From a virus (lineage: Duplodnaviria; Heunggongvirae; Uroviricota; Caudoviricetes), in the IMG/VR virus record IMGVR_UViG_2579778601_000008, positions 1 to 34,844 of that record: a DNA stretch of 34,844 nucleotides. One strand, 5' to 3'. The first letter of the stretch is position 1; each line of letters opens with the position of its first letter. The notes below the pieces were generated by a model. The model did not search any database, was not told where the DNA came from, and saw only the letters and a list, made by a program, of their open reading frames with translations. The translations under genes were made by a program, and so were the position numbers. This document shows positions 1 through 34,844 of the stretch, piece by piece.

Positions 1-1011
1 TTATAACGTCACTCCGCCTTTTAGTGGATTCAGAGCGACGGCATTTTGCAGATAGTCAGGCGCAAGGTGCGCATAGGCCATCGTCTGCTGAATGCTCGCA
101 TGTCCCAGAATCTGTTGCAGTGCGATTATATTGCCCCCGTTCATCATGAAATGGCTTGCGAATGTATGCCGCAGGATGTGGGTTGCCTGATTGGGTGGTA
201 TATCAGGTTTCACTCTGCGTAAAATCCCGCAAAATTTCTCATAATCAACTTTGAATAATTTGGCGCTGGCCTCCTCTTTAACTTTTTTCTCCAGTTCCTC
301 AGAAATCGGCACGGTTCGCTTTTTACCGTTTTTGGTTTTCAGGAAGGTAACCCTGCAATTTGTAATCTGTGCTGGTTTTAGCGTGGCAACTTCCGTCCAT
401 CTTCCTCCAGTGCTCAGACATAAAAGCGCGACAAGTAAGTCATCACCAGCCAAAACATTTAACAGTTTTTCGATTTCTGCTTTTTCCAGGAACGTCATTT
501 CAGGGTTGGCCTCCGCCAGTGGCGGCAGTCCGTGAATTGGGTGTTGCCCGGAAAATTCATCCAATTGAATTAATTTTGTGAACATGCCGGATAATCTGTA
601 CATGTCACGGTTTATCGTTGCGGCACTGATACCATCACGTAGTCGCATGGAACGATAATCCATCAAAGCCCTTTTGCTCATCCTGCTCACTGGTATATCA
701 CCTATGCCGCTGATGGTTTTGAGTAGATGATTAAACTCTTTTGTTCCATGCTCGTGGTTTTGCCCGTGATATTTCCACCAGATGTCCAGCAACTCACTCA
801 AAGTCCGGCGGTCTGCTCGCTGGCCTCCCCATTCTTTCTGACTGGCATTGGCGATTGTGTATCGCTCAAATGCTAGTGCTTCAGCTTTTCTTTCGAATTT
901 CCTGCGGATGCGTTTTCCGTCGCGACCGCGAGGTCTAATGTCCACTTCATAGCGACCATCATCGAGCTTCTTAATTGCCATAAGAAAGCCCTCCGGCGCT
1001 GTATTCACCAT
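1..1011 (-). CDS. int: Phage integrase, tyrosine recombinase (P2 Int-like)
   Basis: 336-aa ORF; C-terminal catalytic region ...HILRHTFASHFMMNGGNIIALQQILGHASIQQTMAYAHL... typical of tyrosine recombinases; sits beside the C repressor as in P2. Stop codon is at window positions 1-3, so the gene is complete. Confidence 0.92.
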   Translation of the reverse strand: MVNTAPEGFLMAIKKLDDGRYEVDIRPRGRDGKRIRRKFERKAEALAFERYTIANASQKEWGGQRADRRTLSELLDIWWKYHGQNHEHGTKEFNHLLKTISGIGDIPVSRMSKRALMDYRSMRLRDGISAATINRDMYRLSGMFTKLIQLDEFSGQHPIHGLPPLAEANPEMTFLEKAEIEKLLNVLAGDDLLVALLCLSTGGRWTEVATLKPAQITNCRVTFLKTKNGKKRTVPISEELEKKVKEEASAKLFKVDYEKFCGILRRVKPDIPPNQATHILRHTFASHFMMNGGNIIALQQILGHASIQQTMAYAHLAPDYLQNAVALNPLKGGVTL

Positions 1012-1050
1012 CTTGGTAGCAAATGGTGAAAATGTAATCTTTATATAGAG

Positions 1051-1344
1051 TTAGCCAATCCTTTTCGTGGAGTGGTTGGACTCTGTTGACTCTGGCCCAA
1101 TGTGCGCGAGAGCCGGTGCGATTTGTCCTGCGTCCGGCGCGGTTTTATCTGTCATAAGCCATAGAGCATATTTTTGGAATGTGGGATGCATAGTGATTTT
1201 TAGCAAAGCTGTGCCACCGGGTTCAAAGTTTCCTCCTTCATATTTTTTAAGTGTGCTTAGCGGTAACTCTATGATTTCACAGAATTTTGATTGGCTTAGC
1301 CCTTCAGCCTCACGCAAGGCCTTAATCTTTTCGCTTAATTTCAT
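1051..1344 (-). CDS. C: Immunity repressor, P2 C-like (HTH)
   Basis: 97-aa ORF divergent from cox; C-terminus ...GQIAPALAH... resembles P2 repressor C as I recall it; position between int and cox. Confidence 0.8.
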   Translation of the reverse strand: MKLSEKIKALREAEGLSQSKFCEIIELPLSTLKKYEGGNFEPGGTALLKITMHPTFQKYALWLMTDKTAPDAGQIAPALAHIGPESTESNHSTKRIG

Positions 1345-1465
1345 TTGACATGGTGCCTATATAGGGACTAAATTCCCTCAAAACTGGAACCTATATAGGT
1401 TCCATTGATTTGAGAATAAACCAGCGTCTAAACGGTTTTGAGTGGTTTAGAAAGGGCTGGATCCT
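1345..1465. promoter_or_regulatory. C/cox divergent promoter-operator region (Pe/Pc switch)
   Basis: TTGACA at 1345-1350 with a candidate -10 CTAAAT 17 bp downstream; direct repeats CCTATATAGG at 1356-1365 and 1390-1399; the second lies inside a perfect 18-bp palindrome GGAACCTATATAGGTTCC (1386-1403). Confidence 0.6.
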
Positions 1466-1753
1466 ATGAGGGTACCATATATGGACGCTGAAAATTATGT
1501 GATTCAGTATCCGCTTGATGCGGTTCATGTGGATAAATTTGCTGATTTATTAGGGAAGCCAAAGACAGCCGTCAGTGAAATGGTGAAGGCAAATAAATTA
1601 CCAATTATTGAATTGCGTGATCCTTGCAAACCGAAGGCTCGTGCCGGTGAAAAATGGGTTTTCATTCCTGAGTTTAATCGCGCTGTACGTGAGGCGTTTT
1701 ATAACCGACCGGTTGAACAGCGTGATGCATGGCTTTTGTGGATGGGGTTGTGA
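1466..1753 (+). CDS. cox: Cox-like excisionase / transcriptional regulator
   Basis: 95-aa ORF first in the rightward early operon; C-terminal ...RDAWLLWMGL resembles P2 Cox. The true start could be the internal ATG at 1481. Confidence 0.75.
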   Translation: MRVPYMDAENYVIQYPLDAVHVDKFADLLGKPKTAVSEMVKANKLPIIELRDPCKPKARAGEKWVFIPEFNRAVREAFYNRPVEQRDAWLLWMGL

Positions 1754-1755
1754 TT

Positions 1756-1926
1756 ATGAATGAGCCGCGTTGTATTGCTCAGTTATTGCGTAACGAAAGC
1801 CCCAGGGCGATTGACTTCACCATCACCCACGGGAAGGGTCGCAAGGGAATCATTATCCGCACCAAAAAACAGAGTCCGTTAAAAAAGGCTCTGACCTTTC
1901 TGAAAAGCCGGAGGGTCTGGAAATGA
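1756..1926 (+). CDS. Small early protein (position of P2 orf78)
   Basis: 56-codon ORF starting MNEPRC..., ATG 2 nt after the cox stop, ending just inside the B start; basic protein. Confidence 0.5.
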   Translation: MNEPRCIAQLLRNESPRAIDFTITHGKGRKGIIIRTKKQSPLKKALTFLKSRRVWK

Positions 1927-2423
1927 CAGTGATGACGCTCAATCTCGTCGAAAAACAGCCAGCAGCTATGCGCCGGATAATTGGTAAGCATCTTGCCGTC
2001 CCTCGTTGGCAGGATACATGTGATTATTATAATCAGATGATGGAGCGCGAACGGCTAACAGTTTGCTTTCATGCGCAGTTAAAACAACGTCACGCAACGA
2101 TGCGTTTTGAAGAAATGAACGACGTCGAACGTGAACGGCTGGTTTGTGCAATTGATGAATTGCGTGGGGCATTCTCAAAACGCCGTCAGGTTGGCGCAAG
2201 TGAGTATGCATATATTAGTTTTTTAACAGTCAGTCAGCGTCGTACTTTATTTATGCATGCCGGATTGACTGAAAAAGAATTCAACCAGCCATACTGGCGA
2301 ATTAATGAAGAATCATGTTACTGGCGTGATGCTTTATTCCGTGCATTACGTGAACTATTCAGTCTGTTTGAGTATGCACCGACAATTCTGACGTCGGTAA
2401 AACCAGAGCAATATTTGCATTAA
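1923..2423 (+). CDS. B: Replication protein B (helicase-loader-like)
   Basis: 166-aa ORF, same length and position as P2 gene B; start overlaps the upstream stop. Confidence 0.85.
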   Translation: MTVMTLNLVEKQPAAMRRIIGKHLAVPRWQDTCDYYNQMMERERLTVCFHAQLKQRHATMRFEEMNDVERERLVCAIDELRGAFSKRRQVGASEYAYISFLTVSQRRTLFMHAGLTEKEFNQPYWRINEESCYWRDALFRALRELFSLFEYAPTILTSVKPEQYLH

Positions 2424-2486
2424 ATAATTAACCAGAGTTTTTAACGCACTTAATCGTGCGGGGCTTCTTTTTGCCTGGAGAAAGTC

Positions 2487-2711
2487 ATGCATACAGTTTC
2501 TGAAAATCAGTGCGGTAAATACGCATTACTGCTGCAACAGGCCAGAACCGAAGCACAGGCCGACGCTGCGACGCGCTTTTCTTCTCATCTTGACGCCATG
2601 ATTCGCCATATCACAAAGGCGGAGTTATCCCGCGTGGAGATAGTCGAGCTGCTCAGTCAGGAGTCGGAAAAATTTCACAATATCGGATTGTCTCGCGGGG
2701 AGGTGCTTTGA
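2487..2711 (+). CDS. Small early protein (position of P2 orf80)
   Basis: 74-aa ORF in the early operon between B and A; stop overlaps the next start. Confidence 0.6.
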
Positions 2712-3010
2712 TGTCCTGTTCTCATTCAGTTGTATTACTGAATAACGCCTTAAAAATCGCCGTTATGAAAAATGGCGATTTGTCTCTTATTCAACTTTGT
2801 CTTGATAAAGAAAAACGCGACATCACTGAATCTGTTATCGCGATTTATCAGAATGAATTAAACCTCCTGTCTGATGTGGTCAATTTACTTGTTAAACGCG
2901 CTGTATTCCACAAGCAAATTTCCTCCGTGGATGAACTGACAAAATTAACGACAGAACTTGCCAGTTATTGCGCTGATGTATCCAGGAAACTTAACGATAA
3001 AAGGAGCTGA
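2708..3010 (+). CDS. Small early protein (position of P2 orf81)
   Basis: 100-aa ORF, translationally coupled to neighbours. Confidence 0.6.
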
Positions 3011-3012
3011 TA

Positions 3013-3237
3013 ATGCCGGACAACGTAGATTTTATTCAGGAACAACAGACTGAATTACTGGAGCGCCAGATTAACGCGGCAAGGGTAAAACATTGCGGTG
3101 CTTCTGCGCTGGTTTGCGAAGAGTGTGACGCGCCAATACCTGCTGCCCGTCGTGCGGCTTATCCGTCAGCCACGCGTTGTGTTTCCTGTCAGTCAGTCTT
3201 TGAAGCAAAAAACAAACATTACCGGAGAACGGCATGA
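3013..3237 (+). CDS. DksA/TraR-type C4 zinc-finger protein (position of P2 orf82)
   Basis: 74-aa ORF with CxxC...CxxC spacing (CEECDAP...RCVSCQ) typical of TraR/DksA zinc fingers. Confidence 0.7.
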   Translation: MPDNVDFIQEQQTELLERQINAARVKHCGASALVCEECDAPIPAARRAAYPSATRCVSCQSVFEAKNKHYRRTA

Positions 3238-3509
3238 GTATTCGTATTGAAATTGGCGAACGTTATGTCGTTACCAGTGACAGCTTTCAGTTTATTCTCC
3301 ACGAGAAAAAGAGAGCGGAAAGCGGTAAAAACGCCGGTCAGGAATGGCTGTCGGTGGTTGGTTATTACCCGAAATTAAGCCAGCTCGTTTCCGGCCTGAT
3401 GCATCACGATATTCTGACCGGAAGCGCAAAGTCTTTTGCTGATTTAAACGTGCAGGTTGAGCAACTCAGCAAGCGTTGTTCAGAGGCTTTTGGCTCATAT
3501 GGCCGTTAA
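3234..3509 (+). CDS. Small early protein (position of P2 orf83)
   Basis: 91-aa ORF; its stop overlaps the start of gene A. Confidence 0.6.
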   Translation: MSIRIEIGERYVVTSDSFQFILHEKKRAESGKNAGQEWLSVVGYYPKLSQLVSGLMHHDILTGSAKSFADLNVQVEQLSKRCSEAFGSYGR

Positions 3510-5775
3510 AGCCTCCGGGCGTTTTGTCCCTCCGTCAGCATTTGCCGCAGGCACCGGTAAGGCGTTTACCGGTGCTTATGCATGGAACGCGCCACGCGAG
3601 GCTGTCGGGCGCGAAAGACCCCTTACACGTGACGAGATGCGTCAGGTGCAAGGGGTTTTATCCACGATTAACCGCCTGCCTTACTTTTTGCGCTCGCTGT
3701 TTACTTCACGCTATGACTACATCCGGCGCAATAAAAGCCCGGTGCACGGGTTTTATTTTCTCACATCCACTTTTCAGCGTCGTTTATGGCCGCGCATTGA
3801 GCGTGTGAATCAGCGCCATGAAATGAACACCGACGCGTCGTTGCTGTTTCTGGCAGAGCGTGGCCATTATGCGCGTCTGCCGGGGATGAATGACAAGGAG
3901 CTGAAAAAGTTTGCCGCCCGTATCTCATCGCAGCTTTTCATGATGTATGAGGAACTCTGCGATGCCTGGGTGGATGCGCATGGCGAAAAAGAATCGCTGT
4001 TTACGGATGAGGCGCAGGCTCACCTCTATGGTCATGTTGCTGGTGCTGCACGTGCTTTCAATATTTCCCCTCTCTACTGGAAAAAATACCGTAAAGGGCA
4101 GATGACCACGAGGCAGGCATATTCTGCCATTGCCCGTCTGTTTAACGATGAGTGGTGGACCCATCAGCTTAAAGGCCAGCGTATGCGCTGGCATGAGGCG
4201 TTACTGATTGCTGTCGGGGAGGTCAATAAAGACCGTTCTCCTTATGCCAGTAAACATGCCATTCGTGATGTGCGTGCACGCCGCCAGGCAAATCTGGAAT
4301 TTCTTAAATCGTGTGATCTCGAAAACAGGGAAACCGGCGAGCGCATCGACCTTATCAGTAAGGTGATGGGCAGTATTTCTAATCCTGAAATTCGCCGGAT
4401 GGAGCTGATGAACACCATTGCCGGTATTGAGCGTTACGCCGCAGCAGAGGGTGATGTGGGGATGTTTATCACGCTGACCGCGCCGTCAAAGTATCACCCG
4501 ACACGTCAGGTCAGAAAAGGCGAAAGTAAAACCGTCCAGCTAAATCACGGCTGGAACGATGAGGCATTTAATCCAAAGGATGCGCAGCGTTATCTCTGCC
4601 GTATCTGGAGCCTGATGCGCACGGCATTCAAGGATAATGATTTACAGGTCTACGGTTTGCGTGTCGTCGAGCCACACCACGACGGAACGCCGCACTGGCA
4701 TATGATGCTTTTTTGTAATCCGCGCCAGCGTAACCAGATTATCGAAATCATGCGTCGCTATGCGCTCAAAGAGGATGGCGACGAAAGAGGAGCCGCGCGA
4801 AACCGTTTTCAGGCAAAACACCTTAACCGGGGCGGTGCTGCGGGGTATATCGCGAAATACATCTCAAAAAACATCGACGGCTATGCACTGGATGGTCAGC
4901 TCGATAACGATACCGGCAGGCCGCTGAAAGACACTGCTGCGGCTGTTACCGCATGGGCGTCAACGTGGCGCATCCCGCAATTTAAAACGGTTGGTCTGCC
5001 GACAATGGGGGCTTACCGTGAACTACGCAAATTGCCGCGCGGCGTCAGCATTGCTGATGAGTTTGACGAGCGCGTCGAGGCTGCACGCGCCGCCGCAGAC
5101 AGTGGTGATTTTGCGTTGTATATCAGCGCGCAGGGTGGGGCAAATGTCCCGCGCGATTGTCAGACTGTCAGGGTCGCCCGTAGCCCGTCGGATGACGTTA
5201 ACGAGTACGAGGAAGAGGTCGAGAGGGTGGTCGGCATTTACGCGCCGCATCTCGGCGCGCGTCATATTCATATCACCAGAACGACGGACTGGCGCATTGT
5301 GCCGAAAGTTCCGGTCGTTGAGCCTTTGACTTTAAAAAGCGGCATCGCCGCGCCTCGGAGTCCTGTCAATAACTGTGGAAAGCTCACCGGTGGTGATACT
5401 TCGTTACCGGCTCCCACACCTTCTGAGCACGCCGCAGCAGTGCTTAATCTGGTTGATGACGATGTTATCGAATGGAATGACCCGGAGGTCGTGAGGGCGC
5501 TCAGGGGCGCATTAAAACACGACCGGAGAACGCCAAACCGTCAGCAAAGAAACGGAAGCCCGTTAAAACCGCATGAAATTGCACCATCGGCCAGACTGAC
5601 CCGGTCGGAACGATTGCAAATTACCCGTATCCGCGTTGATCTCGCTCAGAACGGTATCAGGCCGCAACGATGGGAGCTTGAGGCGCTGGCGCGTGGCGCG
5701 ACCGTAAATTATGACGGGAAACCTTTCACTTATCAGGTCGCTGATGATTGGCCGGGATTTTTGTTACCCATTTGA
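3499..5775 (+). CDS. A: Replication initiation protein A (rolling-circle nicking endonuclease)
   Basis: Start chosen at internal ATG 3499 (MAVKASGRFVPP...), which matches the P2 gpA N-terminus as I recall it; ~758 aa; follows B and the small orfs. Confidence 0.9.
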   Translation: MAVKASGRFVPPSAFAAGTGKAFTGAYAWNAPREAVGRERPLTRDEMRQVQGVLSTINRLPYFLRSLFTSRYDYIRRNKSPVHGFYFLTSTFQRRLWPRIERVNQRHEMNTDASLLFLAERGHYARLPGMNDKELKKFAARISSQLFMMYEELCDAWVDAHGEKESLFTDEAQAHLYGHVAGAARAFNISPLYWKKYRKGQMTTRQAYSAIARLFNDEWWTHQLKGQRMRWHEALLIAVGEVNKDRSPYASKHAIRDVRARRQANLEFLKSCDLENRETGERIDLISKVMGSISNPEIRRMELMNTIAGIERYAAAEGDVGMFITLTAPSKYHPTRQVRKGESKTVQLNHGWNDEAFNPKDAQRYLCRIWSLMRTAFKDNDLQVYGLRVVEPHHDGTPHWHMMLFCNPRQRNQIIEIMRRYALKEDGDERGAARNRFQAKHLNRGGAAGYIAKYISKNIDGYALDGQLDNDTGRPLKDTAAAVTAWASTWRIPQFKTVGLPTMGAYRELRKLPRGVSIADEFDERVEAARAAADSGDFALYISAQGGANVPRDCQTVRVARSPSDDVNEYEEEVERVVGIYAPHLGARHIHITRTTDWRIVPKVPVVEPLTLKSGIAAPRSPVNNCGKLTGGDTSLPAPTPSEHAAAVLNLVDDDVIEWNDPEVVRALRGALKHDRRTPNRQQRNGSPLKPHEIAPSARLTRSERLQITRIRVDLAQNGIRPQRWELEALARGATVNYDGKPFTYQVADDWPGFLLPI

Positions 5776-5992
5776 GTAAAAATACAGCGTGATTTTATAT
5801 GTCTTTGAATGGATTATGCGAAGCACCTCTAAGGTAGATGAGGAGCAATAGCGTGTTGAATCAGAAGGCTAAATTGTATTGAATCGTTAGCATGTAATTG
5901 AAGGCAGCTATTTGATTCGAGTCATAAAAGAGCATCTATTTCGGTTAATAAAACCATTGCGAGTGACTTTATGTCGAAGCATAATTCATCTC

Positions 5993-6006
5993 GAGCGAAG
6001 TCTTGC
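5993..6006. repeat. 14-bp direct repeat GAGCGAAGTCTTGC, copy 1 (preceded by GAGTGACT at 5961)
   Basis: Exact 14-mer recurs at 6257-6270; both copies are preceded by GAGTGACT. Confidence 0.8.
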
Positions 6007-6035
6007 TAGTCTTTCATCGGATTGATGACGGGCGC

Positions 6036-6067
6036 AAAAAAACCACCCTGGCAGGTGGTTTTTTTGT
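6036..6067. terminator. Bidirectional intrinsic terminator
   Basis: GC-rich hairpin (AACCACC..GGTGGTT) flanked by A7 upstream and T7 downstream; lies downstream of gene A (+) and of the small minus-strand ORF. Confidence 0.7.
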
Positions 6068-6077
6068 TTGAAGCATA

Positions 6078-6191
6078 CTAAAGAAAAATACTTACATGGA
6101 TATTACTGACGTTTACTGACAAACCACTCGGACTACCATATGGATAGCCAAAGAGGGCCAGAACGAGAATGCAGTAATAGCACTTCTTCAT
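6078..6191 (-). CDS. Candidate small hydrophobic peptide (37 aa), possible type-I-toxin-like or small membrane protein
   Basis: My own translation, not in the supplied ORF track (below its length cutoff): MKKCYYCILVLALFGYPYGSPSGLSVNVSNIHVSIFL. AGGAGG lies 4 nt upstream of the ATG; the stop codon is directly followed by the intrinsic terminator. Confidence 0.35.
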   Translation of the reverse strand: MKKCYYCILVLALFGYPYGSPSGLSVNVSNIHVSIFL

Positions 6192-6256
6192 ATCGCCTCC
6201 TGTAAGCAGAGGGCAATTTCCGCCGATATATGCGCTTCTAAGGCGGAGTGACTATT

Positions 6257-6270
6257 GAGCGAAGTCTTGC
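6257..6270. repeat. 14-bp direct repeat GAGCGAAGTCTTGC, copy 2 (preceded by GAGTGACT at 6246)
   Basis: Exact match to 5993-6006; the two copies bracket the terminator and the 37-codon ORF. Confidence 0.8.
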
Positions 6271-6912
6271 CCTGAAATAATGCTCTGTTTAAACGCAAAG
6301 TGATCTGGCATATCACCGAACAGAGGACCTGAACAACACAACATATAGTATGTCGTTGTTTCTGGTTGCATTTTATGTTGTGTAATACTGGTTTTGCATC
6401 AAGGATGTTTGAGCTTTTTTTGATATAGCTCAAAGTAAAAAGCAGAGACTACGGATGATAAGGTCTTGAAAGCAATGTAAATTTTTTAAAGTTGTGAGTG
6501 GCTAGAAATGCACAGTTTCAATATGGCGGATTTAAACAAGTAATTAAAAATAGCGACATAAATTCCAATAAAATCATTAAGTTGCGTTTTCTGTGGAAAC
6601 TTCGGTGACTCTGAAATTTTCTTTTAGTGTCGCTGAGGTTTAACAACGCGCTGCGCAAGTAGTTAGTGTTTTTTTAACTCAATATTCTGATTTATAAGGT
6701 TTTTTATAAATCGTGGACTGGTTGCGCGTATTCATCTCGTGTTATCAGCAAAGATAAGCTCTATATGCAGAACGGAATGCATATATGATGTCGAAAATGT
6801 TATGGGAAAACGTGGATTAGTGTTATAGTAATGGCTGAAAAACAGCCTTGACATAAAATAACAACTGTGATATGGCTGTGCATACTTAACTTTTTTAACG
6901 TAGGAGGCAACC

Positions 6913-7398
6913 ATGAGCTATGCAGCTAAAAAACTGCTTGACCGCTATTGGGATCGCCGACTACCTGTCGATCCGTTTAAGCTTGCTAAAGCGTGGGGTG
7001 CTCGTGTTGAAGCACTTGAGGAATCGGCTTATAACAACGATGGGTTAAGCGGTCTGGCTGTCATCAAAAAGGGTGTCCATAGGATTTATTTTGATTCTAG
7101 TGAACATTCTAATCGTCAACGTTTTACTGTTGCACACGAGTTAGGTCATCATGTGCTGGGGCATACCCAGGACGGAGAGTACCATCGGGATAATGTCGGG
7201 AATTATTCAACAGGTGCTCGTGATTACCGTGAGGTTGAAGCAAACAAGTTTGCTGCTGAGTTGTTAATGCCTGAGTCTGCTATACGTCAATTGGTATCCA
7301 GAGAAGGTATTGATAGCACTTTGAGATTAGCAAGCATCTTTAATGTATCAGAAGCCGCTATGCATTGGCGCTTAAAGAGCTTAGGAATGGCTTATTAA
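6913..7398 (+). CDS. ImmA/IrrE-family (DUF955-like) zinc metallopeptidase, no attached HTH domain
   Basis: 161-aa ORF with HEXXH motif in ...FTVAHELGHHVLGH...; AGGAGG 6 nt upstream of the ATG; AT-rich upstream region with TTGACA at 6848. Confidence 0.75.
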   Translation: MSYAAKKLLDRYWDRRLPVDPFKLAKAWGARVEALEESAYNNDGLSGLAVIKKGVHRIYFDSSEHSNRQRFTVAHELGHHVLGHTQDGEYHRDNVGNYSTGARDYREVEANKFAAELLMPESAIRQLVSREGIDSTLRLASIFNVSEAAMHWRLKSLGMAY

Positions 7399-7425
7399 TT
7401 AGCCTTTAACTTTTAACCTGTTTAA

Positions 7426-7462
7426 AATCACCTTTACGTTTGTACATGTAAGGGTGATTTTT
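7426..7462 (+). terminator. Hairpin plus T-tract between the peptidase and membrane-protein genes (possible attenuator or partial terminator)
   Basis: Inverted repeat AAATCACCTTT...AAGGGTGATTT followed by TTTTTT running into the ATG at 7465. Confidence 0.4.
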
Positions 7463-7464
7463 TT

Positions 7465-8064
7465 ATGGCTGATATTGATTTATCTGGACAGTCCCCAGAG
7501 CAAGGAACCACTCCTAAGGGCGATTCAGATCCTGATATCCTTATAAGGCGAGATAGACGGGATGGTATAGAGCGTAGAAGTATGCGATTAGTGCTCTCTG
7601 CCGTTGTGCTTTGTTTTGCTTGTACATTTCTATGGCAGGGGCTTAACTTTGCTTTGGCTGTTGGAAATGGCTTGCTGGAAGCGAAAAGCAGTATTGCCGC
7701 AGCGATAACACAAAAAGTAGATACACAAACTTGTGTTTCAGCAGAAAAATGTTCTGCTTTATCTTCGGATCCGAAGATGGCTGATGAGAGGATAACACCA
7801 TCTTCAGACACTAATAAAGTTAGAAAATCTATTTCTGGTTTATCCACCGATTGGTTATCGGCCAGTTCTCTAATAGCTATTGTTGCATTCATCCTTGGTG
7901 TGGGTTTAACTTTGCTTTTGACTCTTCTTAAATCAGCATTTCAACACCCGACAGATAAAGACTTTAGAACAAAGTCGACATCTAATACTATTGAGTTGGC
8001 CACGCCAATCAGTGAATTAATAATTGGTGTTCTGAATATAATTAAAGACAAACTATCTAAGTAA
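7465..8064 (+). CDS. Predicted two-TM membrane protein of unknown function
   Basis: 199-aa ORF; charged N-terminus (RRDRRDGIERR); hydrophobic segments LVLSAVVLCFACTFLWQGLNFALAV and SLIAIVAFILGVGLTLLLTLL; two Cys in the intervening loop; amphipathic C-terminus; co-oriented with the peptidase gene. Confidence 0.6.
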   Translation: MADIDLSGQSPEQGTTPKGDSDPDILIRRDRRDGIERRSMRLVLSAVVLCFACTFLWQGLNFALAVGNGLLEAKSSIAAAITQKVDTQTCVSAEKCSALSSDPKMADERITPSSDTNKVRKSISGLSTDWLSASSLIAIVAFILGVGLTLLLTLLKSAFQHPTDKDFRTKSTSNTIELATPISELIIGVLNIIKDKLSK

Positions 8065-8146
8065 AGCATTAGTTGTGATTTTTTATTGGTTTTAGTGATA
8101 ATACATCTCCAGTACTTATTGTTACTGGAGAGTATTTTTAGTCGTT

Positions 8147-9088
8147 TTATATTTTTAATGTTAGTGAATGATATTCACGAGAGTTCACGTTCGATGTGAT
8201 GTAATCGGGGGCGTTAACACCAAGAATCGCAACGAGTAATCGGCAAATTAAAGCCTGCATTTGTTGTAATATGTCATCTCCATATTGATAATTGTTAATA
8301 GTGGTAAAGCCAAGTGGTTGACCATGAAACATAGCTTCATGAAAGTTTTCATTGCGGATGTTTGTAATGTTTTTTTTGCCTGTAACCCATGATGGTCGTG
8401 GTATTCCATAAGTTTTGCAGATCCACTTCAAGCGCCTGGAGTGATTTAGAGTCTTTTCTGTACACTTGTTCTTTTCTGCCCATGTTAAAGCAAAGCAACT
8501 ATCCAGTGCCATATAAAGATACTGGAATTTTTCGAAGCTAAGGTATTGTGGGTTTTGGGATAAAAATAGTGCATGCACTATTGCTGCTATATTTATTGGT
8601 GCGTGTTTGGTTTTTGTCTCGCTAGACATGTATTTGAGTGCTAATTCTATAACCTCTTTTTCAGAGCACTTGACCAGAATAAAGTCAGTTAATTTGCTGG
8701 GTTTTATTGGGGTTGCGTCTAAAAAACCGGCATCAGTAGTTGTTAATCTTATCCCTTTGAAAAAAGACAGACACCACACAGCAAAATTGAGAGTTTCTAG
8801 TGAAGATGTATTTTTTAATTTTAGTGAGTGTGTTTTGGGTAAGCCAAATACTCGTTGGCTAAAAGGCATTGTGGATATGCCTCCATTGAGGTTATATACT
8901 TCTTGGTTTCCTGGGTATATCCAACCGTTAATAACATTTCTGTGATTGTTTATAAGATTTGTTTTTTCCGCTAGACCGGGTAAAGTAAGTAAAGAAAAAT
9001 CATCAGTTTCAACGTTAACTTCTACTGGATAGTATCCAAACTCAGCTTCAATATCATTGGATTGCTGTTCGTCAACTTTACCTTGCAT
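8147..9088 (-). CDS. Hypothetical 313-aa protein with RNxxxH motif (possible HEPN-type nuclease)
   Basis: Long ORF in a markedly AT-rich stretch, convergent with the two upstream genes; GGAG 6 nt upstream of ATG; motif RNENFH near residue 245; no P-loop or HEXXH seen. Confidence 0.65.
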   Translation of the reverse strand: MQGKVDEQQSNDIEAEFGYYPVEVNVETDDFSLLTLPGLAEKTNLINNHRNVINGWIYPGNQEVYNLNGGISTMPFSQRVFGLPKTHSLKLKNTSSLETLNFAVWCLSFFKGIRLTTTDAGFLDATPIKPSKLTDFILVKCSEKEVIELALKYMSSETKTKHAPINIAAIVHALFLSQNPQYLSFEKFQYLYMALDSCFALTWAEKNKCTEKTLNHSRRLKWICKTYGIPRPSWVTGKKNITNIRNENFHEAMFHGQPLGFTTINNYQYGDDILQQMQALICRLLVAILGVNAPDYITSNVNSREYHSLTLKI

Positions 9089-9326
9089 ACATTGCTCCGG
9101 TCAAAAATAGGCTCGATAATTCTCGTAAGCCTATCATGTTCGCAAAGTATCCATACCTGTGGATTTTGTAAATTTAAGTTGATTTGTCATTAAATAAGCC
9201 GTTGCATGCAACAAGTGAATGTTTTTGCATGCGTCGGGGATGTCCGTTCAGGCTGCGTGCGGTCAGGACTGGTGCGGATCCATAGTATCTATGCAACTGC
9301 ATTAAAACCGCCCCATGAAGCGGGCG

Positions 9327-9345
9327 GGCGAGGCGGGGAAAGCAC
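9327..9345. other. cos (cohesive end site) of P2-type phage
   Basis: GGCGAGGCGGGGAAAGCAC matches the 19-nt P2 cohesive end as I recall it; located just upstream of the portal gene Q. Confidence 0.7.
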
Positions 9346-9486
9346 TGCGCGCTGGCGGTGGTGCTGATTTTATTTTTTCAGCGTCTGAGCGCGTCGTGAT
9401 GGCGTTTAGATTGTTAGCCGGGGCGTTGGTGTGTCTGCGGGCTATTTTGTGCGGTGGTGAGCGTGTGAGGGCGTGATGGCGGGTTG

Positions 9487-9510
9487 TAAAAAAGCCGCCC
9501 GCAGGCGGCG
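9487..9510 (-). terminator. Intrinsic terminator downstream of Q (minus strand)
   Basis: Hairpin GCCGCC-CGCA-GGCGGC followed, on the minus strand, by a T6 run immediately after the Q stop. Confidence 0.6.
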
Positions 9511-9514
9511 ATAT

Positions 9515-10549
9515 TCAGCCGTTGTCAGTGTCCAGTGAGTAGTTTTTAAAGCGGATGACCTCCTGACCGAGCCAGCCGTTTATCTCGCGGATCCTGTCCT
9601 GTAGCGGGATAAGCTCATTGCGGACAAAGACCTTTGCCACTTTCTCAATATCACCCAGCGACCCGACGTTCTCCGGCTTGCCGCCCATCAACTGAAAGGG
9701 GATGCGGTGCGCGTCCAGCAGGTCAGCGGCGCTGGCTTTTTTGATATTAAAAAAATCGTCCTTCGTTGCCACTTCACTGAGCGGGATAATTTTGATGCCG
9801 TCGGCTTTCCCCTGTGGGGCATAGAGAAACAGATTTTTAAAGTTGTTGCGGCCTTTCGACTTCACCATGTTTTCGCGGAGCATTTCGATATCGTTGCGAT
9901 CCTGCACGGCATCGGTGACGTACATGATGTATCCGGCATGAGCACCGTTTTCGTAATACTTGCGGCGGAACAGCGTGGCTGATTCATTCAGCCAGGCAGA
10001 GTTAAGGGCGCTGAGATATTCCGGCAGGCCGTACAGCTCCTGATTAATATCCGGCTCCAGCAGGTGAAACACGGAACCGGGCGCGAAGGCTGTCGGTTCG
10101 TTGAAGGACGGCACCCACCAGTAAACATCCTCCTCCACGCCACGGCGGGTATATTTTGCCGGTGAGGTTTCCAGTCTGATGACCTTACCGGTGGTGCTGT
10201 AACGCTTTTCCAGAAACGCATTACCGAACACCAGAAAATCCAGCACAAAGCGGCTGAAATCCTGCTGGGACAGCCACGGATGCGGGATAAATGTCGAGGC
10301 CAGAATATTACGTTTGACGTAAATCGGTGAGCTGTGATGCACGGCAGCACGCAGGCTTTTTGCCAGACCAGTAAAGCTGACCGGTGGTTCATACCATCTG
10401 CCGTTACTGATGCACTCGACGTAATCCAGAATGTCACGGCGGTCGAGTACCGGCACCGGCTCACCAAAGGTGAATGCTTCCATTTTCGGGGCGCTGGCGG
10501 TCATTTTTTTTGCCGCAGGTTGCTGTGTTTTCCCTTTTTTCTTGCTCAT
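9515..10549 (-). CDS. Q: Portal protein (capsid portal vertex)
   Basis: 344-aa ORF; length and sequence agree with P2 gpQ as I recall it; start ATG overlaps the P stop (ATGA). Confidence 0.92.
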   Translation of the reverse strand: MSKKKGKTQQPAAKKMTASAPKMEAFTFGEPVPVLDRRDILDYVECISNGRWYEPPVSFTGLAKSLRAAVHHSSPIYVKRNILASTFIPHPWLSQQDFSRFVLDFLVFGNAFLEKRYSTTGKVIRLETSPAKYTRRGVEEDVYWWVPSFNEPTAFAPGSVFHLLEPDINQELYGLPEYLSALNSAWLNESATLFRRKYYENGAHAGYIMYVTDAVQDRNDIEMLRENMVKSKGRNNFKNLFLYAPQGKADGIKIIPLSEVATKDDFFNIKKASAADLLDAHRIPFQLMGGKPENVGSLGDIEKVAKVFVRNELIPLQDRIREINGWLGQEVIRFKNYSLDTDNG

Positions 10550-12321
10550 CAGTAAAACTCCAGAATGGTGGATGTCAGCGGGGTGCTGATACCGGCGGTG
10601 AGTGGCTCATTTAACAGGGCGTGCATGGTCGCCCAGGCGAGGTCGGCGTGGCTGGCTTCCTCGCTGCGGCTGGCCTCATAGGTGGCGCTGCGTCCGCTGC
10701 TGGTCATGGTCTTGCGGATAGCCATAAACGAGCTGGTGATGTCGGTGGCGCTGACGTCGTATTCCAGACAGCCACGGCGGATAACGTCTTTTGCCTTGAG
10801 CACCATTGCGGTTTTCATTTCCGGCGTGTAGCGGATATCACGCGCGGCGGGATAGAACGAGCGCACGAGCTGGAACACGCCGACACCGAGGCCGGTGGCA
10901 TCAATTCCGATGTATTCGACGTTGTATTTTTCGGTGAGTTTGCGGATGGATTCAGCCTGGGTGGCAAAGTCCATGCCTTTCCACTGGTGACGCTCAAGTA
11001 TTCTGAATTTGCCACCGGCCACCACCGGCGGTGCCAGCACCACGCATCCGGCGCTGTCGCCACGGTGTGACGGGTCGTAACCAATCCATACAGGGCGGGA
11101 GCCGAACGGATTGGCGGCAAACGGCGCATAGTCTTCCCATTCTTCCAGCGTATCGACCATGCAGCGTTGCAGCTCCTCGAACGGGAACACCGACGCCTTG
11201 TCGTCAACAAATTCACACATGAACAGGTTTTTAAAATCGTCGGCGCTGTTTTCGCGTTTAAGCTGCTCAATGTCGAACAGCGTGCAGCCACCTTTCAGGG
11301 CGTCCTCAATGGTGACAATCTGCCGCCACTGGCCGTCCGCACAGAGAAGCCCACCGGCAAGGGCGTTATGACTGACGTCGATTTCCACACGTTCGGCGGC
11401 GCTGGCGCGTCCCCGGTTGAACAGTTCACCCGACCAGAACGGGTAGGCGTCGTGCGCCAGCGTGGATGGGGTGGAGAAATAGGTCGAACGCAGGTGACTC
11501 TGTGAGGCCATACCTGATGCCACCTTACGCAGTACCTGAAAATTCGGGATCCAGAAAATCTCATCGACGTACAGGTCGCCGTTATGGCTCTGTGCGGTGT
11601 TGGAGTTGGTGCCGAGAAAAATCAGTTTTGCGCCGTTATTGCCCAGGACAATCGGGTCACCGGTCAGGTCAACGTCAACCAGACGGGCAAAGGCGATGAT
11701 GTATTCGCGGAACACATACGCCTGCGTTTTACTGGCCGACAGAAAAATCTGGTTATGACCGGTTTTCAGGGCGCGCAGCAGCGCCTCGCGGGAAAAATAA
11801 AACGTTGCGCCAATCTGGCGGGATTTCAGAATATCGCGGATGCGGTGCTCAAGCCCGGCGCGATACCAGTGCAGCTGATAGTCGAAAGACTGCTTAAAGA
11901 AAATCTGCTCCAGCTTTTCGATGGCCTCGTCACTGAAAAAATTCTTTTTCGGTTTGCGACGCCCGCCTTTGTTGCGGTTAGCGACGTTCGGATTAAGGTC
12001 TGCCTCGTTGCCGGTCTGACTGTAGCGGTTGACCCGTGCCAGTCGTTCAATCTGGCGTCCGAGCAGGTCAATTTCCTTGAAGTCACCGCCGGTTTTCTGC
12101 GGTTTGATGATGAGCTGGGTCAGTCGCGCTTCCAGACTCATTTCGACACGGCTGATGGGGGCAACGCTGTCCCAGCCGTCGCGCTGTTTCCAGCTCTGCA
12201 CCGTCGGGCGTTTCATCTGCAACATGGCGGCAATCTGCGGCACGGAAAACCCCTGCCAGTACAGCAGCGCCGCCTGACGACGCGGGTCGTGTAAAAGAGT
12301 GGTGTCTGTGGTGATGGTCAT
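10549..12321 (-). CDS. P: Terminase large (ATPase) subunit
   Basis: Start chosen at the internal Met (MTITTDTTLLHDPRR...), giving 590 aa as in P2 gpP; transcribed with Q, divergent from O. Confidence 0.92.
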   Translation of the reverse strand: MTITTDTTLLHDPRRQAALLYWQGFSVPQIAAMLQMKRPTVQSWKQRDGWDSVAPISRVEMSLEARLTQLIIKPQKTGGDFKEIDLLGRQIERLARVNRYSQTGNEADLNPNVANRNKGGRRKPKKNFFSDEAIEKLEQIFFKQSFDYQLHWYRAGLEHRIRDILKSRQIGATFYFSREALLRALKTGHNQIFLSASKTQAYVFREYIIAFARLVDVDLTGDPIVLGNNGAKLIFLGTNSNTAQSHNGDLYVDEIFWIPNFQVLRKVASGMASQSHLRSTYFSTPSTLAHDAYPFWSGELFNRGRASAAERVEIDVSHNALAGGLLCADGQWRQIVTIEDALKGGCTLFDIEQLKRENSADDFKNLFMCEFVDDKASVFPFEELQRCMVDTLEEWEDYAPFAANPFGSRPVWIGYDPSHRGDSAGCVVLAPPVVAGGKFRILERHQWKGMDFATQAESIRKLTEKYNVEYIGIDATGLGVGVFQLVRSFYPAARDIRYTPEMKTAMVLKAKDVIRRGCLEYDVSATDITSSFMAIRKTMTSSGRSATYEASRSEEASHADLAWATMHALLNEPLTAGISTPLTSTILEFY

Positions 12322-12494
12322 GAATACCTCGCCGTGATGAATACACGGCAAGGCTACTGAGTCGCGCCCCGCGATTCGCTAAGGTGCTGTTGTGTCAGTG
12401 ATAAGCCATCCGGGACTGATGGCGGAGGATGCGCATCGTCGGGAAACTGATGCCGACATGTGACTCCTCTAATCACTATTCAGGACTCCTGACA
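12322..12494. promoter_or_regulatory. Divergent late promoter region between P and O (expected Ogr-dependent)
   Basis: Position between divergently transcribed late operons; partial dyad CCGTGATGAATACACGG. Specific Ogr sites not resolved. Confidence 0.45.
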
Positions 12495-13349
12495 ATGGCA
12501 AAAAAAGTCTCAAAATTCTTTCGTATCGGCGTTGAGGGTGACACCTGTGACGGGCGTGTCATCAGTGCGCAGGATATTCAGGAAATGGCCGAAACCTTTG
12601 ACCCGCGTGTCTATGGTTGCCGCATTAACCTGGAACATCTGCGCGGCATCCTGCCTGACGGCATCTTTAAACGTTATGGCGATGTGGTCGAACTGAAGGC
12701 CGAAAAGATTGACGATGATTCGGCGCTGAAAGGCAAATGGGCGCTGTTTGCGAAAATCACCCCGACCGATGACCTTATCGCGATGAACAAGGCCGCGCAG
12801 AAGGTCTACACCTCAATGGAAATTCAGCCGAACTTTGCCAACACCGGCAAATGTTATCTGGTGGGGCTGGCCGTCACCGATGACCCGGCAAGCCTCGGCA
12901 CGGAATACCTGGAATTCTGCCGCACGGCAAAACACAACCCCCTGAACCGCTTCAAATTAAGCCCTGAAAACCTGATTTCAGTGGCAACGCCCGTTGAGCT
13001 GGAATTTGAAGACCTGCCTGAAACCGTGTTCACCGCCCTGACCGAAAAGGTGAAATCCATTTTTGGCCGCAAACAGGCCAGCGATGACGCCCGTCTGAAT
13101 GACGTGCATGAAGCGGTGACCGCTGTTGCTGAACATGTGCAGGAAAAACTGAGCGCCACTGAGCAGCGCCTCGCTGAGATGGAAACCGCCTTTTCCGCAC
13201 TTAAGCAGGAGGTGACTGACAGGGCGGATGAAACCAGCCAGGCATTCACCCGCCTGAAAAACAGTCTCGACCACACCGAAAGTCTGACCCAGCAGCGCCG
13301 CAGCAAGGCCACCGGCGGTGGCGGTGACGCCCTGATGACGAACTGCTGA
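12495..13349 (+). CDS. O: Capsid scaffolding protein
   Basis: Start at MAKKVSKFFRIGVEG... (internal ATG of the ORF), 284 aa, matching P2 gpO length and position. Confidence 0.9.
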   Translation: MAKKVSKFFRIGVEGDTCDGRVISAQDIQEMAETFDPRVYGCRINLEHLRGILPDGIFKRYGDVVELKAEKIDDDSALKGKWALFAKITPTDDLIAMNKAAQKVYTSMEIQPNFANTGKCYLVGLAVTDDPASLGTEYLEFCRTAKHNPLNRFKLSPENLISVATPVELEFEDLPETVFTALTEKVKSIFGRKQASDDARLNDVHEAVTAVAEHVQEKLSATEQRLAEMETAFSALKQEVTDRADETSQAFTRLKNSLDHTESLTQQRRSKATGGGGDALMTNC

Positions 13350-13407
13350 CCAGCGTCAGTCAGTCCGGGAAAATCTTCACGATTAACCCTTAATTTCAGG
13401 AAAAACT

Positions 13408-14481
13408 ATGCGCCAGGAAACCCGCTTTAAATTTAATGCCTACCTGTCCCGTGTTGCCGAACTGAACGGCATCGACGCCGGTGATGTGTCGAAAAAATTC
13501 ACCGTTGAACCGTCGGTCACCCAGACCCTGATGAACACCATGCAGGAGTCCTCTGACTTTCTGACCCGCATCAATATTGTGCCGGTCAGCGAAATGAAAG
13601 GGGAAAAAATTGGCATCGGTGTCACCGGCTCCATCGCCAGCACCACCGACACCGCCGGTGGCACCGAGCGTCAGCCGAAGGACTTCTCGAAGCTGGCGTC
13701 CAGTAAGTACGAATGCGACCAGATTAACTTCGATTTTTATATCCGCTACAAAACGCTTGACCTGTGGGCGCGTTATCAGGATTTCCAGCTCCGTGTCCGT
13801 AACGCCATTATCAAACGCCAGTCCCTTGATTTAATCATGGCCGGTTTTAACGGCGTGAAGCGTGCCGAAACCTCTGACCGCAGCAGCAATCCGATGCTGC
13901 AGGATGTGGCGGTCGGCTGGCTGCAGAAATACCGCAATGAAGCACCGGCGCGCGTGATGAGCAAGGTCACTGACGAGGAAGGGCACACCACCTCTGAGGT
14001 CATCCGCGTGGGTAAGGGCGGTGATTATGCCAGCCTCGATGCACTGGTGATGGATGCGACCAACAACCTGATTGAGCCGTGGTATCAGGAAGACCCTGAC
14101 CTTGTGGTGATTGTGGGGCGTCAGCTGCTGGCGGACAAATATTTCCCCATCGTCAACAAGGAGCAGGACAACAGCGAAATGCTGGCCGCTGACGTCATCA
14201 TCAGCCAGAAACGCATCGGCAACCTGCCAGCGGTACGCGTCCCGTACTTCCCGGCGGATGCGATGCTCATCACGAAGCTGGAAAACCTGTCCATCTACTA
14301 CATGGATGACAGCCATCGCCGCGTGATTGTGGAAAACCCGAAACTCGACCGCGTGGAGAACTACGAGTCAATGAACATTGATTACGTGGTGGAAGACTAC
14401 GCCGCCGGTTGTCTGGTGGAAAAAATCAAGGTCGGTGATTTCTCCACACCGGCTAAGGCGACCGCAGAGCCGGGAGCGTAA
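13408..14481 (+). CDS. N: Major capsid protein
   Basis: 357-aa ORF at the P2 gpN position with the expected length. Confidence 0.92.
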   Translation: MRQETRFKFNAYLSRVAELNGIDAGDVSKKFTVEPSVTQTLMNTMQESSDFLTRINIVPVSEMKGEKIGIGVTGSIASTTDTAGGTERQPKDFSKLASSKYECDQINFDFYIRYKTLDLWARYQDFQLRVRNAIIKRQSLDLIMAGFNGVKRAETSDRSSNPMLQDVAVGWLQKYRNEAPARVMSKVTDEEGHTTSEVIRVGKGGDYASLDALVMDATNNLIEPWYQEDPDLVVIVGRQLLADKYFPIVNKEQDNSEMLAADVIISQKRIGNLPAVRVPYFPADAMLITKLENLSIYYMDDSHRRVIVENPKLDRVENYESMNIDYVVEDYAAGCLVEKIKVGDFSTPAKATAEPGA

Positions 14482-14484
14482 CCG

Positions 14485-15228
14485 ATGACGAGTCCCGCAC
14501 AACGCCACATGATGCGGGTCTCGGCAGCGATAACCGCGCAGCGGGAGGCCGCCCCGCTGCGACATGCAACTGTCTATGAGCAGATGCTGGTTAAGCTCGC
14601 CGCAGACCAGCGCACACTGAAAGCGATTTATTCAAAAGAGCTGAAGGCCGCGAAAAAGCGCGAACTGCTGCCGTTCTGGTTGCCGTGGGTGAACGGCGTG
14701 CTGGAGCAGGGCAAAGGTGCACAGGATGACATTCTGATGACAGTCATGCTGTGGCGTCTGGATACCGGCGATATTGCCGGTGCGCTGGAGATTGCCCGTT
14801 ATGCCCTGAAGTACGGTCTGACCATGCCGGGTAAACACCGCCGCACCCCGCCGTACATGTTCACCGAGGAGGTGGCGCTTGCGGCCATGCGCGCTCACGC
14901 TGCCGGTGAGTCTGTGGATCCCCGCCTGCTGACGGACACCCTCGAACTGACCGCCACGGCTGACATGCCTGATGAAGTGCGCGCAAAGCTGCACAAAATC
15001 ACCGGTCTGTTTCTGCGTGACGCTGGTGATGCCGCAGGGGCGCTGGCACACCTGCAACGTGCGACACAGCTCGACTGTCAGGCAGGCGTCAAAAAAGAGA
15101 TTGAACGACTGGAGCGGGAGCTGAAACCGAAGCCGGAGCCGCAGCCCAAAGCGGCCACCCGCGCCCCGCGTAAGACCCGGAGCGTGACACCGGCAAAACG
15201 TGGACGCCCGAAAAAGAAAGCCAGTTAA
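14485..15228 (+). CDS. M: Terminase small/endonuclease subunit
   Basis: 247-aa ORF at the P2 gpM position; basic C-terminal tail. Confidence 0.88.
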   Translation: MTSPAQRHMMRVSAAITAQREAAPLRHATVYEQMLVKLAADQRTLKAIYSKELKAAKKRELLPFWLPWVNGVLEQGKGAQDDILMTVMLWRLDTGDIAGALEIARYALKYGLTMPGKHRRTPPYMFTEEVALAAMRAHAAGESVDPRLLTDTLELTATADMPDEVRAKLHKITGLFLRDAGDAAGALAHLQRATQLDCQAGVKKEIERLERELKPKPEPQPKAATRAPRKTRSVTPAKRGRPKKKAS

Positions 15229-15327
15229 CAACCGAATGCGCCCCGCGCCAGGGCGGCACGCCGGTCAGTGAGGGTGAATCACCTGACACTGCACCGGCGT
15301 CCACCGCCCGACTTTTCAGAGGTGGTC

Positions 15328-15837
15328 ATGATGACGCTGATTATTCCGCGAAAGGAGGCTCCCGTGTCCGGTGAGGGTACGGTGGTCATCCCGCAACCGG
15401 CAGGCGACGAGCCGGTGATTAAAAACACGTTCTTTTTTCCCGATATCGACCCGAAGCGCGTCCGGGAACGTATGCGCCTTGAGCAGACCGTCGCCCCCGC
15501 CCGTCTGCGTGAGGCCATCAAGTCAGGTATGGCGGAGACGAATGCGGAGCTGTACGAGTACCGCGAACAGAAAATTGCCGCCGGTTTTACGCGTCTGGCG
15601 GACGTCCCGGCGGACGACATCGACGGTGAAAGCATCAAAGTTTTTTACTACGAGCGCGCCGTGTGTGCGATGGCGACCGCGTCGCTTTATGAGCGTTATC
15701 GCGGCGTGGATGCCAGTGCGAAAGGCGACAAGAAGGCTGACAGCATTGACAGCACCATTGATGAACTGTGGCGGGATATGCGCTGGGCGGTGGCGCGTAT
15801 CCAGGACAAGCCGCGCTGCATCGTGAGTCAAATCTGA
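15328..15837 (+). CDS. L: Head completion/stabilisation protein
   Basis: Start at MMTLIIPRKEAP..., 169 aa as in P2 gpL; stop overlaps the X start. Confidence 0.88.
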   Translation: MMTLIIPRKEAPVSGEGTVVIPQPAGDEPVIKNTFFFPDIDPKRVRERMRLEQTVAPARLREAIKSGMAETNAELYEYREQKIAAGFTRLADVPADDIDGESIKVFYYERAVCAMATASLYERYRGVDASAKGDKKADSIDSTIDELWRDMRWAVARIQDKPRCIVSQI

Positions 15838-16040
15838 TGAAGACCTTTGCGCTACAGGGCGACACGCTCGACGCCATTTGTGTCCGGTATTACGGGCGCA
15901 CTGAGGGCGTGGTTGAGACCGTGCTCGCCGCAAATCCGGGACTGGCTGAACTGGGTGCGGTGCTGCCACACGGCACCGCCGTCGAACTGCCCGACGTTCA
16001 GACCGCGCCCGTGGCTGAAACTGTCAATCTGTGGGAGTAA
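15837..16040 (+). CDS. X: Tail protein X
   Basis: 67-aa ORF starting MKTFALQGDTLDAICVRYYG..., at the P2 gpX position. Confidence 0.85.
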   Translation: MKTFALQGDTLDAICVRYYGRTEGVVETVLAANPGLAELGAVLPHGTAVELPDVQTAPVAETVNLWE

Positions 16041-16043
16041 CGC

Positions 16044-16325
16044 ATGACAGCAGAAGAAAAAAGCGTCCTGTCGCTTTTCATGATTGGGGTGCTGATTGTT
16101 GTCGGCAAGGTGCTTGCCGGTGGTGAACCCATCACCCCGCGTCTGTTTATCGGGCGCATGTTGCTCGGTGGTTTTGTCTCGATGGTTGCCGGTGTTGTTC
16201 TGGTGCAGTTTCCTGACCTGTCACTGCCTGCGGTGTGCGGCATCGGCTCCATGCTGGGTATCGCTGGTTATCAGGTGATTGAGATTGCCATTCAGCGCCG
16301 CTTTAAGTGCAGGGGGAAACCGTAA
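16044..16325 (+). CDS. Y: Holin
   Basis: 93-aa protein with hydrophobic helices, directly upstream of the endolysin (P2 gpY position). Confidence 0.85.
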   Translation: MTAEEKSVLSLFMIGVLIVVGKVLAGGEPITPRLFIGRMLLGGFVSMVAGVVLVQFPDLSLPAVCGIGSMLGIAGYQVIEIAIQRRFKCRGKP

Positions 16326-16822
16326 TGCCGGTAATTAACACGCATCAGAATATCGCTGCCTTTCTCGACATGCTGGCCGTGTCCGAAGGGACGGCGAATC
16401 ATCCGCTGACGAAAAACCGGGGCTATGACGTGATAGTCACCGGAGTGGACGGGAAGCCGGAAATCTTCACCGACTACAGTGACCACCCGTTCGCACATGG
16501 CCGACCGGCGAAGGTGTTTAACCGTCGCGGTGAAAAATCCACGGCCTCCGGTCGCTATCAGCAGCTTTACCTGTTCTGGCCGCACTACCGCAAACAGCTT
16601 GCCCTGCCGGATTTCAGTCCGTTGTCGCAGGACAGACTCGCCATTCAGTTGATCCGCGAACGCGGTGCACTGGATGACATCCGGGCGGGACGCATTGAGC
16701 GCGCCATTTCACGCTGTCGCAATATCTGGGCGTCCCTGCCGGGTGCCGGTTACGGTCAGCGTGAGCATTCACTGGAAAAACTGGTCACCGTCTGGCGTAC
16801 CGCTGGCGGCGTACCGGCTTAA
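16325..16822 (+). CDS. K: Endolysin (lysozyme-like)
   Basis: Start at MPVINTHQNIAAFLDMLAVSEGT... overlapping the Y stop (TAATG); 165 aa as in P2 gpK. Confidence 0.88.
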   Translation: MPVINTHQNIAAFLDMLAVSEGTANHPLTKNRGYDVIVTGVDGKPEIFTDYSDHPFAHGRPAKVFNRRGEKSTASGRYQQLYLFWPHYRKQLALPDFSPLSQDRLAIQLIRERGALDDIRAGRIERAISRCRNIWASLPGAGYGQREHSLEKLVTVWRTAGGVPA

Positions 16823-16836
16823 ACGGAGTAAACACC

Positions 16837-17262
16837 ATGAAGAAATTATCCCTTTCACTGATGCTGAACGTGTCGCTGGCGCTGATGCTGGCACTGTCCC
16901 TGATTTACCCGCAGAGCGTGGCCGTCAGTTTTGTCGCCGCCTGGGCGATTCTGGCGACGGTTATCTGTGTGGTTGCCGGTGGTGTCGGCGTGTATGCCAC
17001 AGAGTATGTGCTGGAACGCTACGGGCGGGAGCTGCCGCCGGAATCGCTGGCCGTGAAGATTGTCACGTCGCTGTTTTTGCAGCCGGTGCCGTGGCGCAGA
17101 CGGGCGGTGGCTCTGGTGGTGATGGTGGCGACGTTTATCTCGCTGGTCGCTGCCGGGTGGATTTTTACTGCGCTGATTTACCTCGTGGCGTCGGTGTTCT
17201 TCCGGCTGATACGTACGGCCTGCCGTCAGCGTTTTGAGGGGCGGGAACCATGTCAAAGCTGA
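16837..17262 (+). CDS. lysA: Lysis timing membrane protein LysA
   Basis: 141-aa, strongly hydrophobic ORF following K. Confidence 0.8.
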   Translation: MKKLSLSLMLNVSLALMLALSLIYPQSVAVSFVAAWAILATVICVVAGGVGVYATEYVLERYGRELPPESLAVKIVTSLFLQPVPWRRRAVALVVMVATFISLVAAGWIFTALIYLVASVFFRLIRTACRQRFEGREPCQS

Positions 17263-17675
17263 TGATTGTGCTGGTTGTGTTGTTATCACTGGCGGTGGCC
17301 GGTCTGTTTCTGGTGAAACACAAAAATGCCAGCCTGCGCGCCTCGCTGGACAGGGCGAACAACGTCGCCAGCGGGCAGCAGACGACCATCACCGTGCTGA
17401 AAAATCAGCTTCATGTTGCCCTCACCAGGGCAGACAAAAACGAGCTGGCGCAGGTGGCACTGCGTCAGGAACTGGAAAACGCCGCGAAGCGTGAAGCACA
17501 GCGCGAGAAAACCATCACGAGGTTACTCAATGAAAACGAAGATTTTCGCCGCTGGTACGGCGCTGACCTGCCTGATGCTGTGCGCCGGTTGCACCAGCGC
17601 CCCGCCTGCACTGACGCCAGTGATTGTCGCCAACGCCTGCCCGAAAGTGAGTCTTTGCCCGATGCCGGGCAGTGA
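17250..17675 (+). CDS. lysB: Rz-like inner-membrane spanin LysB
   Basis: 141-aa ORF with an N-terminal TM and a coiled-coil-like region; follows lysA. Confidence 0.8.
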   Translation: MSKLMIVLVVLLSLAVAGLFLVKHKNASLRASLDRANNVASGQQTTITVLKNQLHVALTRADKNELAQVALRQELENAAKREAQREKTITRLLNENEDFRRWYGADLPDAVRRLHQRPACTDASDCRQRLPESESLPDAGQ

Positions 17676-17820
17676 CCCGGAGACGAACGGCGATTTAAGT
17701 GCCGATATCCGGCAGCTTGAGAACGCGCTGGCACGCTGTGCCAGCCAGGTAAAAATGATTAAACACTGTCAGGACGAAAACGATGCTCAAACCCGACAGC
17801 CTGCGCAGGGCACTGACTGA
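17530..17820 (+). CDS. lysC: Rz1-like outer-membrane lipoprotein spanin LysC (nested in lysB in another frame)
   Basis: Start at MKTKIFAAGTALTCLMLCAGC... (lipobox-like signal with Cys), Pro-rich; embedded in the 3' half of lysB as in P2. Confidence 0.7.
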   Translation: MKTKIFAAGTALTCLMLCAGCTSAPPALTPVIVANACPKVSLCPMPGSDPETNGDLSADIRQLENALARCASQVKMIKHCQDENDAQTRQPAQGTD

Positions 17821-18250
17821 TGCCGTCACGGTACTGAAAACCAGCCCCGAGATGCTGCGGATATTCGTGGATAACGGGAGTATTGCCTCCACACTGGCGA
17901 CGTCGCTGTCATTCGAAAAGCGTTACACGCTCAATGTCATTGTGACCGACTTTACCGGTGATTTTGACCTGCTCATCGTGCCGGTGCTGGCGTGGCTGCG
18001 GAAAAATCAGCCCGACATCATGACCACCGACGAAGGCCAGAAAAAGGGCTTCACGTTTTATGCAGACATCAACAATGACAGCAGCTTTGATATCAGCATC
18101 AGCCTGATGCTGACCGAGCGCACGCTGGTCAGTGAGGTTGACGGCGCACTGCATGTGAAGAATATCCCGGAACCTCCGCCGCCAGAGCCGGTCACCCGCC
18201 CGATGGAGCTTTATATCAATGGCGAACTGGTGAGCAAGTGGGATGAATGA
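17783..18250 (+). CDS. R: Tail completion protein R
   Basis: 155-aa ORF, length and position as P2 gpR. Confidence 0.85.
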   Translation: MLKPDSLRRALTDAVTVLKTSPEMLRIFVDNGSIASTLATSLSFEKRYTLNVIVTDFTGDFDLLIVPVLAWLRKNQPDIMTTDEGQKKGFTFYADINNDSSFDISISLMLTERTLVSEVDGALHVKNIPEPPPPEPVTRPMELYINGELVSKWDE

Positions 18251-18695
18251 GTTTAAGCGTTTTGAAGACCGGCTGACCGGACTTATTGAGTCGCTGTCAC
18301 CGTCAGGGCGTCGGCGACTGAGTGCCGAACTGGCGAAACGCCTGCGGCAGAGTCAGCAGCGTCGGGTGATGGCACAGAAAGCTCCGGACGGCACACCCTA
18401 TGCGCCACGCCAGCAGCAGAGCGCCAGAAAAAAGACCGGTCGCGTTAAGCGAAAAATGTTTGCGAAACTTATCACCAGTCGTTTTTTGCATATCCGCGCC
18501 AGCCCTGAACAGGCATCAATGGAGTTTTACGGCGGGAAGTCACCGAAAATCGCCAGTGTGCATCAGTTTGGTCTGTCGGAAGAAACCCGGAAAGACGGTA
18601 AGAAAATTGATTATCCTGCGCGTCCTCTGCTCGGCTTTACCGGTGAGGATGTGCAGATGATTGAAGAGATTATCCTGGCTCACCTTGAGCGTTAG
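18243..18695 (+). CDS. S: Tail completion protein S
   Basis: 150-aa ORF at the P2 gpS position, overlapping the R stop. Confidence 0.85.
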   Translation: MNEFKRFEDRLTGLIESLSPSGRRRLSAELAKRLRQSQQRRVMAQKAPDGTPYAPRQQQSARKKTGRVKRKMFAKLITSRFLHIRASPEQASMEFYGGKSPKIASVHQFGLSEETRKDGKKIDYPARPLLGFTGEDVQMIEEIILAHLER

Positions 18696-18761
18696 TTGTG
18701 CCATTCCCGACACCTCATCGTCACATTGCCGCCGGTATGACCCGGCGGCATCCTTCCCGTT

Positions 18762-19397
18762 ATGAACACTCTCGCAAATATTCAGGAACTCGCGCGCGCA
18801 CTGCGCAACATGATTCGCACCGGCGTTATCGTCGAAACCGACCTTAACGCCGGTCTCTGCCGTGTGCAGACCGGCGGCATGTGTACCGACTGGCTGCAGT
18901 GGCTGACCCATCGCGCCGGTCGTTCGCGCACATGGTGGGCACCTTCCGTGGGGGAACAGGTGCTGATTCTGTCCGTGGGCGGTGAACTCGACACGGCGTT
19001 TGTTCTGCCGGGGATTTATTCCGGCGATAATCCCGCACCGTCTGCGTCGGCGGATGCCCTGCATATCCGTTTCCCTGACGGGGCGGTGATTGAGTATGAA
19101 CCCGAAACCAGTGCGCTCACGGTAAGCGGAATTAAAACGGCCAGTGTGACGGCTTCTGATTCTGTTACTGCCACGGTGCCGGTGGTCATGGTGAAAGCGT
19201 CAAACCGCATCACCCTGGACACACCGGAGGTGGTCTGCACCAACAGGCTGATTACCGGCACGCTGGAAGTGCAGAAGGGCGGGACGATGCGCGGCAACAT
19301 TGAACACACCGGCGGTGAACTCTCATCAAACGGTAAGGTACTGCATACCCATAAACACCCCGGCGACAGCGGCGGCACAACCGGGAGTCCTTTATGA
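18762..19397 (+). CDS. V: Baseplate spike / assembly protein V
   Basis: 211-aa ORF at the P2 gpV position. Confidence 0.88.
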   Translation: MNTLANIQELARALRNMIRTGVIVETDLNAGLCRVQTGGMCTDWLQWLTHRAGRSRTWWAPSVGEQVLILSVGGELDTAFVLPGIYSGDNPAPSASADALHIRFPDGAVIEYEPETSALTVSGIKTASVTASDSVTATVPVVMVKASNRITLDTPEVVCTNRLITGTLEVQKGGTMRGNIEHTGGELSSNGKVLHTHKHPGDSGGTTGSPL

Positions 19398-19741
19398 CAG
19401 CGCGTTATCTCGGAATGAATCGCAGTGATGGCCTGACTGTCACTGACCTTGAGCATATCAGCCAGAGTATCGGCGATATCCTGCGCACACCGGTCGGCTC
19501 ACGGGTGATGCGTCGTGATTACGGCTCGTTGCTGGCGTCAATGATTGACCAGCCGCAGACCCCGGCGCTTGAGTTGCAGATTAAGGTCGCCTGTTACATG
19601 GCGGTGCTGAAATGGGAACCCCGCGTCACCCTGTCATCCGTCACCACTGAGCGCAGTTTTGACGGGCGAATGACGGTCACGTTAACCGGCCAGCACAACG
19701 ACACCGGCCAGCCACTTTCGTTAACCATCCCTGTGAGTTGA
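19394..19741 (+). CDS. W: Baseplate wedge protein W (GPW/gp25 family)
   Basis: 115-aa ORF overlapping the V stop; P2 gpW position and size. Confidence 0.88.
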   Translation: MTARYLGMNRSDGLTVTDLEHISQSIGDILRTPVGSRVMRRDYGSLLASMIDQPQTPALELQIKVACYMAVLKWEPRVTLSSVTTERSFDGRMTVTLTGQHNDTGQPLSLTIPVS

Positions 19742-19745
19742 AACC

Positions 19746-20654
19746 ATGCCGATTATCGACCTGAACCAGCTACCCGCACCGGATGTGGTCGAGGAGCTGG
19801 ACTTTGAAACCATTCTTGCCGAACGCAAGGCGACACTGATTTCCCTTTACCCGGAAGACCAGCAGGAGGCGGTCGCCCGTACCCTGACACTGGAATCTGA
19901 GCCTCTCGTCAAACTGCTGGAGGAAAATGCTTATCGTGAGCTTATCTGGCGTCAGCGTGTGAATGAGGCCGCACGGGCGGTGATGCTGGCCTGTGCCGCC
20001 GGTAATGACCTTGATGTGATTGGTGCCAATTACAACACCACGCGCCTGATTATCACCCCGGCAGATGATTCGACCATCCCGCCGACACCGGCAGTGATGG
20101 AATCTGACACCGATTATCGTCTGCGTATTCAGCAGGCGTTTGAAGGTTTAAGCGTCGCCGGGTCGGTGGGTGCCTATCAGTATCATGGACGCAGTGCTGA
20201 CGGGCGTGTCGCGGATATCTCTGTCACCAGTCCGTCTCCGGCCTGTGTCACCATCTCTGTGCTGTCACGTGAAAATAACGGTGTCGCTTCCGAAGACCTG
20301 CTGGCGGTGGTGCGTAACGCCCTTAATGGTGAGGACGTCAGGCCGGTGGCCGACCGCGTGACCGTGCAGTCTGCCGCCATCGTTGAATACCAGATAAACG
20401 CCACGCTTTACCTTTACCCTGGTCCCGAAAGCGAACCCATCCGCGCTGCTGCCGTGAAAAAACTGGAAGCGTACATCACGGCACAGCACCGGCTGGGGCG
20501 CGACATCCGTCTGTCTGCCATTTATGCCGCTTTGCATGTGGAAGGCGTGCAGCGTGTCGAACTGGCTGCACCACTGGCCGACATCGTGCTCAACAATACG
20601 CAGGCGTCTTTCTGTACCGAATACCGCGTTGTGACCGGAGGCTCGGATGAGTGA
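19746..20654 (+). CDS. J: Baseplate protein J
   Basis: 302-aa ORF at the P2 gpJ position. Confidence 0.9.
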   Translation: MPIIDLNQLPAPDVVEELDFETILAERKATLISLYPEDQQEAVARTLTLESEPLVKLLEENAYRELIWRQRVNEAARAVMLACAAGNDLDVIGANYNTTRLIITPADDSTIPPTPAVMESDTDYRLRIQQAFEGLSVAGSVGAYQYHGRSADGRVADISVTSPSPACVTISVLSRENNGVASEDLLAVVRNALNGEDVRPVADRVTVQSAAIVEYQINATLYLYPGPESEPIRAAAVKKLEAYITAQHRLGRDIRLSAIYAALHVEGVQRVELAAPLADIVLNNTQASFCTEYRVVTGGSDE

Positions 20655-21177
20655 TTCGCGCCTGCTGCCGACCGGCTCATCACCGCTTGAGGTCGCCGCC
20701 GCAAAAGCCTGTGCGGAAATTGAAAAAACGCCGGTCAGTATTCGTGAGCTGTGGAACCCGGACACCTGCCCGGCAAATCTGCTGCCGTGGCTGGCGTGGG
20801 CGTTTTCGGTCGACAGGTGGGATGAAAAGTGGCCGGAAGCGACAAAACGCGCCGTTATCCGCGATGCCTATTTCATCCACTGTCATAAAGGCACTATCGG
20901 CGCAATCCGGCGTGTGGTGGAGCCGCTCGGCTATCTCATTAACGTAAAGGAATGGTGGGAGACAAACGACCCGCCCGGAACCTTTCGCCTTGATATCGGT
21001 GTGCTGGAAAGCGGCATCACGGAGGAGATGTATCTGGAAATGGAACGGCTGATTGCCGATGCCAAACCCGCAAGTCGCCACCTTATCGGTCTGAACATTA
21101 TCCAGGACATTCCCGGCTATCTGTATACAGGCGGTGTGGTCTGTGATGGTGATGTTATTACTGTTTATCCCGGATAA
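20647..21177 (+). CDS. I: Baseplate/tail protein I
   Basis: 176-aa ORF overlapping the J stop; P2 gpI position and size. Confidence 0.88.
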   Translation: MSDSRLLPTGSSPLEVAAAKACAEIEKTPVSIRELWNPDTCPANLLPWLAWAFSVDRWDEKWPEATKRAVIRDAYFIHCHKGTIGAIRRVVEPLGYLINVKEWWETNDPPGTFRLDIGVLESGITEEMYLEMERLIADAKPASRHLIGLNIIQDIPGYLYTGGVVCDGDVITVYPG

Positions 21178-21187
21178 GTGAGAAACA

Positions 21188-23806
21188 ATGAGCACGAAAT
21201 TTAAAACCGTTATCACTACTGCCGGAGCCGCGAAGCTGGCAGCCGCTACTGTTCCCGGCGGGAAAAAAGTAAACCTGTCTGCAATGGCTGTGGGTGACGG
21301 TAATGGCCAATTGCCGGTGCCGGATGCCGGTCAGACGAAACTGGTGCATGAAGTCTGGCGTCACGCTCTGAATAAAGTCAGTGTGGATAACAAGAATAAA
21401 AACTATATCGTGGCTGAACTGGTTGTTCCGCCAGAAGTGGGCGGCTTCTGGATGCGTGAGCTTGGTCTGTATGATGATGCCGGAACACTGATTGCGGTAT
21501 CCAACATGGCAGAAAGCTATAAGCCAGAACTGGCTGAAGGCTCCGGACGTGCGCAGACCTGCCGCATGGTTATTATTCTCAGTAACGTGGCGTCCGTTGA
21601 GCTGAGTATTGATGCCAGCACAGTGATGGCGACGCAGGATTACGTCGATGACAAAATCGCAGAGCATGAGCAGTCCCGCCGCCATCCTGACGCCACACTG
21701 ACAGAAAAAGGTTTTACTCAGTTAAGCAGTGCAACAAACAGCACCAGTGAGTCATTGGCGGCAACGCCAAAAGCGGTCAAGGCAGCAAATGACAACGCAA
21801 ATTCACGTCTGGCGAAAAATCAGAATGGTGCAGATATCCAGAATAAATCAGCTTTTCTGGAAAATGTTGGCGTTACCAGCCTGACGTTTATGAAAAACAA
21901 TGGCGAAATGCCGCTTGATGCTGATCTGAATACATTTGGTCCTGTTAAGGCTTATTCAGGTATCTGGTCTAAAGCAACATCCACCAACGCAACACTGGAG
22001 AAAAATTTCCCTGAAGACGGTGCAGTCGGTGTGCTTGAGGTATTCAATGGCGGTAATTTTGCAGGAATGCAGCGTTATACCACCAGAACAGGCAATGTTT
22101 ATATGCGCAACCTTTCTGGCACCTGGAATGGCTCAGACGGTCCGTGGAGCTACTGGCGTCAGATTCAGTCAGCAACACGCCCCCTGAGTACAACCATTGA
22201 CCTGAACACGCTCGGAGGCGCAGAGCATCTTGGCTTATGGCGAAACAGTAGTGGCTCTATCGCTTCATTTGACCGCAACTATCCGGAAGAAGGAAGTTAT
22301 GGTCAGGGACTCCTTGAAGTTCTTGAAGGTGGTGGGTACTCACGCATGCAACGCTACACGACCCGCCGTGGGGATGTATATGTTCGCTGCCTTTCTGCTA
22401 CATGGAATGCAGAGAATCCACAGTGGGAACCGTGGTTAAGAGTCGGTCATCAGTCAGAGAGTCGTTATTACGACGGGGATTTGAATGATGTGACTTCACC
22501 AGGTATTTACAGCGTTACAGGTAAAGCGACCAACGGTCCAATACTGGACGGAAACGGCGTGACAGTCCTCGGGATTCTGGAAGTGTTGAGGCGCTTTGAT
22601 GGTGTTAACGTATGGCAGCGTTATACAACTGCCGGAACAGGTGCAACCCTTAAAGGTCGCACGTTTGAGCGCGTCTATACCGGCAGCTCGTGGAGCGAAT
22701 GGCGGGAAGTCTACACCTCGTATTCACTTCCCCTGAATCTGGGTATCGGCGGTGCTGTGGCAAAGCTCACCAGCATGGACTGGCAGACCTACGACTTTGT
22801 GCCGGGCAGTCTGATAACCGTTCGGCTTGATAACATGACCAACATTCCCGACGGTATGGACTGGGGCGTCATTGATGGCAACCTGATAAACATCGCAGTG
22901 GGTCCGAGTGATGATTCCGGTACGGGGCGCTCAATGCATGTATGGCGCAGCACCGTAAGTAAAGCGAACTACCGCTTTTTTATGGTGCGTATTTCAGGAA
23001 ATCCGGGAAGTCGCACGATCACCACAAGACGTGTGCCAATCATTGACGAAGCCCAGACATGGGCGGCGAAACAAACCTTCAGCGCCGGTCTTTCAGGCGA
23101 ACTGTCCGGCAATGCTGCTACAGCAACAAAGCTGAAAACGGCAAGGACAATTAACGGCGTAAAATTTGACGGCTCGGCAAATATTGAAGCGTTTCCGCCA
23201 GGTGTTCCGCTGCCGTGGCCATCAGATACACCACCTGCAGGCTATGCAATTATGCAGGGGCAGACGTTTGATAAGGCTGCATATCCGAAACTGGCTATTG
23301 CCTATCCTTCTGGTGTTATTCCAGATATGCGCGGCTGGACAATCAAGGGCAAACCCGCCAGTGGGCGTGCCGTATTGTCACAGGAACAGGACGGGATTAA
23401 ATCGCATACTCACAGCGCCAGTGCGTCAAATACGGATTTAGGGACGAAAACGACCAGTTCATTTGATTACGGCACGAAGACAGTCAGTACGTTTAACTAC
23501 GGAACAAAAACCACTAATACCACAGGTAACCATACACATACCATTTACAGAGGGAATGCCAATACTAATGGTGAAACCGGTAAAACAGGCTTTGACAACC
23601 CATCGTTTAATGGCACATCAGGAGCTGCCGGGAATCATGCCCACACGGTAGATATTGGCGCACATAATCATACGGTTGGTATTGGTGCACATTCACACAC
23701 GGTTGCTATTGGCTCACACGGGCACTCTATTACCGTTAATGCTACAGGTAATACCGAAAACACCGTCAAAAACATCGCATTTAACTATATTGTGAGGCTT
23801 GCATAA
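21188..23806 (+). CDS. H: Tail fibre protein H (conserved N-terminus, divergent extended distal part)
   Basis: 872-aa ORF; N-terminus [25 protein letters not shown]... is P2 gpH-like; three tandem ~85-aa repeats in the middle; His-rich GxHxH repeats near the C-terminus. Confidence 0.9.
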
Positions 23807-24384
23807 TGGCTTTCAGAATGAGTGCAGAAGCACAAACTATCCACGTATTTAATTTACTTGATGGAACCAATGAATTTATTGGGGAAAGTGACGCATATAT
23901 CCCACCGTACACTGGCCTGCCTGCAAACAGTACAGATATTGCACCACCTGATATTCCAGCTGGTTATGCAGCCGTTTTCAATGCAGACGAAATGAAATGG
24001 GAACTGATGGAAGACCATCGCGGAAAGACTGTCTACGAAACGAAAACGGGAGCAGCCATTTATATTTCTGAACTTGGCGTATTACCTCCAGACGTGACAG
24101 CCATTTCCCCGGATGGGGATTATCAGAAATGGAACGGCAATGCGTGGGTGAATGATGAGAATGCAGAGCGTGATGCGCTTGTCAGAGCGGCGGAGTCTCA
24201 GAAGAAAGAGCAGATTGCATATGCAGGTGAAATCATTGCCACGCTGCAGGATGCTGTCGATTTAGATATGGCTACCGAGGAAGAAAAGTTAAGTCTGACA
24301 CACTGGAAAAAATACCGTGTGTTACTGAATCGCGTTCAGCCGGAAAATGCCCCGGATATTGAATGGCCGGAACTACCGCAATAA
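23806..24384 (+). CDS. G: Tail fibre assembly chaperone (Tfa-like)
   Basis: 192-aa ORF starting at the H stop; resembles Tfa-family tail fibre assembly proteins. Confidence 0.85.
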
Positions 24385-24388
24385 ACAC

Positions 24389-24418
24389 AGGCGGGCTGAT
24401 TGCCCGCCTTTTCTTTAC
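24389..24418 (+). terminator. Intrinsic terminator after G
   Basis: Hairpin AGGCGGGC-TGAT-TGCCCGCCT followed by a T-rich tract. Confidence 0.65.
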
Positions 24419-24516
24419 CGGTGGTTGTGCTGTTGATTAGCCAACCGGGACAAATAGCCTGACATCTCCGGCACAACTGAAAATACCACTCACCCATTAA
24501 CCACGGAGTTAAACGG

Positions 24517-25707
24517 ATGAGTGATTATCATCACGGCGTGCAGGTGCTGGAGATTAACGACGGCACCCGCGTCATTTCCACCGTATCAACCGCCATTGTC
24601 GGCATGGTCTGCACAGCCAGCGATGCGGATGCGGAAACCTTCCCCCTCAATAAACCGGTGCTGATTACCAATGTGCAGAGCGCAATTGCAAAGGCCGGTA
24701 AAAAAGGCACGCTGGCGGCGTCGTTGCAGGCCATCGCTGACCAGTCCAAACCGGTCACCGTTGTCGTGCGTGTTGAAGACGGCACAGGCGACGACGAAGA
24801 AACGAAACTCGCGCAGACCGTTTCCAATATCATCGGCACCACCGACGAAAACGGTCAGTACACCGGACTGAAAGCCCTGATGGGGGCTGAGTCGGTTACC
24901 GGCGTTAAACCGCGCATTCTTGGTGTGCCGGGGCTGGACACCAAAGAGGTTGCCGTCGCACTGGCATCGGTATGCCAGGAACTGAATGCATTCGGGTATA
25001 TCAGCGCATGGGGCTGTAAAACCATTTCCGAGGTGAAAGCCTACCGCCAGAATTTCAGCCAGCGTGAGCTGATGGTTATCTGGCCGGATTTCCTCGCATG
25101 GGATACGGTCACCAGTACCACCGCCACCGCGTATGCCACCGCCCGTGCGCTGGGGCTGCGCGCTAAAATCGACCAGGAGCAGGGCTGGCATAAAACGCTG
25201 TCCAATGTCGGGGTAAACGGTGTTACCGGCATCAGTGCATCTGTATTCTGGGATTTGCAGAAGTCTGGCACTGATGCTGACCTGCTGAACGAGGCAGGCG
25301 TCACAACGCTGGTTCGCCGCGACGGTTTCCGTTTCTGGGGTAACCGTACCTGCTCCGATGACCCACTGTTCCTCTTTGAAAGCTACACACGCACTGCGCA
25401 GGTACTGGCCGACACGATGGCTGAGGCGCACATGTGGGCTATTGATAAGCCCATCACCGCAACGCTGATTCGCGACATCATTGACGGCATCAATGCCAAA
25501 TTCCGCGAACTGAAAAACAACGGTTATATCGTGGATGGCACATGCTGGTTCAGTGAAGAATCCAACGATGCGGAAACCCTCAAGGCCGGAAAACTGTATA
25601 TCGACTACGACTATACCCCGGTGCCTCCCCTCGAAAACCTGACCCTGCGCCAGCGTATTACTTCAAGATACCTGGCAAGTCTGGTCACCTCGGTTAACAG
25701 CAATTAA
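24517..25707 (+). CDS. FI: Contractile tail sheath protein
   Basis: 396-aa ORF at the P2 FI position. Confidence 0.92.
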   Translation: MSDYHHGVQVLEINDGTRVISTVSTAIVGMVCTASDADAETFPLNKPVLITNVQSAIAKAGKKGTLAASLQAIADQSKPVTVVVRVEDGTGDDEETKLAQTVSNIIGTTDENGQYTGLKALMGAESVTGVKPRILGVPGLDTKEVAVALASVCQELNAFGYISAWGCKTISEVKAYRQNFSQRELMVIWPDFLAWDTVTSTTATAYATARALGLRAKIDQEQGWHKTLSNVGVNGVTGISASVFWDLQKSGTDADLLNEAGVTTLVRRDGFRFWGNRTCSDDPLFLFESYTRTAQVLADTMAEAHMWAIDKPITATLIRDIIDGINAKFRELKNNGYIVDGTCWFSEESNDAETLKAGKLYIDYDYTPVPPLENLTLRQRITSRYLASLVTSVNSN

Positions 25708-25719
25708 GGAGCCTGACCG

Positions 25720-26238
25720 ATGGCAATGCCGCGCAAACTCAAGTTAATGAACGTCTTTCTGAACGGCTACAGCTATCAGGGCGTTGCAAAGTCCGTCACG
25801 CTGCCAAAACTGACCCGTAAGCTCGAAAACTATCGCGGTGCGGGGATGAACGGCAGCGCACCGGTAGACCTCGGCCTTGATGACGATGCGCTGTCAATGG
25901 AGTGGTCGCTCGGTGGCTTCCCGGATTCGGTTATCTGGGAGCTTTACGCCGCAACCGGCGTGGATGCCGTGCCGATTCGTTTTGCAGGCTCTTACCAGCG
26001 TGACGATACCGGCGAAACGGTGGCCGTCGAAGTGGTCATGCGTGGCCGTCAGAAAGAAATCGACACCGGCGAGGGGAAACAGGGAGAAGACACCGAGTCG
26101 AAAATCTCCGTGGTCTGCACCTATTTCCGGCTGACGATGGACGGTAAGGAGCTGGTCGAAATTGACACCATCAACATGATTGAGAAGGTGAACGGCGTCG
26201 ACCGGCTGGAGCAACACCGCCGCAATATCGGCCTGTGA
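25720..26238 (+). CDS. FII: Tail tube protein
   Basis: 172-aa ORF at the P2 FII position. Confidence 0.9.
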   Translation: MAMPRKLKLMNVFLNGYSYQGVAKSVTLPKLTRKLENYRGAGMNGSAPVDLGLDDDALSMEWSLGGFPDSVIWELYAATGVDAVPIRFAGSYQRDDTGETVAVEVVMRGRQKEIDTGEGKQGEDTESKISVVCTYFRLTMDGKELVEIDTINMIEKVNGVDRLEQHRRNIGL

Positions 26239-26294
26239 TTTTCATCCGGTCAGCCTGGCTGACCGGTTAACCCTGATTCAGAAGTGAGAAAACC

Positions 26295-26570
26295 ATGAAC
26301 AAAGAAAATGTGATTACCCTGGACAATCCGGTCAAGCGTGGTGAGCAGGTTATCAAACAGGTCACGCTGATGAAACCTAATGCCGGGACGCTTCGCGGTG
26401 TCAGTCTGGCTTCGGTCGCACACTCCGAAGTCGATGCACTTATTAAGGTGCTGCCGCGCATGACGGCACCGATGCTGACCGAGCAGGAAGTCGCCGCGCT
26501 GGAACTGCCTGACCTTGTGGAACTGGCCGGTAAGGTGGTCGGTTTTTTGTCGCCGAACTCGGTGCAGTGA
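26295..26570 (+). CDS. E: Tail assembly chaperone E
   Basis: 91-aa ORF upstream of T; contains the T6G slippery site near its 3' end. Confidence 0.85.
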   Translation: MNKENVITLDNPVKRGEQVIKQVTLMKPNAGTLRGVSLASVAHSEVDALIKVLPRMTAPMLTEQEVAALELPDLVELAGKVVGFLSPNSVQ

Positions 26571-26722
26571 CGTTTCCGAAAAATCTGTCGGTAGATGACC
26601 TGATGGCGGATGTGGCAGTGATATTTCACTGGCCGCCATCAGAACTGTATCCCATGAGCCTGACCGAACTCATCACATGGCGCGAAAAGGCGCTCCAGCG
26701 AAGCGGAAACACGAATGAGTAA
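26295..26722 (+). CDS. Tail assembly chaperone E+E' made by programmed -1 frameshift
   Basis: Slippery sequence GGTTTTTTG at 26541-26549; I traced the -1 frame by hand from there to a TAA at 26720-26722, encoding ...HWPPSELYPMSLTELITWREKALQRSGNTNE. Confidence 0.7.
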
Positions 26723-26797
26723 CAATGTAAAATTACAGGTATTGCTCAGGGCTGTTGACCAGGCATCCCGCCCGTTTAAATCCATCCGCACAGCGAG
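26715..26797 (+). pseudogene. T: Tape measure protein T, N-terminal fragment (cut by IS insertion)
   Basis: ATG at 26715 encodes MSNNVKLQVLLRAVDQASRPFKSIRTAS, then the frame runs into the IS terminal repeat. Confidence 0.8.
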
Positions 26798-26882
26798 TGC
26801 GTATTACCGTGAAGGAGATCGGTGAGTAACATCGATGGAGATCGGTTCGTGTCACTTTCACAGAACCGTTTTTAAATTACCT

Positions 26883-27632
26883 TCACTGATCTCCTTCGGT
26901 CAACGGAGATTGTATTTTCCGCATTGATTCTCCTTTAAGTTCGATCTTGATACTGCCATGAACCAGTCGATCTAGGATGGCATCCGCATGTGTGGAGTCT
27001 CCGATCATTTTGTACCAGTTTTCCACCGGCAACTGGCTCACTACGATGATTGAGCCTCGTTGGTACATCAGATCCACTATTTCCAGCAGGTCGCTACGCT
27101 GTTCTGATGAGAGAGGTTCCAGCCCCCAGTCATCCAGAAGCAGCAGATCGCTATTATTCAGCCTGGTCAAAAGTTTGCTGTATCTTCCATCAGCATGCCC
27201 CTGATAGCACTGTTCCATCAGCGCTTTAAGGCGATAATAGTAGACCTTGTATCCCTGTCGGCAGGCATTATGACCAAGTGCACATGCCAGGAACGTTTTA
27301 CCGCTGCCGGTGGCCCCGGTCAGTAAAATATTTTGTTTCAGGGTTAACCAGTTTCCCTGACTGAGTGAACGGATGAGGGCCCTGTCCAGCCCTCTATTGT
27401 TACGATAATCCAGCTTTGATAACTCAGCATTAAGTCTGAACCGTGCATGTTTGATCAGACGCTCTGCCTTCCTGTTTTCACGGCAGGTTAGTTCTTCTGC
27501 TGTCAGTAATGACAGGCGTTCTTCGAAGCCCAGCTCCTGGTATGTGCCCGGTTGAGCAAGTTGCTTTTTAAGCGCATCACGGAAGCCGGTGAGTTTAAGT
27601 GCGGTCAGTTGTTCGTAAAGATGATTCATCAT
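26883..27632 (-). CDS. istB: IS21-family helper ATPase IstB
   Basis: 249-aa ORF with Walker A (GATGSGKT) and Walker B (LLLLDDWG) motifs, typical of IstB. Confidence 0.9.
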   Translation of the reverse strand: MMNHLYEQLTALKLTGFRDALKKQLAQPGTYQELGFEERLSLLTAEELTCRENRKAERLIKHARFRLNAELSKLDYRNNRGLDRALIRSLSQGNWLTLKQNILLTGATGSGKTFLACALGHNACRQGYKVYYYRLKALMEQCYQGHADGRYSKLLTRLNNSDLLLLDDWGLEPLSSEQRSDLLEIVDLMYQRGSIIVVSQLPVENWYKMIGDSTHADAILDRLVHGSIKIELKGESMRKIQSPLTEGDQ

Positions 27633-27643
27633 TGGATCCCGTA

Positions 27644-29185
27644 TCAGTGGTAATACTCACTGCCGCGTACGTTTTCGTGTTCCATCGTGGATAACAGATC
27701 TGGTTTTGGATCCTGAACAGGTTGTTTATCCAGACCTTTTTCCAGGATCGATTTAATACCTGACAGACGCCATACCTTTGTTTTCAGAGCTCTTGCACAT
27801 GCTGCATTAAGTCTGGCTTTACTGTATTTTTTATGAAGGTTCAGGAGTCCAAGGCAGAAGCGATAGCTTTGTTCCGGATGTGGACGAGAGTTCAGTATAT
27901 GAAGCACATAACTATGAGTTTCACTGCCTATGTGCCCCGCCCATTCCAGAAGACGCTCTGGCGTCCAGGTGGCATGCTGTCGATGAGCTTCAGGCATGTG
28001 CTCGTTGCGGGTACTGTAGCCATAAGTACGCTTGCGCGGGTGCACAGCAACCTCCTGCCCCTGATTGAAGAGTCTTACCAGTTCTCCGGAGATCCATGCT
28101 TCCAGTTGCTGGCCTAACAGCGAACATGGAACCGAGTAGTAATGTTTGTCGATTTCCACGTGGTAATCGGCATGAACTCTGACTTTCTTCACCAGGGTGT
28201 AACTGTAACTGGCTTCAGGAAGAGGCTTCAGTGCGGGTTTATCAAGCTGGATGAAGAGTTCTGCACGTGAATAACCCAACTTCTGCATTATTTTGTTATT
28301 CAGTCTTTCCAGCAACTCCCGAATGCGCTGATTAAGCGATGCAAGGCTGTAGAAGATCTCATGCCTGATTCGGGCCATGATCCAGCGTTCAACAACCTGA
28401 ACGCCAACTTCAGCTTTGGCTTTATCTTTCGGTTTACGTGGCCGCGCAGGCAAAACTGCGACATTATAATGCTCAAGCATCTGCTGGTAGGTAGGGTTAA
28501 CGTCAGGATCATACTTACATGCCCTGGATGTGGCGCTTTTCAGATTGTCCGGAACAACAAGTTCAGGAACGCCACCCAACCACTGGAAGCAGCGAACATG
28601 ACTCATCACCCAGTCTTCAAGCTGCTGAGACCAGGTGGCCTCTGCCCATGTGTAACTTGATGCCCCGAGAACAGCTACGATGACCTGAGCAGTTCTTATT
28701 TCTCCGGTCTCAGGGTCGGTAACGCCAACGGTAGGTCCACAGTAATCAACGAAAAGTTTTTCGCCAGCTTTATGTACCTGACGCATTGATGGTGAAGTGG
28801 TTTTGAGCCATTCACGGTACATCCGGCAGTAATGGTTATAGCTGTAAAAACCGCCTGGATTACGCTCACAGTATTCTTCCCAGAGTAGCTGCAGCGTCAC
28901 GCATTTATTACGCAGTTCCCGGTGTACTGTAGCCCAGTCAGGCAGAGAGTGCTTCTTCATCTTAACCTGGGTCTGAAGGAACGCATGTTTTAGTTTTGTA
29001 TCATCCCATCCTGTAGGTAAGGGCCACTGCTTTATGCCAAGTTGAGCCGCCCGATTAGCATATCTGGATACAACGGAAGGGGAGATTGCAAGACTACGAC
29101 CAATTTGTCGATGGCTGAGTCCAACACCGTATTTAAGCCTAAGAATTTCTTTAAGTTTTCTCATAGAAATTGGAACTGTTGGCAT
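27644..29185 (-). CDS. istA: IS21-family transposase IstA
   Basis: 513-aa ORF with an N-terminal HTH and DDE-type integrase core, immediately upstream of istB. Confidence 0.9.
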   Translation of the reverse strand: MPTVPISMRKLKEILRLKYGVGLSHRQIGRSLAISPSVVSRYANRAAQLGIKQWPLPTGWDDTKLKHAFLQTQVKMKKHSLPDWATVHRELRNKCVTLQLLWEEYCERNPGGFYSYNHYCRMYREWLKTTSPSMRQVHKAGEKLFVDYCGPTVGVTDPETGEIRTAQVIVAVLGASSYTWAEATWSQQLEDWVMSHVRCFQWLGGVPELVVPDNLKSATSRACKYDPDVNPTYQQMLEHYNVAVLPARPRKPKDKAKAEVGVQVVERWIMARIRHEIFYSLASLNQRIRELLERLNNKIMQKLGYSRAELFIQLDKPALKPLPEASYSYTLVKKVRVHADYHVEIDKHYYSVPCSLLGQQLEAWISGELVRLFNQGQEVAVHPRKRTYGYSTRNEHMPEAHRQHATWTPERLLEWAGHIGSETHSYVLHILNSRPHPEQSYRFCLGLLNLHKKYSKARLNAACARALKTKVWRLSGIKSILEKGLDKQPVQDPKPDLLSTMEHENVRGSEYYH

Positions 29186-29378
29186 AGGTATCCTTTACCG
29201 GAATGGCAAAAGATACAGATCAACACACCTGTGAAGTTCCAATAACATTGATGGAGATCACTGAATAACAAAATGAGTCAAAAGTGATCTCCATCGATGT
29301 TATTCAGCGATCTGTTCAAATGTTATTACCCGATCTCGATGGAAGTTATTGAGTGATCTCCTTTCATGAAAATACGCA

Positions 29379-31748
29379 GCGAGTAAGTCGCTGTCGGGGG
29401 ATATCCGGGAAACACAAAAATCACTGCGCGAGCTGAATGGTCACGCATCCCGTATTGAGGGATTTCGCAAGACTAGCGCACAGCTTGCCGTGACTGGTCA
29501 TGCACTTGAAAAGGCACGGCAGGAAGCCGAAGCCCTTGCCACACAGTTTAAAAACACCGAACGTCCGACCCGTGCTCAGGCGAAAGTGCTGGAATCCGCA
29601 AAGCGTGCGGCGGAGGACTTACAGGCGAAATATAACCGCCTGACGGATTCCGTTAAACGCCAGCAGCGGGAACTGGCCGTTGTGGGAATTAATACCCGCA
29701 ATCTTGCACATGATGAGCAGGGACTGAAAAACCGTATCAGTGAAACCACCGCACAGCTTAACCGTCAGCGCGACGCGCTGGCGCGTGTCAGTGCGCAACA
29801 GGCAAAACTTAACGCAGTAAAACAGCGTTATCAGGCCGGAAAGGAACTGGCCGGAAATATGGCCTCAGTGGGCGCTGCCGGTGTGGGGATTGCTGCTGCG
29901 GGAACGATGGCCGGAGTTAAGCTGCTGATGCCCGGTTATGAGTTTGCGCAGAAAAACTCAGCATTGCAGGCCGTGCTCGGAGTGGCAAAAGACTCCGCCG
30001 AAATGACCGCACTCCGCAAACAGGCGCGCCAGCTCGGCGACAATACCGCAGCCTCGGCGGATGATGCAGCCGGTGCACAGATTATCATTGCGAAAGCCGG
30101 TGGGGATGCTGCGGCTATTCAGGCGGCAACGCCGGTCACACTGAATATGGCACTGGCAAACCAGCGGTCGATGGAAGAAAACGCGCAACTGTTGCTGGGG
30201 ACTAAGGCATCCTTTCAACTGTCAAATGATGATGTCAGCCATGTGGGCGACGTGTTGTCGGCAACGATGAATAAGTCGGCGGCTGATTTTCAGGGACTCA
30301 GTGATGCACTGACTTACCTCGGTCCGGTTGCGAGGACGGCAGGTGTAAGTCTTGAACAGGCAGCGGCCATGACAGGTGTGCTGCATGACAATAACATCAG
30401 GGGGTCAATGGCGGGTACGGGTGGCAGTGCCGTTGTCACCCGATTACAGGCACCGACTGGAAAAGCATGGGATGCACTCAAAGAGCTTGGCGTTAAAACC
30501 TCGGACAAAAAGGGAAATATGCGTCCGTTGTTCACCATTCTGAAAGAGATTCAGGCCAGCTTTGATAAACACAAGCTGGGAACGTCTCAGAAGGGGGAAT
30601 ACCTTAAAACCATTTTTGGTGAGGAAGCCCTGAAATCAGCGAACGTTTTACTGGCAGCGGCAGCAAGCGGAAAACTGGATAAGCTGACCGCCACGCTGAA
30701 AGCCTCGGACGGTAAAACGGAAGAGCTGGTTAAAATCATGCAGGATAACCTCGGTGGTGACTTTAAGGAGTTTCAGTCCGCTTATGAGGCGGTGGGGACT
30801 GACCTGTTTGACCAGCAGGAAGGCACACTGCGTAAGCTCACGCAGACGGCCACAAAGTATGTGTTAAAACTCGACGGCTGGATCCAGAAAAACAAATCAC
30901 TGGCGTCAACCATCGGCATCATTGCCGGTGGCGCGCTGGCGCTGATTGGCATCATCGGTGCAATTGGTCTTGTAGCCTGGCCGGTTATCACCGGCATCAA
31001 TGCCATCATCGCGGCAGCAGGCGCAATGGGGGCAATCTTCACGACGGTTGGCAGTGCTGTTATGACCGCCATCGGGGCTATTAGCTGGCCGGTTGTGGCC
31101 GTGGTGGCTGCCATTGTCGCCGGGGCGTTGCTTATCCGTAAATACTGGGAGCCTGTCAGCGCATTCTTTGGCGGTGTGGTTGAAGGGCTGAAAGCGGCAT
31201 TTGCGCCGGTGGGGGAACTGTTCACGCCACTGAAGCCGGTGTTTGACTGGCTGGGCGAAAAGTTACAGGCCGCGTGGCAGTGGTTTAAAAACCTGATTGC
31301 CCCGGTCAAAGCCACCCAGGACACCCTGAACCGTTGCCGTGACACGGGCGTCATGTTCGGGCAGGCACTGGCTGACGCGTTGATGCTGCCGCTTAATGCG
31401 TTCAACAAACTGCGCAGTGGTATTGACTGGGTACTGGAAAAACTCGGTGTTATCAACAAAGAGTCAGACACACTTGACCAGACCGCCGCCAGAACTCATG
31501 CCGCCACGTATGGTACCGGTGACTATATTCCGGCGACCAGCTCTTATGCAGGCTATCAGGCTTATCAGCCGGTCACGGCACCGGCTGGCCGCTCTTATGT
31601 AGACCAGAGTAAAAACGAATATCACATCAGCCTGACGGGTGGTACTGCGCCGGGGACACAGCTTGACCGCCAGTTACAGGACGCGCTCGAAAAATACGAG
31701 CGGGATAAACGTGCGCGCGCCCGTGCCAGCATGATGCATGACGGTTAA
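29379..31748 (+). pseudogene. T: Tape measure protein T, C-terminal portion (frame open from the IS junction)
   Basis: The frame resumes right after the IS (...KSLSGDIRETQKSLRELNGHASRIEGFRKTSAQLAVTGHALEKARQ...) and continues ~790 codons with the hydrophobic segments typical of tape measure proteins. Confidence 0.85.
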
Positions 31749-31762
31749 GGAGGTGACGAAAA

Positions 31763-32242
31763 ATGATGCTCGCGTTAGGTATGTTTGTTTTTATGCGCCA
31801 GACGCTGCCACACCAGACCATGCAGCGTGAATCAGATTATCGCTGGCCGTCAAATTCCCGTATCGGTAAACGGGATGCCTACCAGTTTCTCGGTGTGGGT
31901 GAGGAAAACATGACGCTTGCCGGTGTGCTTTATCCCGAACTGACCGGCGGAAAGCTGACGATGACCACGCTCAGGCTGATGGCAGATGAAGGCCGGGCGT
32001 GGCCGTTGCTGGATGGCACCGGCATGATTTACGGCATGTATGTCATCAGCAAGGTGAGTGAAACAGGGAGTATTTTCTTTGCAGACGGCACACCCCGGAA
32101 AATTGATTTTACGCTGTCGCTCACCCGCGTTGATGAATCACTGGCCGCGCTTTATGGCGATATCGGTAAACAGGCGGAGTCGCTCATCGGTAAGGCCGGC
32201 AGTATGGCGACCAGATTCACGGGTATGACGGGGGCAGGATAA
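31763..32242 (+). CDS. U: Tail protein U
   Basis: 159-aa ORF at the P2 gpU position. Confidence 0.88.
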   Translation: MMLALGMFVFMRQTLPHQTMQRESDYRWPSNSRIGKRDAYQFLGVGEENMTLAGVLYPELTGGKLTMTTLRLMADEGRAWPLLDGTGMIYGMYVISKVSETGSIFFADGTPRKIDFTLSLTRVDESLAALYGDIGKQAESLIGKAGSMATRFTGMTGAG

Positions 32243-33405
32243 TGCTGGATGCGCTGACATTTGATGCAGGCAGTACGCTGACGCCGGATTACATGCTGAT
32301 GCTCGACAGCAGGGATATTACCGGCAATATCAGCGACCGTCTGATGAGTATGACCCTGACGGATAGCCGGGGCTTTGAGGCTGACCAGCTTGATATTGAA
32401 CTGAACGATGCCGACGGGCAGGTCGGGCTGCCGGTTCGTGGCGCTGTCCTGACGGTGTATATCGGCTGGAAAGGTTTTGCCCTGGTATGCAAAGGGAAAT
32501 TCACCGTTGATGAGGTTGAACACCGGGGCGCACCGGATGTGGTCACCATCCGCGCCCGGAGTGCAGATTTTCGCGGGACGCTCAATTCCCGCCGTGAAGG
32601 CTCCTGGCATGACACCACGCTCGGTGCGATTGTTGAGGCGATAGCCTCCCGTAACAGGCTGGAAGCCAGTGTCGCGCCGTCACTGGCAGGAATTAAAATC
32701 CCGCACATCGACCAGTCGCAGGAGTCTGATGCGAAATTCCTGACCCGTCTTGCAGAACGCAACGGCGGTGAGGTCTCGGTAAAAATGGGAAAACTGTTGT
32801 TTCTCAAAGCGGGGCAGGGGGTGACGGCCAGCGGTAAAAAAATCCCGCAGGTCACCATCACCCGCAGCGACGGTGACCGTCATCATTTTGCGATTGCTGA
32901 CCGTGGAGCCTATACCGGCGTAACGGCAAAGTGGCTTCACACCAAAGACCCGAAGCCACAAAAGCAGAAGGTAAAACTGAAACGCAAAAAGAAAGAAAAA
33001 CACCTGCGCGCACTGGAACACCCGAAAGCGAAACCAGTCACGCAGAAGAAAGCGCCAAAAGTACCGGAAGCGCGCGAAGGTGAATACATGGCAGGTGAGG
33101 CTGACAACGTTTTTGCCCTGACCACGGTATATGCCACGAAAGCGCAGGCCATGCGCGCCGCTCAGGCGAAGTGGGATAAGCTGCAACGGGGCGTTGCGGA
33201 GTTCTCCATCAGTCTGGCTACTGGTCGGGCAGATATTTACACGGAAACGCCGGTCAAAGTATCAGGCTTTAAGCGCGTCATAGACGAGCAGGACTGGACA
33301 ATCACTAAGGTGACACATTTTCTGAATAATAGCGGCTTCACGACGTCCTTGGAGCTTGAGGTCAGGCTTTCTGATGTGGAGTACGAAACAGAAGATGATG
33401 AGTGA
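32242..33405 (+). CDS. D: Tail protein D (late control D)
   Basis: 387-aa ORF at the P2 gpD position; contains a Lys/Pro-rich low-complexity segment. Confidence 0.9.
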   Translation: MLDALTFDAGSTLTPDYMLMLDSRDITGNISDRLMSMTLTDSRGFEADQLDIELNDADGQVGLPVRGAVLTVYIGWKGFALVCKGKFTVDEVEHRGAPDVVTIRARSADFRGTLNSRREGSWHDTTLGAIVEAIASRNRLEASVAPSLAGIKIPHIDQSQESDAKFLTRLAERNGGEVSVKMGKLLFLKAGQGVTASGKKIPQVTITRSDGDRHHFAIADRGAYTGVTAKWLHTKDPKPQKQKVKLKRKKKEKHLRALEHPKAKPVTQKKAPKVPEAREGEYMAGEADNVFALTTVYATKAQAMRAAQAKWDKLQRGVAEFSISLATGRADIYTETPVKVSGFKRVIDEQDWTITKVTHFLNNSGFTTSLELEVRLSDVEYETEDDE

Positions 33406-33486
33406 TGTTTTTATTTTATCTGTTTGTTTTATAAGGATAAATTAACTAAAATGGCACCATCAATAAAACCGGAAGAGGTGCTCGCG

Positions 33487-33705
33487 ATGTTTCATTGTCC
33501 TTTATGCCAGCATGCCGCACATGCGCGTACAAGTCGCTATATCACTGACACGACAAAAGAGCGTTATCACCAGTGCCAGAACGTGAATTGCAGCGCCACG
33601 TTCATCACTTATGAGTCGGTACAGCGATACATCGTGAAGCCGGGAGAAGTCCACGCCGTAAGACCGCACCCGTTGCCGTCAGGGCAGCAAATTATGTGGA
33701 TGTGA
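33487..33705 (+). CDS. ogr: Late-gene transcriptional activator Ogr (zinc finger)
   Basis: Start at MFHCPLCQHAAHARTSRYITDTTKERYHQCQNVNCSATF...; 72 aa with a Cys4 arrangement as in P2 Ogr. Confidence 0.9.
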   Translation: MFHCPLCQHAAHARTSRYITDTTKERYHQCQNVNCSATFITYESVQRYIVKPGEVHAVRPHPLPSGQQIMWM

Positions 33706-33710
33706 TCACA

Positions 33711-33740
33711 AAAATAGCCCCTCAGTTGAGGGGCTTTATT
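33711..33740 (+). terminator. Intrinsic terminator after ogr
   Basis: Hairpin TAGCCCCTC-AGTT-GAGGGGCT followed by a T-rich tract. Confidence 0.65.
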
Positions 33741-33748
33741 TATGGTCG

Positions 33749-33767
33749 ATGTGGACGCTATGTGGAC
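33749..33767 (+). promoter_or_regulatory. Candidate Int arm-type binding sites (two direct repeats ATGTGGAC) in the right arm
   Basis: ATGTGGAC at 33749-33756 and 33760-33767, between ogr and the host junction; resembles the TGTGGACA-like arm consensus I recall for P2 Int. Confidence 0.45.
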
Positions 33768-33834
33768 AGTGCTTGATATAAATCCATTTATATCATCAGG
33801 TTAGGTGCTTTTTTGTGACACCATCCCTGTCTTC

Positions 33835-33860
33835 CCCCACATGATGTGGGGGTTTTTTTT
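33835..33860 (+). terminator. Intrinsic terminator-like hairpin near the prophage/host junction
   Basis: CCCCCACATGATGTGGGGG followed by T8; may belong to the host upstream gene or overlap the att core. Confidence 0.5.
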
Positions 33861-33941
33861 ATCCTCAATTTGCCTGCTGCTTAATGCATTGCAGATGATT
33901 TGCTTCCGTTATACTACCGTCAGTTGATAGCGGGAGTATTT

Positions 33942-34844
33942 ATGAATCAATCTTATGGACGGCTGGTCAGTCGGGCGGCGATTGCTGCGACGGCGATGGC
34001 TTCGCTGCTATTGCTGATTAAAATTTTTGCATGGTGGTATACCGGGTCGGTGAGTATTCTCGCCGCGCTGGTGGATTCGCTGGTGGATATCGGTGCGTCG
34101 TTGACGAATTTACTGGTGGTGCGATATTCCCTGCAACCTGCCGACGATAATCACTCGTTTGGTCACGGTAAAGCTGAGTCCCTCGCGGCGCTGGCGCAAA
34201 GTATGTTTATCTCCGGTTCGGCACTATTCCTGTTTTTGACGGGTATTCAACATCTGGTATCTCCAACACCGATGACAGATCCAGGCGTCGGGGTTATCGT
34301 GACAATTGTGGCGCTAATTTGTACGATTATCCTTGTCTCGTTTCAGCGTTGGGTGGTGCGCCGGACGCAAAGCCAGGCGGTGCGGGCTGATATGCTACAT
34401 TACCAGTCTGATGTTATGATGAACGGCGCAATTCTGCTGGCGCTGGGGTTGTCCTGGTACGGCTGGCATCGCGCCGATGCTCTGTTTGCATTGGGGATCG
34501 GCATCTATATTTTATATAGCGCGTTACGCATGGGATATGAGGCGGTACAGTCATTACTGGATCGCGCATTGCCTGATGAGGAACGGCAAGAAATTATTGA
34601 TATCGTGACTTCCTGGCCGGGTGTTAGCGGCGCTCACGATCTTCGCACGCGGCAGTCAGGGCCGACCCGCTTTATTCAGATTCATTTGGAAATGGAAGAC
34701 TCTCTGCCTTTGGTTCAGGCACATATGGTGGCGGATCAGGTAGAGCAGGCTATTTTACGGCGTTTTCCGGGATCGGATGTGATTATCCATCAGGACCCCT
34801 GTTCCGTCGTACCCAGGGAGGGTAAACGGTCTATGCTTTCATAA
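33942..34844 (+). CDS. fieF: Host cation-efflux pump FieF/YiiP (cation diffusion facilitator)
   Basis: Start at [35 protein letters not shown]...; ~300 aa with multiple TM helices and a C-terminal cytoplasmic domain; matches enterobacterial FieF as I recall it. Confidence 0.85.

Follow-up and report, generated by a model that had tools for sequence, protein, structure and literature searches.

Three separately distributed accessory modules occupy the low-GC A–cos interval of a P2-like prophage

The interval between the stop codon of replication gene A and the base preceding cos corresponds exactly to positions 5776–9326 of the window, the 34,844-nt stretch of viral DNA analyzed here. On its left side, the match to P2 gpA starts at residue 15 of the ORF 3457–5775 and extends over 754 aa with 97.9% identity. 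On its right side, the 19-nt right cohesive end of P2, GGCGAGGCGGGGAAAGCAC, is found at 9327–9345, and positions 9298–9345 are 97.9% identical to the right end of P2. The portal gene Q (9515–10549, minus strand) and then the terminase gene P follow after cos. The features of the interval are collected in Table 1.

Table 1. Features of the A–cos interval and its borders.
Position	Strand	Feature	Basis or remark
3499..5775	+	Replication gene A, left border of the hotspot	Context
5776..6600 (right end approximate)		Module L, semi-conserved block without an annotated gene	Also present in otherwise empty hotspots
5957..5985	+	Promoter-like site for candidate sRNA, TTGCGA-17-CATAAT	Promoter scan
5992..6068	+	Candidate antitoxin-like sRNA, ~75 nt	Ends at bidirectional terminator
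5993..6006	+	14-nt direct repeat GAGCGAAGTCTTGC, copy 1	At 5′ end of candidate sRNA
6035..6066		Bidirectional intrinsic terminator	13-bp perfect stem, flanking A and T runs
6078..6191	-	Small ORF, 37-aa hydrophobic peptide (MKKCYYCILVLALFGYPYGSPSGLSVNVSNIHVSIFL)	Shine-Dalgarno and coding signature
6192..6493	-	Long conserved 5′ UTR and promoter-like region of putative small-ORF mRNA	TTTACA 6481–6476, TATCAT 6460–6455
6257..6270	+	14-nt direct repeat, copy 2	In minus-strand mRNA, complement of the sRNA 5′ end
6848..6876	+	Promoter-like site before protease gene, TTGACA, 17 nt, TGnTATGGC	Read from sequence
6913..7398	+	ImmA/IrrE-family (Peptidase_M78) zinc metalloprotease, 161 aa, without HTH	Pfam PF06114
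7424..7464	+	Hairpin and U7 abutting the ATG of the TM gene, intrinsic terminator/attenuator	Shine-Dalgarno in 3′ arm
7465..8064	+	Two-transmembrane (TM) protein, 199 aa	Alignment of 17 homologues
8106..8131		Convergent bidirectional terminator-like hairpin between TM gene and ORF313	9-bp stem, reported on both strands
8147..9088	-	ORF313, stand-alone two-domain protein, 313 aa	N-terminal β-rich and C-terminal helical HEPN-like domain
9089..9190	-	Ribosome-binding site (GGAG) and promoter-like sites of ORF313	Promoter-like at 9190–9163, 9104–9075
9176..9345		cos-proximal backbone, right border	Ends with cohesive end 9327–9345

The original prediction, an AT-rich A-to-cos interval whose genes are not tin or old, is confirmed. 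The GC content is 0.389 in the interval (0.383 in its leftmost block, module L) compared to 0.542 in 9327–34844, and the three cargo genes also have a lower GC3 (0.29–0.36) than genes A, Q and P (0.56–0.70). None of the encoded proteins resembles P2 Orf91, Tin or Old (all BLASTP matches have E≥0.27), and a PADLOC scan of the interval proteins gave no match to tin or old. Terminator-like hairpins, which had also been claimed, are in excess (8 observed vs. 2.9±1.4 expected); the relevant ones are located at 6035–6066, 7424–7461 and 8106–8131. The claim of direct repeats is borne out for one exact 14-mer pair, GAGCGAAGTCTTGC, at positions 5993 and 6257, while the remaining repeats are within chance. 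Shuffling produced a repeat this long or longer in 5 of 2000 trials for module L and in 90 of 2000 for the whole interval.

The three protein genes are genuine, and purifying selection acts on all of them (dN/dS of 0.04 for the protease and ~0.15 for ORF313). This bears on the explanation that the cargo is junk in decay, carried along by a defective prophage, in keeping with an IS21-family insertion in gene T (tape-measure) of the window prophage, a frameshift in gene A of strain S65EC, and an IS-interrupted cassette region in strain CUWW10. The IS element in the tape-measure gene indicates that the prophage is decaying and does not address the function of the cargo. We disfavor the junk explanation as extremely improbable, given three intact ORFs out of three, the dN/dS range of 0.04–0.15, wide families that retain invariant catalytic-type residues, and a conserved regulatory hairpin.

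The interval is the P2-like A–cos (“TO”) hotspot, which has been described previously (Odegrip et al. 2006; Rousset et al. 2022, PMC9122126). This site is a documented source of anti-phage systems (PMC9122126; Vassallo et al. 2022, PMC9519451). The interval resembles the tin/old locus of P2 in its position from gpA to cos/gpQ, in its low GC, in the many different contents it has in close relatives, and in the leftward transcription of one gene from the cos side, as in old-tin. However, its modules are unrelated in sequence to Orf91, Tin and Old. As had been anticipated, the content of the interval is foreign in composition and differs among closely related P2-like prophages, in line with Rousset et al. 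(PMC9122126), but it does not behave as a single discrete swappable cassette. In a set of 5,426 complete E. coli genomes, module L occurs in 150, the protease and TM genes in 50, and ORF313 in 98. The A–cos gap here is made up of three independently swappable accessory modules that replace orf91-tin-old. Nor is module L ordinary swappable cargo, as had been implied: these leftmost ~825 bp are a semi-fixed resident, unlike the variable contents of the TO hotspot generally, and persist in hotspots without any annotated gene. In NCTC9040 and strain 504838, module L is joined directly to the cos-proximal backbone, with no cargo in between.

A three-gene system moving as a single cassette, the implicit model of the original prediction, would account for the co-occurrence of the three protein genes with at least 99% identity in ~46 complete E. 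coli genomes, for the same trio in Salmonella phage MET_P1_103_31, and for the recurrent arrangement of Peptidase_M78 with two hypothetical proteins (WP_000119270 and WP_001161722) already listed in Table S5A of Rousset et al. (PMC9122126). We nevertheless regard it as very unlikely. Roughly half of the 98 genomes with ORF313 lack the protease/TM pair, as do phages in which ORF313 is differently flanked; the left-hand neighbors of ORF313 differ in P2-EC67, in Yersinia phages, and in a prophage encoding CII-, Fil- and DinI-like proteins; and its Aeromonas homologues stand alone. Conversely, the pair is found without ORF313 in P2DC1, TA280, Serratia, plasmids, Aeromonas and Klebsiella, and the TM gene and ORF313 are convergent, with a bidirectional terminator between them. 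Borders, composition, gene reality and modularity are direct observations, and we lean somewhat towards a low-GC mosaic of three modules, each acquired independently: a toxin-antitoxin (TA)-like module L, a protease/2TM pair, and a HEPN-type ORF313.

Conservation within module L is uneven, 5976–6495 being far more conserved than 5776–5935, with a right limit at ~6493 in the comparison of alleles. Only about four alleles are found, with 86–100% identity. The short ORF that had been noted is supported by a strong Shine-Dalgarno sequence (AGGAGG, 5 nt before the ATG) and by a coding-type substitution pattern, in which codon position 3 takes 9 of 13 substitutions and position 2 takes none (P=0.009). 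The stop codon is kept across alleles as TAG or TAA, and all five peptide variants are 37 aa long. The peptide is annotated as a hypothetical protein on well over 1,000 contigs in public databases (at least 970 with the window variant and 757 with another). Its hydrophobic segment spans residues 3–18, and this stretch (about 13–16 aa) resembles a signal peptide no less than a membrane-toxin helix; by its sequence, the peptide is a candidate type I toxin or small membrane or secreted peptide. An 81-aa ORF at 6433–6188 was rejected as a gene, with a 2-nt indel in one allele and substitutions of 7/7/8 by codon position.

On the plus strand, the promoter-like site of the candidate sRNA has an invariant −10 across alleles, one change in the −35, and four changes in the spacer. 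The predicted fold of the sRNA has an energy of −31.9 kcal/mol (z=−5.0), and the terminator at its end is invariant in the four aligned sequences (window, P2DC1, NCTC9040 and 504838). The second copy of the 14-mer is located 66–79 nt upstream of the small ORF AUG on the putative minus-strand mRNA. A core of 12–13 nt of the 14-mer is retained in every allele; copy 1 differs by a single substitution, C to T at 6006, that would preserve pairing as G-U, and only 1 of 40 sites in 6256–6295 varies among alleles. The predicted duplex between the sRNA and the 5′ UTR has an energy of −40.1 kcal/mol, compared to −28.3±3.0 for shuffles, none of which (0/500) was as good.

Type I TA systems include pairs acting in trans (TisB/IstR-1, ZorO/OrzO, ShoB/OhsC), 3′-overlapping pairs (TxpA/RatA, BsrG/SR4), and TimP/TimR of Salmonella. 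Judged from its sequence, module L looks like such a system. The minus-strand mRNA with its long conserved 5′ UTR would encode the hydrophobic peptide, the convergent plus-strand sRNA of ~75 nt would share its terminator, and the 5′ end of the sRNA may pair with 13–14 nt of the 5′ UTR, leading to repression of the peptide. We take the hydrophobic ORF of fewer than 40 codons, the long 5′ UTR, the adjacent candidate sRNA, and the short perfect complementarity far upstream of the ribosome-binding site to be features in common with type I TA systems; the convergent predicted transcripts with one terminator between them presumably correspond to the 3′-overlapping type. Module L differs from the listed pairs in having no sequence or Rfam match to them and in the signal peptide-like character of its peptide.

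Alternatively, module L may not be a TA system: the hairpin at 6035–6066 could terminate the early (A) operon, the 14-mers could be a protein-binding site or a recombination scar, and the 37-aa ORF could encode a lysogenic-conversion membrane or secreted peptide, or be silent. The early operon requires a terminator past A, and 6035–6066 is the first one. An Rfam search of module L returned sub-threshold matches only, the minus-strand promoter hexamers (read by eye) are weak with a 15-nt spacer, the peptide resembles a signal peptide, and about four alleles are too few to demonstrate covariation. We consider this alternative possible but rather doubtful, since the ORF has a coding signature and a fixed length, ~500 nt are conserved beyond the terminator in coincidence with the predicted promoters and transcripts, and the 14-mer, a repeat length rare in shuffles, falls right at the 5′ end predicted for the sRNA.

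The first protein gene (WP_000119270 in RefSeq) encodes a protease that matches PF06114 (E=3.8e-21) and PHROG 87 (“metallo-protease”), with the motifs HELGHHVLGH (HExxH intact) and EANKFAAELLMP. The promoter-like site preceding it is kept in the P2DC1 allele and is not found in the Serratia or plasmid loci, whose only common upstream element is the ribosome-binding site AACGTAGGAGGCAACCATG. In PADLOC, the best match is capP (E=1e-30), followed by RmrA (E=6e-17), with the peptidase part alone aligned. The alignment is confined to 8–153 of the 242 positions in the profile of capP, the C-terminal part being absent. CapP/CapH of CBASS and ImmA/ImmR of ICEBs1 have the M78 fold with HExxH in common with the window protease; however, the window locus has no CapH- or ImmR-type HTH neighbor and no CBASS. 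In RosmerTA-type defense, ImmA domains are hub antitoxins whose toxin partners can be exchanged (PMC10440598). RosmerTA (RmrT/RmrA; Millman 2022; Ernits 2023, PMC10440598) similarly combines an M78/ImmA protease with an unrelated, often membrane-active partner, and PD-Lambda-2B is grouped with it among related Xre-HTH and M78 peptidase antitoxin systems (PMC9519451). The window protease differs from RmrA in lacking the HTH (the match spans ~146–290 of profiles of ~360–400 positions). In addition, its partner belongs to a specific conserved 2TM family while the RosmerTA toxin is variable, and the protease gene comes first, with an attenuator between the genes.

The hairpin preceding the TM gene has a predicted folding energy of −23.6 kcal/mol (z=−4.9). 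The hairpin-U7-AUG layout recurs in P2DC1, Serratia, an Enterobacter plasmid, an Aeromonas Mu-like prophage and a Klebsiella prophage, with compensatory changes in the stems or entirely different stem sequences. The TM protein begins with a MAxxDLSG motif, followed by a variable Pro-rich linker, a basic juxtamembrane stretch and TM1, a loop with two conserved cysteines, a near-invariant TM2, and a C-terminal amphipathic tail; its hydrophobic segments are residues 38–66 and 126–160. It belongs to PHROG 8096 (category unknown function), and Pfam and PADLOC searches gave no match. The TM gene always follows a 161-aa protease gene, on the Serratia chromosome, Enterobacter plasmids, and in the Aeromonas and Klebsiella prophages (hhalign 99.8% and 99.6%, respectively). 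In the Serratia island, a canonical Xre-HTH/M78 pair adjoins the protease and TM homologues. The pair travels together outside prophages, and so the substrate or partner of the protease is most simply the co-inherited TM protein.

By analogy, the most likely logic is that of a Rosmer-like pair of protease and toxic membrane effector. The TM gene would be throttled by the terminator hairpin ending at its start codon and by sequestration of its Shine-Dalgarno sequence, and the protease would neutralize or process the TM effector, perhaps at its conserved cytoplasmic N-terminus. Infection or stress may then upset the balance between protease and effector, leading to membrane damage (abortive infection) or exclusion. 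The closest experimental datum, negative for defense, is clone pFR104 (“Peptidase + TM”, E. coli TA280), which Table S2B of Rousset et al. places with the additional tested systems only and not the validated ones (PMC9122126). It comes from the same hotspot and includes the same post-gpA leader (module L); its protease is 88% identical to that of the window and its TM protein, a different allele, 54% identical. The pFR104 TM protein was annotated from an internal Met (159 aa, “1 TM”), whereas the conserved start is 39 codons further upstream and the protein has two hydrophobic segments.

The pair could instead serve in prophage lifestyle control or superinfection exclusion, and be neither a defense nor a TA system. 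An ImmA-like protease could be an anti-repressor (as in ICEBs1 and CapP) that cleaves a repressor encoded elsewhere, or the membrane protein could block DNA entry or modulate lysis. ImmA and CapP proteases are known chiefly as regulators that cleave repressors. A P. aeruginosa prophage has a short ImmA homologue directly 3′ of an S24 CI-type repressor, in Aeromonas a Mu-like prophage carries the pair flanked by mor and the lysis genes, and the pFR104 homologue, tried with eight phages, gave no protection and is not among the validated systems in the tables cited above. We consider this role unlikely: an HTH gene adjoins the protease in none of the examined loci (window, Serratia, plasmids, Aeromonas and Klebsiella), the pair moves as a unit outside prophages (plasmids and the Serratia chromosomal island), and the double lock on the TM gene (terminator and buried Shine-Dalgarno) is typical for a toxic product.

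ORF313, previously named in P2-EC67 (AM157369), has an invariant RNxxxH motif in its C-terminal domain (R245-N246-x3-H250-E251). Its N-terminal β-rich domain contains invariant W56 and H87 and has no recognized relatives. Conservation of domains and motifs, like that of the RNA hairpin above, is directly observed. Pfam HEPN models gave no match to ORF313. It was compared with the HEPN ribonucleases Csm6/Csx1, the C-terminal HEPN of AbiA, HEPN-MNT toxins and Apea-like HEPN; unlike HEPN defense systems, it has no partner antitoxin gene. ORF313 may combine a putative N-terminal sensor domain with a C-terminal HEPN-type RNxxxH ribonuclease. Read from the cos side like old/tin, it would cleave RNA upon a trigger, in the manner of abortive infection. 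A ribosome-binding site is annotated in AM157369 at the equivalent position, and the P2 old-tin transcript starts near cos. Expression in the lysogen, as originally suggested, may occur, judging from the promoter-like and ribosome-binding sequences and by analogy with this leftward transcript.

The proposed PADLOC check of the cargo recognized the protease domain and nothing else, and PADLOC, Pfam, NCBIfam and PHROGs hold no defense annotation for the TM protein or ORF313. An anti-phage reading by association only is plausible. For all modules, we infer activities, triggers, toxicity, lysogen expression and anti-phage effect. A defense role of the cargo is plausible but unproven, and the new leads are the type I TA-like module L and the breadth of the protease/2TM family.

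The window is a P2-like prophage in which integrase, C/cox, early operon, gene A, the interval, cos, Q, P and the late genes follow one another. The gene A ORF stops at 5775 and, from residue 15 on, is 97.9% identical to P2 gpA; the P2 19-nt cohesive end (GGCGAGGCGGGGAAAGCAC) is found at 9327–9345, within a stretch (9298–9345) that matches the P2 right end at 97.9%. Therefore, 5776–9326 is exactly the A-to-cos interval, as originally predicted. The mechanical start of the A ORF is a TTG (3457), 14 codons before the similarity to P2 gpA begins (3457–3498), and the true start is probably the ATG at 3499. The interval had been described as AT-rich relative to the backbone, and its GC content is indeed 0.389, compared to 0.542 in the rest of the window; the corresponding GC3 values are 0.29–0.36 for the three cargo genes and 0.56–0.70 for A, Q and P. 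The cargo does not resemble tin or old: a BLASTP comparison of every ORF product with the NC_001895 proteins gave a best E-value of 0.27 to P2 Orf91, Tin or Old, and the PADLOC output for the interval proteins contains no tin or old match. The anticipated terminators are present and enriched, with 8 terminator-like hairpins against 2.9 ± 1.4 in shuffles. Of twelve direct repeats detected, the exact 14-mer at 5993 and 6257 exceeds chance and the remainder do not. An Rfam search of 5500–9600 (E≤1) returned only sub-threshold chance matches (RNAI, mir-644, Phe leader, P9). The original prediction is confirmed as an observation, and its interpretation is supported in part.

Elsewhere in the window, an IS21-family element (26798–29376) has inserted ~83 nt into tape-measure gene T. 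Compared with P2, 7 bp of the target (P2 19926–19932) are duplicated; with this insertion in T, the present prophage copy is probably tail-defective. The gap between a G-like ORF (23806–24384) and an FI-like ORF (24517–25707) is only ~130 nt (24384–24517). This gap corresponds to the Z/fun site, the second P2 accessory hotspot (Vassallo et al. 2022), between the tail-fibre assembly gene G and the sheath gene FI. It appears to be empty here.

Coordinates and properties of features in the window
Feature	Position	Strand	Remarks
Integrase	1–1011	-	left end of window
37-codon ORF	6191 to 6078	-	AGGAGG upstream at correct spacing
Candidate sRNA	~5992–6068	+	~75 nt predicted; downstream of TTGCGA-17-CATAAT promoter-like site
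Bidirectional terminator, 13-bp perfect stem	6035–6066	both	predicted to end small-ORF transcript and sRNA
ImmA/IrrE Peptidase_M78, 161 aa	6913–7398	+	Pfam PF06114, E=3.8e-21
Two-TM protein, 199 aa	start 7465	+	66 nt downstream of protease gene; two hydrophobic segments
ORF313	8147–9088	-	GGAG RBS; promoter-like sites towards cos
Q	9515–10549		after cos
IstB, 249 aa	26883–27632	-	IS21-family element
IstA-like, 513 aa	27644–29185	-	IS21-family element
Host cation-efflux gene	33900–34844		right end of window

The interval is a mosaic rather than a cassette. Its parts were searched separately in 5,426 complete E. coli genomes. The sequence upstream of the protease gene (query 5776–6912), whose left ~825 bp is referred to here as module L, was found in 150 genomes, most of which match over the first ~765–840 nt only. 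The protease and two-transmembrane (two-TM or 2TM) genes (query 6620–8100) were found in 50 genomes and ORF313 (query 8100–9175) in 98, about half of the latter at less than 80% identity. The whole interval is present at coverage of at least 80% in 46 of these genomes, as well as in Salmonella phage MET_P1_103_31. The differing distributions of the three modules contradict the suggestion of a single discrete swappable cassette, while the expectation that the content would vary among close P2-like prophages, with a composition unlike that of the backbone, is borne out. Phage P2DC1 has only 5776–7487 in common with the window. The name ORF313 originates in the P2-EC67 record (AM157369). In P2-EC67, in Yersinia P2-like phages and in a prophage with genes for CII-, Fil- and DinI-like products, ORF313 has other left-hand neighbours, and elsewhere it adjoins an IS2.

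In strains NCTC9040 (locus L005, 5001–6082) and 504838 (locus L006, 5001–6176), the A-Q interval is ~1.1 kb long and without an annotated gene. It consists of the left ~770–840 nt fused directly to the cos-proximal backbone (equivalent to window ~9176–9514); relative to these two strains, the cargo inserted in the window is ~6600–9175. Such an 'empty' ~1.1-kb interval is common to many P2-like prophages, with the small ORF and candidate sRNA of module L retained. Since module L persists in these gene-less intervals, a score of 'empty' may not mean a blank hotspot. Among prophages with the identical cargo, the interval of CUWW10 (NZ_CP182145.1, 2278–7166) is interrupted by an IS4-like ISVsa5 element, and gene A of S65EC (locus L004, 725–3000) is annotated as frameshifted; both point to decay of the prophage around cargo that is itself intact. 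ST131 strain OX637964 is a further genome with the identical cassette.

RefSeq annotates no gene in module L, yet no part of the interval is more conserved across the four known alleles than 5976–6495. Of 13 substitutions in the 37-codon ORF among alleles, nine fall on the third codon position and none on the second (P=0.009). Its stop codon varies from TAG to TAA, and all five peptide variants have 37 residues, of which residues 3–18 are hydrophobic. Well over 1,000 public contigs list the ORF as a hypothetical protein; a full-text literature search for the peptide sequence found no paper. It is a small (<60 aa) hydrophobic coding gene under selection, as in type I toxin-antitoxin (TA) systems. 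An 81-aa ORF (6433–6188) was considered as a coupled upstream gene, its stop overlapping the ATG of the small ORF (ATGA), and was rejected as non-coding: one allele carries a 2-nt indel, and substitutions are distributed 7/7/8 over the codon positions. The ~250 nt of conserved sequence that it occupies is, therefore, best read as a 5' UTR. The predicted minus-strand RNA would be ~415 nt long, with its start at about 6448.

The TTGCGA and CATAAT hexamers preceding the candidate sRNA are kept among alleles, and their spacer varies. The first 14 nt of the candidate sRNA (GAGCGAAGUCUUGC) are identical to plus-strand 6257–6270 and, therefore, complementary to the minus-strand 5' UTR, placing the predicted pairing site 66–79 nt upstream of the small-ORF AUG. 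Of 2000 shuffles of module L, 5 contained a repeat this long, and the predicted duplex (-40.1 kcal/mol) was better than in 500 of 500 shuffles. This layout predicts the anatomy of a type I TA system combining a trans-pairing seed with a 3' overlap, for which TisB/IstR-1, ZorO/OrzO and TxpA/RatA offer a comparison. It stays a prediction because module L matches no Rfam family, its alleles are few, the minus-strand promoter is weak, and the hydrophobic stretch of the peptide (13–16 residues) could be a signal peptide. A scan of viral contigs for diverged copies recovered the same four alleles only, too few for covariation, and a distant BLASTN search against phages yielded no further relatives.

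The motifs of the M78 protease, HELGH (HExxH) and EANKFAAELLMP, are intact. Its best PADLOC profiles are capP (1e-30) and RmrA (6e-17; sixteen RmrA profiles match), and it belongs to PHROG 87 ('metallo-protease'). The RmrA profiles (357–400 positions) match only from about position 141–215 on, and the capP profile is matched at positions 8–153 of 242; the 161-aa protein is, judging from these alignments, the protease domain alone. Pfam detects no helix-turn-helix (HTH) in it, and no HTH ORF is present in 6600–6912 or downstream. A CapH/ImmR-like HTH partner was sought, but none adjoins the protease gene in the window or at the homologous loci of Serratia, Enterobacter plasmids, Aeromonas and Klebsiella. 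The protease shares the M78/ImmA zinc-peptidase domain of RmrA from RosmerTA (Ernits et al. 2023, PMC10440598), but it lacks the N-terminal Xre-type HTH of RmrA, and membership in RosmerTA fails for this reason. In CapP/CapH and ImmA/ImmR, an HTH repressor gene is the neighbour/substrate and an operon is regulated (CBASS, ICE/phage lytic genes), whereas the window protease has no such gene and is co-inherited with the 2TM gene only. The window and P2DC1 (locus L001, 4136–4621) alleles of the protease share 87.6% protein identity. Synonymous sites between them are saturated (dS about 2) and dN/dS is 0.04; by this measure the alleles are old and very strongly constrained, in a young-looking mobile locus.

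The hydrophobic segments of the two-TM protein span residues 38–66 and 126–160. In an alignment of 17 homologues, the N-terminus (MAxxDLSG) is conserved and is followed by a Pro-rich linker whose length varies greatly. A basic RRDxRDxxERR stretch precedes TM1; two cysteines are conserved in the loop after TM1, TM2 (DWLSASSLIAIVAFILGVGLTL) is almost invariant, and the C-terminal tail is conserved as well. Searches of Pfam, NCBIfam and PADLOC with this protein gave nothing usable. The protease and 2TM genes are co-inherited beyond P2 (hhalign 99.8% and 99.6%). A Serratia chromosome has them beside an Xre-HTH and M78 pair, Enterobacter plasmids have them in the vicinity of Zeta-toxin and DprA-like genes, and further copies belong to a Mu-like prophage of Aeromonas and to a Klebsiella prophage (loci L076/L077, 3001–4269). 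The partner of a short ImmA homologue in P. aeruginosa is similar in layout, but an hhalign probability of 4% gave no support for homology. In Serratia (loci L016/L017, 7463–9246), ~1.8 kb downstream of the protease and 2TM genes, a 223-aa gene precedes a 371-aa gene of HTH_3 and Peptidase_M78 type, and the two form a RosmerTA-like pair. A single variable region between the phn and nrdDG genes thus holds two neighbouring M78-based modules. The Klebsiella pair is at the end of a prophage with an HP1_ORF34-family gene, directly beside a cation-efflux gene and pfk. A cation-efflux gene likewise flanks the right end of the window, so that in this related prophage the pair is located elsewhere than in the window.

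The region between the two genes is the most informative feature of the module: behind a strong hairpin come seven U and, without any gap, the AUG, and the Shine-Dalgarno (SD) sequence GGUG(A/G) lies inside the 3' arm. The same layout occurs in six loci, where the stems are compensatory or wholly different (AAAUCACCUUUAC.., AAUCACCAUUA.., AAAUCACCAUCAU.., AAAGCCACC..), and it fixes the true start of the two-TM protein at 7465. Placed before the second gene, a terminator that also traps the SD sequence argues for a need to hold the membrane protein at low levels relative to the protease, as expected of a toxic effector and its neutralizer. ImmA domains are hub antitoxins in RosmerTA-type defence, where the toxins are swappable and sometimes membrane-active (PMC10440598). 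Together, the SD trap and this precedent lead us to favour a Rosmer-like protease/membrane-effector module.

The variability of the A-cos locus in P2-like phages goes back to Odegrip et al. 2006, as cited by Rousset et al. 2022 (PMC9122126) and Vassallo et al. 2022 (PMC9519451), and the latter two studies established the locus as a defence hotspot. The hotspot cargo of Rousset et al. is located between gpA and cos/gpQ, as in the window, and their Table S5A already contains the recurrent arrangement of WP_000119270, WP_001161722 and a third hypothetical protein. The sole experimental datum related to the interval cargo is pFR104, the homologous E. coli TA280 hotspot that they cloned as 'Peptidase + TM' (PMC9122126). 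Its insert begins directly at the stop of A, which brings module L with it; the protease is 88% and the TM protein 54% identical to those of the window. pFR104 is found only among their 'additional tested systems' (Table S2B) and was not validated, three other P2 systems being named active. With a panel of eight phages, in E. coli K-12, the negative is a weak one. According to a 2026 P2/P4 preprint, the defence loci of 19% of P2 elements contain unknown genes only, and an antiviral role is predicted for 15–32% of the unknown P2 proteins; the proteins described here are absent from its supplements, and a NAR 2026 domain-centric screen makes no mention of M78 or HEPN.

ORF313 has the orientation of P2 old-tin. 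A word-indexed search for its family gave 603 matches and an exhaustive one gave 650 clusters (50% identity), nearly all of ~290–325 aa, from Enterobacterales, Aeromonas, Acinetobacter, Pseudomonas and Stenotrophomonas. The Aeromonas veronii homologue stands alone between housekeeping genes, and a P. aeruginosa homologue has Gabija (OLD-like TOPRIM ATPase and UvrD helicase) as its neighbour on an island. With a dN/dS of ~0.15, ORF313 is maintained. Across 44 sequences down to 26% identity, W56, H87, G112, E186, R245, H250, G260 and R283 are invariant and N246 is nearly so, giving an RNxxxH(E) motif in which R245 and H250 conform to the Rx4-6H motif of the HEPN superfamily. In an AlphaFold2 model based on the 44-sequence alignment (pLDDT 92.5, pTM 0.91), the N-terminal half is rich in beta structure and the C-terminal half is entirely helical; the motif lies in helix 241–250. 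Curated HEPN models (e.g. Pfam HEPN_Apea, PF18739) matched 0 of 24 and 1 of 44 family members (E=0.15), and Pfam, NCBIfam and PADLOC returned nothing usable for ORF313 or these two homologue sets. A Foldseek search of BFVD and PDB with an earlier model found nothing at E≤0.001. A sequence profile search of the PDB matched only ribonucleotide-reductase R2, which we judged spurious. We read ORF313 as probably a ribonuclease of the HEPN type that carries a sensor domain of its own, and so as a candidate for single-gene abortive infection; the HEPN fold itself seems fairly likely.

As a variable A-cos hotspot has already been published, the kind of locus is known, and the interval is therefore a new, uncharacterised member of it; the hotspot is so well documented that the finding as first stated adds little. 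What is new is the division of the interval into three modules, the attenuator conserved in the protease/2TM pair and the wider family of this pair, the family to which ORF313 belongs by its RNxxxH motif, and a type I TA-like block concealed in 'empty' hotspots. The mechanisms that we infer for all of the modules are held with moderate confidence, and we consider it possible, if somewhat doubtful, that at least one of module L, the protease/2TM pair and ORF313 is a new system. Module L, as predicted from its sequence, would be a new type I TA family, semi-permanent at the A-proximal edge of the P2 hotspot; present in 'empty' hotspots, it would have been unknowingly included in earlier clones. 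The HTH-less ImmA protease and 'DLSG' two-TM protein would be a widespread module of P2- and Mu-like prophages and Enterobacter plasmids, in which the protease may gate a tightly attenuated membrane effector whose trigger would lie outside the eight-phage panel. ORF313 would be the founder of a new single-gene HEPN abortive-infection family.

The added value is a parts list that turns three uncharacterised modules into directly testable ones. The protease/2TM pair is kept from P2-like to Mu-like prophages and plasmids, and its terminator-plus-buried-SD lock points to a toxic effector. The 650-cluster family of ORF313, with its invariant RNxxxH motif, is missed by current defence finders. The unannotated type I TA-like block is carried by about 3% of complete E. 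coli genomes, including those whose hotspots are scored empty. If any of these modules is active, the catalogue of defence and TA systems would be extended, and 'empty' or 'negative' P2 hotspots would not be blank.

Follow-up and report, generated by a model that had tools for sequence, protein, structure and literature searches.

What does a 14-nt direct repeat do on both sides of a terminator and a small ORF at the start of a phage cargo region? The sequence GAGCGAAGTCTTGC is found exactly at 5993-6006 and 6257-6270 of the window, i.e. the whole stretch of 34,844 nucleotides of viral DNA that was analysed, with a start-to-start distance of 264 bp. Direct reading agrees with the positions and the distance given in a preliminary description of this DNA, and also with its statement that the repeats flank a terminator and an ORF, as a hairpin with arms at 6035-6047 and 6054-6066 and a minus-strand ORF of 37 codons at 6078-6191 lie in between. 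The 14-mer has just these two matches in the 34.8-kb window even when up to two mismatches are allowed, and we estimate that only ~0.003 exact 14-nt direct repeats would be expected in a region of 1.2 kb, so the pair is far beyond chance. Every complete homologue that we fetched has exactly two same-strand copies, 263-270 nt apart. [quoted passage not shown]

The second motif next to the repeat is probably a coincidence. GAGTGACT occurs at 5961-5968 and 6246-6253, separated from the 14-mer by 24 nt at copy 1 and by 3 nt at copy 2, just as the preliminary description had it preceding each copy with ~24 extra bp in the first. The identity between the two sites is lost in every other lineage: they read GAGTGACC and GAGTTACT in E24377A, GGGTAACC and GAATGACT in the EC12 group, and GGGTCTAT and GAACGACT in the plasmids. 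The first of the two falls within the promoter predicted for the small RNA described below, in its spacer. We hence rejected this motif as a second repeat comparable to DRb of par(pAD1).

Copy 1 is predicted to be the 5' end of a small RNA encoded on the plus strand. The promoter scan predicted a sigma-70 promoter at 5957..5985 with 9 of 12 matches, consisting of a -35 element TTGCGA (5957-5962), a 17-bp spacer and a -10 element CATAAT (5980-5985). In the alignments TTGCG and GCATAATT are invariant across all subfamilies and the spacer diverges. The promoter position gives a transcription start near 5993, and copy 1 begins at this predicted +1. The predicted sRNA, our antitoxin candidate, covers ~75 nt (5993..6068, plus strand) and consists of the 5'-terminal seed GAGCGAAGUCUUGC (5993..6006, with an additional U:G pair at 6007), a middle stem-loop at ~6009-6033, and a terminator hairpin with a U tail. 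Its fold has an energy of -31.9 kcal/mol (z = -4.2), and RNAalifold on nine variants gave six compensatory pairs in the middle stem, along with G-U pairs that are valid on the plus strand only.

The terminator of this sRNA is shared with a transcript predicted on the opposite strand. It spans 6035..6066 with the sequence CAAAAAAACCACC-CTGGCA-GGTGGTTTTTTTG, and its 13-nt arms, found by the repeat search, are 100% complementary; we read it as a bidirectional intrinsic terminator, and it is invariant or nearly so in the alignments of all subfamilies. A simple terminator scan did not flag 6035-6066 because the A/U runs lengthen the stem. Since the terminator is common to both convergent transcripts, their 3' hairpins are fully complementary, and RNA duplex prediction was run on the two transcripts sharing it. 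No Rfam family reaches its gathering score; the best ones, i.e. RNAI, Phe_leader and P9, stay far below it, and these matches are driven by the terminator hairpin. Small ColE1-type plasmids were set aside for matching through an RNAI-like hairpin only, and the pattern matches L048/L077, L066 and L073 of a metagenome scan turned out to be unrelated terminators.

Copy 2 lies in the leader of the mRNA predicted on the minus strand. The promoter predicted for this mRNA, at 6370..6398, has a -35 element TGCAAA (6398..6393), a 17-bp spacer and a -10 element TAAAAT (6375..6370), from which we infer a transcription start at ~6363. This promoter escaped the promoter scan on account of its weak -35 element (3/6), and both hexamers are kept in all the diverged subfamilies that we aligned. 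We collected 27 leader variants using a regular expression that demanded a promoter spacing of 16-18 bp, which the full-length module L051 did not match. The predicted mRNA has ~330 nt, of which ~170 nt form a structured leader, and ends at the shared terminator. Upstream of the promoter, the alignment shows another conserved block at 6403..6480, which has no conserved ORF and may be an A-tract/UP-like element, a regulator site or a further transcript. A LexA box (CTGT-N8-ACAG, with up to one mismatch) is absent from 6340-6480, and we rejected LexA/SOS control of the module for the lack of such a box at the toxin-side promoter.

The leader is predicted to leave copy 2 open between two conserved stem-loops. 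It starts with a 5'-terminal hairpin AACAACGACAUA...UAUGUUGUGUUGUU (6331..6360, minus strand), in place of which the Salmonella subfamily has a different hairpin, AGCCCCUAcaggUAGGGGCU. RNAalifold on 13 diverse leaders predicted the two-tier hairpin SL-A (6283..6325, minus strand; outer CUCUGUU/AACAGAG, inner GGUGAU/AUCACU) and the hairpin SL-B (6219..6247, minus strand; UCCGCC...GGCGGA), the latter between the target site and the Shine-Dalgarno sequence (SD). Compensatory changes are seen for 10 of the 23 predicted leader pairs, most of them in SL-A, where a G-U intermediate (L012) and a G-C compensation (L042) are valid on the minus strand only; in SL-B the EC12 group has CCACC/GGUGG instead of CCGCC/GGCGG. 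The leader fold has a z of -3.0. Folding both strands in search of sRNA-like structure, as had been proposed in the preliminary description, gave a structured RNA signal for each predicted transcript, with some pairs that are strand-specific. The target site GCAAGACUUCGCUC, which is copy 2 as read in the mRNA (6257..6270, minus strand), lies ~57 nt upstream of the SD, at a place that the predicted fold leaves open between the two stem-loops.

Partition-function folding of the 13 leaders suggests that occupation of the target does not by itself change the access to the SD, which is ~80% paired both with and without the target blocked. We thus rejected a model in which the sRNA works as a structural toggle, freeing the anti-SD UUGCCCUCUG to close the SD, since the SD pairing is the same in both states. 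The 5' arm of SL-A (CCUCUG), which appeared as a long-range anti-SD in the first RNAalifold run, was also discarded; it is not conserved in the Salmonella subfamily and this pairing is gone when diverse leaders are used. The open target and the mostly paired SD have a geometry that would suit a standby site, although target occupancy leaves the SD unaffected in the model.

The ORF of this mRNA is conserved as a coding sequence. It encodes MKKCYYCILVLALFGYPYGSPSGLSVNVSNIHVSIFL at 6078..6191 on the minus strand, our toxin candidate, with the SD GGAGG at 6200-6196 and the ATG at 6191-6189. We found 19 distinct variants of 37 or 39 amino acids, none of which is frameshifted or cut short by an early stop although as many as 49 of the 114 nt differ; many codon changes leave the amino acid as it is. 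The peptide has a hydrophobic core at residues 4-14, a net charge of +2, no acidic residue and a GRAVY of 0.86. Its hydrophobic stretch covers ~13-15 residues only, and the C-terminal half is polar and beta-like without a charged tail. No Pfam or NCBIfam family matched any of eight peptide variants at E <= 10, and the PHROG and PADLOC models did not match the peptide. An exhaustive phmmer search gave eight matches at E <= 0.001, six of which are family members or read-through ORFs; a homologous-protein search with a padded query returned two clusters only, and a peptide-pattern scan of the GTDB genomes gave one real locus (Citrobacter, L042) and one chance match. Nothing relevant came up in literature searches for the repeat in either orientation or for the peptide core.

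The two predicted RNAs are complementary, because the 14-mer is read in opposite directions by the two convergent transcripts. The complementarity between sRNA and leader covers 14-18 nt. The duplex of the seed with the leader has an energy of -29.1 kcal/mol at 6272..6256, compared to -14.8 +/- 2.3 kcal/mol for shuffled seeds, none of which (0/1000) reaches this value, and the leader target is the best site of the seed in the whole window, apart from the seed's own antisense strand. In alignments of relatives that are only ~75% identical overall, both repeat copies, the two pairs of promoter hexamers, the terminator and the start codon are invariant. The best reading of the 14-mer is one short sequence used both ways rather than a duplicated element; the 'duplicated regulatory or sRNA element' offered in the preliminary description comes near to this reading, except for the duplication.

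Judged from the alignments, the complementarity of seed and target is maintained through co-variation. The Salmonella/Citrobacter subfamily (L043, L044, L051 and L067) has TGAGCAAAGCCTTACC in both copies, compared to TGAGCGAAGTCTTGCC elsewhere, which amounts to three mirrored substitutions, and L075 and L089 have CTTGTCAC in both copies. Across the 13 distinct seed/target combinations, positions 3-16 pair in all 182 cells, with double changes at four positions, compared to 26-45% of the cells in controls with a slid alignment. All eight one-sided differences, at four positions, are T/C or G/A changes, oriented so that sRNA and mRNA still pair, by U:G or G:U. The covariation score is 0.179, compared to 0.122 in shuffles, of which 0/500 reach 0.179; the co-varying changes arose in few lineages and may stand for four to six independent events, which gives the statistics a modest weight. 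In the E24377A lineage copy 2 lost the first base match without a compensating change. The comparison shows, at the sequence level, conservation of both promoters and the terminator, of the ORF, and of the leader helices together with the complementarity of the two copies.

The conserved module extends beyond the repeats and is found in several mobile backgrounds, such as P2-like prophages and Klebsiella plasmids. We aligned the window with E. coli prophage variants, Klebsiella/Enterobacter plasmids and Salmonella/Citrobacter plasmids, and the conserved part, at about 5912..6480, comprises the sRNA gene, the bidirectional terminator, the ORF, the leader, the toxin-side promoter and the upstream block. 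The module is the first cargo after gene A in the P2 gpA-gpQ interval, a documented defence hotspot (PMC9122126), and all the E. coli loci inspected have it there. It is encoded in 163 of 5426 complete E. coli genomes (~3%) and on 409 PLSDB plasmids, of which 347 are conjugative and 392 come from Klebsiella; the plasmid hosts are Klebsiella, Salmonella, Enterobacter and Citrobacter. The cargo that follows the module varies: EC12 has none, E. coli W and E24377A have an AAA ATPase, and in the window a gene for an M78 peptidase comes next. The 161-aa gene after the module in an Enterobacter plasmid has the same length as the M78 gene of the window but is unrelated to it. RefSeq has no feature beneath the module, and the peptide is labelled 'hypothetical' or not called. 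From its sequence matches, this distribution appears typical of addiction or defence modules.

Could the repeats instead mark a recombination scar, the boundary of a swappable cassette or the ends of a miniature insertion, as the preliminary description had suggested? The location speaks for such an origin, as the region comes first after gene A in a hotspot where cargo is swapped rapidly (PMC9122126, PMC13586616), and in one locus, L008, the homology to the window breaks off within copy 1. L008, however, is a single decayed remnant, and the homology among phages, plasmids and Salmonella elements runs ~80 bp to the left of copy 1 and ~210 bp to the right of copy 2. In P2, Wphi, L-413C and similar phages without the module, homology to the window stops at ~5759, still within gene A but close to its end, and different cargos join to the right of ~6480, not at the repeats, where the preliminary description had proposed to look for breaks in cargo swaps. 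We found no homologue with the inter-repeat sequence excised or with a single 'empty-site' copy. The preliminary description had held that absence of the repeat from related cargo boundaries and a single copy in homologues would refute its proposal; only the absence is what we observed, whereas all complete homologues keep both copies, which co-vary. These comparative data in effect already refute the scar, boundary and insertion readings, which we regard as hardly credible. Twin DNA operators, at which one sequence-specific protein of the host or phage would regulate both promoters, are quite improbable as well. A single binding protein would also keep the copies invariant over 13 nt in many relatives and make them change jointly, but DNA binding does not predict that all eight one-sided differences keep the RNA pair and none goes the opposite way. 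Moreover, copy 1 starts at the predicted +1 of a conserved promoter, with a conserved structured RNA and a terminator coming after it, copy 2 is ~95-105 nt downstream of the predicted toxin TSS and hence away from the promoter, and the module, without a regulator gene or a LexA box of its own, occurs in backgrounds as unrelated as phages and IncF plasmids.

The RNA pairing could also be real without the peptide being a toxin. A small membrane protein under antisense-RNA control might modulate host membrane proteins, act in superinfection exclusion or serve in signalling, and the peptide itself leaves room for this, as it matches no toxin family and is atypical for type I toxins in its short hydrophobic core, its Gly/Pro/Ser turn (GYPxGSxSG) and its uncharged polar tail. 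TimP provides a precedent, being a signal-like small protein with an sRNA repressor that is tolerable at native levels (PMC7667032). However, an elaborate leader, a sequestered SD, a dedicated sRNA that looks constitutive and a spread over conjugative plasmids and a defence hotspot are hallmarks of tightly silenced toxic genes, and silencing machinery of this kind is rare with benign small proteins. We consider a non-toxin role unlikely on this balance and continue with the toxin-antitoxin reading.

We propose the following mechanism for the toxin-antitoxin module. Two promoters would face each other across the shared bidirectional terminator. The plus-strand one (TTGCGA-17-CATAAT) would produce the ~75-nt sRNA, whose first 14-18 nt are copy 1, and the minus-strand one (TGCAAA-17-TAAAAT) the ~330-nt mRNA with its ~170-nt leader, a strong SD and the 37-codon ORF, so that the 5' end of the sRNA would be perfectly complementary to copy 2 between the two conserved stem-loops. 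The peptide, being hydrophobic and cationic, may act as a membrane toxin. With the SD held in a local hairpin, its translation might need ribosomes to load on the open upstream stretch, i.e. a standby site as known for tisB and zorO. The sRNA might occupy this stretch, trigger RNase III cleavage, or both, and keep the toxin off as long as the cell has the element; a first kissing contact may come from the complementary loops of the terminator, as in par of pAD1. This repression of the toxin mRNA by the sRNA rests on analogy, because blocking the target left the modelled SD accessibility unchanged. When the element is lost, or an infecting phage shuts off transcription, the sRNA, if shorter-lived, would decay and the toxin would be made, with addiction to the plasmid or prophage or abortive infection as the possible outcome.

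We speculate further on the role of the family, in a version that we regard as possible but doubtful. The module may be an unrecognised enterobacterial type I family and the first with the par(pAD1) layout (convergent genes, shared terminator, direct repeat) in Gram-negatives. On the IncF plasmids of Klebsiella that carry resistance and virulence it would act in addiction, and at the entrance of the P2 gpA-gpQ defence hotspot it would guard by abortive infection, triggered through RNA. The seed/target variants GAGCGAAGUCUUGCC and GAGCAAAGCCUUACC might then define specificity groups that are orthogonal to each other. Being invisible to surveys based on proteins, the module may in addition provide a conserved arm of homology for the exchange of hotspot cargo between phages and plasmids.

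If the toxin-antitoxin reading is true, annotation has missed a widespread selfish or defensive module in ~3% of the complete E. coli genomes and ~400 plasmids, mostly conjugative ones of Klebsiella. The short list of enterobacterial type I systems would gain a new toxin family along with its antitoxin RNA, and a layout described so far for Gram-positives would also be present in Gram-negatives. The natural seed/target variants would be a ready-made test of RNA specificity. Surveys centred on proteins would also have a blind spot, both for the P2 defence hotspot and for the maintenance functions of clinically important Klebsiella plasmids.

The module has two of the features of a type I system, with a gene for a small hydrophobic peptide (<60 aa) in the conserved 37-codon ORF and, computationally, an adjacent gene for a complementary sRNA, the RNA itself being predicted. 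Most known type I toxins nevertheless differ from the candidate peptide with its short hydrophobic stretch and uncharged C-terminal half. Among the enterobacterial systems, hok/sok of plasmid R1 and its chromosomal and prophage homologues resemble the module in being carried by plasmids and prophages, act in post-segregational killing, and combine a highly structured, slowly activated toxin mRNA with an unstable antisense RNA; hok/sok is also known to exclude phage T4. The module does not belong to this family: Sok overlaps the hok/mok leader in cis, whereas our sRNA overlaps the terminator only, and Hok has ~50 aa and the Pfam domain Hok_Gef, whereas our peptide has no Hok_Gef match and no mok-like coupling ORF. 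In timP/timR (ryfA/ryfB) of Salmonella and E. coli, the peptide size, the leader and the leader-pairing sRNA are similar to those of the module: TimP has 38 aa with an N-terminal signal-like hydrophobic segment in place of a classic full transmembrane helix, and its mRNA has a long leader, with the ORF at +145, in which the sRNA pairs and thereby represses (PMC7667032). TimR, however, is divergent and its locus belongs to the chromosomal core, whereas our sRNA gene is convergent and mobile, and RyfA (RF00126) has no match at E <= 10 on either strand of 5500-7000; the module is thus outside this family as well.

The layout of the module is that of par(pAD1) of Enterococcus faecalis, with Fst mRNA RNA I and antitoxin RNA II, and of the Gram-positive par-like loci (PMC7472228). 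The published par(pAD1) locus combines promoters that converge, a terminator that works in both directions and direct repeats, transcription of which runs opposite ways (PMC7472228), and the module has convergent predicted promoters and a shared bidirectional terminator. The toxin SD is likewise in an intramolecular structure, and the loci are plasmid- or phage-borne. The differences are that par(pAD1) has two repeats, DRa and DRb, and the module one conserved repeat; that the repeat complementarity of par(pAD1) covers the translation initiation region, where the module has no such pair, its repeat being ~57 nt upstream of the SD; that the antitoxin RNA has ~40 nt in par(pAD1) and ~75 nt, as predicted, in the module; and that the par(pAD1)-type loci are Gram-positive whereas the hosts of the module are Gram-negative Enterobacteriaceae. 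[quoted passage not shown]

The position of the target is closer to tisB/istR-1, zorO/orzO, shoB/ohsC and dinQ/agrB of E. coli, which are enterobacterial type I systems like the module. In systems of the tisB/zorO type, the 5' end of a trans-acting sRNA pairs in a long structured 5' UTR far upstream of a sequestered RBS, and the toxins are small hydrophobic peptides. A related locus, DqlB/agrB of pOXA-48, likewise remained unannotated until recently (PMC12365149). The sRNA genes of this type either diverge from the toxin gene or lie next to it, without a shared terminator, whereas the two genes of the module share theirs; tisB and dinQ are controlled by LexA, whereas the module has no LexA box at 6340-6480. 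The toxins have no sequence similarity to our peptide in NCBIfam and Pfam, and the module is not a member of the TisB/DinQ type; a standby mechanism of the module would be by analogy. The best reading of the module is a new type I toxin-antitoxin-like family that combines the par(pAD1) layout with an upstream target site similar to those of TisB and Zor.

The 14-mer GAGCGAAGTCTTGC occurs at 5993-6006 and 6257-6270 and the 8-mer GAGTGACT at 5961-5968 and 6246-6253, and the two 14-mers enclose a hairpin (6035-6066) and a 37-codon ORF on the minus strand (6078-6191), all as the preliminary description had it. No third match to the 14-mer was found in the 34.8 kb with two mismatches allowed. We consider it very likely that the repeat encodes the pairing site between a small RNA (sRNA), whose predicted 5' seed is copy 1, and a convergent peptide mRNA, whose leader carries copy 2. 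The earlier suggestion of a duplicated regulatory or sRNA element was thus on the right track as to the sRNA, the repeated part being the likely pairing site of the two RNAs.

The aligned homology spans ~5912 to ~6480, i.e. from ~80 bp left of copy 1 to ~210 bp right of copy 2, and we refer to this conserved element as the module. The repeats had also been read as a recombination scar, a cassette boundary or the ends of a miniature insertion. We reject these readings, since the homology passes both copies and in all complete modules the repeat occurs exactly twice, on one strand and at a distance of 263-270 nt. The sole hint for a boundary is a locus of E. coli MFDS1001074 (L008), where the homology stops inside copy 1. 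This P2-like prophage has only a decayed sRNA promoter region at 1470-1575 (TTGTGA...TATAAC...GTGAGCCAAGT), followed past the break by unrelated cargo; the region is the leftover of a module that has been replaced.

On the plus strand, a promoter-like TTGCGA-17-CATAAT is located at 5957-5985; our alignments show that TTGCG and GCATAATT are invariant across all subfamilies, with a freely varying spacer. The sRNA is predicted to start 7-8 nt past the -10 element at G5993, where copy 1 begins, and would measure about 75 nt up to the U-tract at 6066-6068. In the predicted fold (-31.9 kcal/mol, z = -4.2) a stem-loop in the middle separates the 5' seed region from the terminator hairpin. Six compensatory pairs keep the middle stem paired across nine variants, and its G-U pairs become C-A mismatches if read on the opposite strand. 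This region lies past the terminator for minus-strand transcripts, and therefore the conserved structure belongs to a plus-strand RNA.

The minus-strand ORF (MKKCYYCILVLALFGYPYGSPSGLSVNVSNIHVSIFL) starts with ATG at 6191 behind the Shine-Dalgarno (SD) sequence GGAGG (6200-6196). Nineteen distinct variants keep its length at 37 or 39 codons, free of frameshifts and premature stops although up to 49 of 114 nucleotides differ, and much of the codon variation is synonymous. The peptide is basic at its N-terminus, with a hydrophobic core at residues 4-14, a G-x-x-x-G turn (GS.SG) that never varies and a polar alternating tail. A predicted promoter, TGCAAA-17-TAAAAT (6398..6393 and 6375..6370, minus strand), is kept in all diverged subfamilies aligned; a regular expression with 16-18-bp spacing matched 27 leader variants and gave no match in the full-length module L051. 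The peptide mRNA would start at ~6363, giving a leader of ~170 nt. RNAalifold on 13 diverse leaders predicted two conserved minus-strand stem-loops, SL-A (6325-6283) and SL-B (6247-6219), with ten compensatory pairs together, and copy 2 lies between them as GCAAGACUUCGCUC. The inner stem shows a G-U intermediate in an Enterobacter locus (L012) and a G-C compensation in a Citrobacter locus (L042), both valid on the minus strand only. In the models the SD is about 80% paired, within a local hairpin. The 3' hairpins of both transcripts are fully complementary because the common terminator is perfectly palindromic.

Just upstream of the predicted toxin promoter, a ~80-bp block (6403-6480) is kept in every subfamily, including the distant Salmonella/Citrobacter ones, with the conserved motifs TTTGCAT, ATGTTT, TTGA and CAA.GTAAAAA; most subfamilies also share AATGTAAATT. 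Neither a conserved ORF nor a LexA box is present, and the block possibly serves as an UP element or regulator site, or gives rise to a third transcript. Gene callers report 81-149-aa "hypothetical proteins" (protein entries P0002, P0004, P0007 and P0016) from leader read-through into the 37-codon ORF, an example being the EC12 group of E. coli prophages, where AAG replaces the TAG at 6255-6253; the corresponding minus-strand frames in the window are 6188-6433 and 6252-6371. These are annotation artefacts that mask the small ORF and skew protein clusters.

The two copies co-vary. Distant subfamilies, reached via the shared terminator, gave 13 distinct seed/target combinations. Both copies read TGAGCAAAGCCTTACC in the Salmonella/Citrobacter loci (L043, L044, L051, L067) and TGAGCGAAGTCTTGCC in the Klebsiella plasmids, two types with three substitutions between them, all of which appear in both copies; in L075 and L089 both carry CTTGTCAC. 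The one-sided differences, T in copy 1 versus C in copy 2 at three positions (window, EC12 group, L046, L049, L071) and G versus A at one (L087), are U:G or G:U wobbles in the sRNA:mRNA duplex, and the opposite, pair-breaking orientations occur zero times among the 13 combinations. All 182 of the 182 cells at positions 3-16 pair, with double changes at four positions, versus only 26-45% of cells in slid registers. The covariation score is 0.179 versus 0.122 in shuffles (0/500 reach the observed value), and the duplex energy is -29.1 kcal/mol versus -14.8 +/- 2.3 for shuffled seeds (0/1000). The leader target is the seed's best site in the window, its own antisense strand excepted. Twin DNA operators could be an alternative explanation of the repeats, and the independent co-variation events are few, perhaps four to six. 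Despite this small number the wobble asymmetry of the one-sided differences speaks for RNA pairing, and the operators are the less favoured reading.

The RNA-pairing architecture is thus well supported by sequence comparison: two predicted convergent transcription units with a common terminator, a short coding gene that is conserved and preceded by a long, structured leader in which the SD is putatively sequestered, and a small structured RNA that keeps, at its predicted 5' end, complementarity to an open leader site. Overall, the module probably represents a new type I toxin-antitoxin-like family, a new form of a kind that is already known. The peptide may be a membrane toxin and the sRNA its antitoxin; repression would then come from blockage of a ribosome standby site by the sRNA and/or from RNase III cutting the duplex. 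First contact may be made via the complementary terminator loops; the sRNA loop CUGG fits the YUNR U-turn motif, a weak indication. On plasmids, unequal RNA stability could lead to post-segregational killing; in the P2 hotspot the outcome could be prophage addiction or abortive infection. Transcripts of gpA made in the lytic cycle of P2 would run into the same terminator, and their 3' UTR would contain the antitoxin sequence.

The window is an E. coli prophage of the P2-like kind (Peduovirus). The repeats lie directly 3' of the gpA replication protein gene (772 aa, 3457-5775; Pfam Phage_GPA, E = 6e-123) within the gpA-gpQ interval, a known anti-phage cargo hotspot of P2-like phages (PMC9122126); portal and terminase genes follow from about 9515 on the minus strand. 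P2, Wphi, L-413C and dozens more P2-like phages are about 91-96% identical to the window until ~5759 and then diverge, so the region from ~5759 to ~9100 is hotspot cargo. The first of the three cargo genes after the module (6913-9088) encodes a 161-aa M78/ImmA-IrrE peptidase (PADLOC capP model, E = 1e-30); the others encode a 199-aa protein (7465-8064, plus strand) and a 313-aa protein (8147-9088, minus strand), neither matching Pfam or PADLOC. The three could form a so far uncharacterised defence system under CapP control; the AT-rich spacer (6480-6912) showed no HTH partner of the CapH type. An imperfect long hairpin in this spacer (6582-6653, plus strand) has a sub-threshold Rfam mir-644 match (27 bits versus gathering 96, E = 0.002), almost certainly by chance.

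BLAST found the module region in 163 of 5426 complete E. coli genomes, with no annotation beneath, in three phage records, and at ~75% identity on 409 plasmids (392 Klebsiella, 347 conjugative), where its neighbours are IS elements and unrelated genes. In the E. coli prophage loci inspected gpA always precedes the module and the next cargo varies: the portal gene directly (EC12, FDAARGOS_1250), an AAA ATPase (E. coli W, E24377A), or the M78 peptidase gene (window, strain 439, and likewise Salmonella phage MET_P1_103_31). A secretin (PF00263) gene cluster adjoins the module, about 200-600 bp off, in GCA_001654985.1 (L087) and a metagenome (L089), and hence the module extends beyond P2 hotspots and IncF plasmids. 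The metagenome contig Ga0268256_1001162 (L071) has two modules ~2.9 kb apart (3354-3648 and 6276-6569) whose seeds differ slightly: for CGAGCGAAGTCTTGCC the target reads AAGCCTT, for TGAGCGAAGTCTTGTC it reads CTTGCC. Cross-talk between these paralogues is possible. The Klebsiella virulence/KPC hybrid plasmid pHvKP51-Vir-P15 (L001) carries a DinQ-annotated type I toxin gene (4466-4603) ~1 kb from the module, flanked by IS elements; such plasmids seem to combine multiple type I systems.

No Rfam family reaches its gathering score, and RyfA is without a match; the models of Pfam, NCBIfam, PHROG and PADLOC gave no match with any of eight peptide variants. Databases list the peptide as "hypothetical" or fused to spurious upstream frames; searched exhaustively, 1.84 billion representatives yielded only 8 matches at E <= 0.001, six being family members or read-through ORFs. 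Our literature search found no paper carrying the repeat or the peptide core. Such modules still turn up, as the recent discovery of the unannotated DqlB/agrB system on pOXA-48 indicates (PMC12365149). In layout, the module is like par(pAD1), sharing its convergent promoters, bidirectional terminator, oppositely read direct repeats and intramolecularly sequestered SD (PMC7472228), but it has one repeat, ~57 nt upstream of the SD instead of over it, and its peptide is not Fst/Ldr-like. The target position resembles those of tisB/istR-1 and zorO/orzO, whose sRNA genes, unlike the module's, are divergent; tisB and dinQ are SOS-controlled, whereas the module is without a LexA box. The signal-like shape of the peptide recalls TimP (PMC7667032).

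Follow-up and report, generated by a model that had tools for sequence, protein, structure and literature searches.

A candidate RNA-regulated type I toxin-antitoxin-like module next to gene A of P2-like prophages and on plasmids

The DNA analyzed here, referred to as the window, is the entire stretch of 34,844 nucleotides that makes up positions 1 to 34,844 of the IMG/VR record IMGVR_UViG_2579778601_000008, and represents a P2-like (Peduovirus) prophage. Gene A of this prophage, which codes for the replication endonuclease, ends at position 5775. It is followed by an unannotated gap of 1137 bp, a gene for a CapP-like ImmA/IrrE peptidase, two unknown genes and the portal gene. The gap contains a cassette of about 470 bp (5957-6433) with two convergent units, a small-protein gene with a long leader on the minus strand and a predicted small RNA (sRNA) gene on the plus strand, which run into one terminator (Table 1). 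The core of this region, from about 6036 to 6480, is conserved far above its flanks.

Table 1. Positions of the features of the cassette in the window
Feature	Position	Strand	Basis or remark
sRNA promoter TTGCGA-17-CATAAT, with upstream AATAAAA element	5957..5985	(+)	promoter scan and conservation
Predicted sRNA, candidate antitoxin, ~78 nt	5993..6070	(+)	seed, SL1, terminator
Direct-repeat copy 1, sRNA 5' seed GAGCGAAGUCUUGC	5993..6006	(+)	repeat search and homologues
Bidirectional intrinsic terminator, common to mRNA and sRNA	6035..6066	both strands	CCACC/GGTGG stem and A7/T7, loop TGCCAG
Small-protein gene, 37 codons and TAG	6078..6191	(-)	encodes MKKCYYCILVLALFGYPYGSPSGLSVNVSNIHVSIFL
Shine-Dalgarno sequence AGGAGG	6196..6201	(-)	spacer cgat, 4 nt, to ATG 6191-6189
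Structured 5' UTR, ~172 nt from predicted TSS	6192..6363	(-)	covariation
Direct-repeat copy 2, sRNA target in mRNA leader GCAAGACUUCGCUC	6257..6270	(-)	repeat search and homologues
NrdR-box-like element ATACTATATGTTGTGT	6336..6351	(-)	within transcribed leader
Predicted -10 TAAAAT, nrdDG -10 position	6370..6375	(-)	aligned to Salmonella treC-nrdD and the E. coli nrdDG probe (PMC12176259)
FNR-box-like site 1 TTGATGCAAAACCA	6389..6402	(-)	centre ~32.5 bp upstream of predicted TSS
FNR-box-like site 2 TTGAGCTATATCAA	6420..6433	(-)	31 bp upstream of site 1

Of 5426 complete E. coli genomes, 150 have the part of the gap that is proximal to gene A, which is about 765 bp long. Its presence is independent of the downstream content, which can be the ImmA set, SIR2, an AAA ATPase, an IS or nothing. 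As about 1682 of the genomes have the 3' end of a P2-like gene A, the element is carried by about 8% of the E. coli P2-like prophages. Homologues were collected using exact DNA patterns derived from the terminator together with BLAST, and 82 instances of the module were found, which represent 48 distinct sequences. Beyond the P2-like phages of E. coli, the module is present in a metagenomic viral contig (L019), in an Enterobacter MAG (L085) and in a region of Kluyvera georgiana that looks like an inovirus, being flanked by Zot, secretin and G2P genes (L086). It is also found on Leclercia IncF plasmids, where it adjoins traI and dsbA (L087, L114), on a Salmonella Newport plasmid (L113) and on about 400 Klebsiella IncFIB/FII conjugative plasmids. 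No annotated feature lies under the match in the plasmid or chromosomal records, the plasmid gene tables being incomplete. The small open reading frame (ORF) had been placed inside a defence hotspot when the sequence was read on its own. It does lie at the gene A edge of this hotspot, but it is not hotspot cargo: it belongs to a self-contained cassette that is carried by plasmids and by the inovirus-like region as well. A scan with the leader pattern CTGTTCGGTGATNTGCCA gave mostly chance matches to environmental viral contigs, L019 being the only real homologue, and a scan of GTDB for the terminator led mainly to small ColE1-like plasmids and contaminant contigs, with L085, L086 and L087 as the only true homologues.

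The coordinates of the 37-codon ORF on the minus strand, and the AGGAGG sequence 4 nt ahead of its ATG, are confirmed as the sequence-only reading gave them; the TAG stop codon occupies 6080-6078. There are 68 ORFs of at least 20 amino acids in 4.5 kb, and the length of this one alone is within chance. The case for a gene is therefore built on the comparison with related sequences. Homologous ORFs, of which 24 are distinct, have 37-39 codons and occupy the same position in all the homologues found. Nearly all of them are preceded, at the same place, by a purine run that resembles a Shine-Dalgarno sequence (AGGAGG, GGGAGG, CGGAGG, AGGTGG or GGAGAC). A comparison of synonymous with nonsynonymous substitutions, which had been proposed earlier as a check of the gene, comes out in its favour: the frame and the length are kept in all homologues, and the pairwise dN/dS ratio of the 24 distinct sequences is 0.07-0.37 in frame and 1.3 in the +1 and +2 frames, the synonymous sites being saturated between clades. 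Counts of variable sites per codon position are 21/13/33 and 20/5/24. These observations suggest that the ORF is almost certainly a real protein-coding gene.

The peptide of the window has an N-terminal MKK, an invariant cysteine at position 7, a hydrophobic stretch and a C-terminal half in which polar and hydrophobic residues alternate. In the alignment of the family the N-terminus follows the pattern M-[KND]-[KR], and the invariant cysteine, at position 7 or 8, is followed by the hydrophobic run and by a hinge resembling G-x-Q-S-G-W. Polar and aliphatic residues alternate in the C-terminal half, and the C-terminus is uncharged. This pattern persists even when the identity is as low as 16-24%. 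The hydrophobic stretch comprises only about 12-14 residues, which is short for a transmembrane helix, and the AlphaFold single-sequence model, with two helices and a pLDDT of 68, is of low confidence. Seven diverse members of the family have no match in Pfam or NCBIfam at E values of up to 10, and the peptides have no match in PHROGs or PADLOC. Among the papers open to text search, none was found with the peptide, seed or terminator sequence. The ORF had been called unannotated. This description is correct for RefSeq/PGAP, where the region is left blank, but not for a few records that list the peptide as a hypothetical protein, such as WFG40939.1 (Salmonella phage MET_P1_103_31) and ECW_m2278 (E. 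coli W). The comparative evidence points to a small (less than about 60 amino acids), hydrophobic and translated product, of the kind that a type I toxin gene encodes.

Downstream of the stop codon, the two units share a perfect inverted repeat of 13 bp, CAAAAAAACCACC/GGTGGTTTTTTTG, with its arms at 6035-6047 and 6054-6066. The stop codon had been described as abutting a hairpin at 6036-6067. The hairpin is real, but it begins 11 nt past the stop codon. A consensus terminator scan missed it, as its T-run has become part of the stem, which is extended by A/T pairs. Across the homologues there is no change in the stem, in the loop or in at least six of the adjoining A and T residues, although synonymous sites in the ORF are saturated, and the outer flanks are slightly variable. 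The conservation of the loop suggests that it has a function besides termination, for example in a kissing contact. The same hairpin, including the 6-nt loop TGCCAG, also serves as the RNAI-type terminator in some ColE1-like plasmids (L027).

The sRNA gene approaches the terminator from the other side. The end of its -10 hexamer is separated by 7 nt from the seed GAGCGAAGTCTTGC, which is followed by a stem-loop, SL1 (6009-6033), and by the shared terminator. All clades keep the promoter hexamers with their 17-18-bp spacing, the AATAAAA element and the interval of 7 nt before GAGCG, and the sequence of the spacer varies. Alignment of 19 distinct sequences gives a common fold that consists of a 16-nt unpaired 5' end, SL1 and the terminator, and the fold of the single sequence has a z-score of -4.05. 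Compensatory changes occur in seven of the nine SL1 pairs, and none of 500 shuffles reaches the observed score; pairing amounts to 95%, compared with 49-63% in slid controls. The numerous G·U pairs of SL1 are compatible with the plus strand only. The sRNA unit overlaps the mRNA unit only at the terminator. In L085 (CAUQTV010000013.1, 4380-6060), an insertion of about 0.9 kb parts the small-protein and sRNA genes and the terminator is duplicated. The displaced sRNA unit is intact, and it matches the leader target across 16 nt.

The seed of the sRNA and its target in the mRNA leader are the two copies of a perfect 14-nt direct repeat. As the copies would be transcribed in opposite directions, the two predicted RNAs are complementary. 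The distance from the target to the ATG downstream of it is 64-67 nt in all homologues. A duplex of 14-17 bp is retained in all 12 distinct combinations of mRNA and sRNA. Four positions of the duplex covary (G-C/G·U/A-U, C-G/U·G/U-A, A-U/G·U/G-C and C-G/U-A), and all differences that affect one side only are wobble pairs in the permitted orientation. Within its core the duplex has a single mismatch, which affects the terminal pair of one haplotype, and the outermost extension pair is unpaired in half of the 12 combinations. The proportion of paired cells is 96%, compared with 31-46% in slid controls. The covariation score is equalled by 3 of 500 shuffles, and three of the double changes are supplied by two clades. 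Because the independent events are few and some of the shuffles score as high, the evidence of intermolecular covariation is good but not overwhelming. A search of the opposite strand for an antisense RNA had been suggested. The opposite strand does carry an sRNA gene with a conserved promoter and a covarying stem-loop; its orientation, however, is convergent rather than antisense to the ORF, and its product is predicted to pair upstream of the ORF. Judged by the comparative evidence, the sRNA gene and its pairing with the leader very probably exist, which would provide the small non-coding RNA complementary to the toxin mRNA that adjoins the toxin gene in type I systems.

The leader itself appears to be a structured RNA. 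It is predicted to contain helix A (6283-6325), a long-range helix B (6267-6272 with 6211-6216) and hairpin C (6242-6247 with 6219-6224). Double changes are found in 13 of 26 pairs, and the observed covariation is reached by none of 500 shuffles. Between the P2 clade and the other clades, the position of helix B differs by 2-3 nt. The 5' end of the sRNA target falls within this helix, so that binding of the sRNA is expected to remodel the leader. In the minimum-energy fold of the window sequence, the Shine-Dalgarno sequence and the AUG are paired with the region of the stop codon. The homologues use other partners, and neither a conserved helix that sequesters the Shine-Dalgarno sequence nor a conserved 5'-3' fold-back was found among them.

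The upstream end of the cassette resembles a host promoter, that of nrdDG, which encodes the anaerobic ribonucleotide reductase. The module promoter aligns with the intergenic region between treC and nrdD of Salmonella over about 65-125 nt at 78-82% identity (BLAST), and the aligned stretch spans both FNR boxes, the TAAAAT hexamer and the downstream NrdR box. The sequence past the promoter, in contrast, is unrelated to the nrdD leader. At FNR-box-like site 1, Salmonella nrdD and most homologues have TTGATGCAAATCAC; at site 2, the homologues share TTGTTCTNNATCAA with Salmonella nrdD. The module thus has a pair of FNR boxes, about 31 bp from each other and upstream of TAAAAT, as in promoters of the nrdDG type. 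On this similarity the mRNA promoter is derived from the host nrdDG promoter, and the start site of the mRNA is predicted at about 6363. Further upstream, on the minus strand at 6434-6500, the window, all module homologues and the region upstream of Salmonella nrdD have a TTTACA motif that follows an A-rich tract; this motif could be a second promoter or another regulatory site.

The regulation of nrdDG is described in published work (PMC2892513). The NrdR-box-like element in the leader agrees with box 1 of E. coli nrdHIEF at 13 of 16 positions (probe sequences from PMC12176259), and it forms an inverted repeat with 6374-6392. The two 16-bp NrdR boxes spaced 15 bp apart that are typical of nrdDG are not found in the window: the upstream box is degenerate (about 5-7 of 16 positions), and the linker between the boxes is about 25 bp instead of 15 bp, placing them about one helical turn further apart than in nrdDG. 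The upstream box is intact in the Leclercia and Klebsiella homologues, and the Leclercia copy L087 has both boxes with the canonical 15-bp linker. The degenerate upstream box and the longer linker make the control of the window copy by NrdR doubtful, and joint control of this copy by FNR and NrdR can be put forward only tentatively.

It is conceivable that the true gene is a longer in-frame ORF of 88-97 codons (MQPETTT... or MLC[CF]SG...), of which the window copy, with a TAG at 6252-6254, would be a pseudogene. A 39-codon ORF at 6252-6371 is indeed in frame with the 37-codon ORF, and the stop between them is replaced by AAG or CAG in one E. coli haplotype, so that gene callers yield proteins of 88-97 amino acids. 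The extension, however, is open in this one haplotype group only: the window has a TAG, the L005 type has a TAG followed by a TAA, and other clades show indels and different lengths. The upstream ATGs have no Shine-Dalgarno sequence, and the first of them is located upstream of the predicted start site of transcription. Furthermore, the stretch in question shows RNA-structure covariation, and the Shine-Dalgarno sequence and the ATG of the short ORF are retained in nearly all homologues. The mostly closed frame, the upstream ATGs without Shine-Dalgarno sequences and the behaviour of the stretch as a structured RNA led us to reject the longer reading, which is hardly credible. Scarcely more probable is the proposal that the ORF is real and that the sRNA is not functional. 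The direct repeat would then be a scar of a duplication or two protein-binding sites, its copies could have been homogenized by gene conversion, and the plus-strand hairpins would terminate the early operon of gene A. In P2-like phages the hairpin does lie 260 nt past gene A on the same strand, and could terminate its transcription. However, the unit that comprises the promoter, seed, SL1 and terminator persists on plasmids and in the inovirus-like region, where gene A does not precede it, and it is intact in L085 despite its displacement by 0.9 kb. The G·U pairs within the covarying SL1, which suit only the plus strand, and the wobble-compatibility of all single-copy differences of the repeat in the orientation of an RNA duplex also speak for an RNA.

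A third proposal accepts both the sRNA and its control of the small protein, and questions only the toxicity of the latter. The protein might be a membrane or periplasmic effector that is made when oxygen is absent or nucleotides are limiting, for instance one that is involved in superinfection exclusion or that modulates a membrane protein. The peptide is under purifying selection over its whole length, the C-terminal half with its alternating polar residues included. This suggests that it acts through a specific interaction and not by damaging membranes in a general way, and the specific regulatory boxes of the mRNA promoter are also in line with such a role. On the other hand, the antisense arrangement, the sRNA promoter of the constitutive type, the stand-alone mobility and the long structured leader are hallmarks of type I systems in the literature on par and TimP/TimR. 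A non-toxic effector is therefore considered unlikely, although less so than the two preceding proposals. The ORF is probably the protein-coding half of a compact two-gene, RNA-regulated module that resembles type I toxin-antitoxin systems, and the balance of the comparative evidence leans towards a bona fide toxin-antitoxin pair. The original suggestion of a type I toxin or a small membrane regulator with signals of its own is supported by the dN/dS values, by the conserved sRNA gene and by the covarying duplex of 14-17 bp in the leader.

Of the known systems, par of the Enterococcus faecalis plasmid pAD1 (RNA I/RNA II, encoding Fst) has the most similar layout. It is composed of convergent promoters, a shared bidirectional terminator with complementary loops, and direct repeats that give rise to complementarity between the 5' parts of the RNAs (PMC7472228). 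The module likewise has convergent promoters, a common bidirectional terminator and oppositely transcribed direct repeats through which the 5' part of the sRNA would pair with the 5' part of the mRNA; both systems encode a small protein of 33-39 amino acids and are carried by mobile elements. The module differs from par in having one repeat instead of two (DRa and DRb), which is located 64-67 nt upstream of the ATG and leaves the Shine-Dalgarno sequence and the start codon uncovered. A motif resembling YUNR (CUGG) is in the loop of the sRNA, unlike par, where it is in the loop of the mRNA. The peptide, which has no Pfam match and an uncharged C-terminus, lacks the Fst/Ldr signature of a PXXXG helix and a charged C-terminal tail. 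The hosts of the module are Enterobacterales, and its mRNA promoter is of nrdDG origin.

A long 5' UTR and a short duplex (14-17 bp in the module) far upstream of the ribosome-binding site are shared with tisB/istR-1 and zorO/orzO, in which the antitoxin gene likewise lies beside the toxin gene and is not antisense to the ORF. The 5' UTR of zorO is 174 nt long. In these two systems, however, the sRNA gene is divergent and upstream, whereas in the module it is convergent with a shared terminator, and there is no sequence similarity. The timP/TimR pair of Salmonella (the RyfA locus) resembles the module in its protein of about 38 amino acids, in the N-terminal segment similar to a Sec-type signal anchor, in the polar tail and in the adjacent sRNA. 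TimP is located in the inner membrane and retains its signal sequence there (PMC7667032). Unlike the mobile module, timPR is a locus of the core genome; its sRNA, TimR, is encoded divergently and pairs close to the 5' end of the mRNA. A search for RF00126 (RyfA) in 5000-7500 gave no match at E values of up to 1. In the general Rfam scan no family was above its threshold, and the sub-threshold matches (RNAI, Phe leader, P9) were driven by the terminator; ColE1 RNAI (RF00106) scored 27.8 bits against a threshold of 47, the resemblance being limited to the terminator hairpin.

By combining these comparisons, it is possible to propose how the toxin-antitoxin-like module would operate. Transcription from the nrdDG-derived promoter would produce a minus-strand mRNA of about 330 nt, which contains the 172-nt leader, the strong Shine-Dalgarno sequence and the 37-codon ORF and ends at the intrinsic terminator. 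The constitutive-looking sigma-70 promoter on the opposite strand would direct the synthesis of the convergent sRNA of about 78 nt, which stops at the same terminator. The complementary loops of the terminator could make the first kissing contact, as in par of pAD1, and the single-stranded 5' end of the sRNA would then pair with 14-17 nt of the leader at a site 65 nt ahead of the start codon. We infer that this pairing is inhibitory: it would block translation, either by occluding a standby site or by refolding the leader, and/or it would trigger cleavage of the duplex. The small membrane-directed peptide would in this way be kept off unless the synthesis of its mRNA exceeds that of the sRNA. 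It is probable that the peptide becomes inserted in the inner membrane by means of its N-terminal segment, which resembles a signal anchor, and that it is harmful in excess. The stand-alone spread of the cassette across P2-like prophages, IncF plasmids and the inovirus-like region is typical of addiction or toxin-antitoxin modules.

A more speculative possibility, to which we attach only a small probability, is that the module acts as a kill switch that senses the nucleotide pool and oxygen. With the captured nrdDG promoter, synthesis of the toxin mRNA would require both active FNR and the release of NrdR from the DNA, as upon a drop in dATP. Replication stress, the depletion of dNTPs by a competing defence system or an infecting phage could then shift the balance between the mRNA and the sRNA, and the resulting growth arrest or abortive infection would shield the resident prophage or plasmid.

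The module looks like a new family of RNA-controlled toxin-antitoxin modules of phages and plasmids. If this is true, the type I systems of enterobacteria would gain a toxin family and an antitoxin RNA that are both new, and the module would be the first case among Gram-negative bacteria of the par/Fst-style layout with convergent genes, a shared terminator and a direct repeat. The module is common in clinically important replicons, such as the approximately 400 Klebsiella IncF plasmids and the P2-like prophages of E. coli ST131 type, where it may aid the maintenance of the plasmid or prophage, and it is seldom annotated. With its captured nrdDG promoter, the module provides a putative link between the dNTP and oxygen status of the cell and the expression of a toxin by a mobile element. 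The module also accounts for "empty" DNA beside P2 gene A, which extends over hundreds of base pairs and is conserved above its flanks.

Several additional observations concern the carriers of the module. The metagenome contig Ga0268256_1001162 (L157) contains two diverged copies about 2.9 kb apart, with their terminators at 3412-3439 and 6332-6359. Their peptides differ (MNRWCLC... and MNRVCLC...), and the pairs of seed and target differ slightly. These paralogues could let cross-talk between modules be probed. On the Salmonella plasmid pCFSAN000924 (L113), an annotated gene for a DinQ-like type I toxin, dqlB (285-380), is located about 2 kb from the module.

The hotspot cargo of the window (6913-9088) begins with the CapP-like ImmA/IrrE M78 peptidase (PADLOC capP, 1e-30), which has no obvious XRE/CapH partner. 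Neither Pfam nor PADLOC has a family that matches the two proteins encoded at 7465-8064 (+) and 8147-9088 (-), and the cargo may be an uncharacterised defence set. Elsewhere in the window, an element of the IS21 family on the minus strand (26883-29185) encodes IstA (513 amino acids, with rve and a Mu-transposase C-terminal domain) and IstB (249 amino acids). Its insertion separates gene E (tail assembly chaperone, 26295-26570) from gene T (tape measure, 29490-31748), and the prophage is therefore probably defective. Many complete E. coli assemblies (for example NZ_CP076305.1 and NZ_CP107128.1; matches at 2278-3414) begin exactly at the start codon of a P2-like gene A, apparently having been rotated by start-fixing software to the phage replication gene instead of dnaA.

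Follow-up and report, generated by a model that had tools for sequence, protein, structure and literature searches.

A co-inherited ImmA/IrrE-type peptidase and two-helix membrane protein form a candidate conflict module of P2-like prophages and other mobile elements

We describe a two-gene cassette, carried by a P2-like prophage of E. coli, in which the gene of a stand-alone ImmA/IrrE-type zinc peptidase is followed by the gene of a small membrane protein with two transmembrane (TM) helices. The two genes travel together in every sampled locus, and their pairing is not a matter of chance. The explanation that we favour, tentatively and at somewhat less than even probability, is that the cassette is a self-contained mobile conflict module in which the peptidase, as a cytosolic enzyme, controls a membrane effector by cutting one of its cytoplasmic tails. 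A variant of the cassette was catalogued previously as a defence candidate, and no protection was reported for it.

Results

Locus and architecture of the cassette

The cassette lies in the gpA-gpQ variable hotspot of the P2-like prophage contained in the window, i.e. the whole stretch of 34,844 nucleotides that was analysed. A sequence-only reading of this DNA had described two co-oriented reading frames of 161 and 199 aa in a "defence hotspot"; an ORF check confirmed the coordinates of both, and the locus is indeed a recognised phage defence hotspot. The features of the locus are as follows:

6848 to 6876, plus strand: candidate sigma-70 promoter of the cassette, read from the sequence, with a putative function
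6901 to 6906, plus strand: strong Shine-Dalgarno (SD) sequence AGGAGG of the peptidase gene, 6 nt 5' of the ATG
6913 to 7398, plus strand: gene 1, 161-aa stand-alone Peptidase_M78 (ImmA/IrrE family) metallopeptidase, from Pfam PF06114, PADLOC capP and AlphaFold2 (AF2)/Foldseek
7424 to 7464, plus strand: intercistronic terminator-like hairpin and U7 run, from folding (stem 7424-7461, U7 7458-7464)
7465 to 8064, plus strand: gene 2, 199-aa two-TM protein, N-in/C-in, from hydropathy and charge, AF2 and family alignments
8106 to 8131, both strands: bidirectional terminator-like hairpin at the end of the cassette, separating gene 2 from the convergent ORF313, from a consensus scan that called its 9-bp stem on both strands
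8147 to 9088, minus strand: convergent ORF313, 313 aa, context outside the module and independent hotspot cargo, with phrog_5937 as its sole match

The candidate promoter combines a −35 element TTGACA (6848-6853), a 17-nt spacer and a TG-extended, weak −10 element TATGGC (6871-6876); it is kept in the divergent P2DC1 variant, and a consensus promoter scan does not list it because its −10 element lacks the final T. The block AACGTAGGAGGCAACCATG around the SD of the peptidase gene is identical at the Serratia and Enterobacter loci. At its other end the cassette finishes in the terminator-like hairpin followed by the convergent gene, with no regulated downstream operon.

The remark of the sequence-only reading that no XRE-type repressor gene is adjacent was borne out: no XRE/HTH gene lies within 1.1 kb of the pair on either side in the window, and the hotspot contains no CBASS or similar genes. 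The 1.1 kb 5' of the cassette (5776-6912) holds no credible protein ORF, the biggest being one of 81 aa with a TTG start, and an Rfam search of the same segment gave sub-threshold matches only, which rules out a hidden HTH partner or RNA gene there. This segment is conserved solely within P2-like phages and is missing at other pair-carrying loci, and therefore lies outside the module. ORF313 was likewise ruled out as a third component, as it is present without the pair in P2-EC67, where it adjoins ORF226, and is missing at most pair-carrying loci.

Gene 1 encodes a minimal peptidase of the ImmA/IrrE family

The product of gene 1 (RefSeq WP_000119270.1, named "ImmA/IrrE family metallo-endopeptidase") matches Pfam PF06114 Peptidase_M78 with 75.6 bits (E=3.8e-21) at a gathering cut-off of 22 bits. 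It contains the sequence AHELGHHVLGH; the residues H75, E76, H79 and E107 are invariant among 33 homologues, and the HEXXH...E site is intact. The zinc-metallopeptidase motif and ImmA/IrrE-like size noticed earlier are thus well founded, and the peptidase is predicted to be catalytically intact, given that all catalytic residues are kept. The gene is under purifying selection (pN 0.07-0.09 vs pS 0.6-0.76), and its product has no cysteine and no hydrophobic segment on a Kyte-Doolittle plot.

The AF2 model of the peptidase (pLDDT 86) finds its best PDB matches by Foldseek in CapP (7t5t, E=1.3e-5) and PprI/IrrE (8sln/3dti, E about 2e-5), with a probability of 1.00 each and TM-scores of 0.6 on query length and 0.4 on target length. 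The protein consists of a catalytic domain and an HTH-like linker domain. The earlier statement that it has "no HTH module" therefore holds for the N-terminal XRE HTH, which is missing together with the GAF domain, but not for the last ~30 residues, which are the counterpart of the HTH-like linker domain in CapP/IrrE. The best PADLOC match, capP (1e-30), spans only profile positions 8-153 of 242.

Gene 2 encodes a conserved helical hairpin with motif-bearing cytoplasmic tails

The two TM helices predicted from the sequence are supported by two hydrophobic segments at about 41-66 and 129-155 (Kyte-Doolittle) and by a helical hairpin in the AF2 model, which is of low confidence (pLDDT 64; helices 23-88, 117-159 and 175-198). 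The N-tail (residues 1-40) is cytoplasmic and disordered, and carries a DLSG motif and a juxtamembrane ERRxMR ahead of TM1 (about 41-66); the periplasmic loop between the helices (about 67-128) is variable and disordered; TM2 (AFILGVGLTLLLTLLK) is near-invariant and Gly-rich; and the cytoplasmic C-tail terminates in a conserved ATP(L/I)SEL amphipathic helix. Positive residues beside TM1 are expected from the positive-inside rule alone.

Purifying selection acts on gene 2 as a whole (pN 0.24-0.31 vs pS 0.7-0.8, N-terminal 40 residues included) and most strongly on TM2 (pN 0-0.07 vs pS 0.55-0.85); the N-tail, with pN 0.20-0.22 below pS 0.66-0.87, is therefore coding. Positive selection on the loop or the N-tail, as an arms-race signature, was ruled out: pN is lower than pS throughout, with saturation at synonymous sites. 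At least 38 of 86 family members carry the N-tail motif D[LFY][SA].., where shuffled tails would give 2.5, and the C-tail motif is present in 73 of the 86. The loop is not conserved, varying in length across the family from a few residues to about 110, and the two-Cys loop pointed out earlier is present in the Enterobacterales members but limited to them, and is not a feature of the family. What is conserved in the protein is the helical hairpin, above all TM2, and the short linear motifs of both cytoplasmic tails.

Profile and structure searches place the protein in no characterised family: it has no Pfam, PADLOC (E<=1) or NCBIfam match; its sole profile match is phrog_8096, of unknown function; and the fold search against the PDB that had been proposed for this protein, with the low-confidence model as the query, returned no significant match (best E=7.5).

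The two genes are co-inherited in varied contexts

The peptidase gene stands directly upstream in all loci retrieved through the membrane protein (29/29). Conversely, a small two-TM protein is encoded immediately 3' of the peptidase in each of the six loci looked up from more distant homologues (6/6), whose peptidases are 44-51% identical and come from gamma-, beta- and delta-proteobacteria (an Aeromonas Mu-like prophage, a P. aeruginosa prophage beside cI, the end of a Klebsiella prophage, Maridesulfovibrio, Cupriavidus and an Alcaligenes prophage). Absence of co-occurrence in other genomes, which would have refuted the sequence-only reading, is thus decisively contradicted. The two proteins diverge in parallel, with peptidase/membrane-protein identities of 88/57, 63/44, 51/34 and 47/29%. 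A pattern search with the membrane-protein alignment against species-representative genomes gave 55 matches, none of which was confirmed.

The surroundings of the pair differ widely. At one Serratia locus (L004) a genuine RosmerTA system lies 1.8 kb away (PADLOC, RmrT 8.5e-59; full-length RmrA 2.7e-145); in Cupriavidus the pair adjoins a dCTP-deaminase defence gene (1.2e-173); on an Enterobacter plasmid it stands among Zeta-toxin, HNH and YobI-ATPase genes; in Pseudomonas it directly follows a cI-like S24 repressor gene; and in the Aeromonas and Alcaligenes prophages it lies beside a lysis cassette (endolysin, DUF2514). Not all of its carriers are prophages: the pair was also seen in chromosomal defence islands and on a plasmid without lysis genes. 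No conserved candidate substrate gene accompanies it across the sampled loci, whose contexts are unrelated. In one Salmonella Infantis genome (CP148870) the peptidase gene is frameshifted, with loss of E107, while the membrane gene is intact; the frameshift may be a homopolymer sequencing error.

These contexts bear on two alternative explanations. The first is that the two-TM protein is no effector but uses its tail motifs to anchor the peptidase to the inner membrane and controls its access to an external substrate, which could be an incoming phage protein or the XRE/CI-type repressor of a competing element, in an ImmA/ImmR-like manner with the substrate in trans. The characterised close relatives (ImmA, IrrE and CapP) all cleave DNA-binding repressors; the short conserved linear motifs of the tails are typical of docking sites; the Pseudomonas pair directly follows a repressor gene; and the carriers of the cassette are always elements that compete with other phages. 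However, no substrate gene is conserved beside the pair, TM2 with its Gly-rich face is the most conserved part of the protein, beyond what a passive anchor needs, and the tight repression predicted for gene 2 (see below) is hard to square with a harmless anchor. We consider such tethering distinctly unlikely.

The second is an accessory function other than defence and without any part in phage exclusion: the pair might encode a lysogenic-conversion factor, or a holin-like device that times lysis or modifies the envelope and is processed by its own protease. Class II holins have an N-in/C-in two-TM topology and a charged C-tail, and the gene 2 protein resembles them in both respects; the Aeromonas and Alcaligenes pairs adjoin a lysis cassette; and in the one published test, with eight phages, no protection was reported. 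On the other hand, the pair is also found in defence islands and on a plasmid without lysis genes, and P2-like phages own a complete lysis cassette, the hotspot holding cargo and not core functions, all of which makes such a role very improbable. Induction of the prophage by action of the peptidase on the P2 C repressor is also unlikely, as the pair is present on a plasmid and on chromosomal islands without a prophage.

A terminator-like hairpin abuts the start codon of gene 2

The U7 run of the intercistronic hairpin (7458-7464) terminates at the base before the gene 2 ATG, and the 3' arm of the hairpin holds the only SD-like sequence (AAGGGUGA) of gene 2. The folding energy is −20.9 kcal/mol (z=−4.6), and none of 200 shuffled sequences was as stable. 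The same layout of hairpin, U-run and AUG was found in 11 distinct folded sequences, as well as in one locus read by eye (L031), and is built from four unrelated stem sequences (TCACC.., GCCCUC.., AAAGCCACCU.. and AAAGCCACCC..). The arrangement holds behind gene 1 in gamma-proteobacteria. The start-codon-abutting hairpin, which would hide the gene 2 SD, is new in this analysis.

We interpret the hairpin as a candidate terminator that may also sequester the SD of gene 2; from this arrangement, the peptidase is predicted to be abundant and the membrane protein very scarce. A putative terminator at the start codon would be a way to keep a dangerous gene almost silent.

The predicted expression ratio could also be that of a toxin-antitoxin or addiction module, in which a constitutively toxic small membrane protein is continuously destroyed by the abundant peptidase and the prophage, plasmid or island is thereby stabilised; such a module could fire when the supply or activity of the peptidase falls, e.g. 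through host shut-off or a phage inhibitor. Both the gene order and the predicted ratio are like those of antitoxin-first type II operons, with a strong SD on gene 1 and gene 2 placed behind a putative terminator that presumably sequesters its SD. The minimal, sensor-free peptidase is as expected for a constitutive enzyme; the membrane gene is never seen without the peptidase gene in the sampled loci; the module is found on plasmids and islands; and M78 domains occur in the RmrA antitoxin of RosmerTA and in the NCBIfam "spr1629 family repressor/antitoxin". Yet the HTH domain of these known M78 antitoxins is missing from the peptidase, and a catalytic, presumably stable antitoxin is contrary to the logic of labile antitoxins. 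The intact membrane gene behind a frameshifted peptidase in Salmonella Infantis also speaks against this explanation, weakly, given the possible sequencing error. We regard a toxin-antitoxin function as unlikely.

Discussion

The pair is a catalogued defence candidate

Although the sequence-only reading could not match the pair to the literature, Rousset et al. 2022 (Cell Host Microbe, PMC9122126) had already recorded it as a candidate named "Peptidase + TM". They cloned a variant of the cassette from E. coli TA280 as pFR104, comprising the whole hotspot of that variant under its native promoter. The cloning primers of that study map to 5756-5775 and 9515-9534 of the window, the hotspot borders, and the exact peptidase allele of the window (WP_000119270) appears in 23 rows of its hotspot Table S5A (PMC9122126). 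pFR104 and the window share the hotspot, the two genes and their order; the peptidases are 88% identical and the membrane proteins 55-57%, so the window carries another allele of the fast-evolving membrane protein, and in addition the convergent ORF313. The published annotation starts protein 2 at an internal Met (159 aa, "1 TM"; PMC9122126), whereas the conserved start gives 199-207 aa and two TM helices.

pFR104 was placed in Table S2B, "additional tested systems", and not in Table S2A of validated systems, and three of the eight extra P2 systems were protective against the eight-phage panel (PMC9122126); its presence only among the additional systems indicates that no protection was reported against eight coliphages in MG1655. 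This is a limited negative, but it touches directly on the lack of a phage-resistance phenotype, which the sequence-only reading had named as refuting, and it lowers the novelty of the pair and the odds of a classical defence phenotype. Literature searches on the accessions, or on a defence system of M78 peptidase and membrane protein, found nothing beyond Rousset et al. 2022, and the main text of a 2026 preprint on P2/P4 hotspots does not mention peptidases. With the cassette already catalogued and no protection published for it, sequence alone does not justify calling it a new defence system.

A protease-gated membrane effector is the favoured explanation

In the explanation that we favour, the substrate of the peptidase would be the membrane protein and not a repressor. 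The membrane protein would be a scarce, latent, oligomerising, holin-like effector that damages membranes; an infection cue to the peptidase or to its substrate would lead to cleavage, which would switch the effector on according to pro-toxin logic; and abortive infection or exclusion would result, to the benefit of the carrier prophage, plasmid or island. Candidate cut sites are the DLSG of the N-tail, the juxtamembrane segment (...M|R...) and the ATPLSEL helix of the C-tail. Membrane proteins are frequent among abortive-infection effectors (Rousset et al. 2022, PMC9122126).

Gating by the peptidase is favoured by the obligate pairing, the parallel divergence and the accessory and defence contexts of the two genes, and also by the intact catalytic site, the conservation of TM2 and of the tail motifs, and the hairpin, which is kept with unrelated stems. 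The intact membrane gene behind a frameshifted peptidase, seen in one genome, agrees with an effector that does no harm before processing. Several observations count against it: pFR104 is not among the validated systems (eight coliphages, MG1655); the peptidase has no recognisable sensor domain; the positive charge flanking TM1 is also what the positive-inside rule would produce; the membrane-protein model has a pLDDT of 64 and no fold match; and the frameshift is perhaps a sequencing error. The sequence-only reading had proposed a [quoted passage not shown]. The co-inherited pair in a defence hotspot agrees with this proposal, but its sensor part is not supported, and the peptidase is without a GAF domain, the only sensor domain known among its closest structural relatives.

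A broader version, which we consider possible but doubtful as a whole, is that the pairs constitute an uncharacterised class of conflict systems in gamma-, beta- and delta-proteobacterial prophages, plasmids and defence islands. Here, the peptidase would have been re-targeted from a repressor to the tail of a two-TM pore-former; enterobacterial, vibrio and aeromonad members would be kept under a "double lock" of a terminator U-tract at the start codon and a hidden ribosome-binding site, with release by proteolysis or read-through; and the narrow phage panel of the published test would have missed the targets.

Comparison with known peptidase systems

The closest defence profiles lead to other systems. 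RosmerTA, reportedly the RmrT/RmrA pair described by Millman and colleagues in 2022, resembles the window pair in being a two-gene defence-island module with an M78 peptidase domain, and 14 RmrA profiles match the peptidase (PADLOC, E down to 6e-17), but only over their C-terminal peptidase part (e.g. 146-267 of 363). RmrA joins an N-terminal HTH to its peptidase domain in one chain of ~360-400 aa, compared with 161 aa for the product of gene 1; the gene order is also reversed, the peptidase coming first in the window. As the RmrA HTH is missing and gene 2 matches no RmrT model, identity with RosmerTA was ruled out. PD-Lambda-2 and PDC-M69 were ruled out as well: the weak PADLOC matches (PD-Lambda-2_B, 1.3e-6; PDC-M69B, 2.6e-11) do not extend beyond the peptidase domain, no PADLOC model is matched by gene 2 or ORF313, and the partners are missing.

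Bacterial gasdermins and their associated protease offer an analogy only, for the proposed logic by which a tail that inhibits a membrane-damaging protein would be cut off by a dedicated protease encoded next to it. There is no sequence or fold relationship between the two pairs, and the proteases associated with gasdermins have large sensor and repeat domains, whereas the window peptidase has neither.

ImmA, IrrE and CapP each cleave a specific partner protein at a single site (F82|R83 in CapH for CapP). The window peptidase belongs to the same family and shares their fold, with an HEXXH catalytic domain and an HTH-like linker domain. It differs in the absence of the GAF sensor domain of CapP/IrrE (161 aa vs 240-290 aa; TM-score 0.4 on target length) and, having no cysteine, of a CapP-type cysteine switch. 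The pairs differ too: in ImmR/ImmA, DdrO/IrrE and CapH/CapP an HTH repressor substrate is encoded adjacently and controls a regulated operon (CBASS, an SOS-like regulon or excision genes), whereas the window pair has neither repressor nor operon, and its conserved partner is a two-TM membrane protein. Identity with CapH/CapP or ImmR/ImmA was ruled out, as the repressor partner and the GAF domain are missing. What the window pair probably shares with CapH/CapP, DdrO/IrrE (PprI) and ImmR/ImmA is the mode of action, i.e. single-site cleavage of one dedicated partner. If the favoured explanation is true, the ImmA/IrrE/CapP family, so far characterised on transcriptional repressors, gains a new class of substrate, and a compact (1.2 kb) protease-gated membrane effector joins the phage-borne conflict systems.

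Conservation and setting of the two-gene pair

The E. coli prophage that makes up the window is P2-like (Peduovirus), and its two-gene pair lies within the variable stretch separating gpA and Q, the site that old/tin occupies in P2.

Features of the prophage and of the pair
1-1011, − strand: integrase
3457-5775: gpA replication endonuclease (Pfam Phage_GPA, E=6e-123)
6848-6876: candidate promoter, read by eye, kept in the divergent variant locus P2DC1 and not called by the scan
6901-6906, + strand: canonical SD (AGGAGG) of gene 1
6913-7398, + strand: gene 1, 161-aa peptidase with AHELGHHVLGH (Peptidase_M78, 75.6 bits vs threshold 22)
7424-7461: intergenic hairpin, 16 bp (-20.9 kcal/mol, z=-4.6)
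7465-8064, + strand: gene 2, 199-aa membrane protein, hydrophobic segments at about 41-66 and 129-155
8147-9088, − strand: ORF313, 313 aa
9515-10549, − strand: portal gene Q, after which come the morphogenesis genes

DNA identical to 5700-9600 occurs in 46 of 5,426 complete E. coli genomes and the two-gene core in 50, all chromosomal; in E. coli NZ_CP182145.1 an IS4-like ISVsa5 is inserted in the hotspot outside the core, which is still 100% identical. Rousset et al. 2022 (PMC9122126) describe the gpA-gpQ stretch as an anti-phage cargo hotspot. The window's exact peptidase allele, WP_000119270, stands in 23 rows of the hotspot table of that study, and E. coli TA280 was the source of the complete gpA-gpQ interval that was cloned there as pFR104, “Peptidase + TM”, with its native promoter in a pSC101 vector, and tried in MG1655 against eight coliphages (PMC9122126). 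The cloning primers map to 5756-5775 and 9515-9534 of the window, and the pFR104 peptidase is identical to that of P2DC1. Given that pFR104 is placed in Table S2B (“additional tested systems”) and not among the validated systems of Table S2A, and that the text calls only three other P2 systems active (PMC9122126), the cassette is a known, unvalidated candidate; the sequence-only reading was wrong in finding no literature match for the pair. Our literature search found no later paper on the Peptidase + TM cassette.

The 1.1-kb stretch 3' of gpA (5776-6912) holds no credible ORF, is 87% identical across two P2 lineages, and is missing from non-P2 loci bearing the pair. A strong terminator-like hairpin is present at ~6035-6070 (AAAAAAACCACCCTGGCAGGTGGTTTTTTT); the stretch gave only sub-threshold Rfam matches (RNAI, 27.8 bits vs threshold 47) and may represent gene remnants or a long leader. 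An IS21-family element (26883-29185, − strand; IstA, 513 aa, rve plus Mu-transposase C-terminal domain; IstB, 249 aa, IstB_IS21, E=2e-67) lies inside the tail gene cluster and separates E/E' from the tape-measure gene T. This prophage copy is probably defective. The IstB of the element gives a spurious-looking PADLOC match to DrmD (9e-24).

ORF313, convergent with gene 2, matched phrog_5937 only, and nothing in Pfam, PADLOC or NCBIfam. We considered it as a part of the module and rejected it: a 74%-identical copy in P2-EC67 (AM157369) stands beside the unrelated ORF226/ORF73, and ORF313 is missing from most pair-bearing loci. L027 has a 49% homologue. ORF313 is an independent piece of cargo in the gpA-gpQ hotspot and may itself be a single-gene defence candidate.

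A word-indexed search with the membrane protein returned 52 relatives in Enterobacterales and Vibrio, and no more than 58 clusters emerged when 1.84 billion representatives were searched in full with a profile. The peptidase lies directly upstream in all 29 loci retrieved in this way, which include IMG/VR P2-like contigs, a Serratia chromosomal island, an Enterobacter plasmid and a Vibrio integrative element. At E<=1e-10 the peptidase itself has 283 cluster-level relatives, almost all of them 150-170 aa long; six of these (44-51% identity) were looked up in the reverse direction.

Loci of the reverse look-up
Aeromonas Mu-like prophage: pair flanked by mor and lysis genes
P. aeruginosa prophage: pair directly 3' of a cI-like S24 repressor
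Klebsiella prophage: pair at its end
Maridesulfovibrio
Cupriavidus
Alcaligenes prophage

In 6/6 the gene after the peptidase encodes a protein of 130-240 aa that has a pair of TM helices, an N-tail and an amphipathic helix at its C-terminus. Peptidase and membrane-protein identities drop in step (88/57, 63/44, 51/34 and 47/29%); the two proteins thus diverge together, the membrane protein at the higher rate. Together, the 29/29 and 6/6 co-occurrences bear out the earlier proposal that the two genes form a true module.

Prophage-borne pairs take cargo (“moron”) positions, and the non-prophage surroundings are defence islands: in Serratia (L004 8463-10246) a complete bona fide RosmerTA lies 1.8 kb from the pair (RmrT, 8.5e-59; RmrA, 2.7e-145); in Cupriavidus (L033 4373-6004) a dCTP-deaminase defence gene adjoins it (1.2e-173); and on the Enterobacter plasmid (L006 2948-4316, 8826-12588) it lies amid Zeta-toxin, HNH and a 1,213-aa YobI-ATPase (Tmn-like). 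Such guilt by association speaks for a conflict role without proving one. A non-defence accessory role, for example in lysis control, appears very unlikely to us. The defence role first read from the sequence is plausible, not proven, and the sole published test (pFR104) gave it no support.

A peptidase that looks active

Across 33 peptidase homologues, H75, E76, H79 and E107, the distal ligand, do not vary; this, together with the Peptidase_M78 match, confirms the zinc-metallopeptidase motif noted earlier. That no XRE-type or HTH gene adjoins the pair also held. The gene is under purifying selection, its product has no cysteine and no hydrophobic segment, and an AF2 model (pLDDT 86) covers catalytic and HTH-like linker domains. 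The peptidase looks active and is devoid of any known regulatory domain.

The membrane protein

The two hydrophobic segments agree with the two TM helices expected of the co-oriented neighbour, and the Arg/Lys clusters that lie to its N- and C-terminal sides point to N-in/C-in topology. AlphaFold (pLDDT 64) gives a long helical hairpin and a C-terminal helix, with N-tail, loop and linker disordered. Several database entries begin gene 2 at an internal Met; P2DC1 (L002 3409-3888, OU784750.1) and pFR104 protein 2 (Table S2B) are annotated in this way, as 159 aa with “1 TM”. Purifying selection on gene 2 reaches its first 40 codons (pN about 0.2 vs pS 0.66-0.87), and hence the long ORF is the real one; the conserved AUG abutting the hairpin, in-frame indels and the pN<pS of these codons support a true product of 199-207 aa.

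The N-tail motif D-[LFY]-[SA]-x-[GP] was counted in at least 38 of the 86 members whose tail is annotated, where shuffled tails would give 2.5; the regular expression passed over the DLSGQ form of the window protein. A juxtamembrane E-[RK]-R-x-M-R is conserved; TM2 (AFILGVGLTLxLTLLK) is invariant or nearly so (pN 0-0.07); and a C-tail motif, [AT]-[TGS]-P-[LIV]-S-[EKQ]-L (73/86 members), precedes an amphipathic helix rich in Lys. Disorder is predicted for the periplasmic loop, whose length runs from a few residues in Pseudomonas and Maridesulfovibrio to about 110 in Vibrio; the two-Cys loop noted earlier is present, but in Enterobacterales members only. The conserved surface is thus turned towards the cytoplasm and membrane core and away from the periplasm. 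This distribution argues against a periplasmic-sensor role and would favour an oligomerising membrane element whose cytoplasmic tails a cytosolic partner recognises. A protease tethered to the membrane and acting on an external substrate we regard as distinctly unlikely.

Signals ahead of gene 2

The intergenic hairpin is followed by a U7 run (7458-7464) ending immediately 5' of the gene 2 AUG, and the sole SD-like sequence for gene 2, AAGGGUGA, is the 3' arm of its stem. The layout of hairpin, U-run and AUG recurs in 11/11 distinct gamma-proteobacterial sequences folded, and by eye in a further locus (L031), with compensatory changes inside the enterobacterial stem and wholly different stems in Vibrio, Aeromonas and Klebsiella-type loci; Pseudomonas, beta- and delta-proteobacterial pairs are instead close-set (adjacent, overlapping or <=13 nt apart). 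Most transcripts should stop just 5' of gene 2, and those that read through should be poorly translated. We would expect this predicted terminator/SD double lock as a way to keep a dangerous gene; the arrangement is a conserved regulatory feature that the sequence-only reading lacked.

In Salmonella Infantis CP148870.1 (L035 3001-3354), a 1-bp deletion in a G-run just 3' of HEXXH, equivalent to about 7156-7160 of the window, cuts the peptidase to 117 aa with loss of E107; the hairpin, the 199-aa membrane gene and ORF313 are all intact. The deletion may be a homopolymer sequencing error; if not, it is a natural knockout of the peptidase that the cell tolerates. A toxin-antitoxin or addiction module whose antitoxin is an enzyme would suit the predicted expression asymmetry of the two genes and is weakened by this frameshifted peptidase beside an intact gene 2, itself maybe an error; we consider such a module rather unlikely.

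Discussion

We tentatively favour a protease-gated membrane effector, at somewhat under even odds. The two genes are obligately co-inherited, and the protease has an intact active site and has lost both repressor partner and sensor domain. In the partner, the cytoplasmic motifs and TM2 are conserved, and gene 2 carries repression signals. The peptidase would cut a cytoplasmic tail of its 2-TM partner, and this cleavage would switch the partner's membrane-damaging activity; the partner as substrate, its toxicity, the direction of the switch and the trigger are steps that we infer. Our work adds the breadth of the family across Proteobacteria, a motif map of the membrane protein, a corrected gene 2 start and the predicted double lock.

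The nearest solved sequences and structures to the peptidase are CapP (7t5t) and PprI/IrrE (8sln, 8slm, 3dte/3dti). Its top PADLOC model is capP (1e-30), matched only over positions 8-153 of 242, and RmrA profiles match just in their C-terminal half, which is the peptidase. Beyond the catalytic and linker domains, ~100 further residues of CapP/IrrE form a GAF domain, which the window peptidase lacks; having no cysteine, it also lacks the CapP-type cysteine switch. CapH is cleaved between F82 and R83, and the hydrophobic-Arg junction of the window membrane protein at M40 and R41 resembles this site, although it may equally stem from the positive-inside rule. We class the pair as an ImmA/IrrE-type protease with a membrane protein as its partner.

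What the first reader, a model, noticed from the sequence alone, without database searches (positions are those of the whole stretch)
7426..7466. Terminator-like hairpin whose T-tract runs into the membrane-protein start codon
A 10-11 bp inverted repeat (AAATCACCTTT / AAGGGTGATTT) followed by T6 sits in the 66-bp gap between the peptidase and membrane genes, with the T-run ending at the ATG. This looks like an attenuator that would keep the putative membrane effector at a low level relative to the peptidase, as expected if the downstream product is toxic.
Basis: inference. Interest (0 to 1): 0.38.

Follow-up and report, generated by a model that had tools for sequence, protein, structure and literature searches.

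The report
Terminator hairpin masking a ribosome site
Between a protease gene and a membrane-protein gene carried by a P2-type prophage sits a real, evolutionarily conserved RNA hairpin that looks like a leaky transcription stop and also hides the ribosome-binding site of the membrane gene, an ordinary kind of device that should keep the membrane protein scarce relative to the protease.

Summary
A 14-nt inverted repeat (7424-7437 / 7448-7461; 16 bp as RNA) is followed by T7 (7458-7464), which abuts ATG 7465. It lies in the 66-nt gap between an ImmA/IrrE (M78) peptidase gene and a 2-TM protein gene in the cargo hotspot of a P2-like prophage.

It is not chance. It is one of only 7 terminator-grade sites in the window, against 0.45 expected. 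The same hairpin + T-run + ATG occurs in 27 of 28 related peptidase/TM modules from different mobile elements. At least four unrelated stem sequences carry compensatory changes.

It is predicted to be fully paired, whereas the peptidase has an invariant, open AGGAGG.

Best reading: a constitutive intercistronic intrinsic terminator that also occludes the downstream RBS, setting peptidase well above membrane protein. No antiterminator, RNA thermometer or DNA-operator features were found. Termination in vivo, translational repression and toxicity of the membrane protein remain inferred.

This is a new member of a known kind, of modest interest.

The parts
6848..6876 (+). Putative operon promoter: -35 TTGACA (6848-6853), 17-nt spacer with an extended -10 TG (6868-6869), and a weak -10 TATGGC (6871-6876).
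   Evidence: Read from the sequence. The block TTGACA-N14-TGTGATA(A/T)GGCT is conserved in the window, L002 and L029, and partly in L033. It falls below the threshold of the consensus scan, so it is only putative.
6902..6907 (+). Shine-Dalgarno AGGAGG of the peptidase gene, strong and mostly unstructured.
   Evidence: GTAGGAGG..ACCATG is invariant in 11 of 11 diverse loci. The duplex with the anti-SD is -10.2 kcal/mol. Opening the RBS costs 7.9 kcal/mol.
6913..7398 (+). ImmA/IrrE-family (Peptidase_M78) Zn-metallopeptidase, 161 aa, with the HELGHH motif and no HTH domain.
   Evidence: Pfam PF06114, 3.8e-21. PADLOC capP 1.1e-30 and RmrA peptidase-domain hits. phrog_87 metallo-protease. The RefSeq annotation agrees.
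7424..7461 (+). Conserved RNA hairpin. The 5' arm is 7424-7437 (A-tract plus AUCACC, identical to part of the 16S 3' tail). The loop is 7438-7447, with two further pairs possible. The 3' arm is 7448-7461.
   Evidence: Searches show the repeat and the fold. Conservation in 27 of 28 related loci comes. Covariation: 8 of 14 pairs have double changes and 0 of 500 shuffles reach the observed values. The covariance model finds exactly one strong hit per locus, and the + strand scores well above the - strand.
7452..7458 (+). Shine-Dalgarno of the membrane-protein gene (GGGUGAU), buried in the 3' arm of the hairpin.
   Evidence: The duplex with the 16S 3' end is -10.2 kcal/mol. P(unpaired) is 0.00-0.01, and opening -20..+13 costs 25.1 kcal/mol. 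It is still paired at 80 C in silico.
7458..7464 (+). T7 run. It is the U-tract of the terminator-like element and also the SD-AUG spacer.
   Evidence: The run is 6-8 T in 33 of 34 AUCACC-type loci and 5-7 T in most of the distant clades. The tail score nT is 5.0.
7465..8064 (+). Membrane-protein gene, 199 aa. It encodes a variable Pro/Gln/Ser-rich N-terminus, a conserved ERRxMR juxtamembrane motif, two predicted TM helices and a conserved C-terminal helix. Function is unknown and no Pfam or PADLOC family matches.
   Evidence: ORF. phrog_8096 matches over 1-199 of 199. 52 homologues were found, and alignment A1 conserves residues upstream of internal Met40, so ATG 7465 is the start. AF2 gives three long helices at low confidence.
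8106..8131 (.). Inverted repeat between the convergent membrane gene and the 313-aa gene. It is a weak terminator-like hairpin at the 3' end of the operon.
   Evidence: Listed on both strands by the consensus scan. It scores d < 10 in my scan.

Best explanation
The hairpin is a constitutive intercistronic control element with two coupled effects on one RNA.

Proposed sequence of events:
1. The peptidase and membrane genes are transcribed together from a promoter just upstream of the peptidase.
2. As RNA polymerase leaves the peptidase gene it transcribes an A-tract, a 14-16-bp stem-loop and U7.
3. A fraction of polymerases terminate in the U-tract, with 3' ends predicted at about 7461-7466. 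This yields a monocistronic peptidase mRNA capped by a protective 3' hairpin.
4. Transcripts that read through carry the membrane gene. Its intrinsically strong Shine-Dalgarno (GGGUGAU) is the 3' arm of the same hairpin, paired to an anti-SD-like 5' arm (AUCACC), so 30S binding is rare.
5. The peptidase, by contrast, has an invariant, open AGGAGG.

The net result is a hard-wired excess of peptidase over membrane protein. That ratio is expected if the peptidase neutralises or controls a membrane-active toxin or effector.

Shown here: the structure, its conservation and covariation, the U-run, the position of the SD and the lack of a competing fold. Inferred: termination and its efficiency, translational repression, and toxicity of the membrane protein.
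For: 1. Structure and chance.
2. The two-gene module (161-aa M78 peptidase, then a 66-75-nt gap, then the TM protein) recurs in several contexts. These are P2 hotspots, phages next to terminase, P1-like elements, plasmid par loci and Vibrio elements. In 27 of 28 loci the gap ends with hairpin + T-run + ATG.
3. Stem sequences differ completely between clades while pairing is kept: AUCACCUUUAC/GUAAGGGUGAU, AUCACCAU(U/C)AU/AU(A/G)AUGGUGAU, GCCACC/GGUGGC, GGCCAC/GUGGC(U) and GCCCUCA/UGAGGGC. On alignment A2, 91% of cells are paired, 8 of 14 pairs show double changes, and 0 of 500 shuffles reach the observed values.
4. The CACC-to-GGUG distance varies from 17 to 20 nt, and loops are not conserved.
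5. The terminator score is positive in 22 of 24 versions, with window d = +19.4. That is comparable to the other intergenic terminators of this prophage, which score 18.7-51.4.
6. The element is orientation-specific. The + strand scores 55-70 bits against 22-40 bits for the - strand with the CM, and no - strand terminator hit was found at this site.
7. The SD always lies in the G-rich 3' arm. P(unpaired) is about 0, and opening costs 14-27 kcal/mol against 5-11 for the peptidase RBS. The SD itself is strong, at -9 to -10 kcal/mol.
8. The peptidase RBS is invariant in 11 of 11 loci.
9. The 5' arm has no alternative partner in the upstream 150 nt (z from -1.05 to +1.36).
Against: There are no transcript data, so termination in vivo is unproven.

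The stem is long and A/U-rich next to the U-tract, with 3-4 G-C pairs in 14-16 bp. Loops reach 10-13 nt in some homologues, and d scores are only moderate (2-25). The generic consensus scan did not list the site.

Two homologues keep the hairpin but have broken T-runs: L033 has TTTTA and L017 has TTATT. The hairpin can therefore persist without a good U-tract.

One distant homologue (L040) has no hairpin at all, only a 30-nt AT-rich gap without an SD.

My d score uses Turner-2004 energies rather than the original parameter set.

A variant of the gene pair, cloned by Rousset et al., was not among the systems reported to defend against their 8 phages. The biological rationale (toxic effector) is therefore untested.
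Confidence: 0.6

Rival explanations
1. The hairpin is purely a translational operator. It exists to mask the membrane gene's SD. The U-run is only an A/U-rich spacer or S1-binding site, and little or no transcription termination occurs.
For: The SD is in the 3' arm in every clade and the ATG always follows at a fixed short distance. That is a translation constraint, not a termination constraint. L033 and L017 keep the hairpin with a degraded T-run. The stems are longer and more A/U-rich than typical terminators.
Against: A homopolymeric T6-8 run is kept in four unrelated stem types, although a spacer does not need to be all T. An upstream A-tract is conserved as well. The distant clades carry short GC-rich stems plus T6-7, which are textbook terminators (GCCACC..GGUGGC-U6, GCCCUCA..UGAGGGC-U5). 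22 of 24 versions score d > 0.
Confidence: 0.2
2. The hairpin is an efficient stop for peptidase transcripts, combined with fold-back protection. The membrane gene would have its own weak promoter, with a -10 (TAAAAT/TAGAAT/TACAAT) just 5' of the stem and a transcript starting inside the 5' arm. Native transcripts would then lack the masking arm and be translatable, while read-through transcripts would be terminated and masked. This is IS10-like logic.
For: A -10-like hexamer ends 31-36 nt before the ATG in several clades: window TAAAAT 7423-7428, L002 TAGAAT, L016/L028 TACAAT, L026/L039 TAGAAT.
Against: The -35 matches are poor (2-4 of 6), and the site is not reported by the promoter scan. 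The large AUCACCAUCAU clade has only TATAAA without the key final T. The hexamer is explained more simply as the A-tract that pairs with the U-tract.
Confidence: 0.07
3. The hairpin is a conditional switch. It keeps a strong RBS and the downstream toxin silent until infection or stress opens it or drives read-through. Possible triggers are phage antitermination factors, an RNA helicase, RNase cleavage of the 5' arm, or a trans-acting RNA. The result would be a burst of membrane protein.
For: The masked SD is intrinsically as strong as the peptidase's (-9 to -10 kcal/mol). That is more than is needed for constitutive low expression, and L040 achieves low expression with no SD at all. The module sits in a defence hotspot.
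Against: No alternative structure was found in cis. No conserved loop sequence is available as a binding site, since the loops vary freely. The strong SD can be a by-product of needing G-C pairs in the stem. No trigger is known.
Confidence: 0.08
4. The element is a DNA-level palindrome bound by a dimeric regulator (an operator), or it is a chance repeat.
For: The half-sites AATCACC and GGTGATT are highly conserved in sequence within the main clade.
Against: Half-site spacing varies from 17 to 20 nt. Other clades replace both half-sites by different but complementary sequences. No DNA-binding protein is encoded in the module, and the peptidase lacks an HTH. Function is strand-asymmetric. Chance is excluded.
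Confidence: 0.03

Closest known systems
Intercistronic (internal) intrinsic terminators or attenuators that set gene ratios within operons, such as the rplL-rpoB attenuator and terminator T1 between rpsU and dnaG in E. coli (own knowledge, not tested here)
   Same: A stem-loop plus U-tract lies between two co-transcribed genes and acts constitutively and partially. It lowers the dose of the distal gene, and the hairpin can also stabilise the upstream message.
   Different: Here the U-tract abuts the next start codon, so the distal gene's SD lies inside the terminator stem. Transcriptional and translational damping are therefore fused in one helix. The element belongs to a small mobile two-gene module rather than a housekeeping operon.
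Expression platforms in which a terminator or sequestering helix contains the SD (dual-acting riboswitches, TRAP-controlled trpE SD-sequestering hairpin, fold-back inhibition of IS10 transposase) (own knowledge)
   Same: The SD is paired to an upstream anti-SD-like segment, and the same helix can end in a U-run.
   Different: No ligand-binding aptamer, leader peptide, protein-binding repeats or alternative antiterminator or anti-sequester fold were found. The element appears hard-wired rather than switchable.
RosmerTA (RmrT/RmrA) and related Zn-peptidase antitoxin / toxin pairs (Millman et al. 2022 preprint; Ernits et al. 2023, PMC10440598)
   Same: An ImmA/IrrE-type Zn-peptidase is paired with a small protein of unknown fold. 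The RmrT of Gordonia phage Kita is membrane-localised and depolarises the membrane. These pairs are carried on phages and in defence hotspots. The peptidase domain hits RmrA profiles down to 6e-17.
   Different: The peptidase here has 161 aa and no N-terminal HTH domain. The membrane protein hits no RmrT model or any other PADLOC model. Toxicity, neutralisation and defence are untested. A near relative cloned as 'Peptidase + TM' (pFR104) was not among the systems reported to defend.
CapP/CapH regulators of CBASS (PADLOC capP model)
   Same: This is the best profile match of the peptidase (1.1e-30), and it is an M78 protease.
   Different: Only profile positions 8-153 of 242 are matched. There is no CapH-like HTH partner and no CBASS genes nearby.

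Membership tests
Rho-independent (intrinsic) terminator | A stable stem-loop immediately followed by a U-rich tract of about 7-9 nt on the sense strand | tested here: met
   The core hairpin UCACC..GGUGA folds at -14.1 kcal/mol, or -17.9 with the A:U extension, and is followed by U7. The tail score nT is 5.0.
Rho-independent (intrinsic) terminator | A composite score in the range of known terminators (d'Aubenton-Carafa d > 0) and rare by chance | tested here: met
   The window scores d = +19.4, and 22 of 24 homologues score d > 0. There are 7 sites with d >= 10 in the window against 0.45 in shuffles. Caveat: modern energy parameters were used.
Rho-independent (intrinsic) terminator | A G+C-rich stem, especially at its base next to the U-tract, and a short loop | tested here: inconclusive
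   The window stem has 3-4 G-C pairs in 14-16 bp and an A-U/U-A base, and loops are 5-13 nt across the family. The distant clades have GC-rich 5-7-bp cores. The generic scan did not list the site.
Rho-independent (intrinsic) terminator | RNA 3' ends generated at the U-tract in vivo or in vitro | not testable with these tools
   No transcriptome data were available.
RBS-sequestering hairpin (translational operator) | The Shine-Dalgarno and/or start codon is base-paired in a stable local helix | tested here: met
   The SD GGGUGAU 7452-7458 has P(unpaired) of 0.00-0.01, and the opening cost is 25.1 kcal/mol. The same holds in 5 other clade representatives.
RBS-sequestering hairpin (translational operator) | The helix is maintained by compensatory evolution | tested here: met
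   8 of 14 pairs have changes on both sides and 0 of 500 shuffles reach the observed values. Slid controls give 27-68% of cells paired against 91% for the true register.
Regulated transcription attenuator (antiterminator/terminator switch, leader peptide or ligand) | A mutually exclusive alternative structure or leader ORF overlapping the 5' arm | tested here: not met
   The best upstream partner of the 5' arm is no better than in shuffled sequence (z from -1.05 to +1.36) and is 2-4 times weaker than the hairpin. The peptidase stop lies 25 nt upstream of the stem. There is no Rfam cis-regulatory hit.
RNA thermometer | The SD helix melts between about 30 and 42 C | tested here: not met
   Mean P(unpaired) of the SD is 0.001 at 37-42 C and 0.04 at 80 C in silico.
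DNA operator palindrome | Conserved half-site sequence at fixed spacing | tested here: not met
   Spacing varies from 17 to 20 nt, and half-sites are replaced by other complementary sequences in other clades.
RosmerTA (for the gene pair) | RmrA antitoxin consisting of an Xre-type HTH fused to an M78 peptidase | tested here: not met
   Only the peptidase domain is present (Pfam M78 at residues 54-155 of 161). The matches cover only the C-terminal part of the RmrA profiles, for example positions 146-267 of 363.
RosmerTA (for the gene pair) | A partner recognised as RmrT, plus toxicity neutralised by the peptidase | tested here: not met
   The membrane protein has no PADLOC hit at E <= 0.1. Toxicity and neutralisation are not testable here.

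The most novel reading that the evidence does not exclude
The hairpin is an infection-responsive fuse. It locks an intrinsically strong RBS and stops transcription in front of a membrane toxin. An invading phage releases it, for example through processive antitermination, RNAP modification or RNA cleavage that removes the anti-SD arm. Phage transcription takeover would thereby be converted directly into a burst of an abortive-infection effector, with the peptidase as a buffer.
Probability: 0.08. Interest if true: 0.6.

Novelty: new member of a known kind. Interest (0 to 1): 0.3.

Why it matters
The result provides a concrete, testable cis-element that fixes the stoichiometry of an uncharacterised, widely mobile two-gene module: a stand-alone ImmA/IrrE peptidase plus the phrog_8096 membrane protein. 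The module occurs in P2 defence hotspots, other phages and plasmids.

The design is strong open RBS, then terminator/RBS mask, then membrane protein. This is indirect evidence that the membrane protein is harmful when over-made and that the peptidase is its keeper, which is Rosmer-like toxin-antitoxin logic without the HTH.

There are practical consequences too:
- It corrects the start codon used in some annotations and in a published clone table, which use internal Met40 rather than the ATG abutting the T-run.
- It warns that cloning or expressing the membrane gene from its native leader will give very little protein.
- This could bear on the 'Peptidase + TM' clone not being among the systems reported to defend.

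Tried and rejected
1. Rfam scan of 5700-9600 at E <= 1 found nothing at the hairpin.
2. RNA thermometer was rejected.
3. Antiterminator or alternative fold was rejected, and no leader ORF was seen. An ATG-TAA mini-ORF at 7446-7451 exists only in the window's variable loop.
4. DNA operator was rejected on variable spacing and covariation.
5. Internal promoter: only a -10-like hexamer is present, with no convincing -35, and it is not universal. It is kept as a low-probability rival.
6. The outer helix UUAGCC (7399-7404) / GGCUGA (7467-7472) predicted in the window is not conserved in homologues, so I dropped it.
7. The search for related loci on genome contigs returned no confirmed relatives. 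Viral and metagenome scans and exact-protein look-ups supplied the comparative set instead.
8. The CM-based realignment still misaligned the three most divergent stems (L017, L038, L039) and mixed in reverse-strand hits. I therefore did not recount pairs on it, and the count on A2 is conservative.
9. The AF2 model of the membrane protein had mean pLDDT 64 and pTM 0.42 and showed only long helices. I judged it too poor for a fold search.
10. Literature searches for a precedent of a terminator between antitoxin and toxin genes found nothing specific.

Full report
**Context.** The window is a P2-like (Peduovirus) prophage of E. coli/Salmonella.
- The integrase lies at 1-1011(-), replication gene A at 3457-5775(+), portal Q at 9515-10549(-), and terminase and structural genes lie beyond.
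- Between A and Q there is a low-GC island at about 5800-9500, with 35-43% GC against 52-60% elsewhere.
- This is the cos-proximal 'old/tin' hotspot of P2-like phages, described as a reservoir of anti-phage systems (Rousset et al. 2022, PMC9122126).
- The finding lies inside this island, between a 161-aa ImmA/IrrE (Peptidase_M78) metallopeptidase (6913-7398) and a 199-aa protein with two predicted TM helices (7465-8064; phrog_8096, no Pfam or PADLOC family).
- Identical copies occur in 47 of 5,426 complete E. coli genomes and in a Salmonella phage.

**The observation.**
- The sequence is AAAATCACCTTTAC-gtttgtacat-GTAAGGGTGATTTT-TTT-ATG.
- The repeat finder gives 14-nt arms at 7424-7437 and 7448-7461.
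- As RNA the helix extends to 16 bp. The 82-nt intergenic RNA folds at -23.6 kcal/mol (z = -5.3).
- The gap is 66 nt, and the T-run is T7 (7458-7464) and touches ATG 7465.
The repeat is longer than stated, and the run is T7 rather than T6.

**Chance.**
- I scanned both strands of the window with a d'Aubenton-Carafa-type terminator score.
- Only seven sites reach d >= 10, and all are intergenic. This one scores +19.4.
- Its neighbours in the list are the obvious terminators after the portal gene, after the tail-fibre genes and at 6043-6058.
- Dinucleotide shuffles give 0.45 such sites per window, and none at d >= 19.4 in 200 shuffles of the island.

**Comparative evidence.**
- The membrane protein has 52 detectable homologues, almost all in Enterobacterales with a few in Vibrio.
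- I recovered DNA for 28 distinct loci from IMG/VR, metagenomes and exact-protein look-ups.
- In every one the membrane gene is preceded by a 160-164-aa M78 peptidase, normally at a distance of 66-75 nt.
- The surroundings differ: P2 hotspots, a terminase neighbourhood, P1-like phages, plasmid parAB, integrases and resolvases.
- The pair is therefore a self-contained mobile module.
- In 27 of 28 loci the gap ends with A-tract, hairpin, T-run and ATG. The rest of the gap is not alignable between clades.

**Stem types and covariation.** The stem sequences fall into unrelated types:

| Clade | 5' arm / 3' arm |
|---|---|
| Window | AUCACCUUUAC / GUAAGGGUGAU |
| Main clade | AUCACCAU(U/C)AU / AU(A/G)AUGGUGAU |
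| 24-30%-identity clade | GCCACC / GGUGGC |
| L039 | GGCCAC / GUGGC(U) |
| Vibrio | GCCCUCA / UGAGGGC |

- On a MAFFT alignment of 24 distinct versions, 91% of cells pair and 8 of 14 pairs show changes on both sides.
- None of 500 shuffles reaches any of these measures, and slid registers fall to 27-68% paired.
- The count is conservative because three divergent rows are misaligned.
- The window's own stem differs from the commonest type by two double changes: A-U to U.G, and U-A to C-G.
- A covariance model finds exactly one strong hit per locus, none elsewhere in the window and none in L040. The sense strand scores far above the antisense strand.

**Terminator features.**
- The T-run is 6-8 in 33 of 34 AUCACC-type loci and 5-7 in most of the others.
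- The upstream A-tract is also conserved.
- 22 of 24 versions have d > 0.
- The distant clades look like textbook terminators, for example AAAGCCACC-N10-GGUGGCUUUUUU.
- There are weaknesses. The window's stem is long and A/U-rich at its base, scores are moderate, and two homologues (L033, L017) keep the hairpin with a broken T-run.

- In every clade the G-rich strand is the 3' arm and sits 5-8 nt before the ATG: GGGUGAU, GGUGAU, GGUGG, GAGGG.
- It is the membrane gene's Shine-Dalgarno. The 5' arm (AUCACC) is identical to part of the 16S 3' tail (own knowledge), so it is an anti-SD mimic.
- The SD is intrinsically strong, at -9 to -10 kcal/mol against the anti-SD, equal to the peptidase's.
- It is nevertheless predicted to be fully paired, with P(unpaired) of about 0. 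Opening -20..+13 costs 14-27 kcal/mol, against 5-11 for the peptidase RBS.
- The peptidase RBS, GTAGGAGG..ACCATG, is invariant in 11 of 11 diverse loci.
- The fixed contact between T-run and ATG is a translational constraint. The all-T composition and the A-tract are termination-type features. Both are conserved, so I conclude the helix does both jobs.

**What it is not.**
- No Rfam family matches.
- The 5' arm has no alternative partner in the upstream 150 nt, and the peptidase stop lies 25 nt upstream of the stem. It is therefore not a switchable attenuator and is not translationally coupled.
- It is not a thermometer.
- It is not a DNA operator, given the variable spacing and covariation.
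- A -10-like hexamer just 5' of the stem recurs in some clades but lacks a -35 and is not universal. I keep an IS10-like internal-promoter model only as a minor rival.

**Start codon.**
- Some annotations start the membrane protein at internal Met40. These are OU784750 and the pFR104 row of Rousset's clone table.
- Alignment A1 shows invariant residues upstream of that Met (D5, E36, R38), and the ORF always opens at the ATG abutting the T-run.
- phrog_8096 matches over 1-199 of 199.
- When the run is T8, gene callers over-extend the ORF to GTG ('MVIFFM').

**Biology of the pair.**
- The peptidase matches the peptidase domains of capP and RmrA but lacks their HTH or partner.
- RosmerTA systems pair a Zn-peptidase antitoxin with diverse toxins, and one of these toxins depolarises membranes.
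- By analogy the membrane protein may be a toxin or effector and the peptidase its controller. This would explain the enforced peptidase excess, but it remains inference.
- Rousset et al. cloned a variant of this pair ('Peptidase + TM', E. coli TA280, with the same peptidase as my L002). They report defence for only three other systems of the eight cloned.

**Verdict.** The feature is real, conserved and functional as an RNA hairpin. Most likely it is a constitutive intercistronic terminator that doubles as an RBS mask. The mechanism is of a known kind, but the element itself is undescribed. Interest is modest.

Noticed in passing
window 26883-29185 (-), and inverted repeat 29241-29304: An IS21-family insertion sequence lies among the P2 late (tail-region) genes. 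It encodes IstA (513 aa, rve plus Mu-transposase C) and IstB (249 aa, PF01695 at 2e-67). A 22-nt inverted repeat lies just beyond it (I1).
   Followed up: partly
window 5776-6912: About 1.1 kb of the hotspot has no annotated gene. It contains a perfect bidirectional terminator, CAAAAAAACCACC-ctggca-GGTGGTTTTTTTG, at 6035-6066. It also contains a 37-aa hydrophobic ORF at 6078-6191(-), MKKCYYCILVLALFG..., preceded by AGGAGG. This could be a small membrane peptide or toxin gene. It has no PHROG hit.
   Followed up: partly
window 7458-7464; L018 2990-2995; L010/L012/L034: The T-run before the membrane-gene ATG varies between 6, 7 and 8 T, even between near-identical copies (window T7, L018 T6). 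This suggests slippage that would tune both U-tract strength and SD-AUG spacing.
   Followed up: partly
window 7465-7584; L002 3737-3880: Public annotations (OU784750) and the clone table of Rousset et al. 2022 start the membrane protein at internal Met40 and call it 1-TM. Conservation upstream of that Met and phrog_8096 indicate the ATG at 7465 and two TM helices.
   Followed up: yes
window 8147-9088 (-): A 313-aa protein (phrog_5937, unknown function, no Pfam or PADLOC hit) is convergent with the module. It is absent from the other copies of the module examined, so it is probably a separate cargo gene.
   Followed up: partly
L040 2971-3000: One distant homologous module (27% identity) has no hairpin, no T-run and no recognisable SD. 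It has only a 30-nt AT-rich gap. This may be an alternative way of keeping translation low.
   Followed up: partly
L026 5855-5896: Another GC-rich terminator directly abuts an ATG (AAAAGGCCTTCTC-atg-GAGAAGGCCTTTTTT-ATG) elsewhere in a related locus. The covariance model picked it up at low score.
   Followed up: no
window 6848-6876 and homologous positions in L002, L029: A promoter-like block, TTGACA-N14-TGTGATA(A/T)GGCT, is conserved upstream of the peptidase in modules from different genomic contexts. The module therefore seems to travel with its own promoter.
   Followed up: partly

Follow-up and report, generated by a model that had tools for sequence, protein, structure and literature searches.

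A cos-proximal single-gene cassette of P2-like prophages encodes a conserved protein with a predicted HEPN-like domain, a candidate abortive-infection nuclease

The single-protein nucleases HepS, ApeA and DARNA serve as model systems for the coupling of infection sensing to tRNA cleavage. HepS, from the Gifsy-1 prophage of Salmonella, is an abortive-infection anticodon nuclease that is activated by a phage protein (PMC13043305), and ApeA cleaves tRNA anticodon loops (Gao 2020; bioRxiv 10.64898/2026.01.26.701840). In P2 phages the hotspot between gpA and gpQ is a validated anti-phage locus, which is also the home of old and tin. Rousset et al. 2022 catalogued the cassettes found there, among them system #11 (one gene, recorded at 218 loci between gpA and gpQ and with no domain assigned) and the separate cassette #21 (148 loci, a peptidase gene together with a gene for a protein with two transmembrane segments, 2-TM). 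They tested neither of the two, and #11 is missing from their tables of tested systems. Here we describe a member of system #11 in a P2-like prophage. An earlier note on this DNA, made from the letters alone, had read it as a single-gene RNase-type defence protein on account of one short motif, the hotspot location and the lack of other recognisable motifs. Our results lead us to consider it probable that this protein, ORF313, is a self-sufficient, prophage-borne HEPN-type abortive-infection nuclease that would cut RNA after an infection cue.

The whole stretch of DNA that we analyzed (34,844 nt, hereafter the window) is a P2-like prophage, in which the accessory region near cos sits between the replication gene gpA (3457-5775, plus strand) and the portal gene gpQ (9515-10549, minus strand); the terminase gene gpP lies at 10549-12351 on the minus strand. 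The ORF313-family coding sequence occupies 8147-9088 on the minus strand (stop codon included), starts with ATG and encodes 313 aa. A GGAG ribosome-binding site is located 6 nt 5' of the ATG (9095-9098, minus strand), and about 75 bp 5' of the ATG we found a sigma-70-like promoter candidate by consensus match only (ATGACA-16-CAAAAT, 9163-9190, minus strand). Convergent with ORF313 are the genes for an ImmA/IrrE-type M78 peptidase (6913-7398, plus strand) and for a 2-TM protein of 199 aa (7465-8064, plus strand), and a hairpin with a 9-bp stem between the convergent genes (8106-8131) was scored as terminator-like on either strand. The exact 19-nt cohesive-end sequence of P2 cos, GGCGAGGCGGGGAAAGCAC, was found at 9327-9345 on the plus strand, 239 bp upstream of the ORF313 start codon; it is a marker of the cos-proximal hotspot and no part of the ORF313 mechanism. 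The GC content of ORF313 is 36.6% versus 51.8% for the window, with 40-44% for two neighbouring cargo genes and 53-57% for gpA, gpQ and gpP, and the 942-bp window of lowest GC (35.4%, from 7901) overlaps ORF313. The description of a convergent 313-aa gene next to cos thus holds, as does that of the most AT-rich gene among the genes that were checked. The computational analysis shows that ORF313 forms a transcription unit of its own within the accessory hotspot near the P2 cos site.

Some further features of the region were recorded. Between cos and the promoter-like site there is a 15-bp tandem duplication (two copies of TCAGGCTGCGTGCGG, 9248-9277). From gpA to the peptidase gene extends an AT-rich stretch of 1.1 kb without a credible ORF (5776-6912), which contains a sub-threshold Rfam RNAI-like match (6034-6144, minus strand; 27.8 bits with 47 needed) and a hydrophobic 37-aa ORF (6078-6191, minus strand) that is an annotated CDS in Salmonella phage MET_P1_103_31; possible readings of this stretch are a small RNA, a small-peptide module and a gene in decay. 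The M78 peptidase (Pfam Peptidase_M78, 3.8e-21) has no HTH partner ORF of the CapH/ImmR-like kind upstream, which is unusual for such a protease.

ORF313 is a catalogued protein without a domain call, a name or an experiment: it was recorded in the Odegrip-era description of P2-EC67 as ORF313, and as #11 by Rousset et al., whose sequence in Table S5B differs from ours by one residue. The PHROGs scan returned a sole match, PHROG 5937, which is annotated as unknown function, and the RefSeq label of every copy is 'hypothetical protein'. Among 5,426 complete E. coli genomes, 98 (~2%) carry the gene, 47 of them at 99% identity or above and about 49 at ~78%, and it was also found in an isolated Salmonella phage. 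Its cassette ranks 11th by frequency in the P2 hotspot of E. coli. A literature search by accession and phage name found no paper on the protein, and the supplements of the 2026 P2/P4 survey do not contain it either.

The motif on which the earlier note had built its reading, RNENFH, is present as an Rx4H arrangement at residues 245-250 (R245-H250; 8339-8356, minus strand) and is the sole Rx4-6H in the 313-aa protein. The caution that one motif is weak evidence was justified: in shuffles of the ORF313 protein Rx4H occurred in 21% and RNx3H in 1.7%, so that the bare motif is within reach of chance and weak by itself. We therefore turn to its conservation in the family. A word-indexed search returned 603 homologues and an exhaustive profile search against 1.84 billion cluster representatives returned 675 clusters at E<=1e-3; at the 50% identity level the family amounts to about 675 clusters, spread over the Proteobacteria, with named members from Salmonella, Citrobacter, Klebsiella, Enterobacter, Providencia, Aeromonas, Acinetobacter, Pseudomonas, Stenotrophomonas, Comamonas and a Magnetococcales MAG. 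Since nearly all homologues are ~300 aa long and span both halves of the protein, the two-domain architecture appears to be fixed.

For conservation we used an alignment of 88 homologues whose identity to the query is 25-49%, with a mean column identity of 29%. Just six columns are invariant (G112, E186, R245, H250, G260 and R283), and R245 and H250 are invariant in a 63-homologue alignment as well. N246 and E251 are each conserved in 94% of the 88 sequences, and the family consensus of the motif reads hydrophobic-R-N-x-x-hydrophobic-H-E-[AG]-hydrophobic. The bare motif could be due to chance, but its conservation among divergent homologues makes it a probable active site. A polar residue (N, D or H) directly after the motif arginine is said to have been named as a HEPN criterion by Anantharaman et al. 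in 2013, and N246 is such a residue. The N-terminal half is conserved like the C-terminal half (mean top-residue frequency of 0.46 versus 0.45); its strongest patch, residues ~102-128, is also the best conserved segment of the whole family, and W56, T86, H87, R114 and D135 are near-invariant. An alternative is that the R/H motif and the helical domain are not those of an RNase and that the protein acts, for example, in ligand or nucleic-acid binding, in regulation or through a different chemistry centred on the highly conserved N-terminal patch (H87, R114, D135). We regard this as unlikely, although it deserves to be kept in mind, and prefer the RNase reading with R245 and H250 as the probable catalytic pair.

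Structure prediction, one of the checks suggested in the earlier note, supported this assignment. The AlphaFold2 model from the first alignment had a pLDDT of 85 and a pTM of 0.86, and a more diverse alignment gave a pLDDT of 93.8 and a pTM of 0.92 with unchanged topology. The model comprises a beta-rich alpha/beta domain at the N-terminus (residues ~13-155; 8624-9052, minus strand) and a helical HEPN-like domain at the C-terminus (residues ~160-313; 8150-8611, minus strand) with predicted helices at 163-176, 184-206, 216-227, 241-250 and 270-288. Of the invariant residues, E186, R245, H250, G260 and R283 fall into the C-terminal domain. R245, N246 and H250 all lie on the predicted helix 241-250, where the pLDDT is 95. 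In the predicted structure the domain is an up-down helical bundle, one core helix of which bears the motif, and among PDB structures this modelled bundle is most similar to HEPN domains; two KNTase-type relatives are listed in the structural comparison as well. Foldseek searches against PDB and BFVD, with the earlier model as query, gave no match at E < 0.1.

The N-terminal alpha/beta domain may serve as a sensor or regulatory domain or in substrate binding, and it has no detectable relative apart from a faint RyR-domain-like signal. The first ~55 positions of the family profile (residues ~13-55; 8924-9052, minus strand) are weakly RyR-domain-like in a PDB profile search (6uhi with E = 0.0023, single-domain chains with 0.08-0.3), and the conserved P21 and W56-x-Y58 align with the RyR P and GWxYG. 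A less diverse profile and Pfam RyR did not show this signal. We rated the PDB profile matches as chance-level, both those to RyR (E = 0.002-0.3) and one to the RNR R2 N-terminus (E~0.03, in which K and L replace R and H). An Acinetobacter prophage that carries an ORF313 homologue also holds a RyR-domain protein (locus L012, 2017-2898).

The second suggested check, profile searches, matched neither a HEPN family nor any other known family. The ORF313 protein had no match in Pfam, PADLOC or NCBIfam. The Pfam HEPN families gave nothing significant with the protein, with 151 family members or with the HMM consensus; the best single-member scores were E = 0.074 for RiboL-PSP and E = 0.15 for Apea (one member each), and ten longer family members that were scanned for fusions gave nothing significant either. 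With hhalign, the family showed no relationship to a 9-sequence MAE_28990/RiboL-PSP alignment (0.2% probability) or to single Ymh and DUF4145 HEPN sequences. The UniRef cluster of one homologue is named 'Apea-like HEPN domain-containing protein', a match that was not reproduced by the Pfam scan. In sum, no significant sequence or profile match to any described HEPN family was obtained. We use the name HEPN-like because the motif and the predicted fold point to HEPN while the sequence-level family tests all failed; judged by sequence and model, the domain is HEPN-like and falls outside every described HEPN family. Identity with the 'putative HEPN' tested by Rousset et al. (pFR103) was rejected, as pFR103 is DUF4209.

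Next, we compared the genomic neighbourhoods. P2-EC67 (AM157369) carries a 74%-identical copy with different neighbours (ORF73, ORF226) and has neither the peptidase nor the 2-TM gene. In a 186-like prophage of E. coli, an allele that is 78% identical at the DNA level lies beside dinI-like and small genes. Conversely, P2DC1 has the peptidase and 2-TM pair and lacks ORF313. These loci argue against a three-gene system of ORF313, the M78 (CapP/ImmA-like) peptidase as regulator and the 2-TM protein. Such a system is suggested by the adjacency of the genes in the window and in many genomes and by the match of the peptidase to the CBASS regulator CapP (PADLOC capP, E = 1e-30). However, a terminator separates ORF313 from the other two genes, which run towards it, tblastn found ORF313 and the peptidase/2-TM module each without the other, and Rousset et al. 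curated #11 and #21, the latter corresponding to 6913-8064 on the plus strand, as separate systems; we consider the three-gene system very improbable. From P2-EC67, the 186-like prophage, P2DC1 and the separate cassettes we conclude that ORF313 moves independently of its neighbours.

Two E. coli loci show further details of the hotspot. The prophage of strain 1916D18 (NZ_CP046000; locus L019, 2767-6910) is a remnant with a truncated terminase and baseplate-V pseudogenes fused after the portal gene, in which ORF313 (100% identical) is intact together with the genes for the peptidase and the 2-TM protein, so that here the cargo has survived its phage. In the 186-like prophage of FDAARGOS_1280 another hypothetical gene, of 327 aa (locus L018, 6315-7298), separates the portal gene from the ORF313 allele, so that this hotspot holds a second uncharacterised cassette.

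Homologues at 45-49% identity have no neighbour in common. A P. aeruginosa homologue lies in an island beside Gabija, those of Providencia lie between DUF3800 and AbiH plus TIR in an integrase island or behind a type I RM system and GmrSD, and an Acinetobacter homologue is a moron between prophage capsid and portal genes. The analysis shows computationally that ORF313 is a mobile lone gene that is found with defence genes. The earlier claim of a single gene is borne out, as other P2- and 186-like phages contain ORF313 in the absence of the genes that flank it here, and as it is also present in defence islands and has no conserved partner. In the same set of distant homologues, one of Aeromonas is directly downstream of an AlkZ-like DNA-repair gene (loci L010/L011, 4684-6963), and that of the Magnetococcales MAG is directly downstream of recC-recB-recD (locus L020, 1-12466) and is followed by an SMC-like ATPase and a Schlafen/AlbA_2 protein.

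The chromosomal defence islands, with RM, Gabija and AbiH nearby, also bear on the idea of a counter-defence or phage-benefit nuclease that degrades, for example, host signalling nucleotides or host RNA for P2. HEPN domains of the Csm6 type can degrade cyclic oligoadenylates, and anti-defence genes are found in phage hotspots too, but these island homologues and the failure to detect a ring-nuclease-like domain in ORF313 make us give this explanation hardly any weight. A HEPN-type toxin with a non-defence role, either in an addiction or stress module or with a hidden small protein or RNA antitoxin nearby, would be in keeping with the many HEPN proteins that are TA toxins (e.g. HepT-MntA, AbiF-RNA) and with the intergenic gaps of 106-1,700 bp upstream of homologues. 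We nevertheless think it rather improbable: the inspected loci with distinct neighbourhoods contain no MNT-like gene and no neighbour conserved across six genera, no tandem-repeat array like those of type III antitoxins was found upstream of ORF313, there was no Rfam match above threshold near the gene, and its hotspot position is the same as that of old and tin. The RNase-type defence reading, by comparison, is supported computationally by the invariant R245/H250, the HEPN-like predicted fold and the defence contexts.

By analogy with HepS, ApeA, DARNA, PrrC and Csm6 we propose the following mechanism for ORF313 as an abortive-infection nuclease. The protein would be made in the lysogen and dimerise via its HEPN domains, with R245 and H250 of two subunits forming one metal-independent RNase site. 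It may be autoinhibited until the N-terminal alpha/beta domain or the domain interface binds an infection cue, which could be, for example, a phage protein or a nucleic-acid-derived ligand. Activated ORF313 might then cut tRNA anticodon loops or other RNA, and this would halt translation and the incoming phage, resulting in an aborted infection. More tentatively, the protein may represent a previously unrecognised HEPN family in which the N-terminal domain is a new infection sensor tied to an RNase, and, among the P2-hotspot cassettes that nobody has yet tested, the most abundant one. If this is true, it would be a new single-protein abortive-infection system with a new kind of trigger sensing. 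The family is common and yet has no Pfam, PADLOC or NCBIfam model; validation would provide the detection tools with one more defence family and might uncover a new module for trigger sensing. Even without a role in defence, the family would be notable for its invariant R/H pair, the mark of an uncharacterised enzyme that many prophages carry. ORF313 is a good experimental target more than a surprise.

Compared with the known systems, the computational evidence supports ORF313 as a new family of candidate nucleases within the known class of single-protein HEPN abortive-infection enzymes, to which HepS, ApeA and DARNA belong. Like ORF313, HepS is a prophage accessory gene that encodes one protein with one Rx4-6H site and has no conserved partners. 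By its description only, HepS is set apart as a lone HEPN domain of <250 aa with the catalytic H105 from a lambdoid prophage, whereas ORF313 has its C-terminal HEPN-like domain (motif at 245-250) behind an alpha/beta domain of ~150 aa. ApeA is likewise a single-gene defence with a diverged HEPN domain at the C-terminus, and its non-catalytic N-terminal domains form a ligand pocket. However, ApeA is ~580 aa long with three domains and almost all-helical, in contrast to the 313 aa and the predicted alpha/beta N-domain of ORF313; with this difference in architecture and no PADLOC or Pfam HEPN_Apea match beyond the single member mentioned above, identity with ApeA was rejected. DARNA, or PD-T7-3 (bioRxiv 10.64898/2026.02.22.705581), is a protein of 456 aa with an N-terminal HEPN domain (R117/H122) and a Pds5-like helical C-domain; the domain order of ORF313 is the opposite and PADLOC gave no match, so that this identity was rejected as well. 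With Csm6, the type III CRISPR ancillary RNase, the helical part alone aligns; no CARF domain was detected in ORF313, and the gene has no CRISPR association. Old and Tin of P2 are unrelated proteins, Old being an ABC ATPase plus TOPRIM protein, but ORF313 shares with their genes the cos-proximal gpA-gpQ locus and, as we propose, the logic of an exclusion gene that is expressed in the lysogen.

Follow-up and report, generated by a model that had tools for sequence, protein, structure and literature searches.

Two tandem knobs of ~83 aa each have been described in R-type pyocin fibres, where a five- or six-stranded antiparallel sheet is buried in the trimer interface and the loops lie outside (Buth et al., 2018; PMC6116203). 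The same study places knob or knob-like domains in pyocin fibres, AS12 gp42, Phi11 gp45, phage K gp144 and T4 gp34, and it proposes that Knob2 of the R-pyocin contacts LPS or helps to bind it. For P88, a P2-like phage, the fibre segment to which host range has been mapped is aa 716-746 (PMC5285337). According to a passage of PMC7460101 that cites Garcia et al. (2008), gpH of phage L-413C is mosaic and departs from the P2 type in its middle part.

Here we describe the tail fibre protein H encoded in a stretch of 34,844 nucleotides (hereafter the window), which is a P2-like prophage of Escherichia coli. The H gene matches a RefSeq CDS of E. coli strain 21964, WP_032221693.1 ("phage tail protein"), at 100% identity; in that strain the gene order is V-W-J-I-H-tfa-FI-FII and the host genes fieF and pfkA adjoin. 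The architecture, the domain family and the exact H protein are already present in public databases and the literature. We consider it highly probable that H carries three tandem pyocin-type knobs that act mainly as structural modules of the shaft, that they belong to an old and portable cassette, and that primary receptor recognition is the task of a tip resembling that of T4 gp37.

The H gene and its modules

H is read from a single ORF, and its modules succeed one another as follows (knob limits are HMM envelopes).

21188..23806, plus strand: tail fibre gene H, single ORF, 872 aa; a mosaic of P2-type, T-even gp37-type and T4 gp37-tip modules
21188..21640, plus strand: P2 gpH-type N-terminal baseplate-attachment domain (aa 1-151; Pfam PF12571 Phage_tail_fib, E 2.4e-57)
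21695..21820, plus strand: phage tail fibre repeat of the Mu S kind (aa 170-211; Pfam PF03406, E 5.9e-21)
21917..22174, plus strand: knob domain 1 (aa 244-329; AF2 pLDDT ~80-87)
22193..22453, plus strand: knob domain 2 (aa 336-422; 42% identity to knob 1, z=32.6)
22469..22723, plus strand: knob domain 3, the divergent copy (aa 428-512)
22733..23107, plus strand: post-knob domain, here called D4 (aa 516-640); conserved and by sequence no knob
23075..23206, plus strand: linker motif GNAATATKL, a module junction (aa 630-673)
23144..23803, plus strand: T4 gp37-type collar, HxH-repeat needle and tip (aa 653-872; PDB 2XGF, E 3e-76)
23806..24384, plus strand: tail fibre assembly chaperone of 192 aa (Pfam PF02413 Caudo_TAP, E 6.6e-40; RefSeq "tail fiber assembly protein")

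H is a fibre of the P2 gpH type, as judged by its PF12571 N-terminus and by its place in a P2-like late operon, with gene I before it and the tail fibre assembly gene after it; its shaft and C-terminal tip are not those of P2. Residues 167-233 match the tail fibre S of Mu (PDB 5YVQ/8JU3; E 1e-16 to 1e-19). The C-terminal part has the collar, the HxH needle and the conserved C-terminus of a T4 gp37-type tip, and the Pfam Collar domain (PF07484) is found on aa 672-719 (E 2.2e-10).

The middle of the protein is poorly served by the domain libraries. Pfam has no domain in aa 212-671, NCBIfam added nothing to Pfam and has no model over the repeats, and PHROGs returned generic "tail fiber" families only, so that none of the three puts a named domain on aa 236-640. 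Over the repeat region there are no minus-strand ORFs of 80 aa or more, and Rfam and tRNA scans of the whole window gave no matches.

A 27-nt tandem DNA repeat (window 23642-23718; 2.9 copies, 78% matches) encodes HTVxIGAHxH units of the needle, the counterparts of the His-x-His motifs in T4 gp37. Those motifs are metal-binding in T4.

Three related segments in the centre of H

The centre of H holds three adjacent related segments (R1, R2 and R3), the third being much more diverged than the first two. The motif QRYTT recurs at aa 295, 388 and 477, with spacings of 93 and 89 aa. Self-BLAST of H returned the identity match only, and segment-wise Smith-Waterman comparison with shuffles was used instead. 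R1 and R2 score 199 (z=32.6) and R1 and R3 score 67 (z=7.0), values reached by none of 1000 shuffles in either case; R2 and R3 score 42 (z=2.7), and 21 of 1000 shuffles score as high. The third copy is tied to the others by profile comparison: hhalign of a profile of R3 orthologues with the R1+R2 profile gave a probability of 87% and P=4e-6 (P=1.3e-4 with smaller alignments).

The limits of the units (aa 244-329, 336-422 and 428-512) come from an HMM built on all copies, with gaps of 6-7 aa between units. In alignment, R1 is 42% identical to R2 and 26-31% identical to R3. When orthologues of the units in L-413C gpH, in a T-even gp37 and in fragments from E. coli are aligned with them, the common pattern DLN..G(I/L)(W/Y)...P...G.LEV....QRYTT....R....W..W extends over the full units of ~85 aa. 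At the DNA level, a repeat search of the knob region found none except 15 nt encoding QRYTT. We rejected the idea of a fourth, cryptic knob at aa 516-640, since the HMM finds no match there, hhalign against the knob profiles gives P of 0.16-0.55, and AF2 pLDDT in that stretch is below 50.

The initial annotation of the window had proposed three homologous domains of ~85 aa, arisen by duplication, behind a P2-like N-terminus, and on this point the shuffle and profile statistics (P=4e-6) bear it out. The three repeat strings that it quoted are all in the 872-aa translation. The span that it gave, 21939-22720 (aa 251-511), is correct to within ~8 residues at the start, where the HMM units begin at aa 244. 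The similarity extends across the whole ~85-aa unit, beyond the short motif.

The repeats as pyocin-type knobs

Homologues of the repeat block are named "pyocin knob domain-containing protein" by NCBI. Searched against PDB sequences, the repeat profile finds the R2 and R1 pyocin fibres (6CT8, 6CL6 and 6CL5) at the position of Knob2, with E of 1.8e-6 to 5.2e-6. Neither a search of PDB sequences with whole H nor one with a profile of R3 alone reached the pyocin fibres, the latter giving no meaningful match; the membership of R3 in the family comes through its link to the R1/R2 profile (P=4e-6).

Predicted structure is consistent with this assignment. In an AF2 model of the monomer (aa 232-657), pLDDT over the repeats is about 75-85 and each repeat consists of one short helix at DLN followed by five strands. 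Knob 2 has the same strand order as knob 1, and the predicted fold is the same in all three units, with the qualification that the alignment behind the R3 model also contained R1 and R2 sequences. The best PDB match of the model by Foldseek is the R1 pyocin fibre 6CL5 (E 6.6e-7). The units have the dimensions and predicted fold of knobs, that is, ~80-90 aa forming a five- or six-stranded antiparallel beta-sheet with loops, and they stand in tandem with short helix-plus-turn connectors, a short predicted helix at DLN starting each unit. From the NCBI names, the profile, the AF2 model and the Foldseek match together, we take the repeats of H to be three tandem knob domains.

By analogy with the pyocin structures, the knobs of H would pack as homotrimers. 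Each unit would then form a five-stranded antiparallel sheet round the three-fold axis with its loops pointing outward, and the three units would appear as three globular beads in mid-shaft, joined by short helix-plus-turn linkers at DLN. The greater variability of positions outside the predicted strands lends indirect support to such packing. The knobs probably serve mainly as structural and folding modules that determine how long and how stiff the fibre is. The collar, needle and tip at the C-terminus would carry out primary receptor recognition, the Tfa chaperone encoded downstream helping the tip to fold.

A mosaic fibre

P2 gpH (NP_046775.1, 669 aa) aligns to H over aa 1-207 only, with 83% identity. 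Since it has no knob and its similarity is confined to that N-terminal part, H is not P2 gpH with an insertion. The initial annotation had explained a surplus of about 200 aa over P2 gpH by the repeats; in fact everything downstream of aa 207 belongs to a different, mosaic fibre.

The remainder of H has its relatives elsewhere. Residues 226-636, comprising the knobs and D4, are 55% identical to aa 105-517 of gp37 of T4_ev240, a record whose gp37 is of the non-T4 type. The knob block of 280 aa is present at full length, at 57-64% identity, in gp37 of ~200 Tequatrovirus-like genomes, including RB14, RB32 and PST. D4 likewise follows the knobs in the T-even-type gp37. The T4 protein itself was rejected as a source of the knob block: T4 gp37 matches the tip of H only (aa 636-872, 58% identical to T4 gp37 785-1026) and is without the knob triplet. 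In another direction, gpH of L-413C (NP_839867.1, 913 aa) aligns over its aa 1-675 with aa 1-673 of H at 74% identity.

The linker at aa 630-673 is likely a recombination junction between fibre modules. It matches aa 63-106 of the T-even-type gp37, which lie upstream of the knob block there. It also coincides with the point at which other Peduovirus H genes, 87-94% identical in their DNA until then, cease to resemble this one (nt 1952-1967 of the gene, aa ~655). A natural variant (P0014) lacks D4 and has knob 3 joined straight to the GNAATATKL linker.

The comparisons at sequence level argue that the three-knob cassette is old and moves as a unit. By recombination the three knobs plus D4 have come to stand in P2-type H fibres, in gp37 of many T-even phages and in long fibres whose N-termini are different.

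Copy number of the knobs among relatives

Fifty-six related IMG/VR loci were compared. All 55 intact fibre ORFs have three copies, whatever their N-terminus or tip; the 56th is a truncated ORF of 233 aa. The block stands behind P2-type N-termini and also behind other, longer N-terminal parts, and it precedes at least three types of tip, namely that of H's own C-terminus, one ending ...YINGTWYNVAQV and one ending ...CINGTWYNAGSI. The variation in copy number that the initial annotation proposed to look for among related prophages was therefore not found in these 55 ORFs. Nor is the triplication particular to H: all of them have the same block, and so do L-413C gpH and the gp37 of many T-even phages.

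Copy number varies on a wider view. A profile search of 1.84 billion cluster representatives found 2477 proteins at E <=0.001. Among the best 150 of the 2477, the number of matched stretches per protein was one in 4, two in 46, three in 57, four in 23, five in 10, six in 8 and seven in 2, and neighbouring copies in the library search were at most 25 aa apart in 169 of 288 pairs. Knob arrays of variable length are a general feature of fibre proteins, and the number is fixed at three in the close family of H. The knob block was found in 367 of 5426 complete genomes.

One library match of 1300 aa (P0038) has the triplet twice, at aa 216-482 and 720-984 with 238 aa between, and ends in another C-terminal domain (PF25670). 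It is a natural duplication of the whole knob block.

Chance resemblance and recent triplication

Two further readings of the repeats were weighed. One holds that the recurrence of LEV...QRYTT...W..W is a matter of chance or composition, with no homology of domains behind it. The silence of self-BLAST and the weakness of R2-R3 taken alone (z=2.7) lean that way. The z values of 32.6 and 7.0 for the other two pairs, the profile-profile P of 4e-6, the one fold predicted for all three units and the thousands of homologous domains in other fibre proteins make it scarcely conceivable, and we regard it as refuted by the repeat statistics, the shared predicted fold and the occurrence of such domains elsewhere.

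The other reading, in which the fibre grew by ~200 aa when part of a P2-type H gene was recently triplicated, has in its favour the sizes of the two proteins (872 aa in H, 669 aa in P2 gpH) and the adjacency of the units. It is nevertheless very improbable, because a tandem repeat at the DNA level is absent, the copies are just 26-42% identical, and P2 gpH has no knob to multiply and aligns only to aa 1-207. The orthologous three copies in L-413C gpH, in T-even gp37 and in 55 of 55 intact IMG/VR ORFs are decisive: with each copy orthologous across distant phages, a recent triplication is refuted. From the lack of a DNA repeat, the low identity of the copies and the sharing of the same three copies across distant phages, it follows that the triplication is old.

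Variation and host range

Among 29 distinct P2-like H proteins, the mean identity to H is 96% in the N-terminus, 84, 84 and 92% in the three knobs, 96% in D4 and 51% in the tip. Within the central fibre, D4 is thus the best-conserved part, although it belongs to no assigned family (its AF2 pLDDT is <50). The tip, besides having the lowest mean identity, is wholly replaced in many of the 29, and on these two grounds we regard it as the exchanged module. Both the paradigm of T4 gp37 and the mapping of host range in P88 accord with this. The C-terminal tip is probably the main determinant of host range in H.

Whether the knob triplet could itself be a receptor-recognition element has to be weighed against this. 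In variability the knobs rank second among the parts of H: their mean column entropy is 0.32, while that of the N-terminus is 0.08 and that of D4 0.15. Their variation is concentrated off the predicted strands (P=0.009), and divergent patches, such as aa 278-409 and 429-512, assort independently of one another and of tip type. All of this would suit recognition by the knobs, as would the binding role proposed for Knob2 of the pyocin (Buth et al., 2018; PMC6116203). The Nei-Gojobori method gave no sign of positive selection in the knobs, however: the divergent alleles have high dS as well as high dN, and dN/dS is 0.10-0.25, for which reason the patches look like old alleles recombined under purifying selection rather than the product of diversifying selection. 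Moreover, the same knob alleles are paired with unrelated tips, the block is kept at ~55-63% identity in T-even gp37, and the monomer models show no identifiable binding site. On balance, recognition of the receptor by the knobs appears unlikely.

A secondary role in binding is kept as a reading on account of the proposal for Knob2. The three knobs may form a tunable lateral array for glycans that gives secondary specificity, e.g., for the LPS core or the O-antigen type, and cooperates with the swappable tip, an idea that we put forward as a rather doubtful one. The specificity would be set by knob segments that recombine independently and have variable loops facing outward. If it held, knob alleles and tip would together form a combinatorial code for host range in P2-like and T-even fibres, and the patchwork alleles would be of some interest for predicting host range. 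The initial annotation had taken the repeats for a likely determinant of host range. A main role is not what we find, as the tip is what is exchanged among Peduovirus H genes that are otherwise ~90% identical; a contributory role is possible given the variability of the knobs.

Other features of the prophage

An IS21-family element (RefSeq ISEc12 IstA/IstB) lies at window 26798-29376, inside the tape-measure gene T. It contains two genes.

26883..27632, minus strand: istB, in the IS21-family element
27644..29185, minus strand: istA, in the IS21-family element

The insertion is ~27 codons past the start of T and leaves gene fragments at 26715-26797 and 29377-31748. The E-T region of P2 aligns to two parts of the window, 26265-26797 and 29377-31851; these overlap by 7 bp in what resembles a target-site duplication. 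Tail assembly is probably defective in the prophage, and with an IS in the tape-measure gene the H fibre may be out of use at present.

Between the replication and portal genes, accessory or defence genes are often found in P2-like phages. Three non-P2 cargo ORFs are found in that interval here, at window 6913-9088.

6913-7398: cargo ORF, ImmA/IrrE-family metallopeptidase
7465-8064: cargo ORF, hypothetical protein
8147-9088, minus strand: cargo ORF, hypothetical protein of 313 aa

Significance and comparison with known systems

The value of the analysis lies mainly in annotation, as it maps every module of a prophage fibre that is very common in E. coli. It also corrects the reading of the repeats as a lineage-specific expansion or as the main determinant of host range. 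The map marks the natural recombination junctions, one after aa ~207-235 and one at the GNAATATKL linker (aa ~640-670), which are possible splice points for engineered phages or retargeted pyocins.

The knobs of the R1 and R2 pyocins (Knob1 and Knob2; PDB 6CL5, 6CL6 and 6CU2) are two in number, whereas H has three. What follows the knobs also differs, being an iron-containing shaft and a lectin-like foot in the pyocins, and D4 and a T4 gp37-type needle in H. The setting is likewise distinct: the pyocins are R-pyocins of P. aeruginosa, and H is the fibre of a P2-like prophage of E. coli.

P2 gpH occupies the same genomic position as H, between I and the tail fibre assembly gene. Past aa 207 of H it has no similarity and no knobs, its shaft and tip being different. 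The non-T4 T-even gp37 proteins (RB14, RB32, PST and T4_ev240) have the same block of three knobs and D4. Their N-terminus is of a different, gp36-binding kind, and their C-terminal parts are long and unlike that of H. The GNxxTATKL linker, which comes before the knob block in these proteins, comes after D4 in H.

The tip of H (aa 653-872) aligns with that of T4 gp37 (2XGF) in its collar, its HxH needle repeats and its C-terminus. Its centre, at about aa 756-830, is divergent from T4 gp37, and the receptor of T4 (OmpC or LPS) need not therefore be that of H.

The gpH of the Yersinia phage L-413C shares the P2-like gene order and the three orthologous knobs, with QRYTT at 295, 388 and 477 as in H. 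Knobs 1 and 3 of the two proteins are just 45-48% identical, and the tips are of different kinds: that of L-413C is P2-type (...YINGTWYNVAQV), and that of H is of the T4 gp37 type.

Follow-up and report, generated by a model that had tools for sequence, protein, structure and literature searches.

Which structure does the histidine-rich 3′ end of a prophage tail-fiber gene encode, and did the repeat that runs through it arise recently? The gene lies in a 34,844-nt stretch of DNA that was analyzed whole and is called the window here. A preliminary description of the window had proposed a metal-coordinating trimeric tip at the distal end of the fiber protein H, and had taken nucleotide-level repetition in the same place as a sign of recent expansion.

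A mosaic tail-fiber gene in a P2-like prophage

The window corresponds to an E. coli prophage of the P2-like (Peduovirus) type. Its ORF list includes an 872-aa tail-fiber protein, the product of gene H; the identical gene in E. coli S14 carries the RefSeq label phage tail protein. Gene order in the identical S14 prophage is J-I-H-tfa-FI-FII (FI, sheath; FII, tube), so that H has gene I on one side and, beyond tfa, the tail sheath gene on the other, the position of gpH. The features that define the gene and its distal module are as follows:

21188..23806, plus strand: gene H, mosaic tail fiber of the P2-like (Peduovirus) prophage, N-terminal part P2-type and tip gp37/Stf-type
23139..23154 (approximate), plus strand: mosaic junction; megablast matches extend no further than query nt 1952 or 1967, and the match to 2XGF starts at aa 653
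23201..23344 (aa 672–719), plus strand: Collar domain (Pfam PF07484, E 2.2e-10), aligned to the collar of gp37 (D10) in 2XGF

Pfam places three domains on H: Phage_tail_fib (residues 1–151), Phage_fiber_2 (170–211), and Collar (672–719). The first of these, a PF12571 match with E 2.4e-57, is the P2-type N-terminal baseplate-attachment domain. For the third, we took the limits of the gp37 domains, including the collar D10, from the published description, in which T4 gp37 residues 1010–1026 form part of D10 (PMC6957217).

Nucleotide comparison separated the two ends of the gene. Many Peduovirus H genes share 88–94% identity with it over gene nt 1–1952 or 1–1967 (megablast), and among phage records the 3′ part is common only to Peduovirus P24A7b; H is therefore a mosaic. 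The junction falls at about aa 651–656, where similarity to most Peduovirus H genes stops and the gp37/Stf-type module starts. The segment comprising the tip and the adjoining tfa gene is 100% identical to the chromosomes of E. coli S14 and 21964, and at least 80% of it is present in 116 of 5426 complete E. coli genomes.

Between these ends, aa 256–530 (21953–22777) appear by eye to hold three tandem shaft domains of ~85–95 aa with the pattern G.LEV....(8-10)..QRYTT..G..Y.R....W....W; these three internal domains went undetected in a blastp self-comparison of H. By analogy, they may resemble the tandem Knob domains of R-pyocin fibers (PMC6116203).

HxH motifs cluster at the distal end of H

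The preliminary description had listed five GxHxH motifs at 23525–23735, and all five are in frame in the translation of 23525–23737. It had overlooked a sixth HxH motif, IKSHTHSAS (aa 740–742, nt 23405–23413), which lies upstream of that interval. Across the whole H protein, HxH occurs six times, with first residues at aa 740, 782, 817, 826, 835, and 844. They are listed with their T4 gp37 counterparts, the assignment of which is described below:

23405..23413, plus strand: HxH 1 (H740/H742, KSHTHS), equivalent to T4 gp37 H883/H885; 100% conserved in 112 sequences; within the best PF03335 Phage_fiber stretch
23531..23539, plus strand: HxH 2 (H782/H784, GNHTHT), equivalent to T4 H929/H931; predicted final descending-strand rung, next to the tip
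23636..23644, plus strand: HxH 3 (H817/H819, GNHAHT), equivalent to T4 H966/H968; predicted first rung of the ascending strand
23663..23671, plus strand: HxH 4 (H826/H828, GAHNHT), equivalent to T4 H980/H982
23690..23698, plus strand: HxH 5 (H835/H837, GAHSHT), equivalent to T4 H989/H991
23717..23725, plus strand: HxH 6 (H844/H846, GSHGHS), equivalent to T4 H998/H1000

Twelve of the 19 histidines of H fall within its last 140 residues. A generic possibility for any histidine-rich segment is that the stretch is compositional or surface-exposed—a pH sensor or an adventitious metal binder—and encloses no buried metal core; nothing specific to H adds to it. Shuffling speaks against that possibility: None of 20,000 shuffles of the whole protein reached six HxH motifs (maximum, four), and only 1 of 20,000 shuffles of the last 140 residues did so. 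The clustering of HxH motifs in H is beyond chance.

The H tip is homologous to the T4 gp37 needle, and its HxH motifs are in register with six of the seven iron sites

The preliminary description had named alignment to gp37-type tips as a check on its proposal, and this alignment supported the proposal: H 653–872 matched chain residues 16–242 of 2XGF, the T4 gp37 receptor-binding tip, with E 3e-76 (phmmer, PDB sequences), and six HxH motifs came to lie on iron sites. By tblastn, the 220-aa tip was 59% identical to T4 gene 37 and 60% identical to lambda orf-314 (the Stf C-terminus), at 98–100% coverage, and 629 phage records matched it in a search of phage genomes. Identities were 69% to T4 and 71% to lambda in a four-sequence MAFFT alignment. 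Profile matches agreed in kind: PHROG 295 (tail fiber protein) matched H with E 1.5e-127, and PF03335 Phage_fiber, a 14-residue repeat, scored 25.4 bits against a cut-off of 20 over four stretches, the best at aa 735–748.

The structural background for this alignment is well developed. The gp37 needle coordinates seven iron atoms along its length, the three copies of H929 form one metal-binding site, and alanine at H929 or H931 abolishes plaque formation (PMC6957217). Tip residues ~932–963 of the same protein bind LPS/OmpC (PMC6957217). In gp37 (2XGF), R-pyocin fibers, and the P2 gpV spike, one HxH from each of three chains forms an octahedral six-histidine Fe(II) site (PMC6116203). Conservation of HxH extends to lambda and other phages (PMC11705849).

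H has six HxH motifs, T4 gp37 seven, and lambda eight. Those of T4 gp37 start at 883, 915, 929, 966, 980, 989, and 998, where T4 numbering is the fragment position plus 800, from gene coordinates. Six of the seven T4 iron sites have an in-register HxH in H, and the H915/H917 site is absent, according to both the phmmer alignment and an L-INS-i alignment that took in relatives with six, seven, and eight HxH motifs, including closer seven-HxH ones. Three further segments of the tip follow from the same alignments and from the homolog comparison below:

23462..23509 (aa 759–774), plus strand: duplicated F[DN]YGTK unit; its second copy stands at the place of the T4 GGHTHS (H915/H917) iron site in the L-INS-i and phmmer alignments
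23540..23629 (aa 785–814), plus strand: hypervariable tip loop, presumed receptor-contacting head; equivalent to T4 gp37 tip residues ~932–963
23726..23803, plus strand: conserved C-terminal tail, predicted to return to the collar; with almost no differences among T4 gp37, lambda Stf, and all homologs

One competing register was considered. Default MAFFT equated GNHTHT with T4 GGHTHS and set GNANT under T4 GEHSHY, which would have made the missing site one with an H-to-N substitution. We rejected this pairing because the phmmer alignment, the L-INS-i alignment, and the bookkeeping of strand lengths agree on another: GNHTHTIY pairs with GEHSHYIE in both the phmmer–2XGF and the L-INS-i alignments, and the corresponding lengths in H and T4 are 40 vs. 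44 residues for H742–H782, 25 vs. 30 for H819–H844, and 32 vs. 34 for the head. Because H lacks a counterpart to one of T4's seven iron sites, the local geometry of its needle must differ from that of 2XGF.

A monomer AlphaFold2 model of H 653–872, run as one chain with a 42-sequence alignment, gave a pLDDT of 55.6 and a pTM of 0.20. Low scores of this kind are as expected for a single chain of an intertwined trimer.

Histidines are near-invariant and the head loop is hypervariable

We aligned H with 111 homolog clusters that have a complete C-terminus (n = 112 sequences), drawn from 1447 matches at E ≤ 1e-10. All 12 HxH histidines were 99–100% conserved across the 112 sequences, and the middle residue of each motif varied. 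Mean identity to the 111 clusters was 0.18 in aa 785–814 vs. 0.88 elsewhere. Conserved histidines together with a variable loop are the pattern expected of a metal scaffold that bears a hypervariable receptor-binding head.

This conservation also bears on the compositional or surface-exposed reading: The histidines are invariant while the residue between them varies freely, and the region is 59–71% identical to a crystal structure in which these very residues are buried iron ligands. We regard a tip with no buried metal core as extremely improbable. The proposal of a metal-coordinating trimeric fiber tip at the distal end of H thus finds its support in the 2XGF homology, the six in-register motifs, and the near-invariant histidines, and remains a prediction from sequence. 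By the same route we infer the trimeric state, the identity and occupancy of the metal, and the receptor-binding role of the H tip.

Six was the commonest HxH count among close relatives. Among 105 evaluable close homolog clusters, 98 had six motifs, two had five, four had seven, and one had eight. In the L-INS-i alignment, the seven-HxH proteins (T4 and some prophage fibers) carry GxHTHS and a 5-residue insert in the ascending strand (SFGTS/SGTAA); the six-HxH proteins carry the second F[DN]YGTK unit and have no 5-aa ascending insert, a correlated indel between the needle strands that was noted with homologs P0050, P0056, P0091, and P0110. Judged by these sequences, both strands of the H needle seem to be shorter by one rung than those of the seven-HxH class. 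It is conceivable, although we hold this only tentatively and rate it somewhat below an even chance, that the family evolves needle length in whole rungs, with iron number and length tuned on both strands and perhaps matched to receptor depth, and that the H head recognizes a receptor not yet assigned.

The tip is linked to a lambda-like Tfa chaperone

A gp38/Tfa-type chaperone gene lies directly downstream of H; the last base of the H stop codon (TAA) is also the first base of the chaperone ATG:

23806..24384, plus strand: tfa, tail fiber assembly chaperone, 192 aa (Pfam Caudo_TAP, E 6.6e-40; PHROG 105, tail fiber assembly)
24389..24409, plus strand: terminator-like hairpin downstream of tfa, G+C-rich and followed by a T-rich tail; consensus scan only

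Identity of the encoded Tfa is 65% with lambda Tfa (orf-194) and drops to 29% with T4 gp38 (E 4e-19). The chaperone gene follows the tip and its product is lambda-like, so that the H tip and tfa make up a cassette like that of lambda Stf-Tfa. It has long been recognized that T-even, lambdoid, and P2-like phages exchange tip-plus-chaperone cassettes horizontally. Apart from the hairpin after tfa, a promoter and terminator scan around the region yielded nothing beyond chance.

The 27-nt repeat is an old structural periodicity

The nucleotide-level repeat noted in the preliminary description is present but modest. Tandem Repeats Finder (TRF) reports it at 23642–23718 with a period of 27, 2.9 copies, and 78% matches, and a repeat search found three 29-nt copies, 27 nt apart, at 76–83% identity. 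In codon register it comprises four units of the ascending strand:

23627..23734, plus strand: four 27-nt (9-aa) units in codon register; nucleotide-level repeat with positional counterparts in T4 and lambda

The repeat could have arisen by recent slippage or unequal recombination of the 27-nt unit, which would make the GxHxH units new and their number labile in this lineage. A tandem periodicity of 27 nt is indeed detectable in H, and HxH number does vary from 5 to 8 across the family. Pairs of units within the gene share 10–21 of 27 nt; the best pair, units 2 and 3, reaches 21/27, and unit 2 is marginally nearer its own unit 3 (21) than lambda unit 2 (20).

Comparison across phages speaks against a recent origin. 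T4 gp37 and lambda Stf have four ascending-strand units at the positions that these occupy in H; H unit 3 vs. T4 unit 3 and H unit 4 vs. lambda unit 4 each match at 22/27 nt, at least as well as any pair within the gene. Neighboring units often encode identical amino acids with different codons: Aligned by codon, the two units quoted in the preliminary description agree at 21/27 nt, and of the seven amino acids that they share, two are encoded by different codons. The HxH count likewise runs the wrong way for an expansion, with fewer in H (six) than in T4 (seven) or lambda (eight), and with six also the number in 98 of the 105 close homolog clusters. Recent duplication of the unit is very unlikely, and that part of the preliminary description is already largely refuted: The units match their positional counterparts in T4 and lambda as well as they match their neighbors. 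What underlies the 9-aa/27-nt periodicity is the structural repeat of the ascending strand, which is old and maintained by protein-level selection rather than produced by recent duplication; motif number does vary in the family, over deep time.

Proposed structure of the tip and identity of the metal

Taken together, the sequence evidence makes it very probable that the region is the needle domain of a receptor-binding tip of the T4 gp37/lambda Stf type, horizontally grafted onto the gpH of a P2-like prophage. What the sequences show is the homology to gp37 and Stf, the register of the HxH motifs, the pattern of conservation, the adjacent chaperone gene, and the mosaic origin of H.

Modeled on gp37, three H chains would descend from the collar, turn in the hypervariable head (aa 785–814), and return upward. 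The HxH motifs of all three chains would face inward at every rung, and the six imidazoles would hold a buried Fe(II) octahedrally on the threefold axis, giving six irons per H fiber, one fewer than in T4. These irons may lock the chain register during folding and stiffen the needle, in keeping with the proposed role of HxH iron in setting the register of three folding chains and tuning stiffness (PMC6116203). The Tfa encoded immediately downstream would assist folding, and the variable head loop would decide the surface receptor.

The metal itself could differ within the same HxH architecture. Zinc occupies the HxH site of the T4 gp12 short tail fiber in its crystal (PMC6116203), the H collar domain belongs to the Pfam family of the gp12 collar, and sequence cannot reveal metal identity, so that zinc or another divalent ion deserves consideration. 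Against this, the homologous solved structure is that of gp37, not gp12, and has iron in exactly these sites; the zinc of gp12 may have been introduced artifactually during refolding; and iron is found in every natively purified HxH site listed in the same survey (PMC6116203). Homology of the gp12 type was not seen beyond the collar in the PDB sequence search, where the sole short-tail-fiber match was 9cuy_c (E 4.8e-5) over query residues 668–741, collar only. A metal other than iron therefore seems improbable to us, and Fe(II) remains the preferred assignment.

Relation to known fiber tips

The histidine-rich segment of H is a member of the well-described gp37/Stf tip family, and as such is already known biology. 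Similarity to T4 gp37 (2XGF; collar D10 plus iron needle D11) extends across the whole path from collar to needle, head, and return. A C-terminal stretch of 15 residues is identical, and both systems have a variable head and a dedicated chaperone gene downstream. H differs in having six rungs vs. seven, with an FNYGTK unit instead of GGHTHS (H915/H917); in an ascending strand that lacks the 5-aa SFGTS insert; in a head loop unrelated in sequence to that of T4; and in a chaperone that is lambda Tfa-like, only 29% identical to gp38. It is also mounted on a P2-type fiber shaft, whereas the T4 tip belongs to the gp34–37 long fiber.

Lambda Stf (orf-314, J02459) shares with H both the duplicated FDYGTK unit and four ascending HxH units, and many of the closest database homologs of the H tip are annotated as side tail fiber proteins of lambdoid prophages. 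Stf has eight HxH motifs, however, with a head insertion of ~40 residues that is much larger than in H, and it sits on a siphovirus side fiber rather than a myovirus baseplate fiber. The nearest relative among phages is the H and Tfa pair of P24A7b (LR595887/NC_049390), whose tip is 99.5% identical in protein to the H tip. The H-tfa region of P24A7b has 92% nt identity over 75% of its length and the same gene order; part of the central shaft differs, leaving 25% of the query uncovered. P24A7b is a sequenced phage genome, whereas the window holds an IS-interrupted prophage.

More distant analogies are provided by R1/R2 pyocin fibers and the P2 gpV and phi92 spikes, in which HxH motifs from three chains bind octahedral Fe(II) on the trimer axis, as may the motifs of H (PMC6116203). 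Those proteins have a single site each, on folds unrelated to the H needle, and the PDB sequence search with H returned no homology of the pyocin fiber or gpV/phi92 spike sites to the needle.

For annotation, the C-terminal 220 residues of gpH can be entered as a tip of the gp37/Stf type that has six predicted iron sites, the ORF at 23806..24384 as the Tfa chaperone of that tip, and H aa 785–814 as the likely host-range determinant. These assignments may serve host-range prediction and the engineering of P2-type fibers and tailocins; otherwise, they add little beyond annotation.

Other features of the prophage

A 2578-bp IS21-family element (26799–29376) is inserted 84 nt into the tape-measure gene T. 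It carries an IstB_IS21 ATPase gene (26883..27632, minus strand) and an IstA transposase gene with rve and Mu-transposase-C domains (27644..29185, minus strand), is flanked by an 8-bp target duplication (26791–26798 = 29377–29384), and is missing from the otherwise 99.98–100% identical E. coli S14 prophage. The interrupted copy probably cannot build tails; with the element in the tape-measure gene, the H fiber encoded by this copy may never become part of a virion.

A cargo region at the variable hot spot of P2 (6913–9088) separates replication gene A from portal gene Q. It encodes a 161-aa M78 peptidase that is CapP-like (PADLOC capP, 1.1e-30), together with a 199-aa ORF containing hydrophobic stretches (7465..8064, plus strand) and a 313-aa ORF (8147..9088, minus strand), neither of which had a Pfam or PADLOC match. 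The region is possibly a defense or regulatory cassette.

The prophage adjoins fieF in the E. coli chromosome, since its left end (1–1011) is a tyrosine integrase gene (Int_N and Phage_integrase) and its right boundary is fieF (33900–34844); in S14, pfkA follows beyond the point where the window ends.
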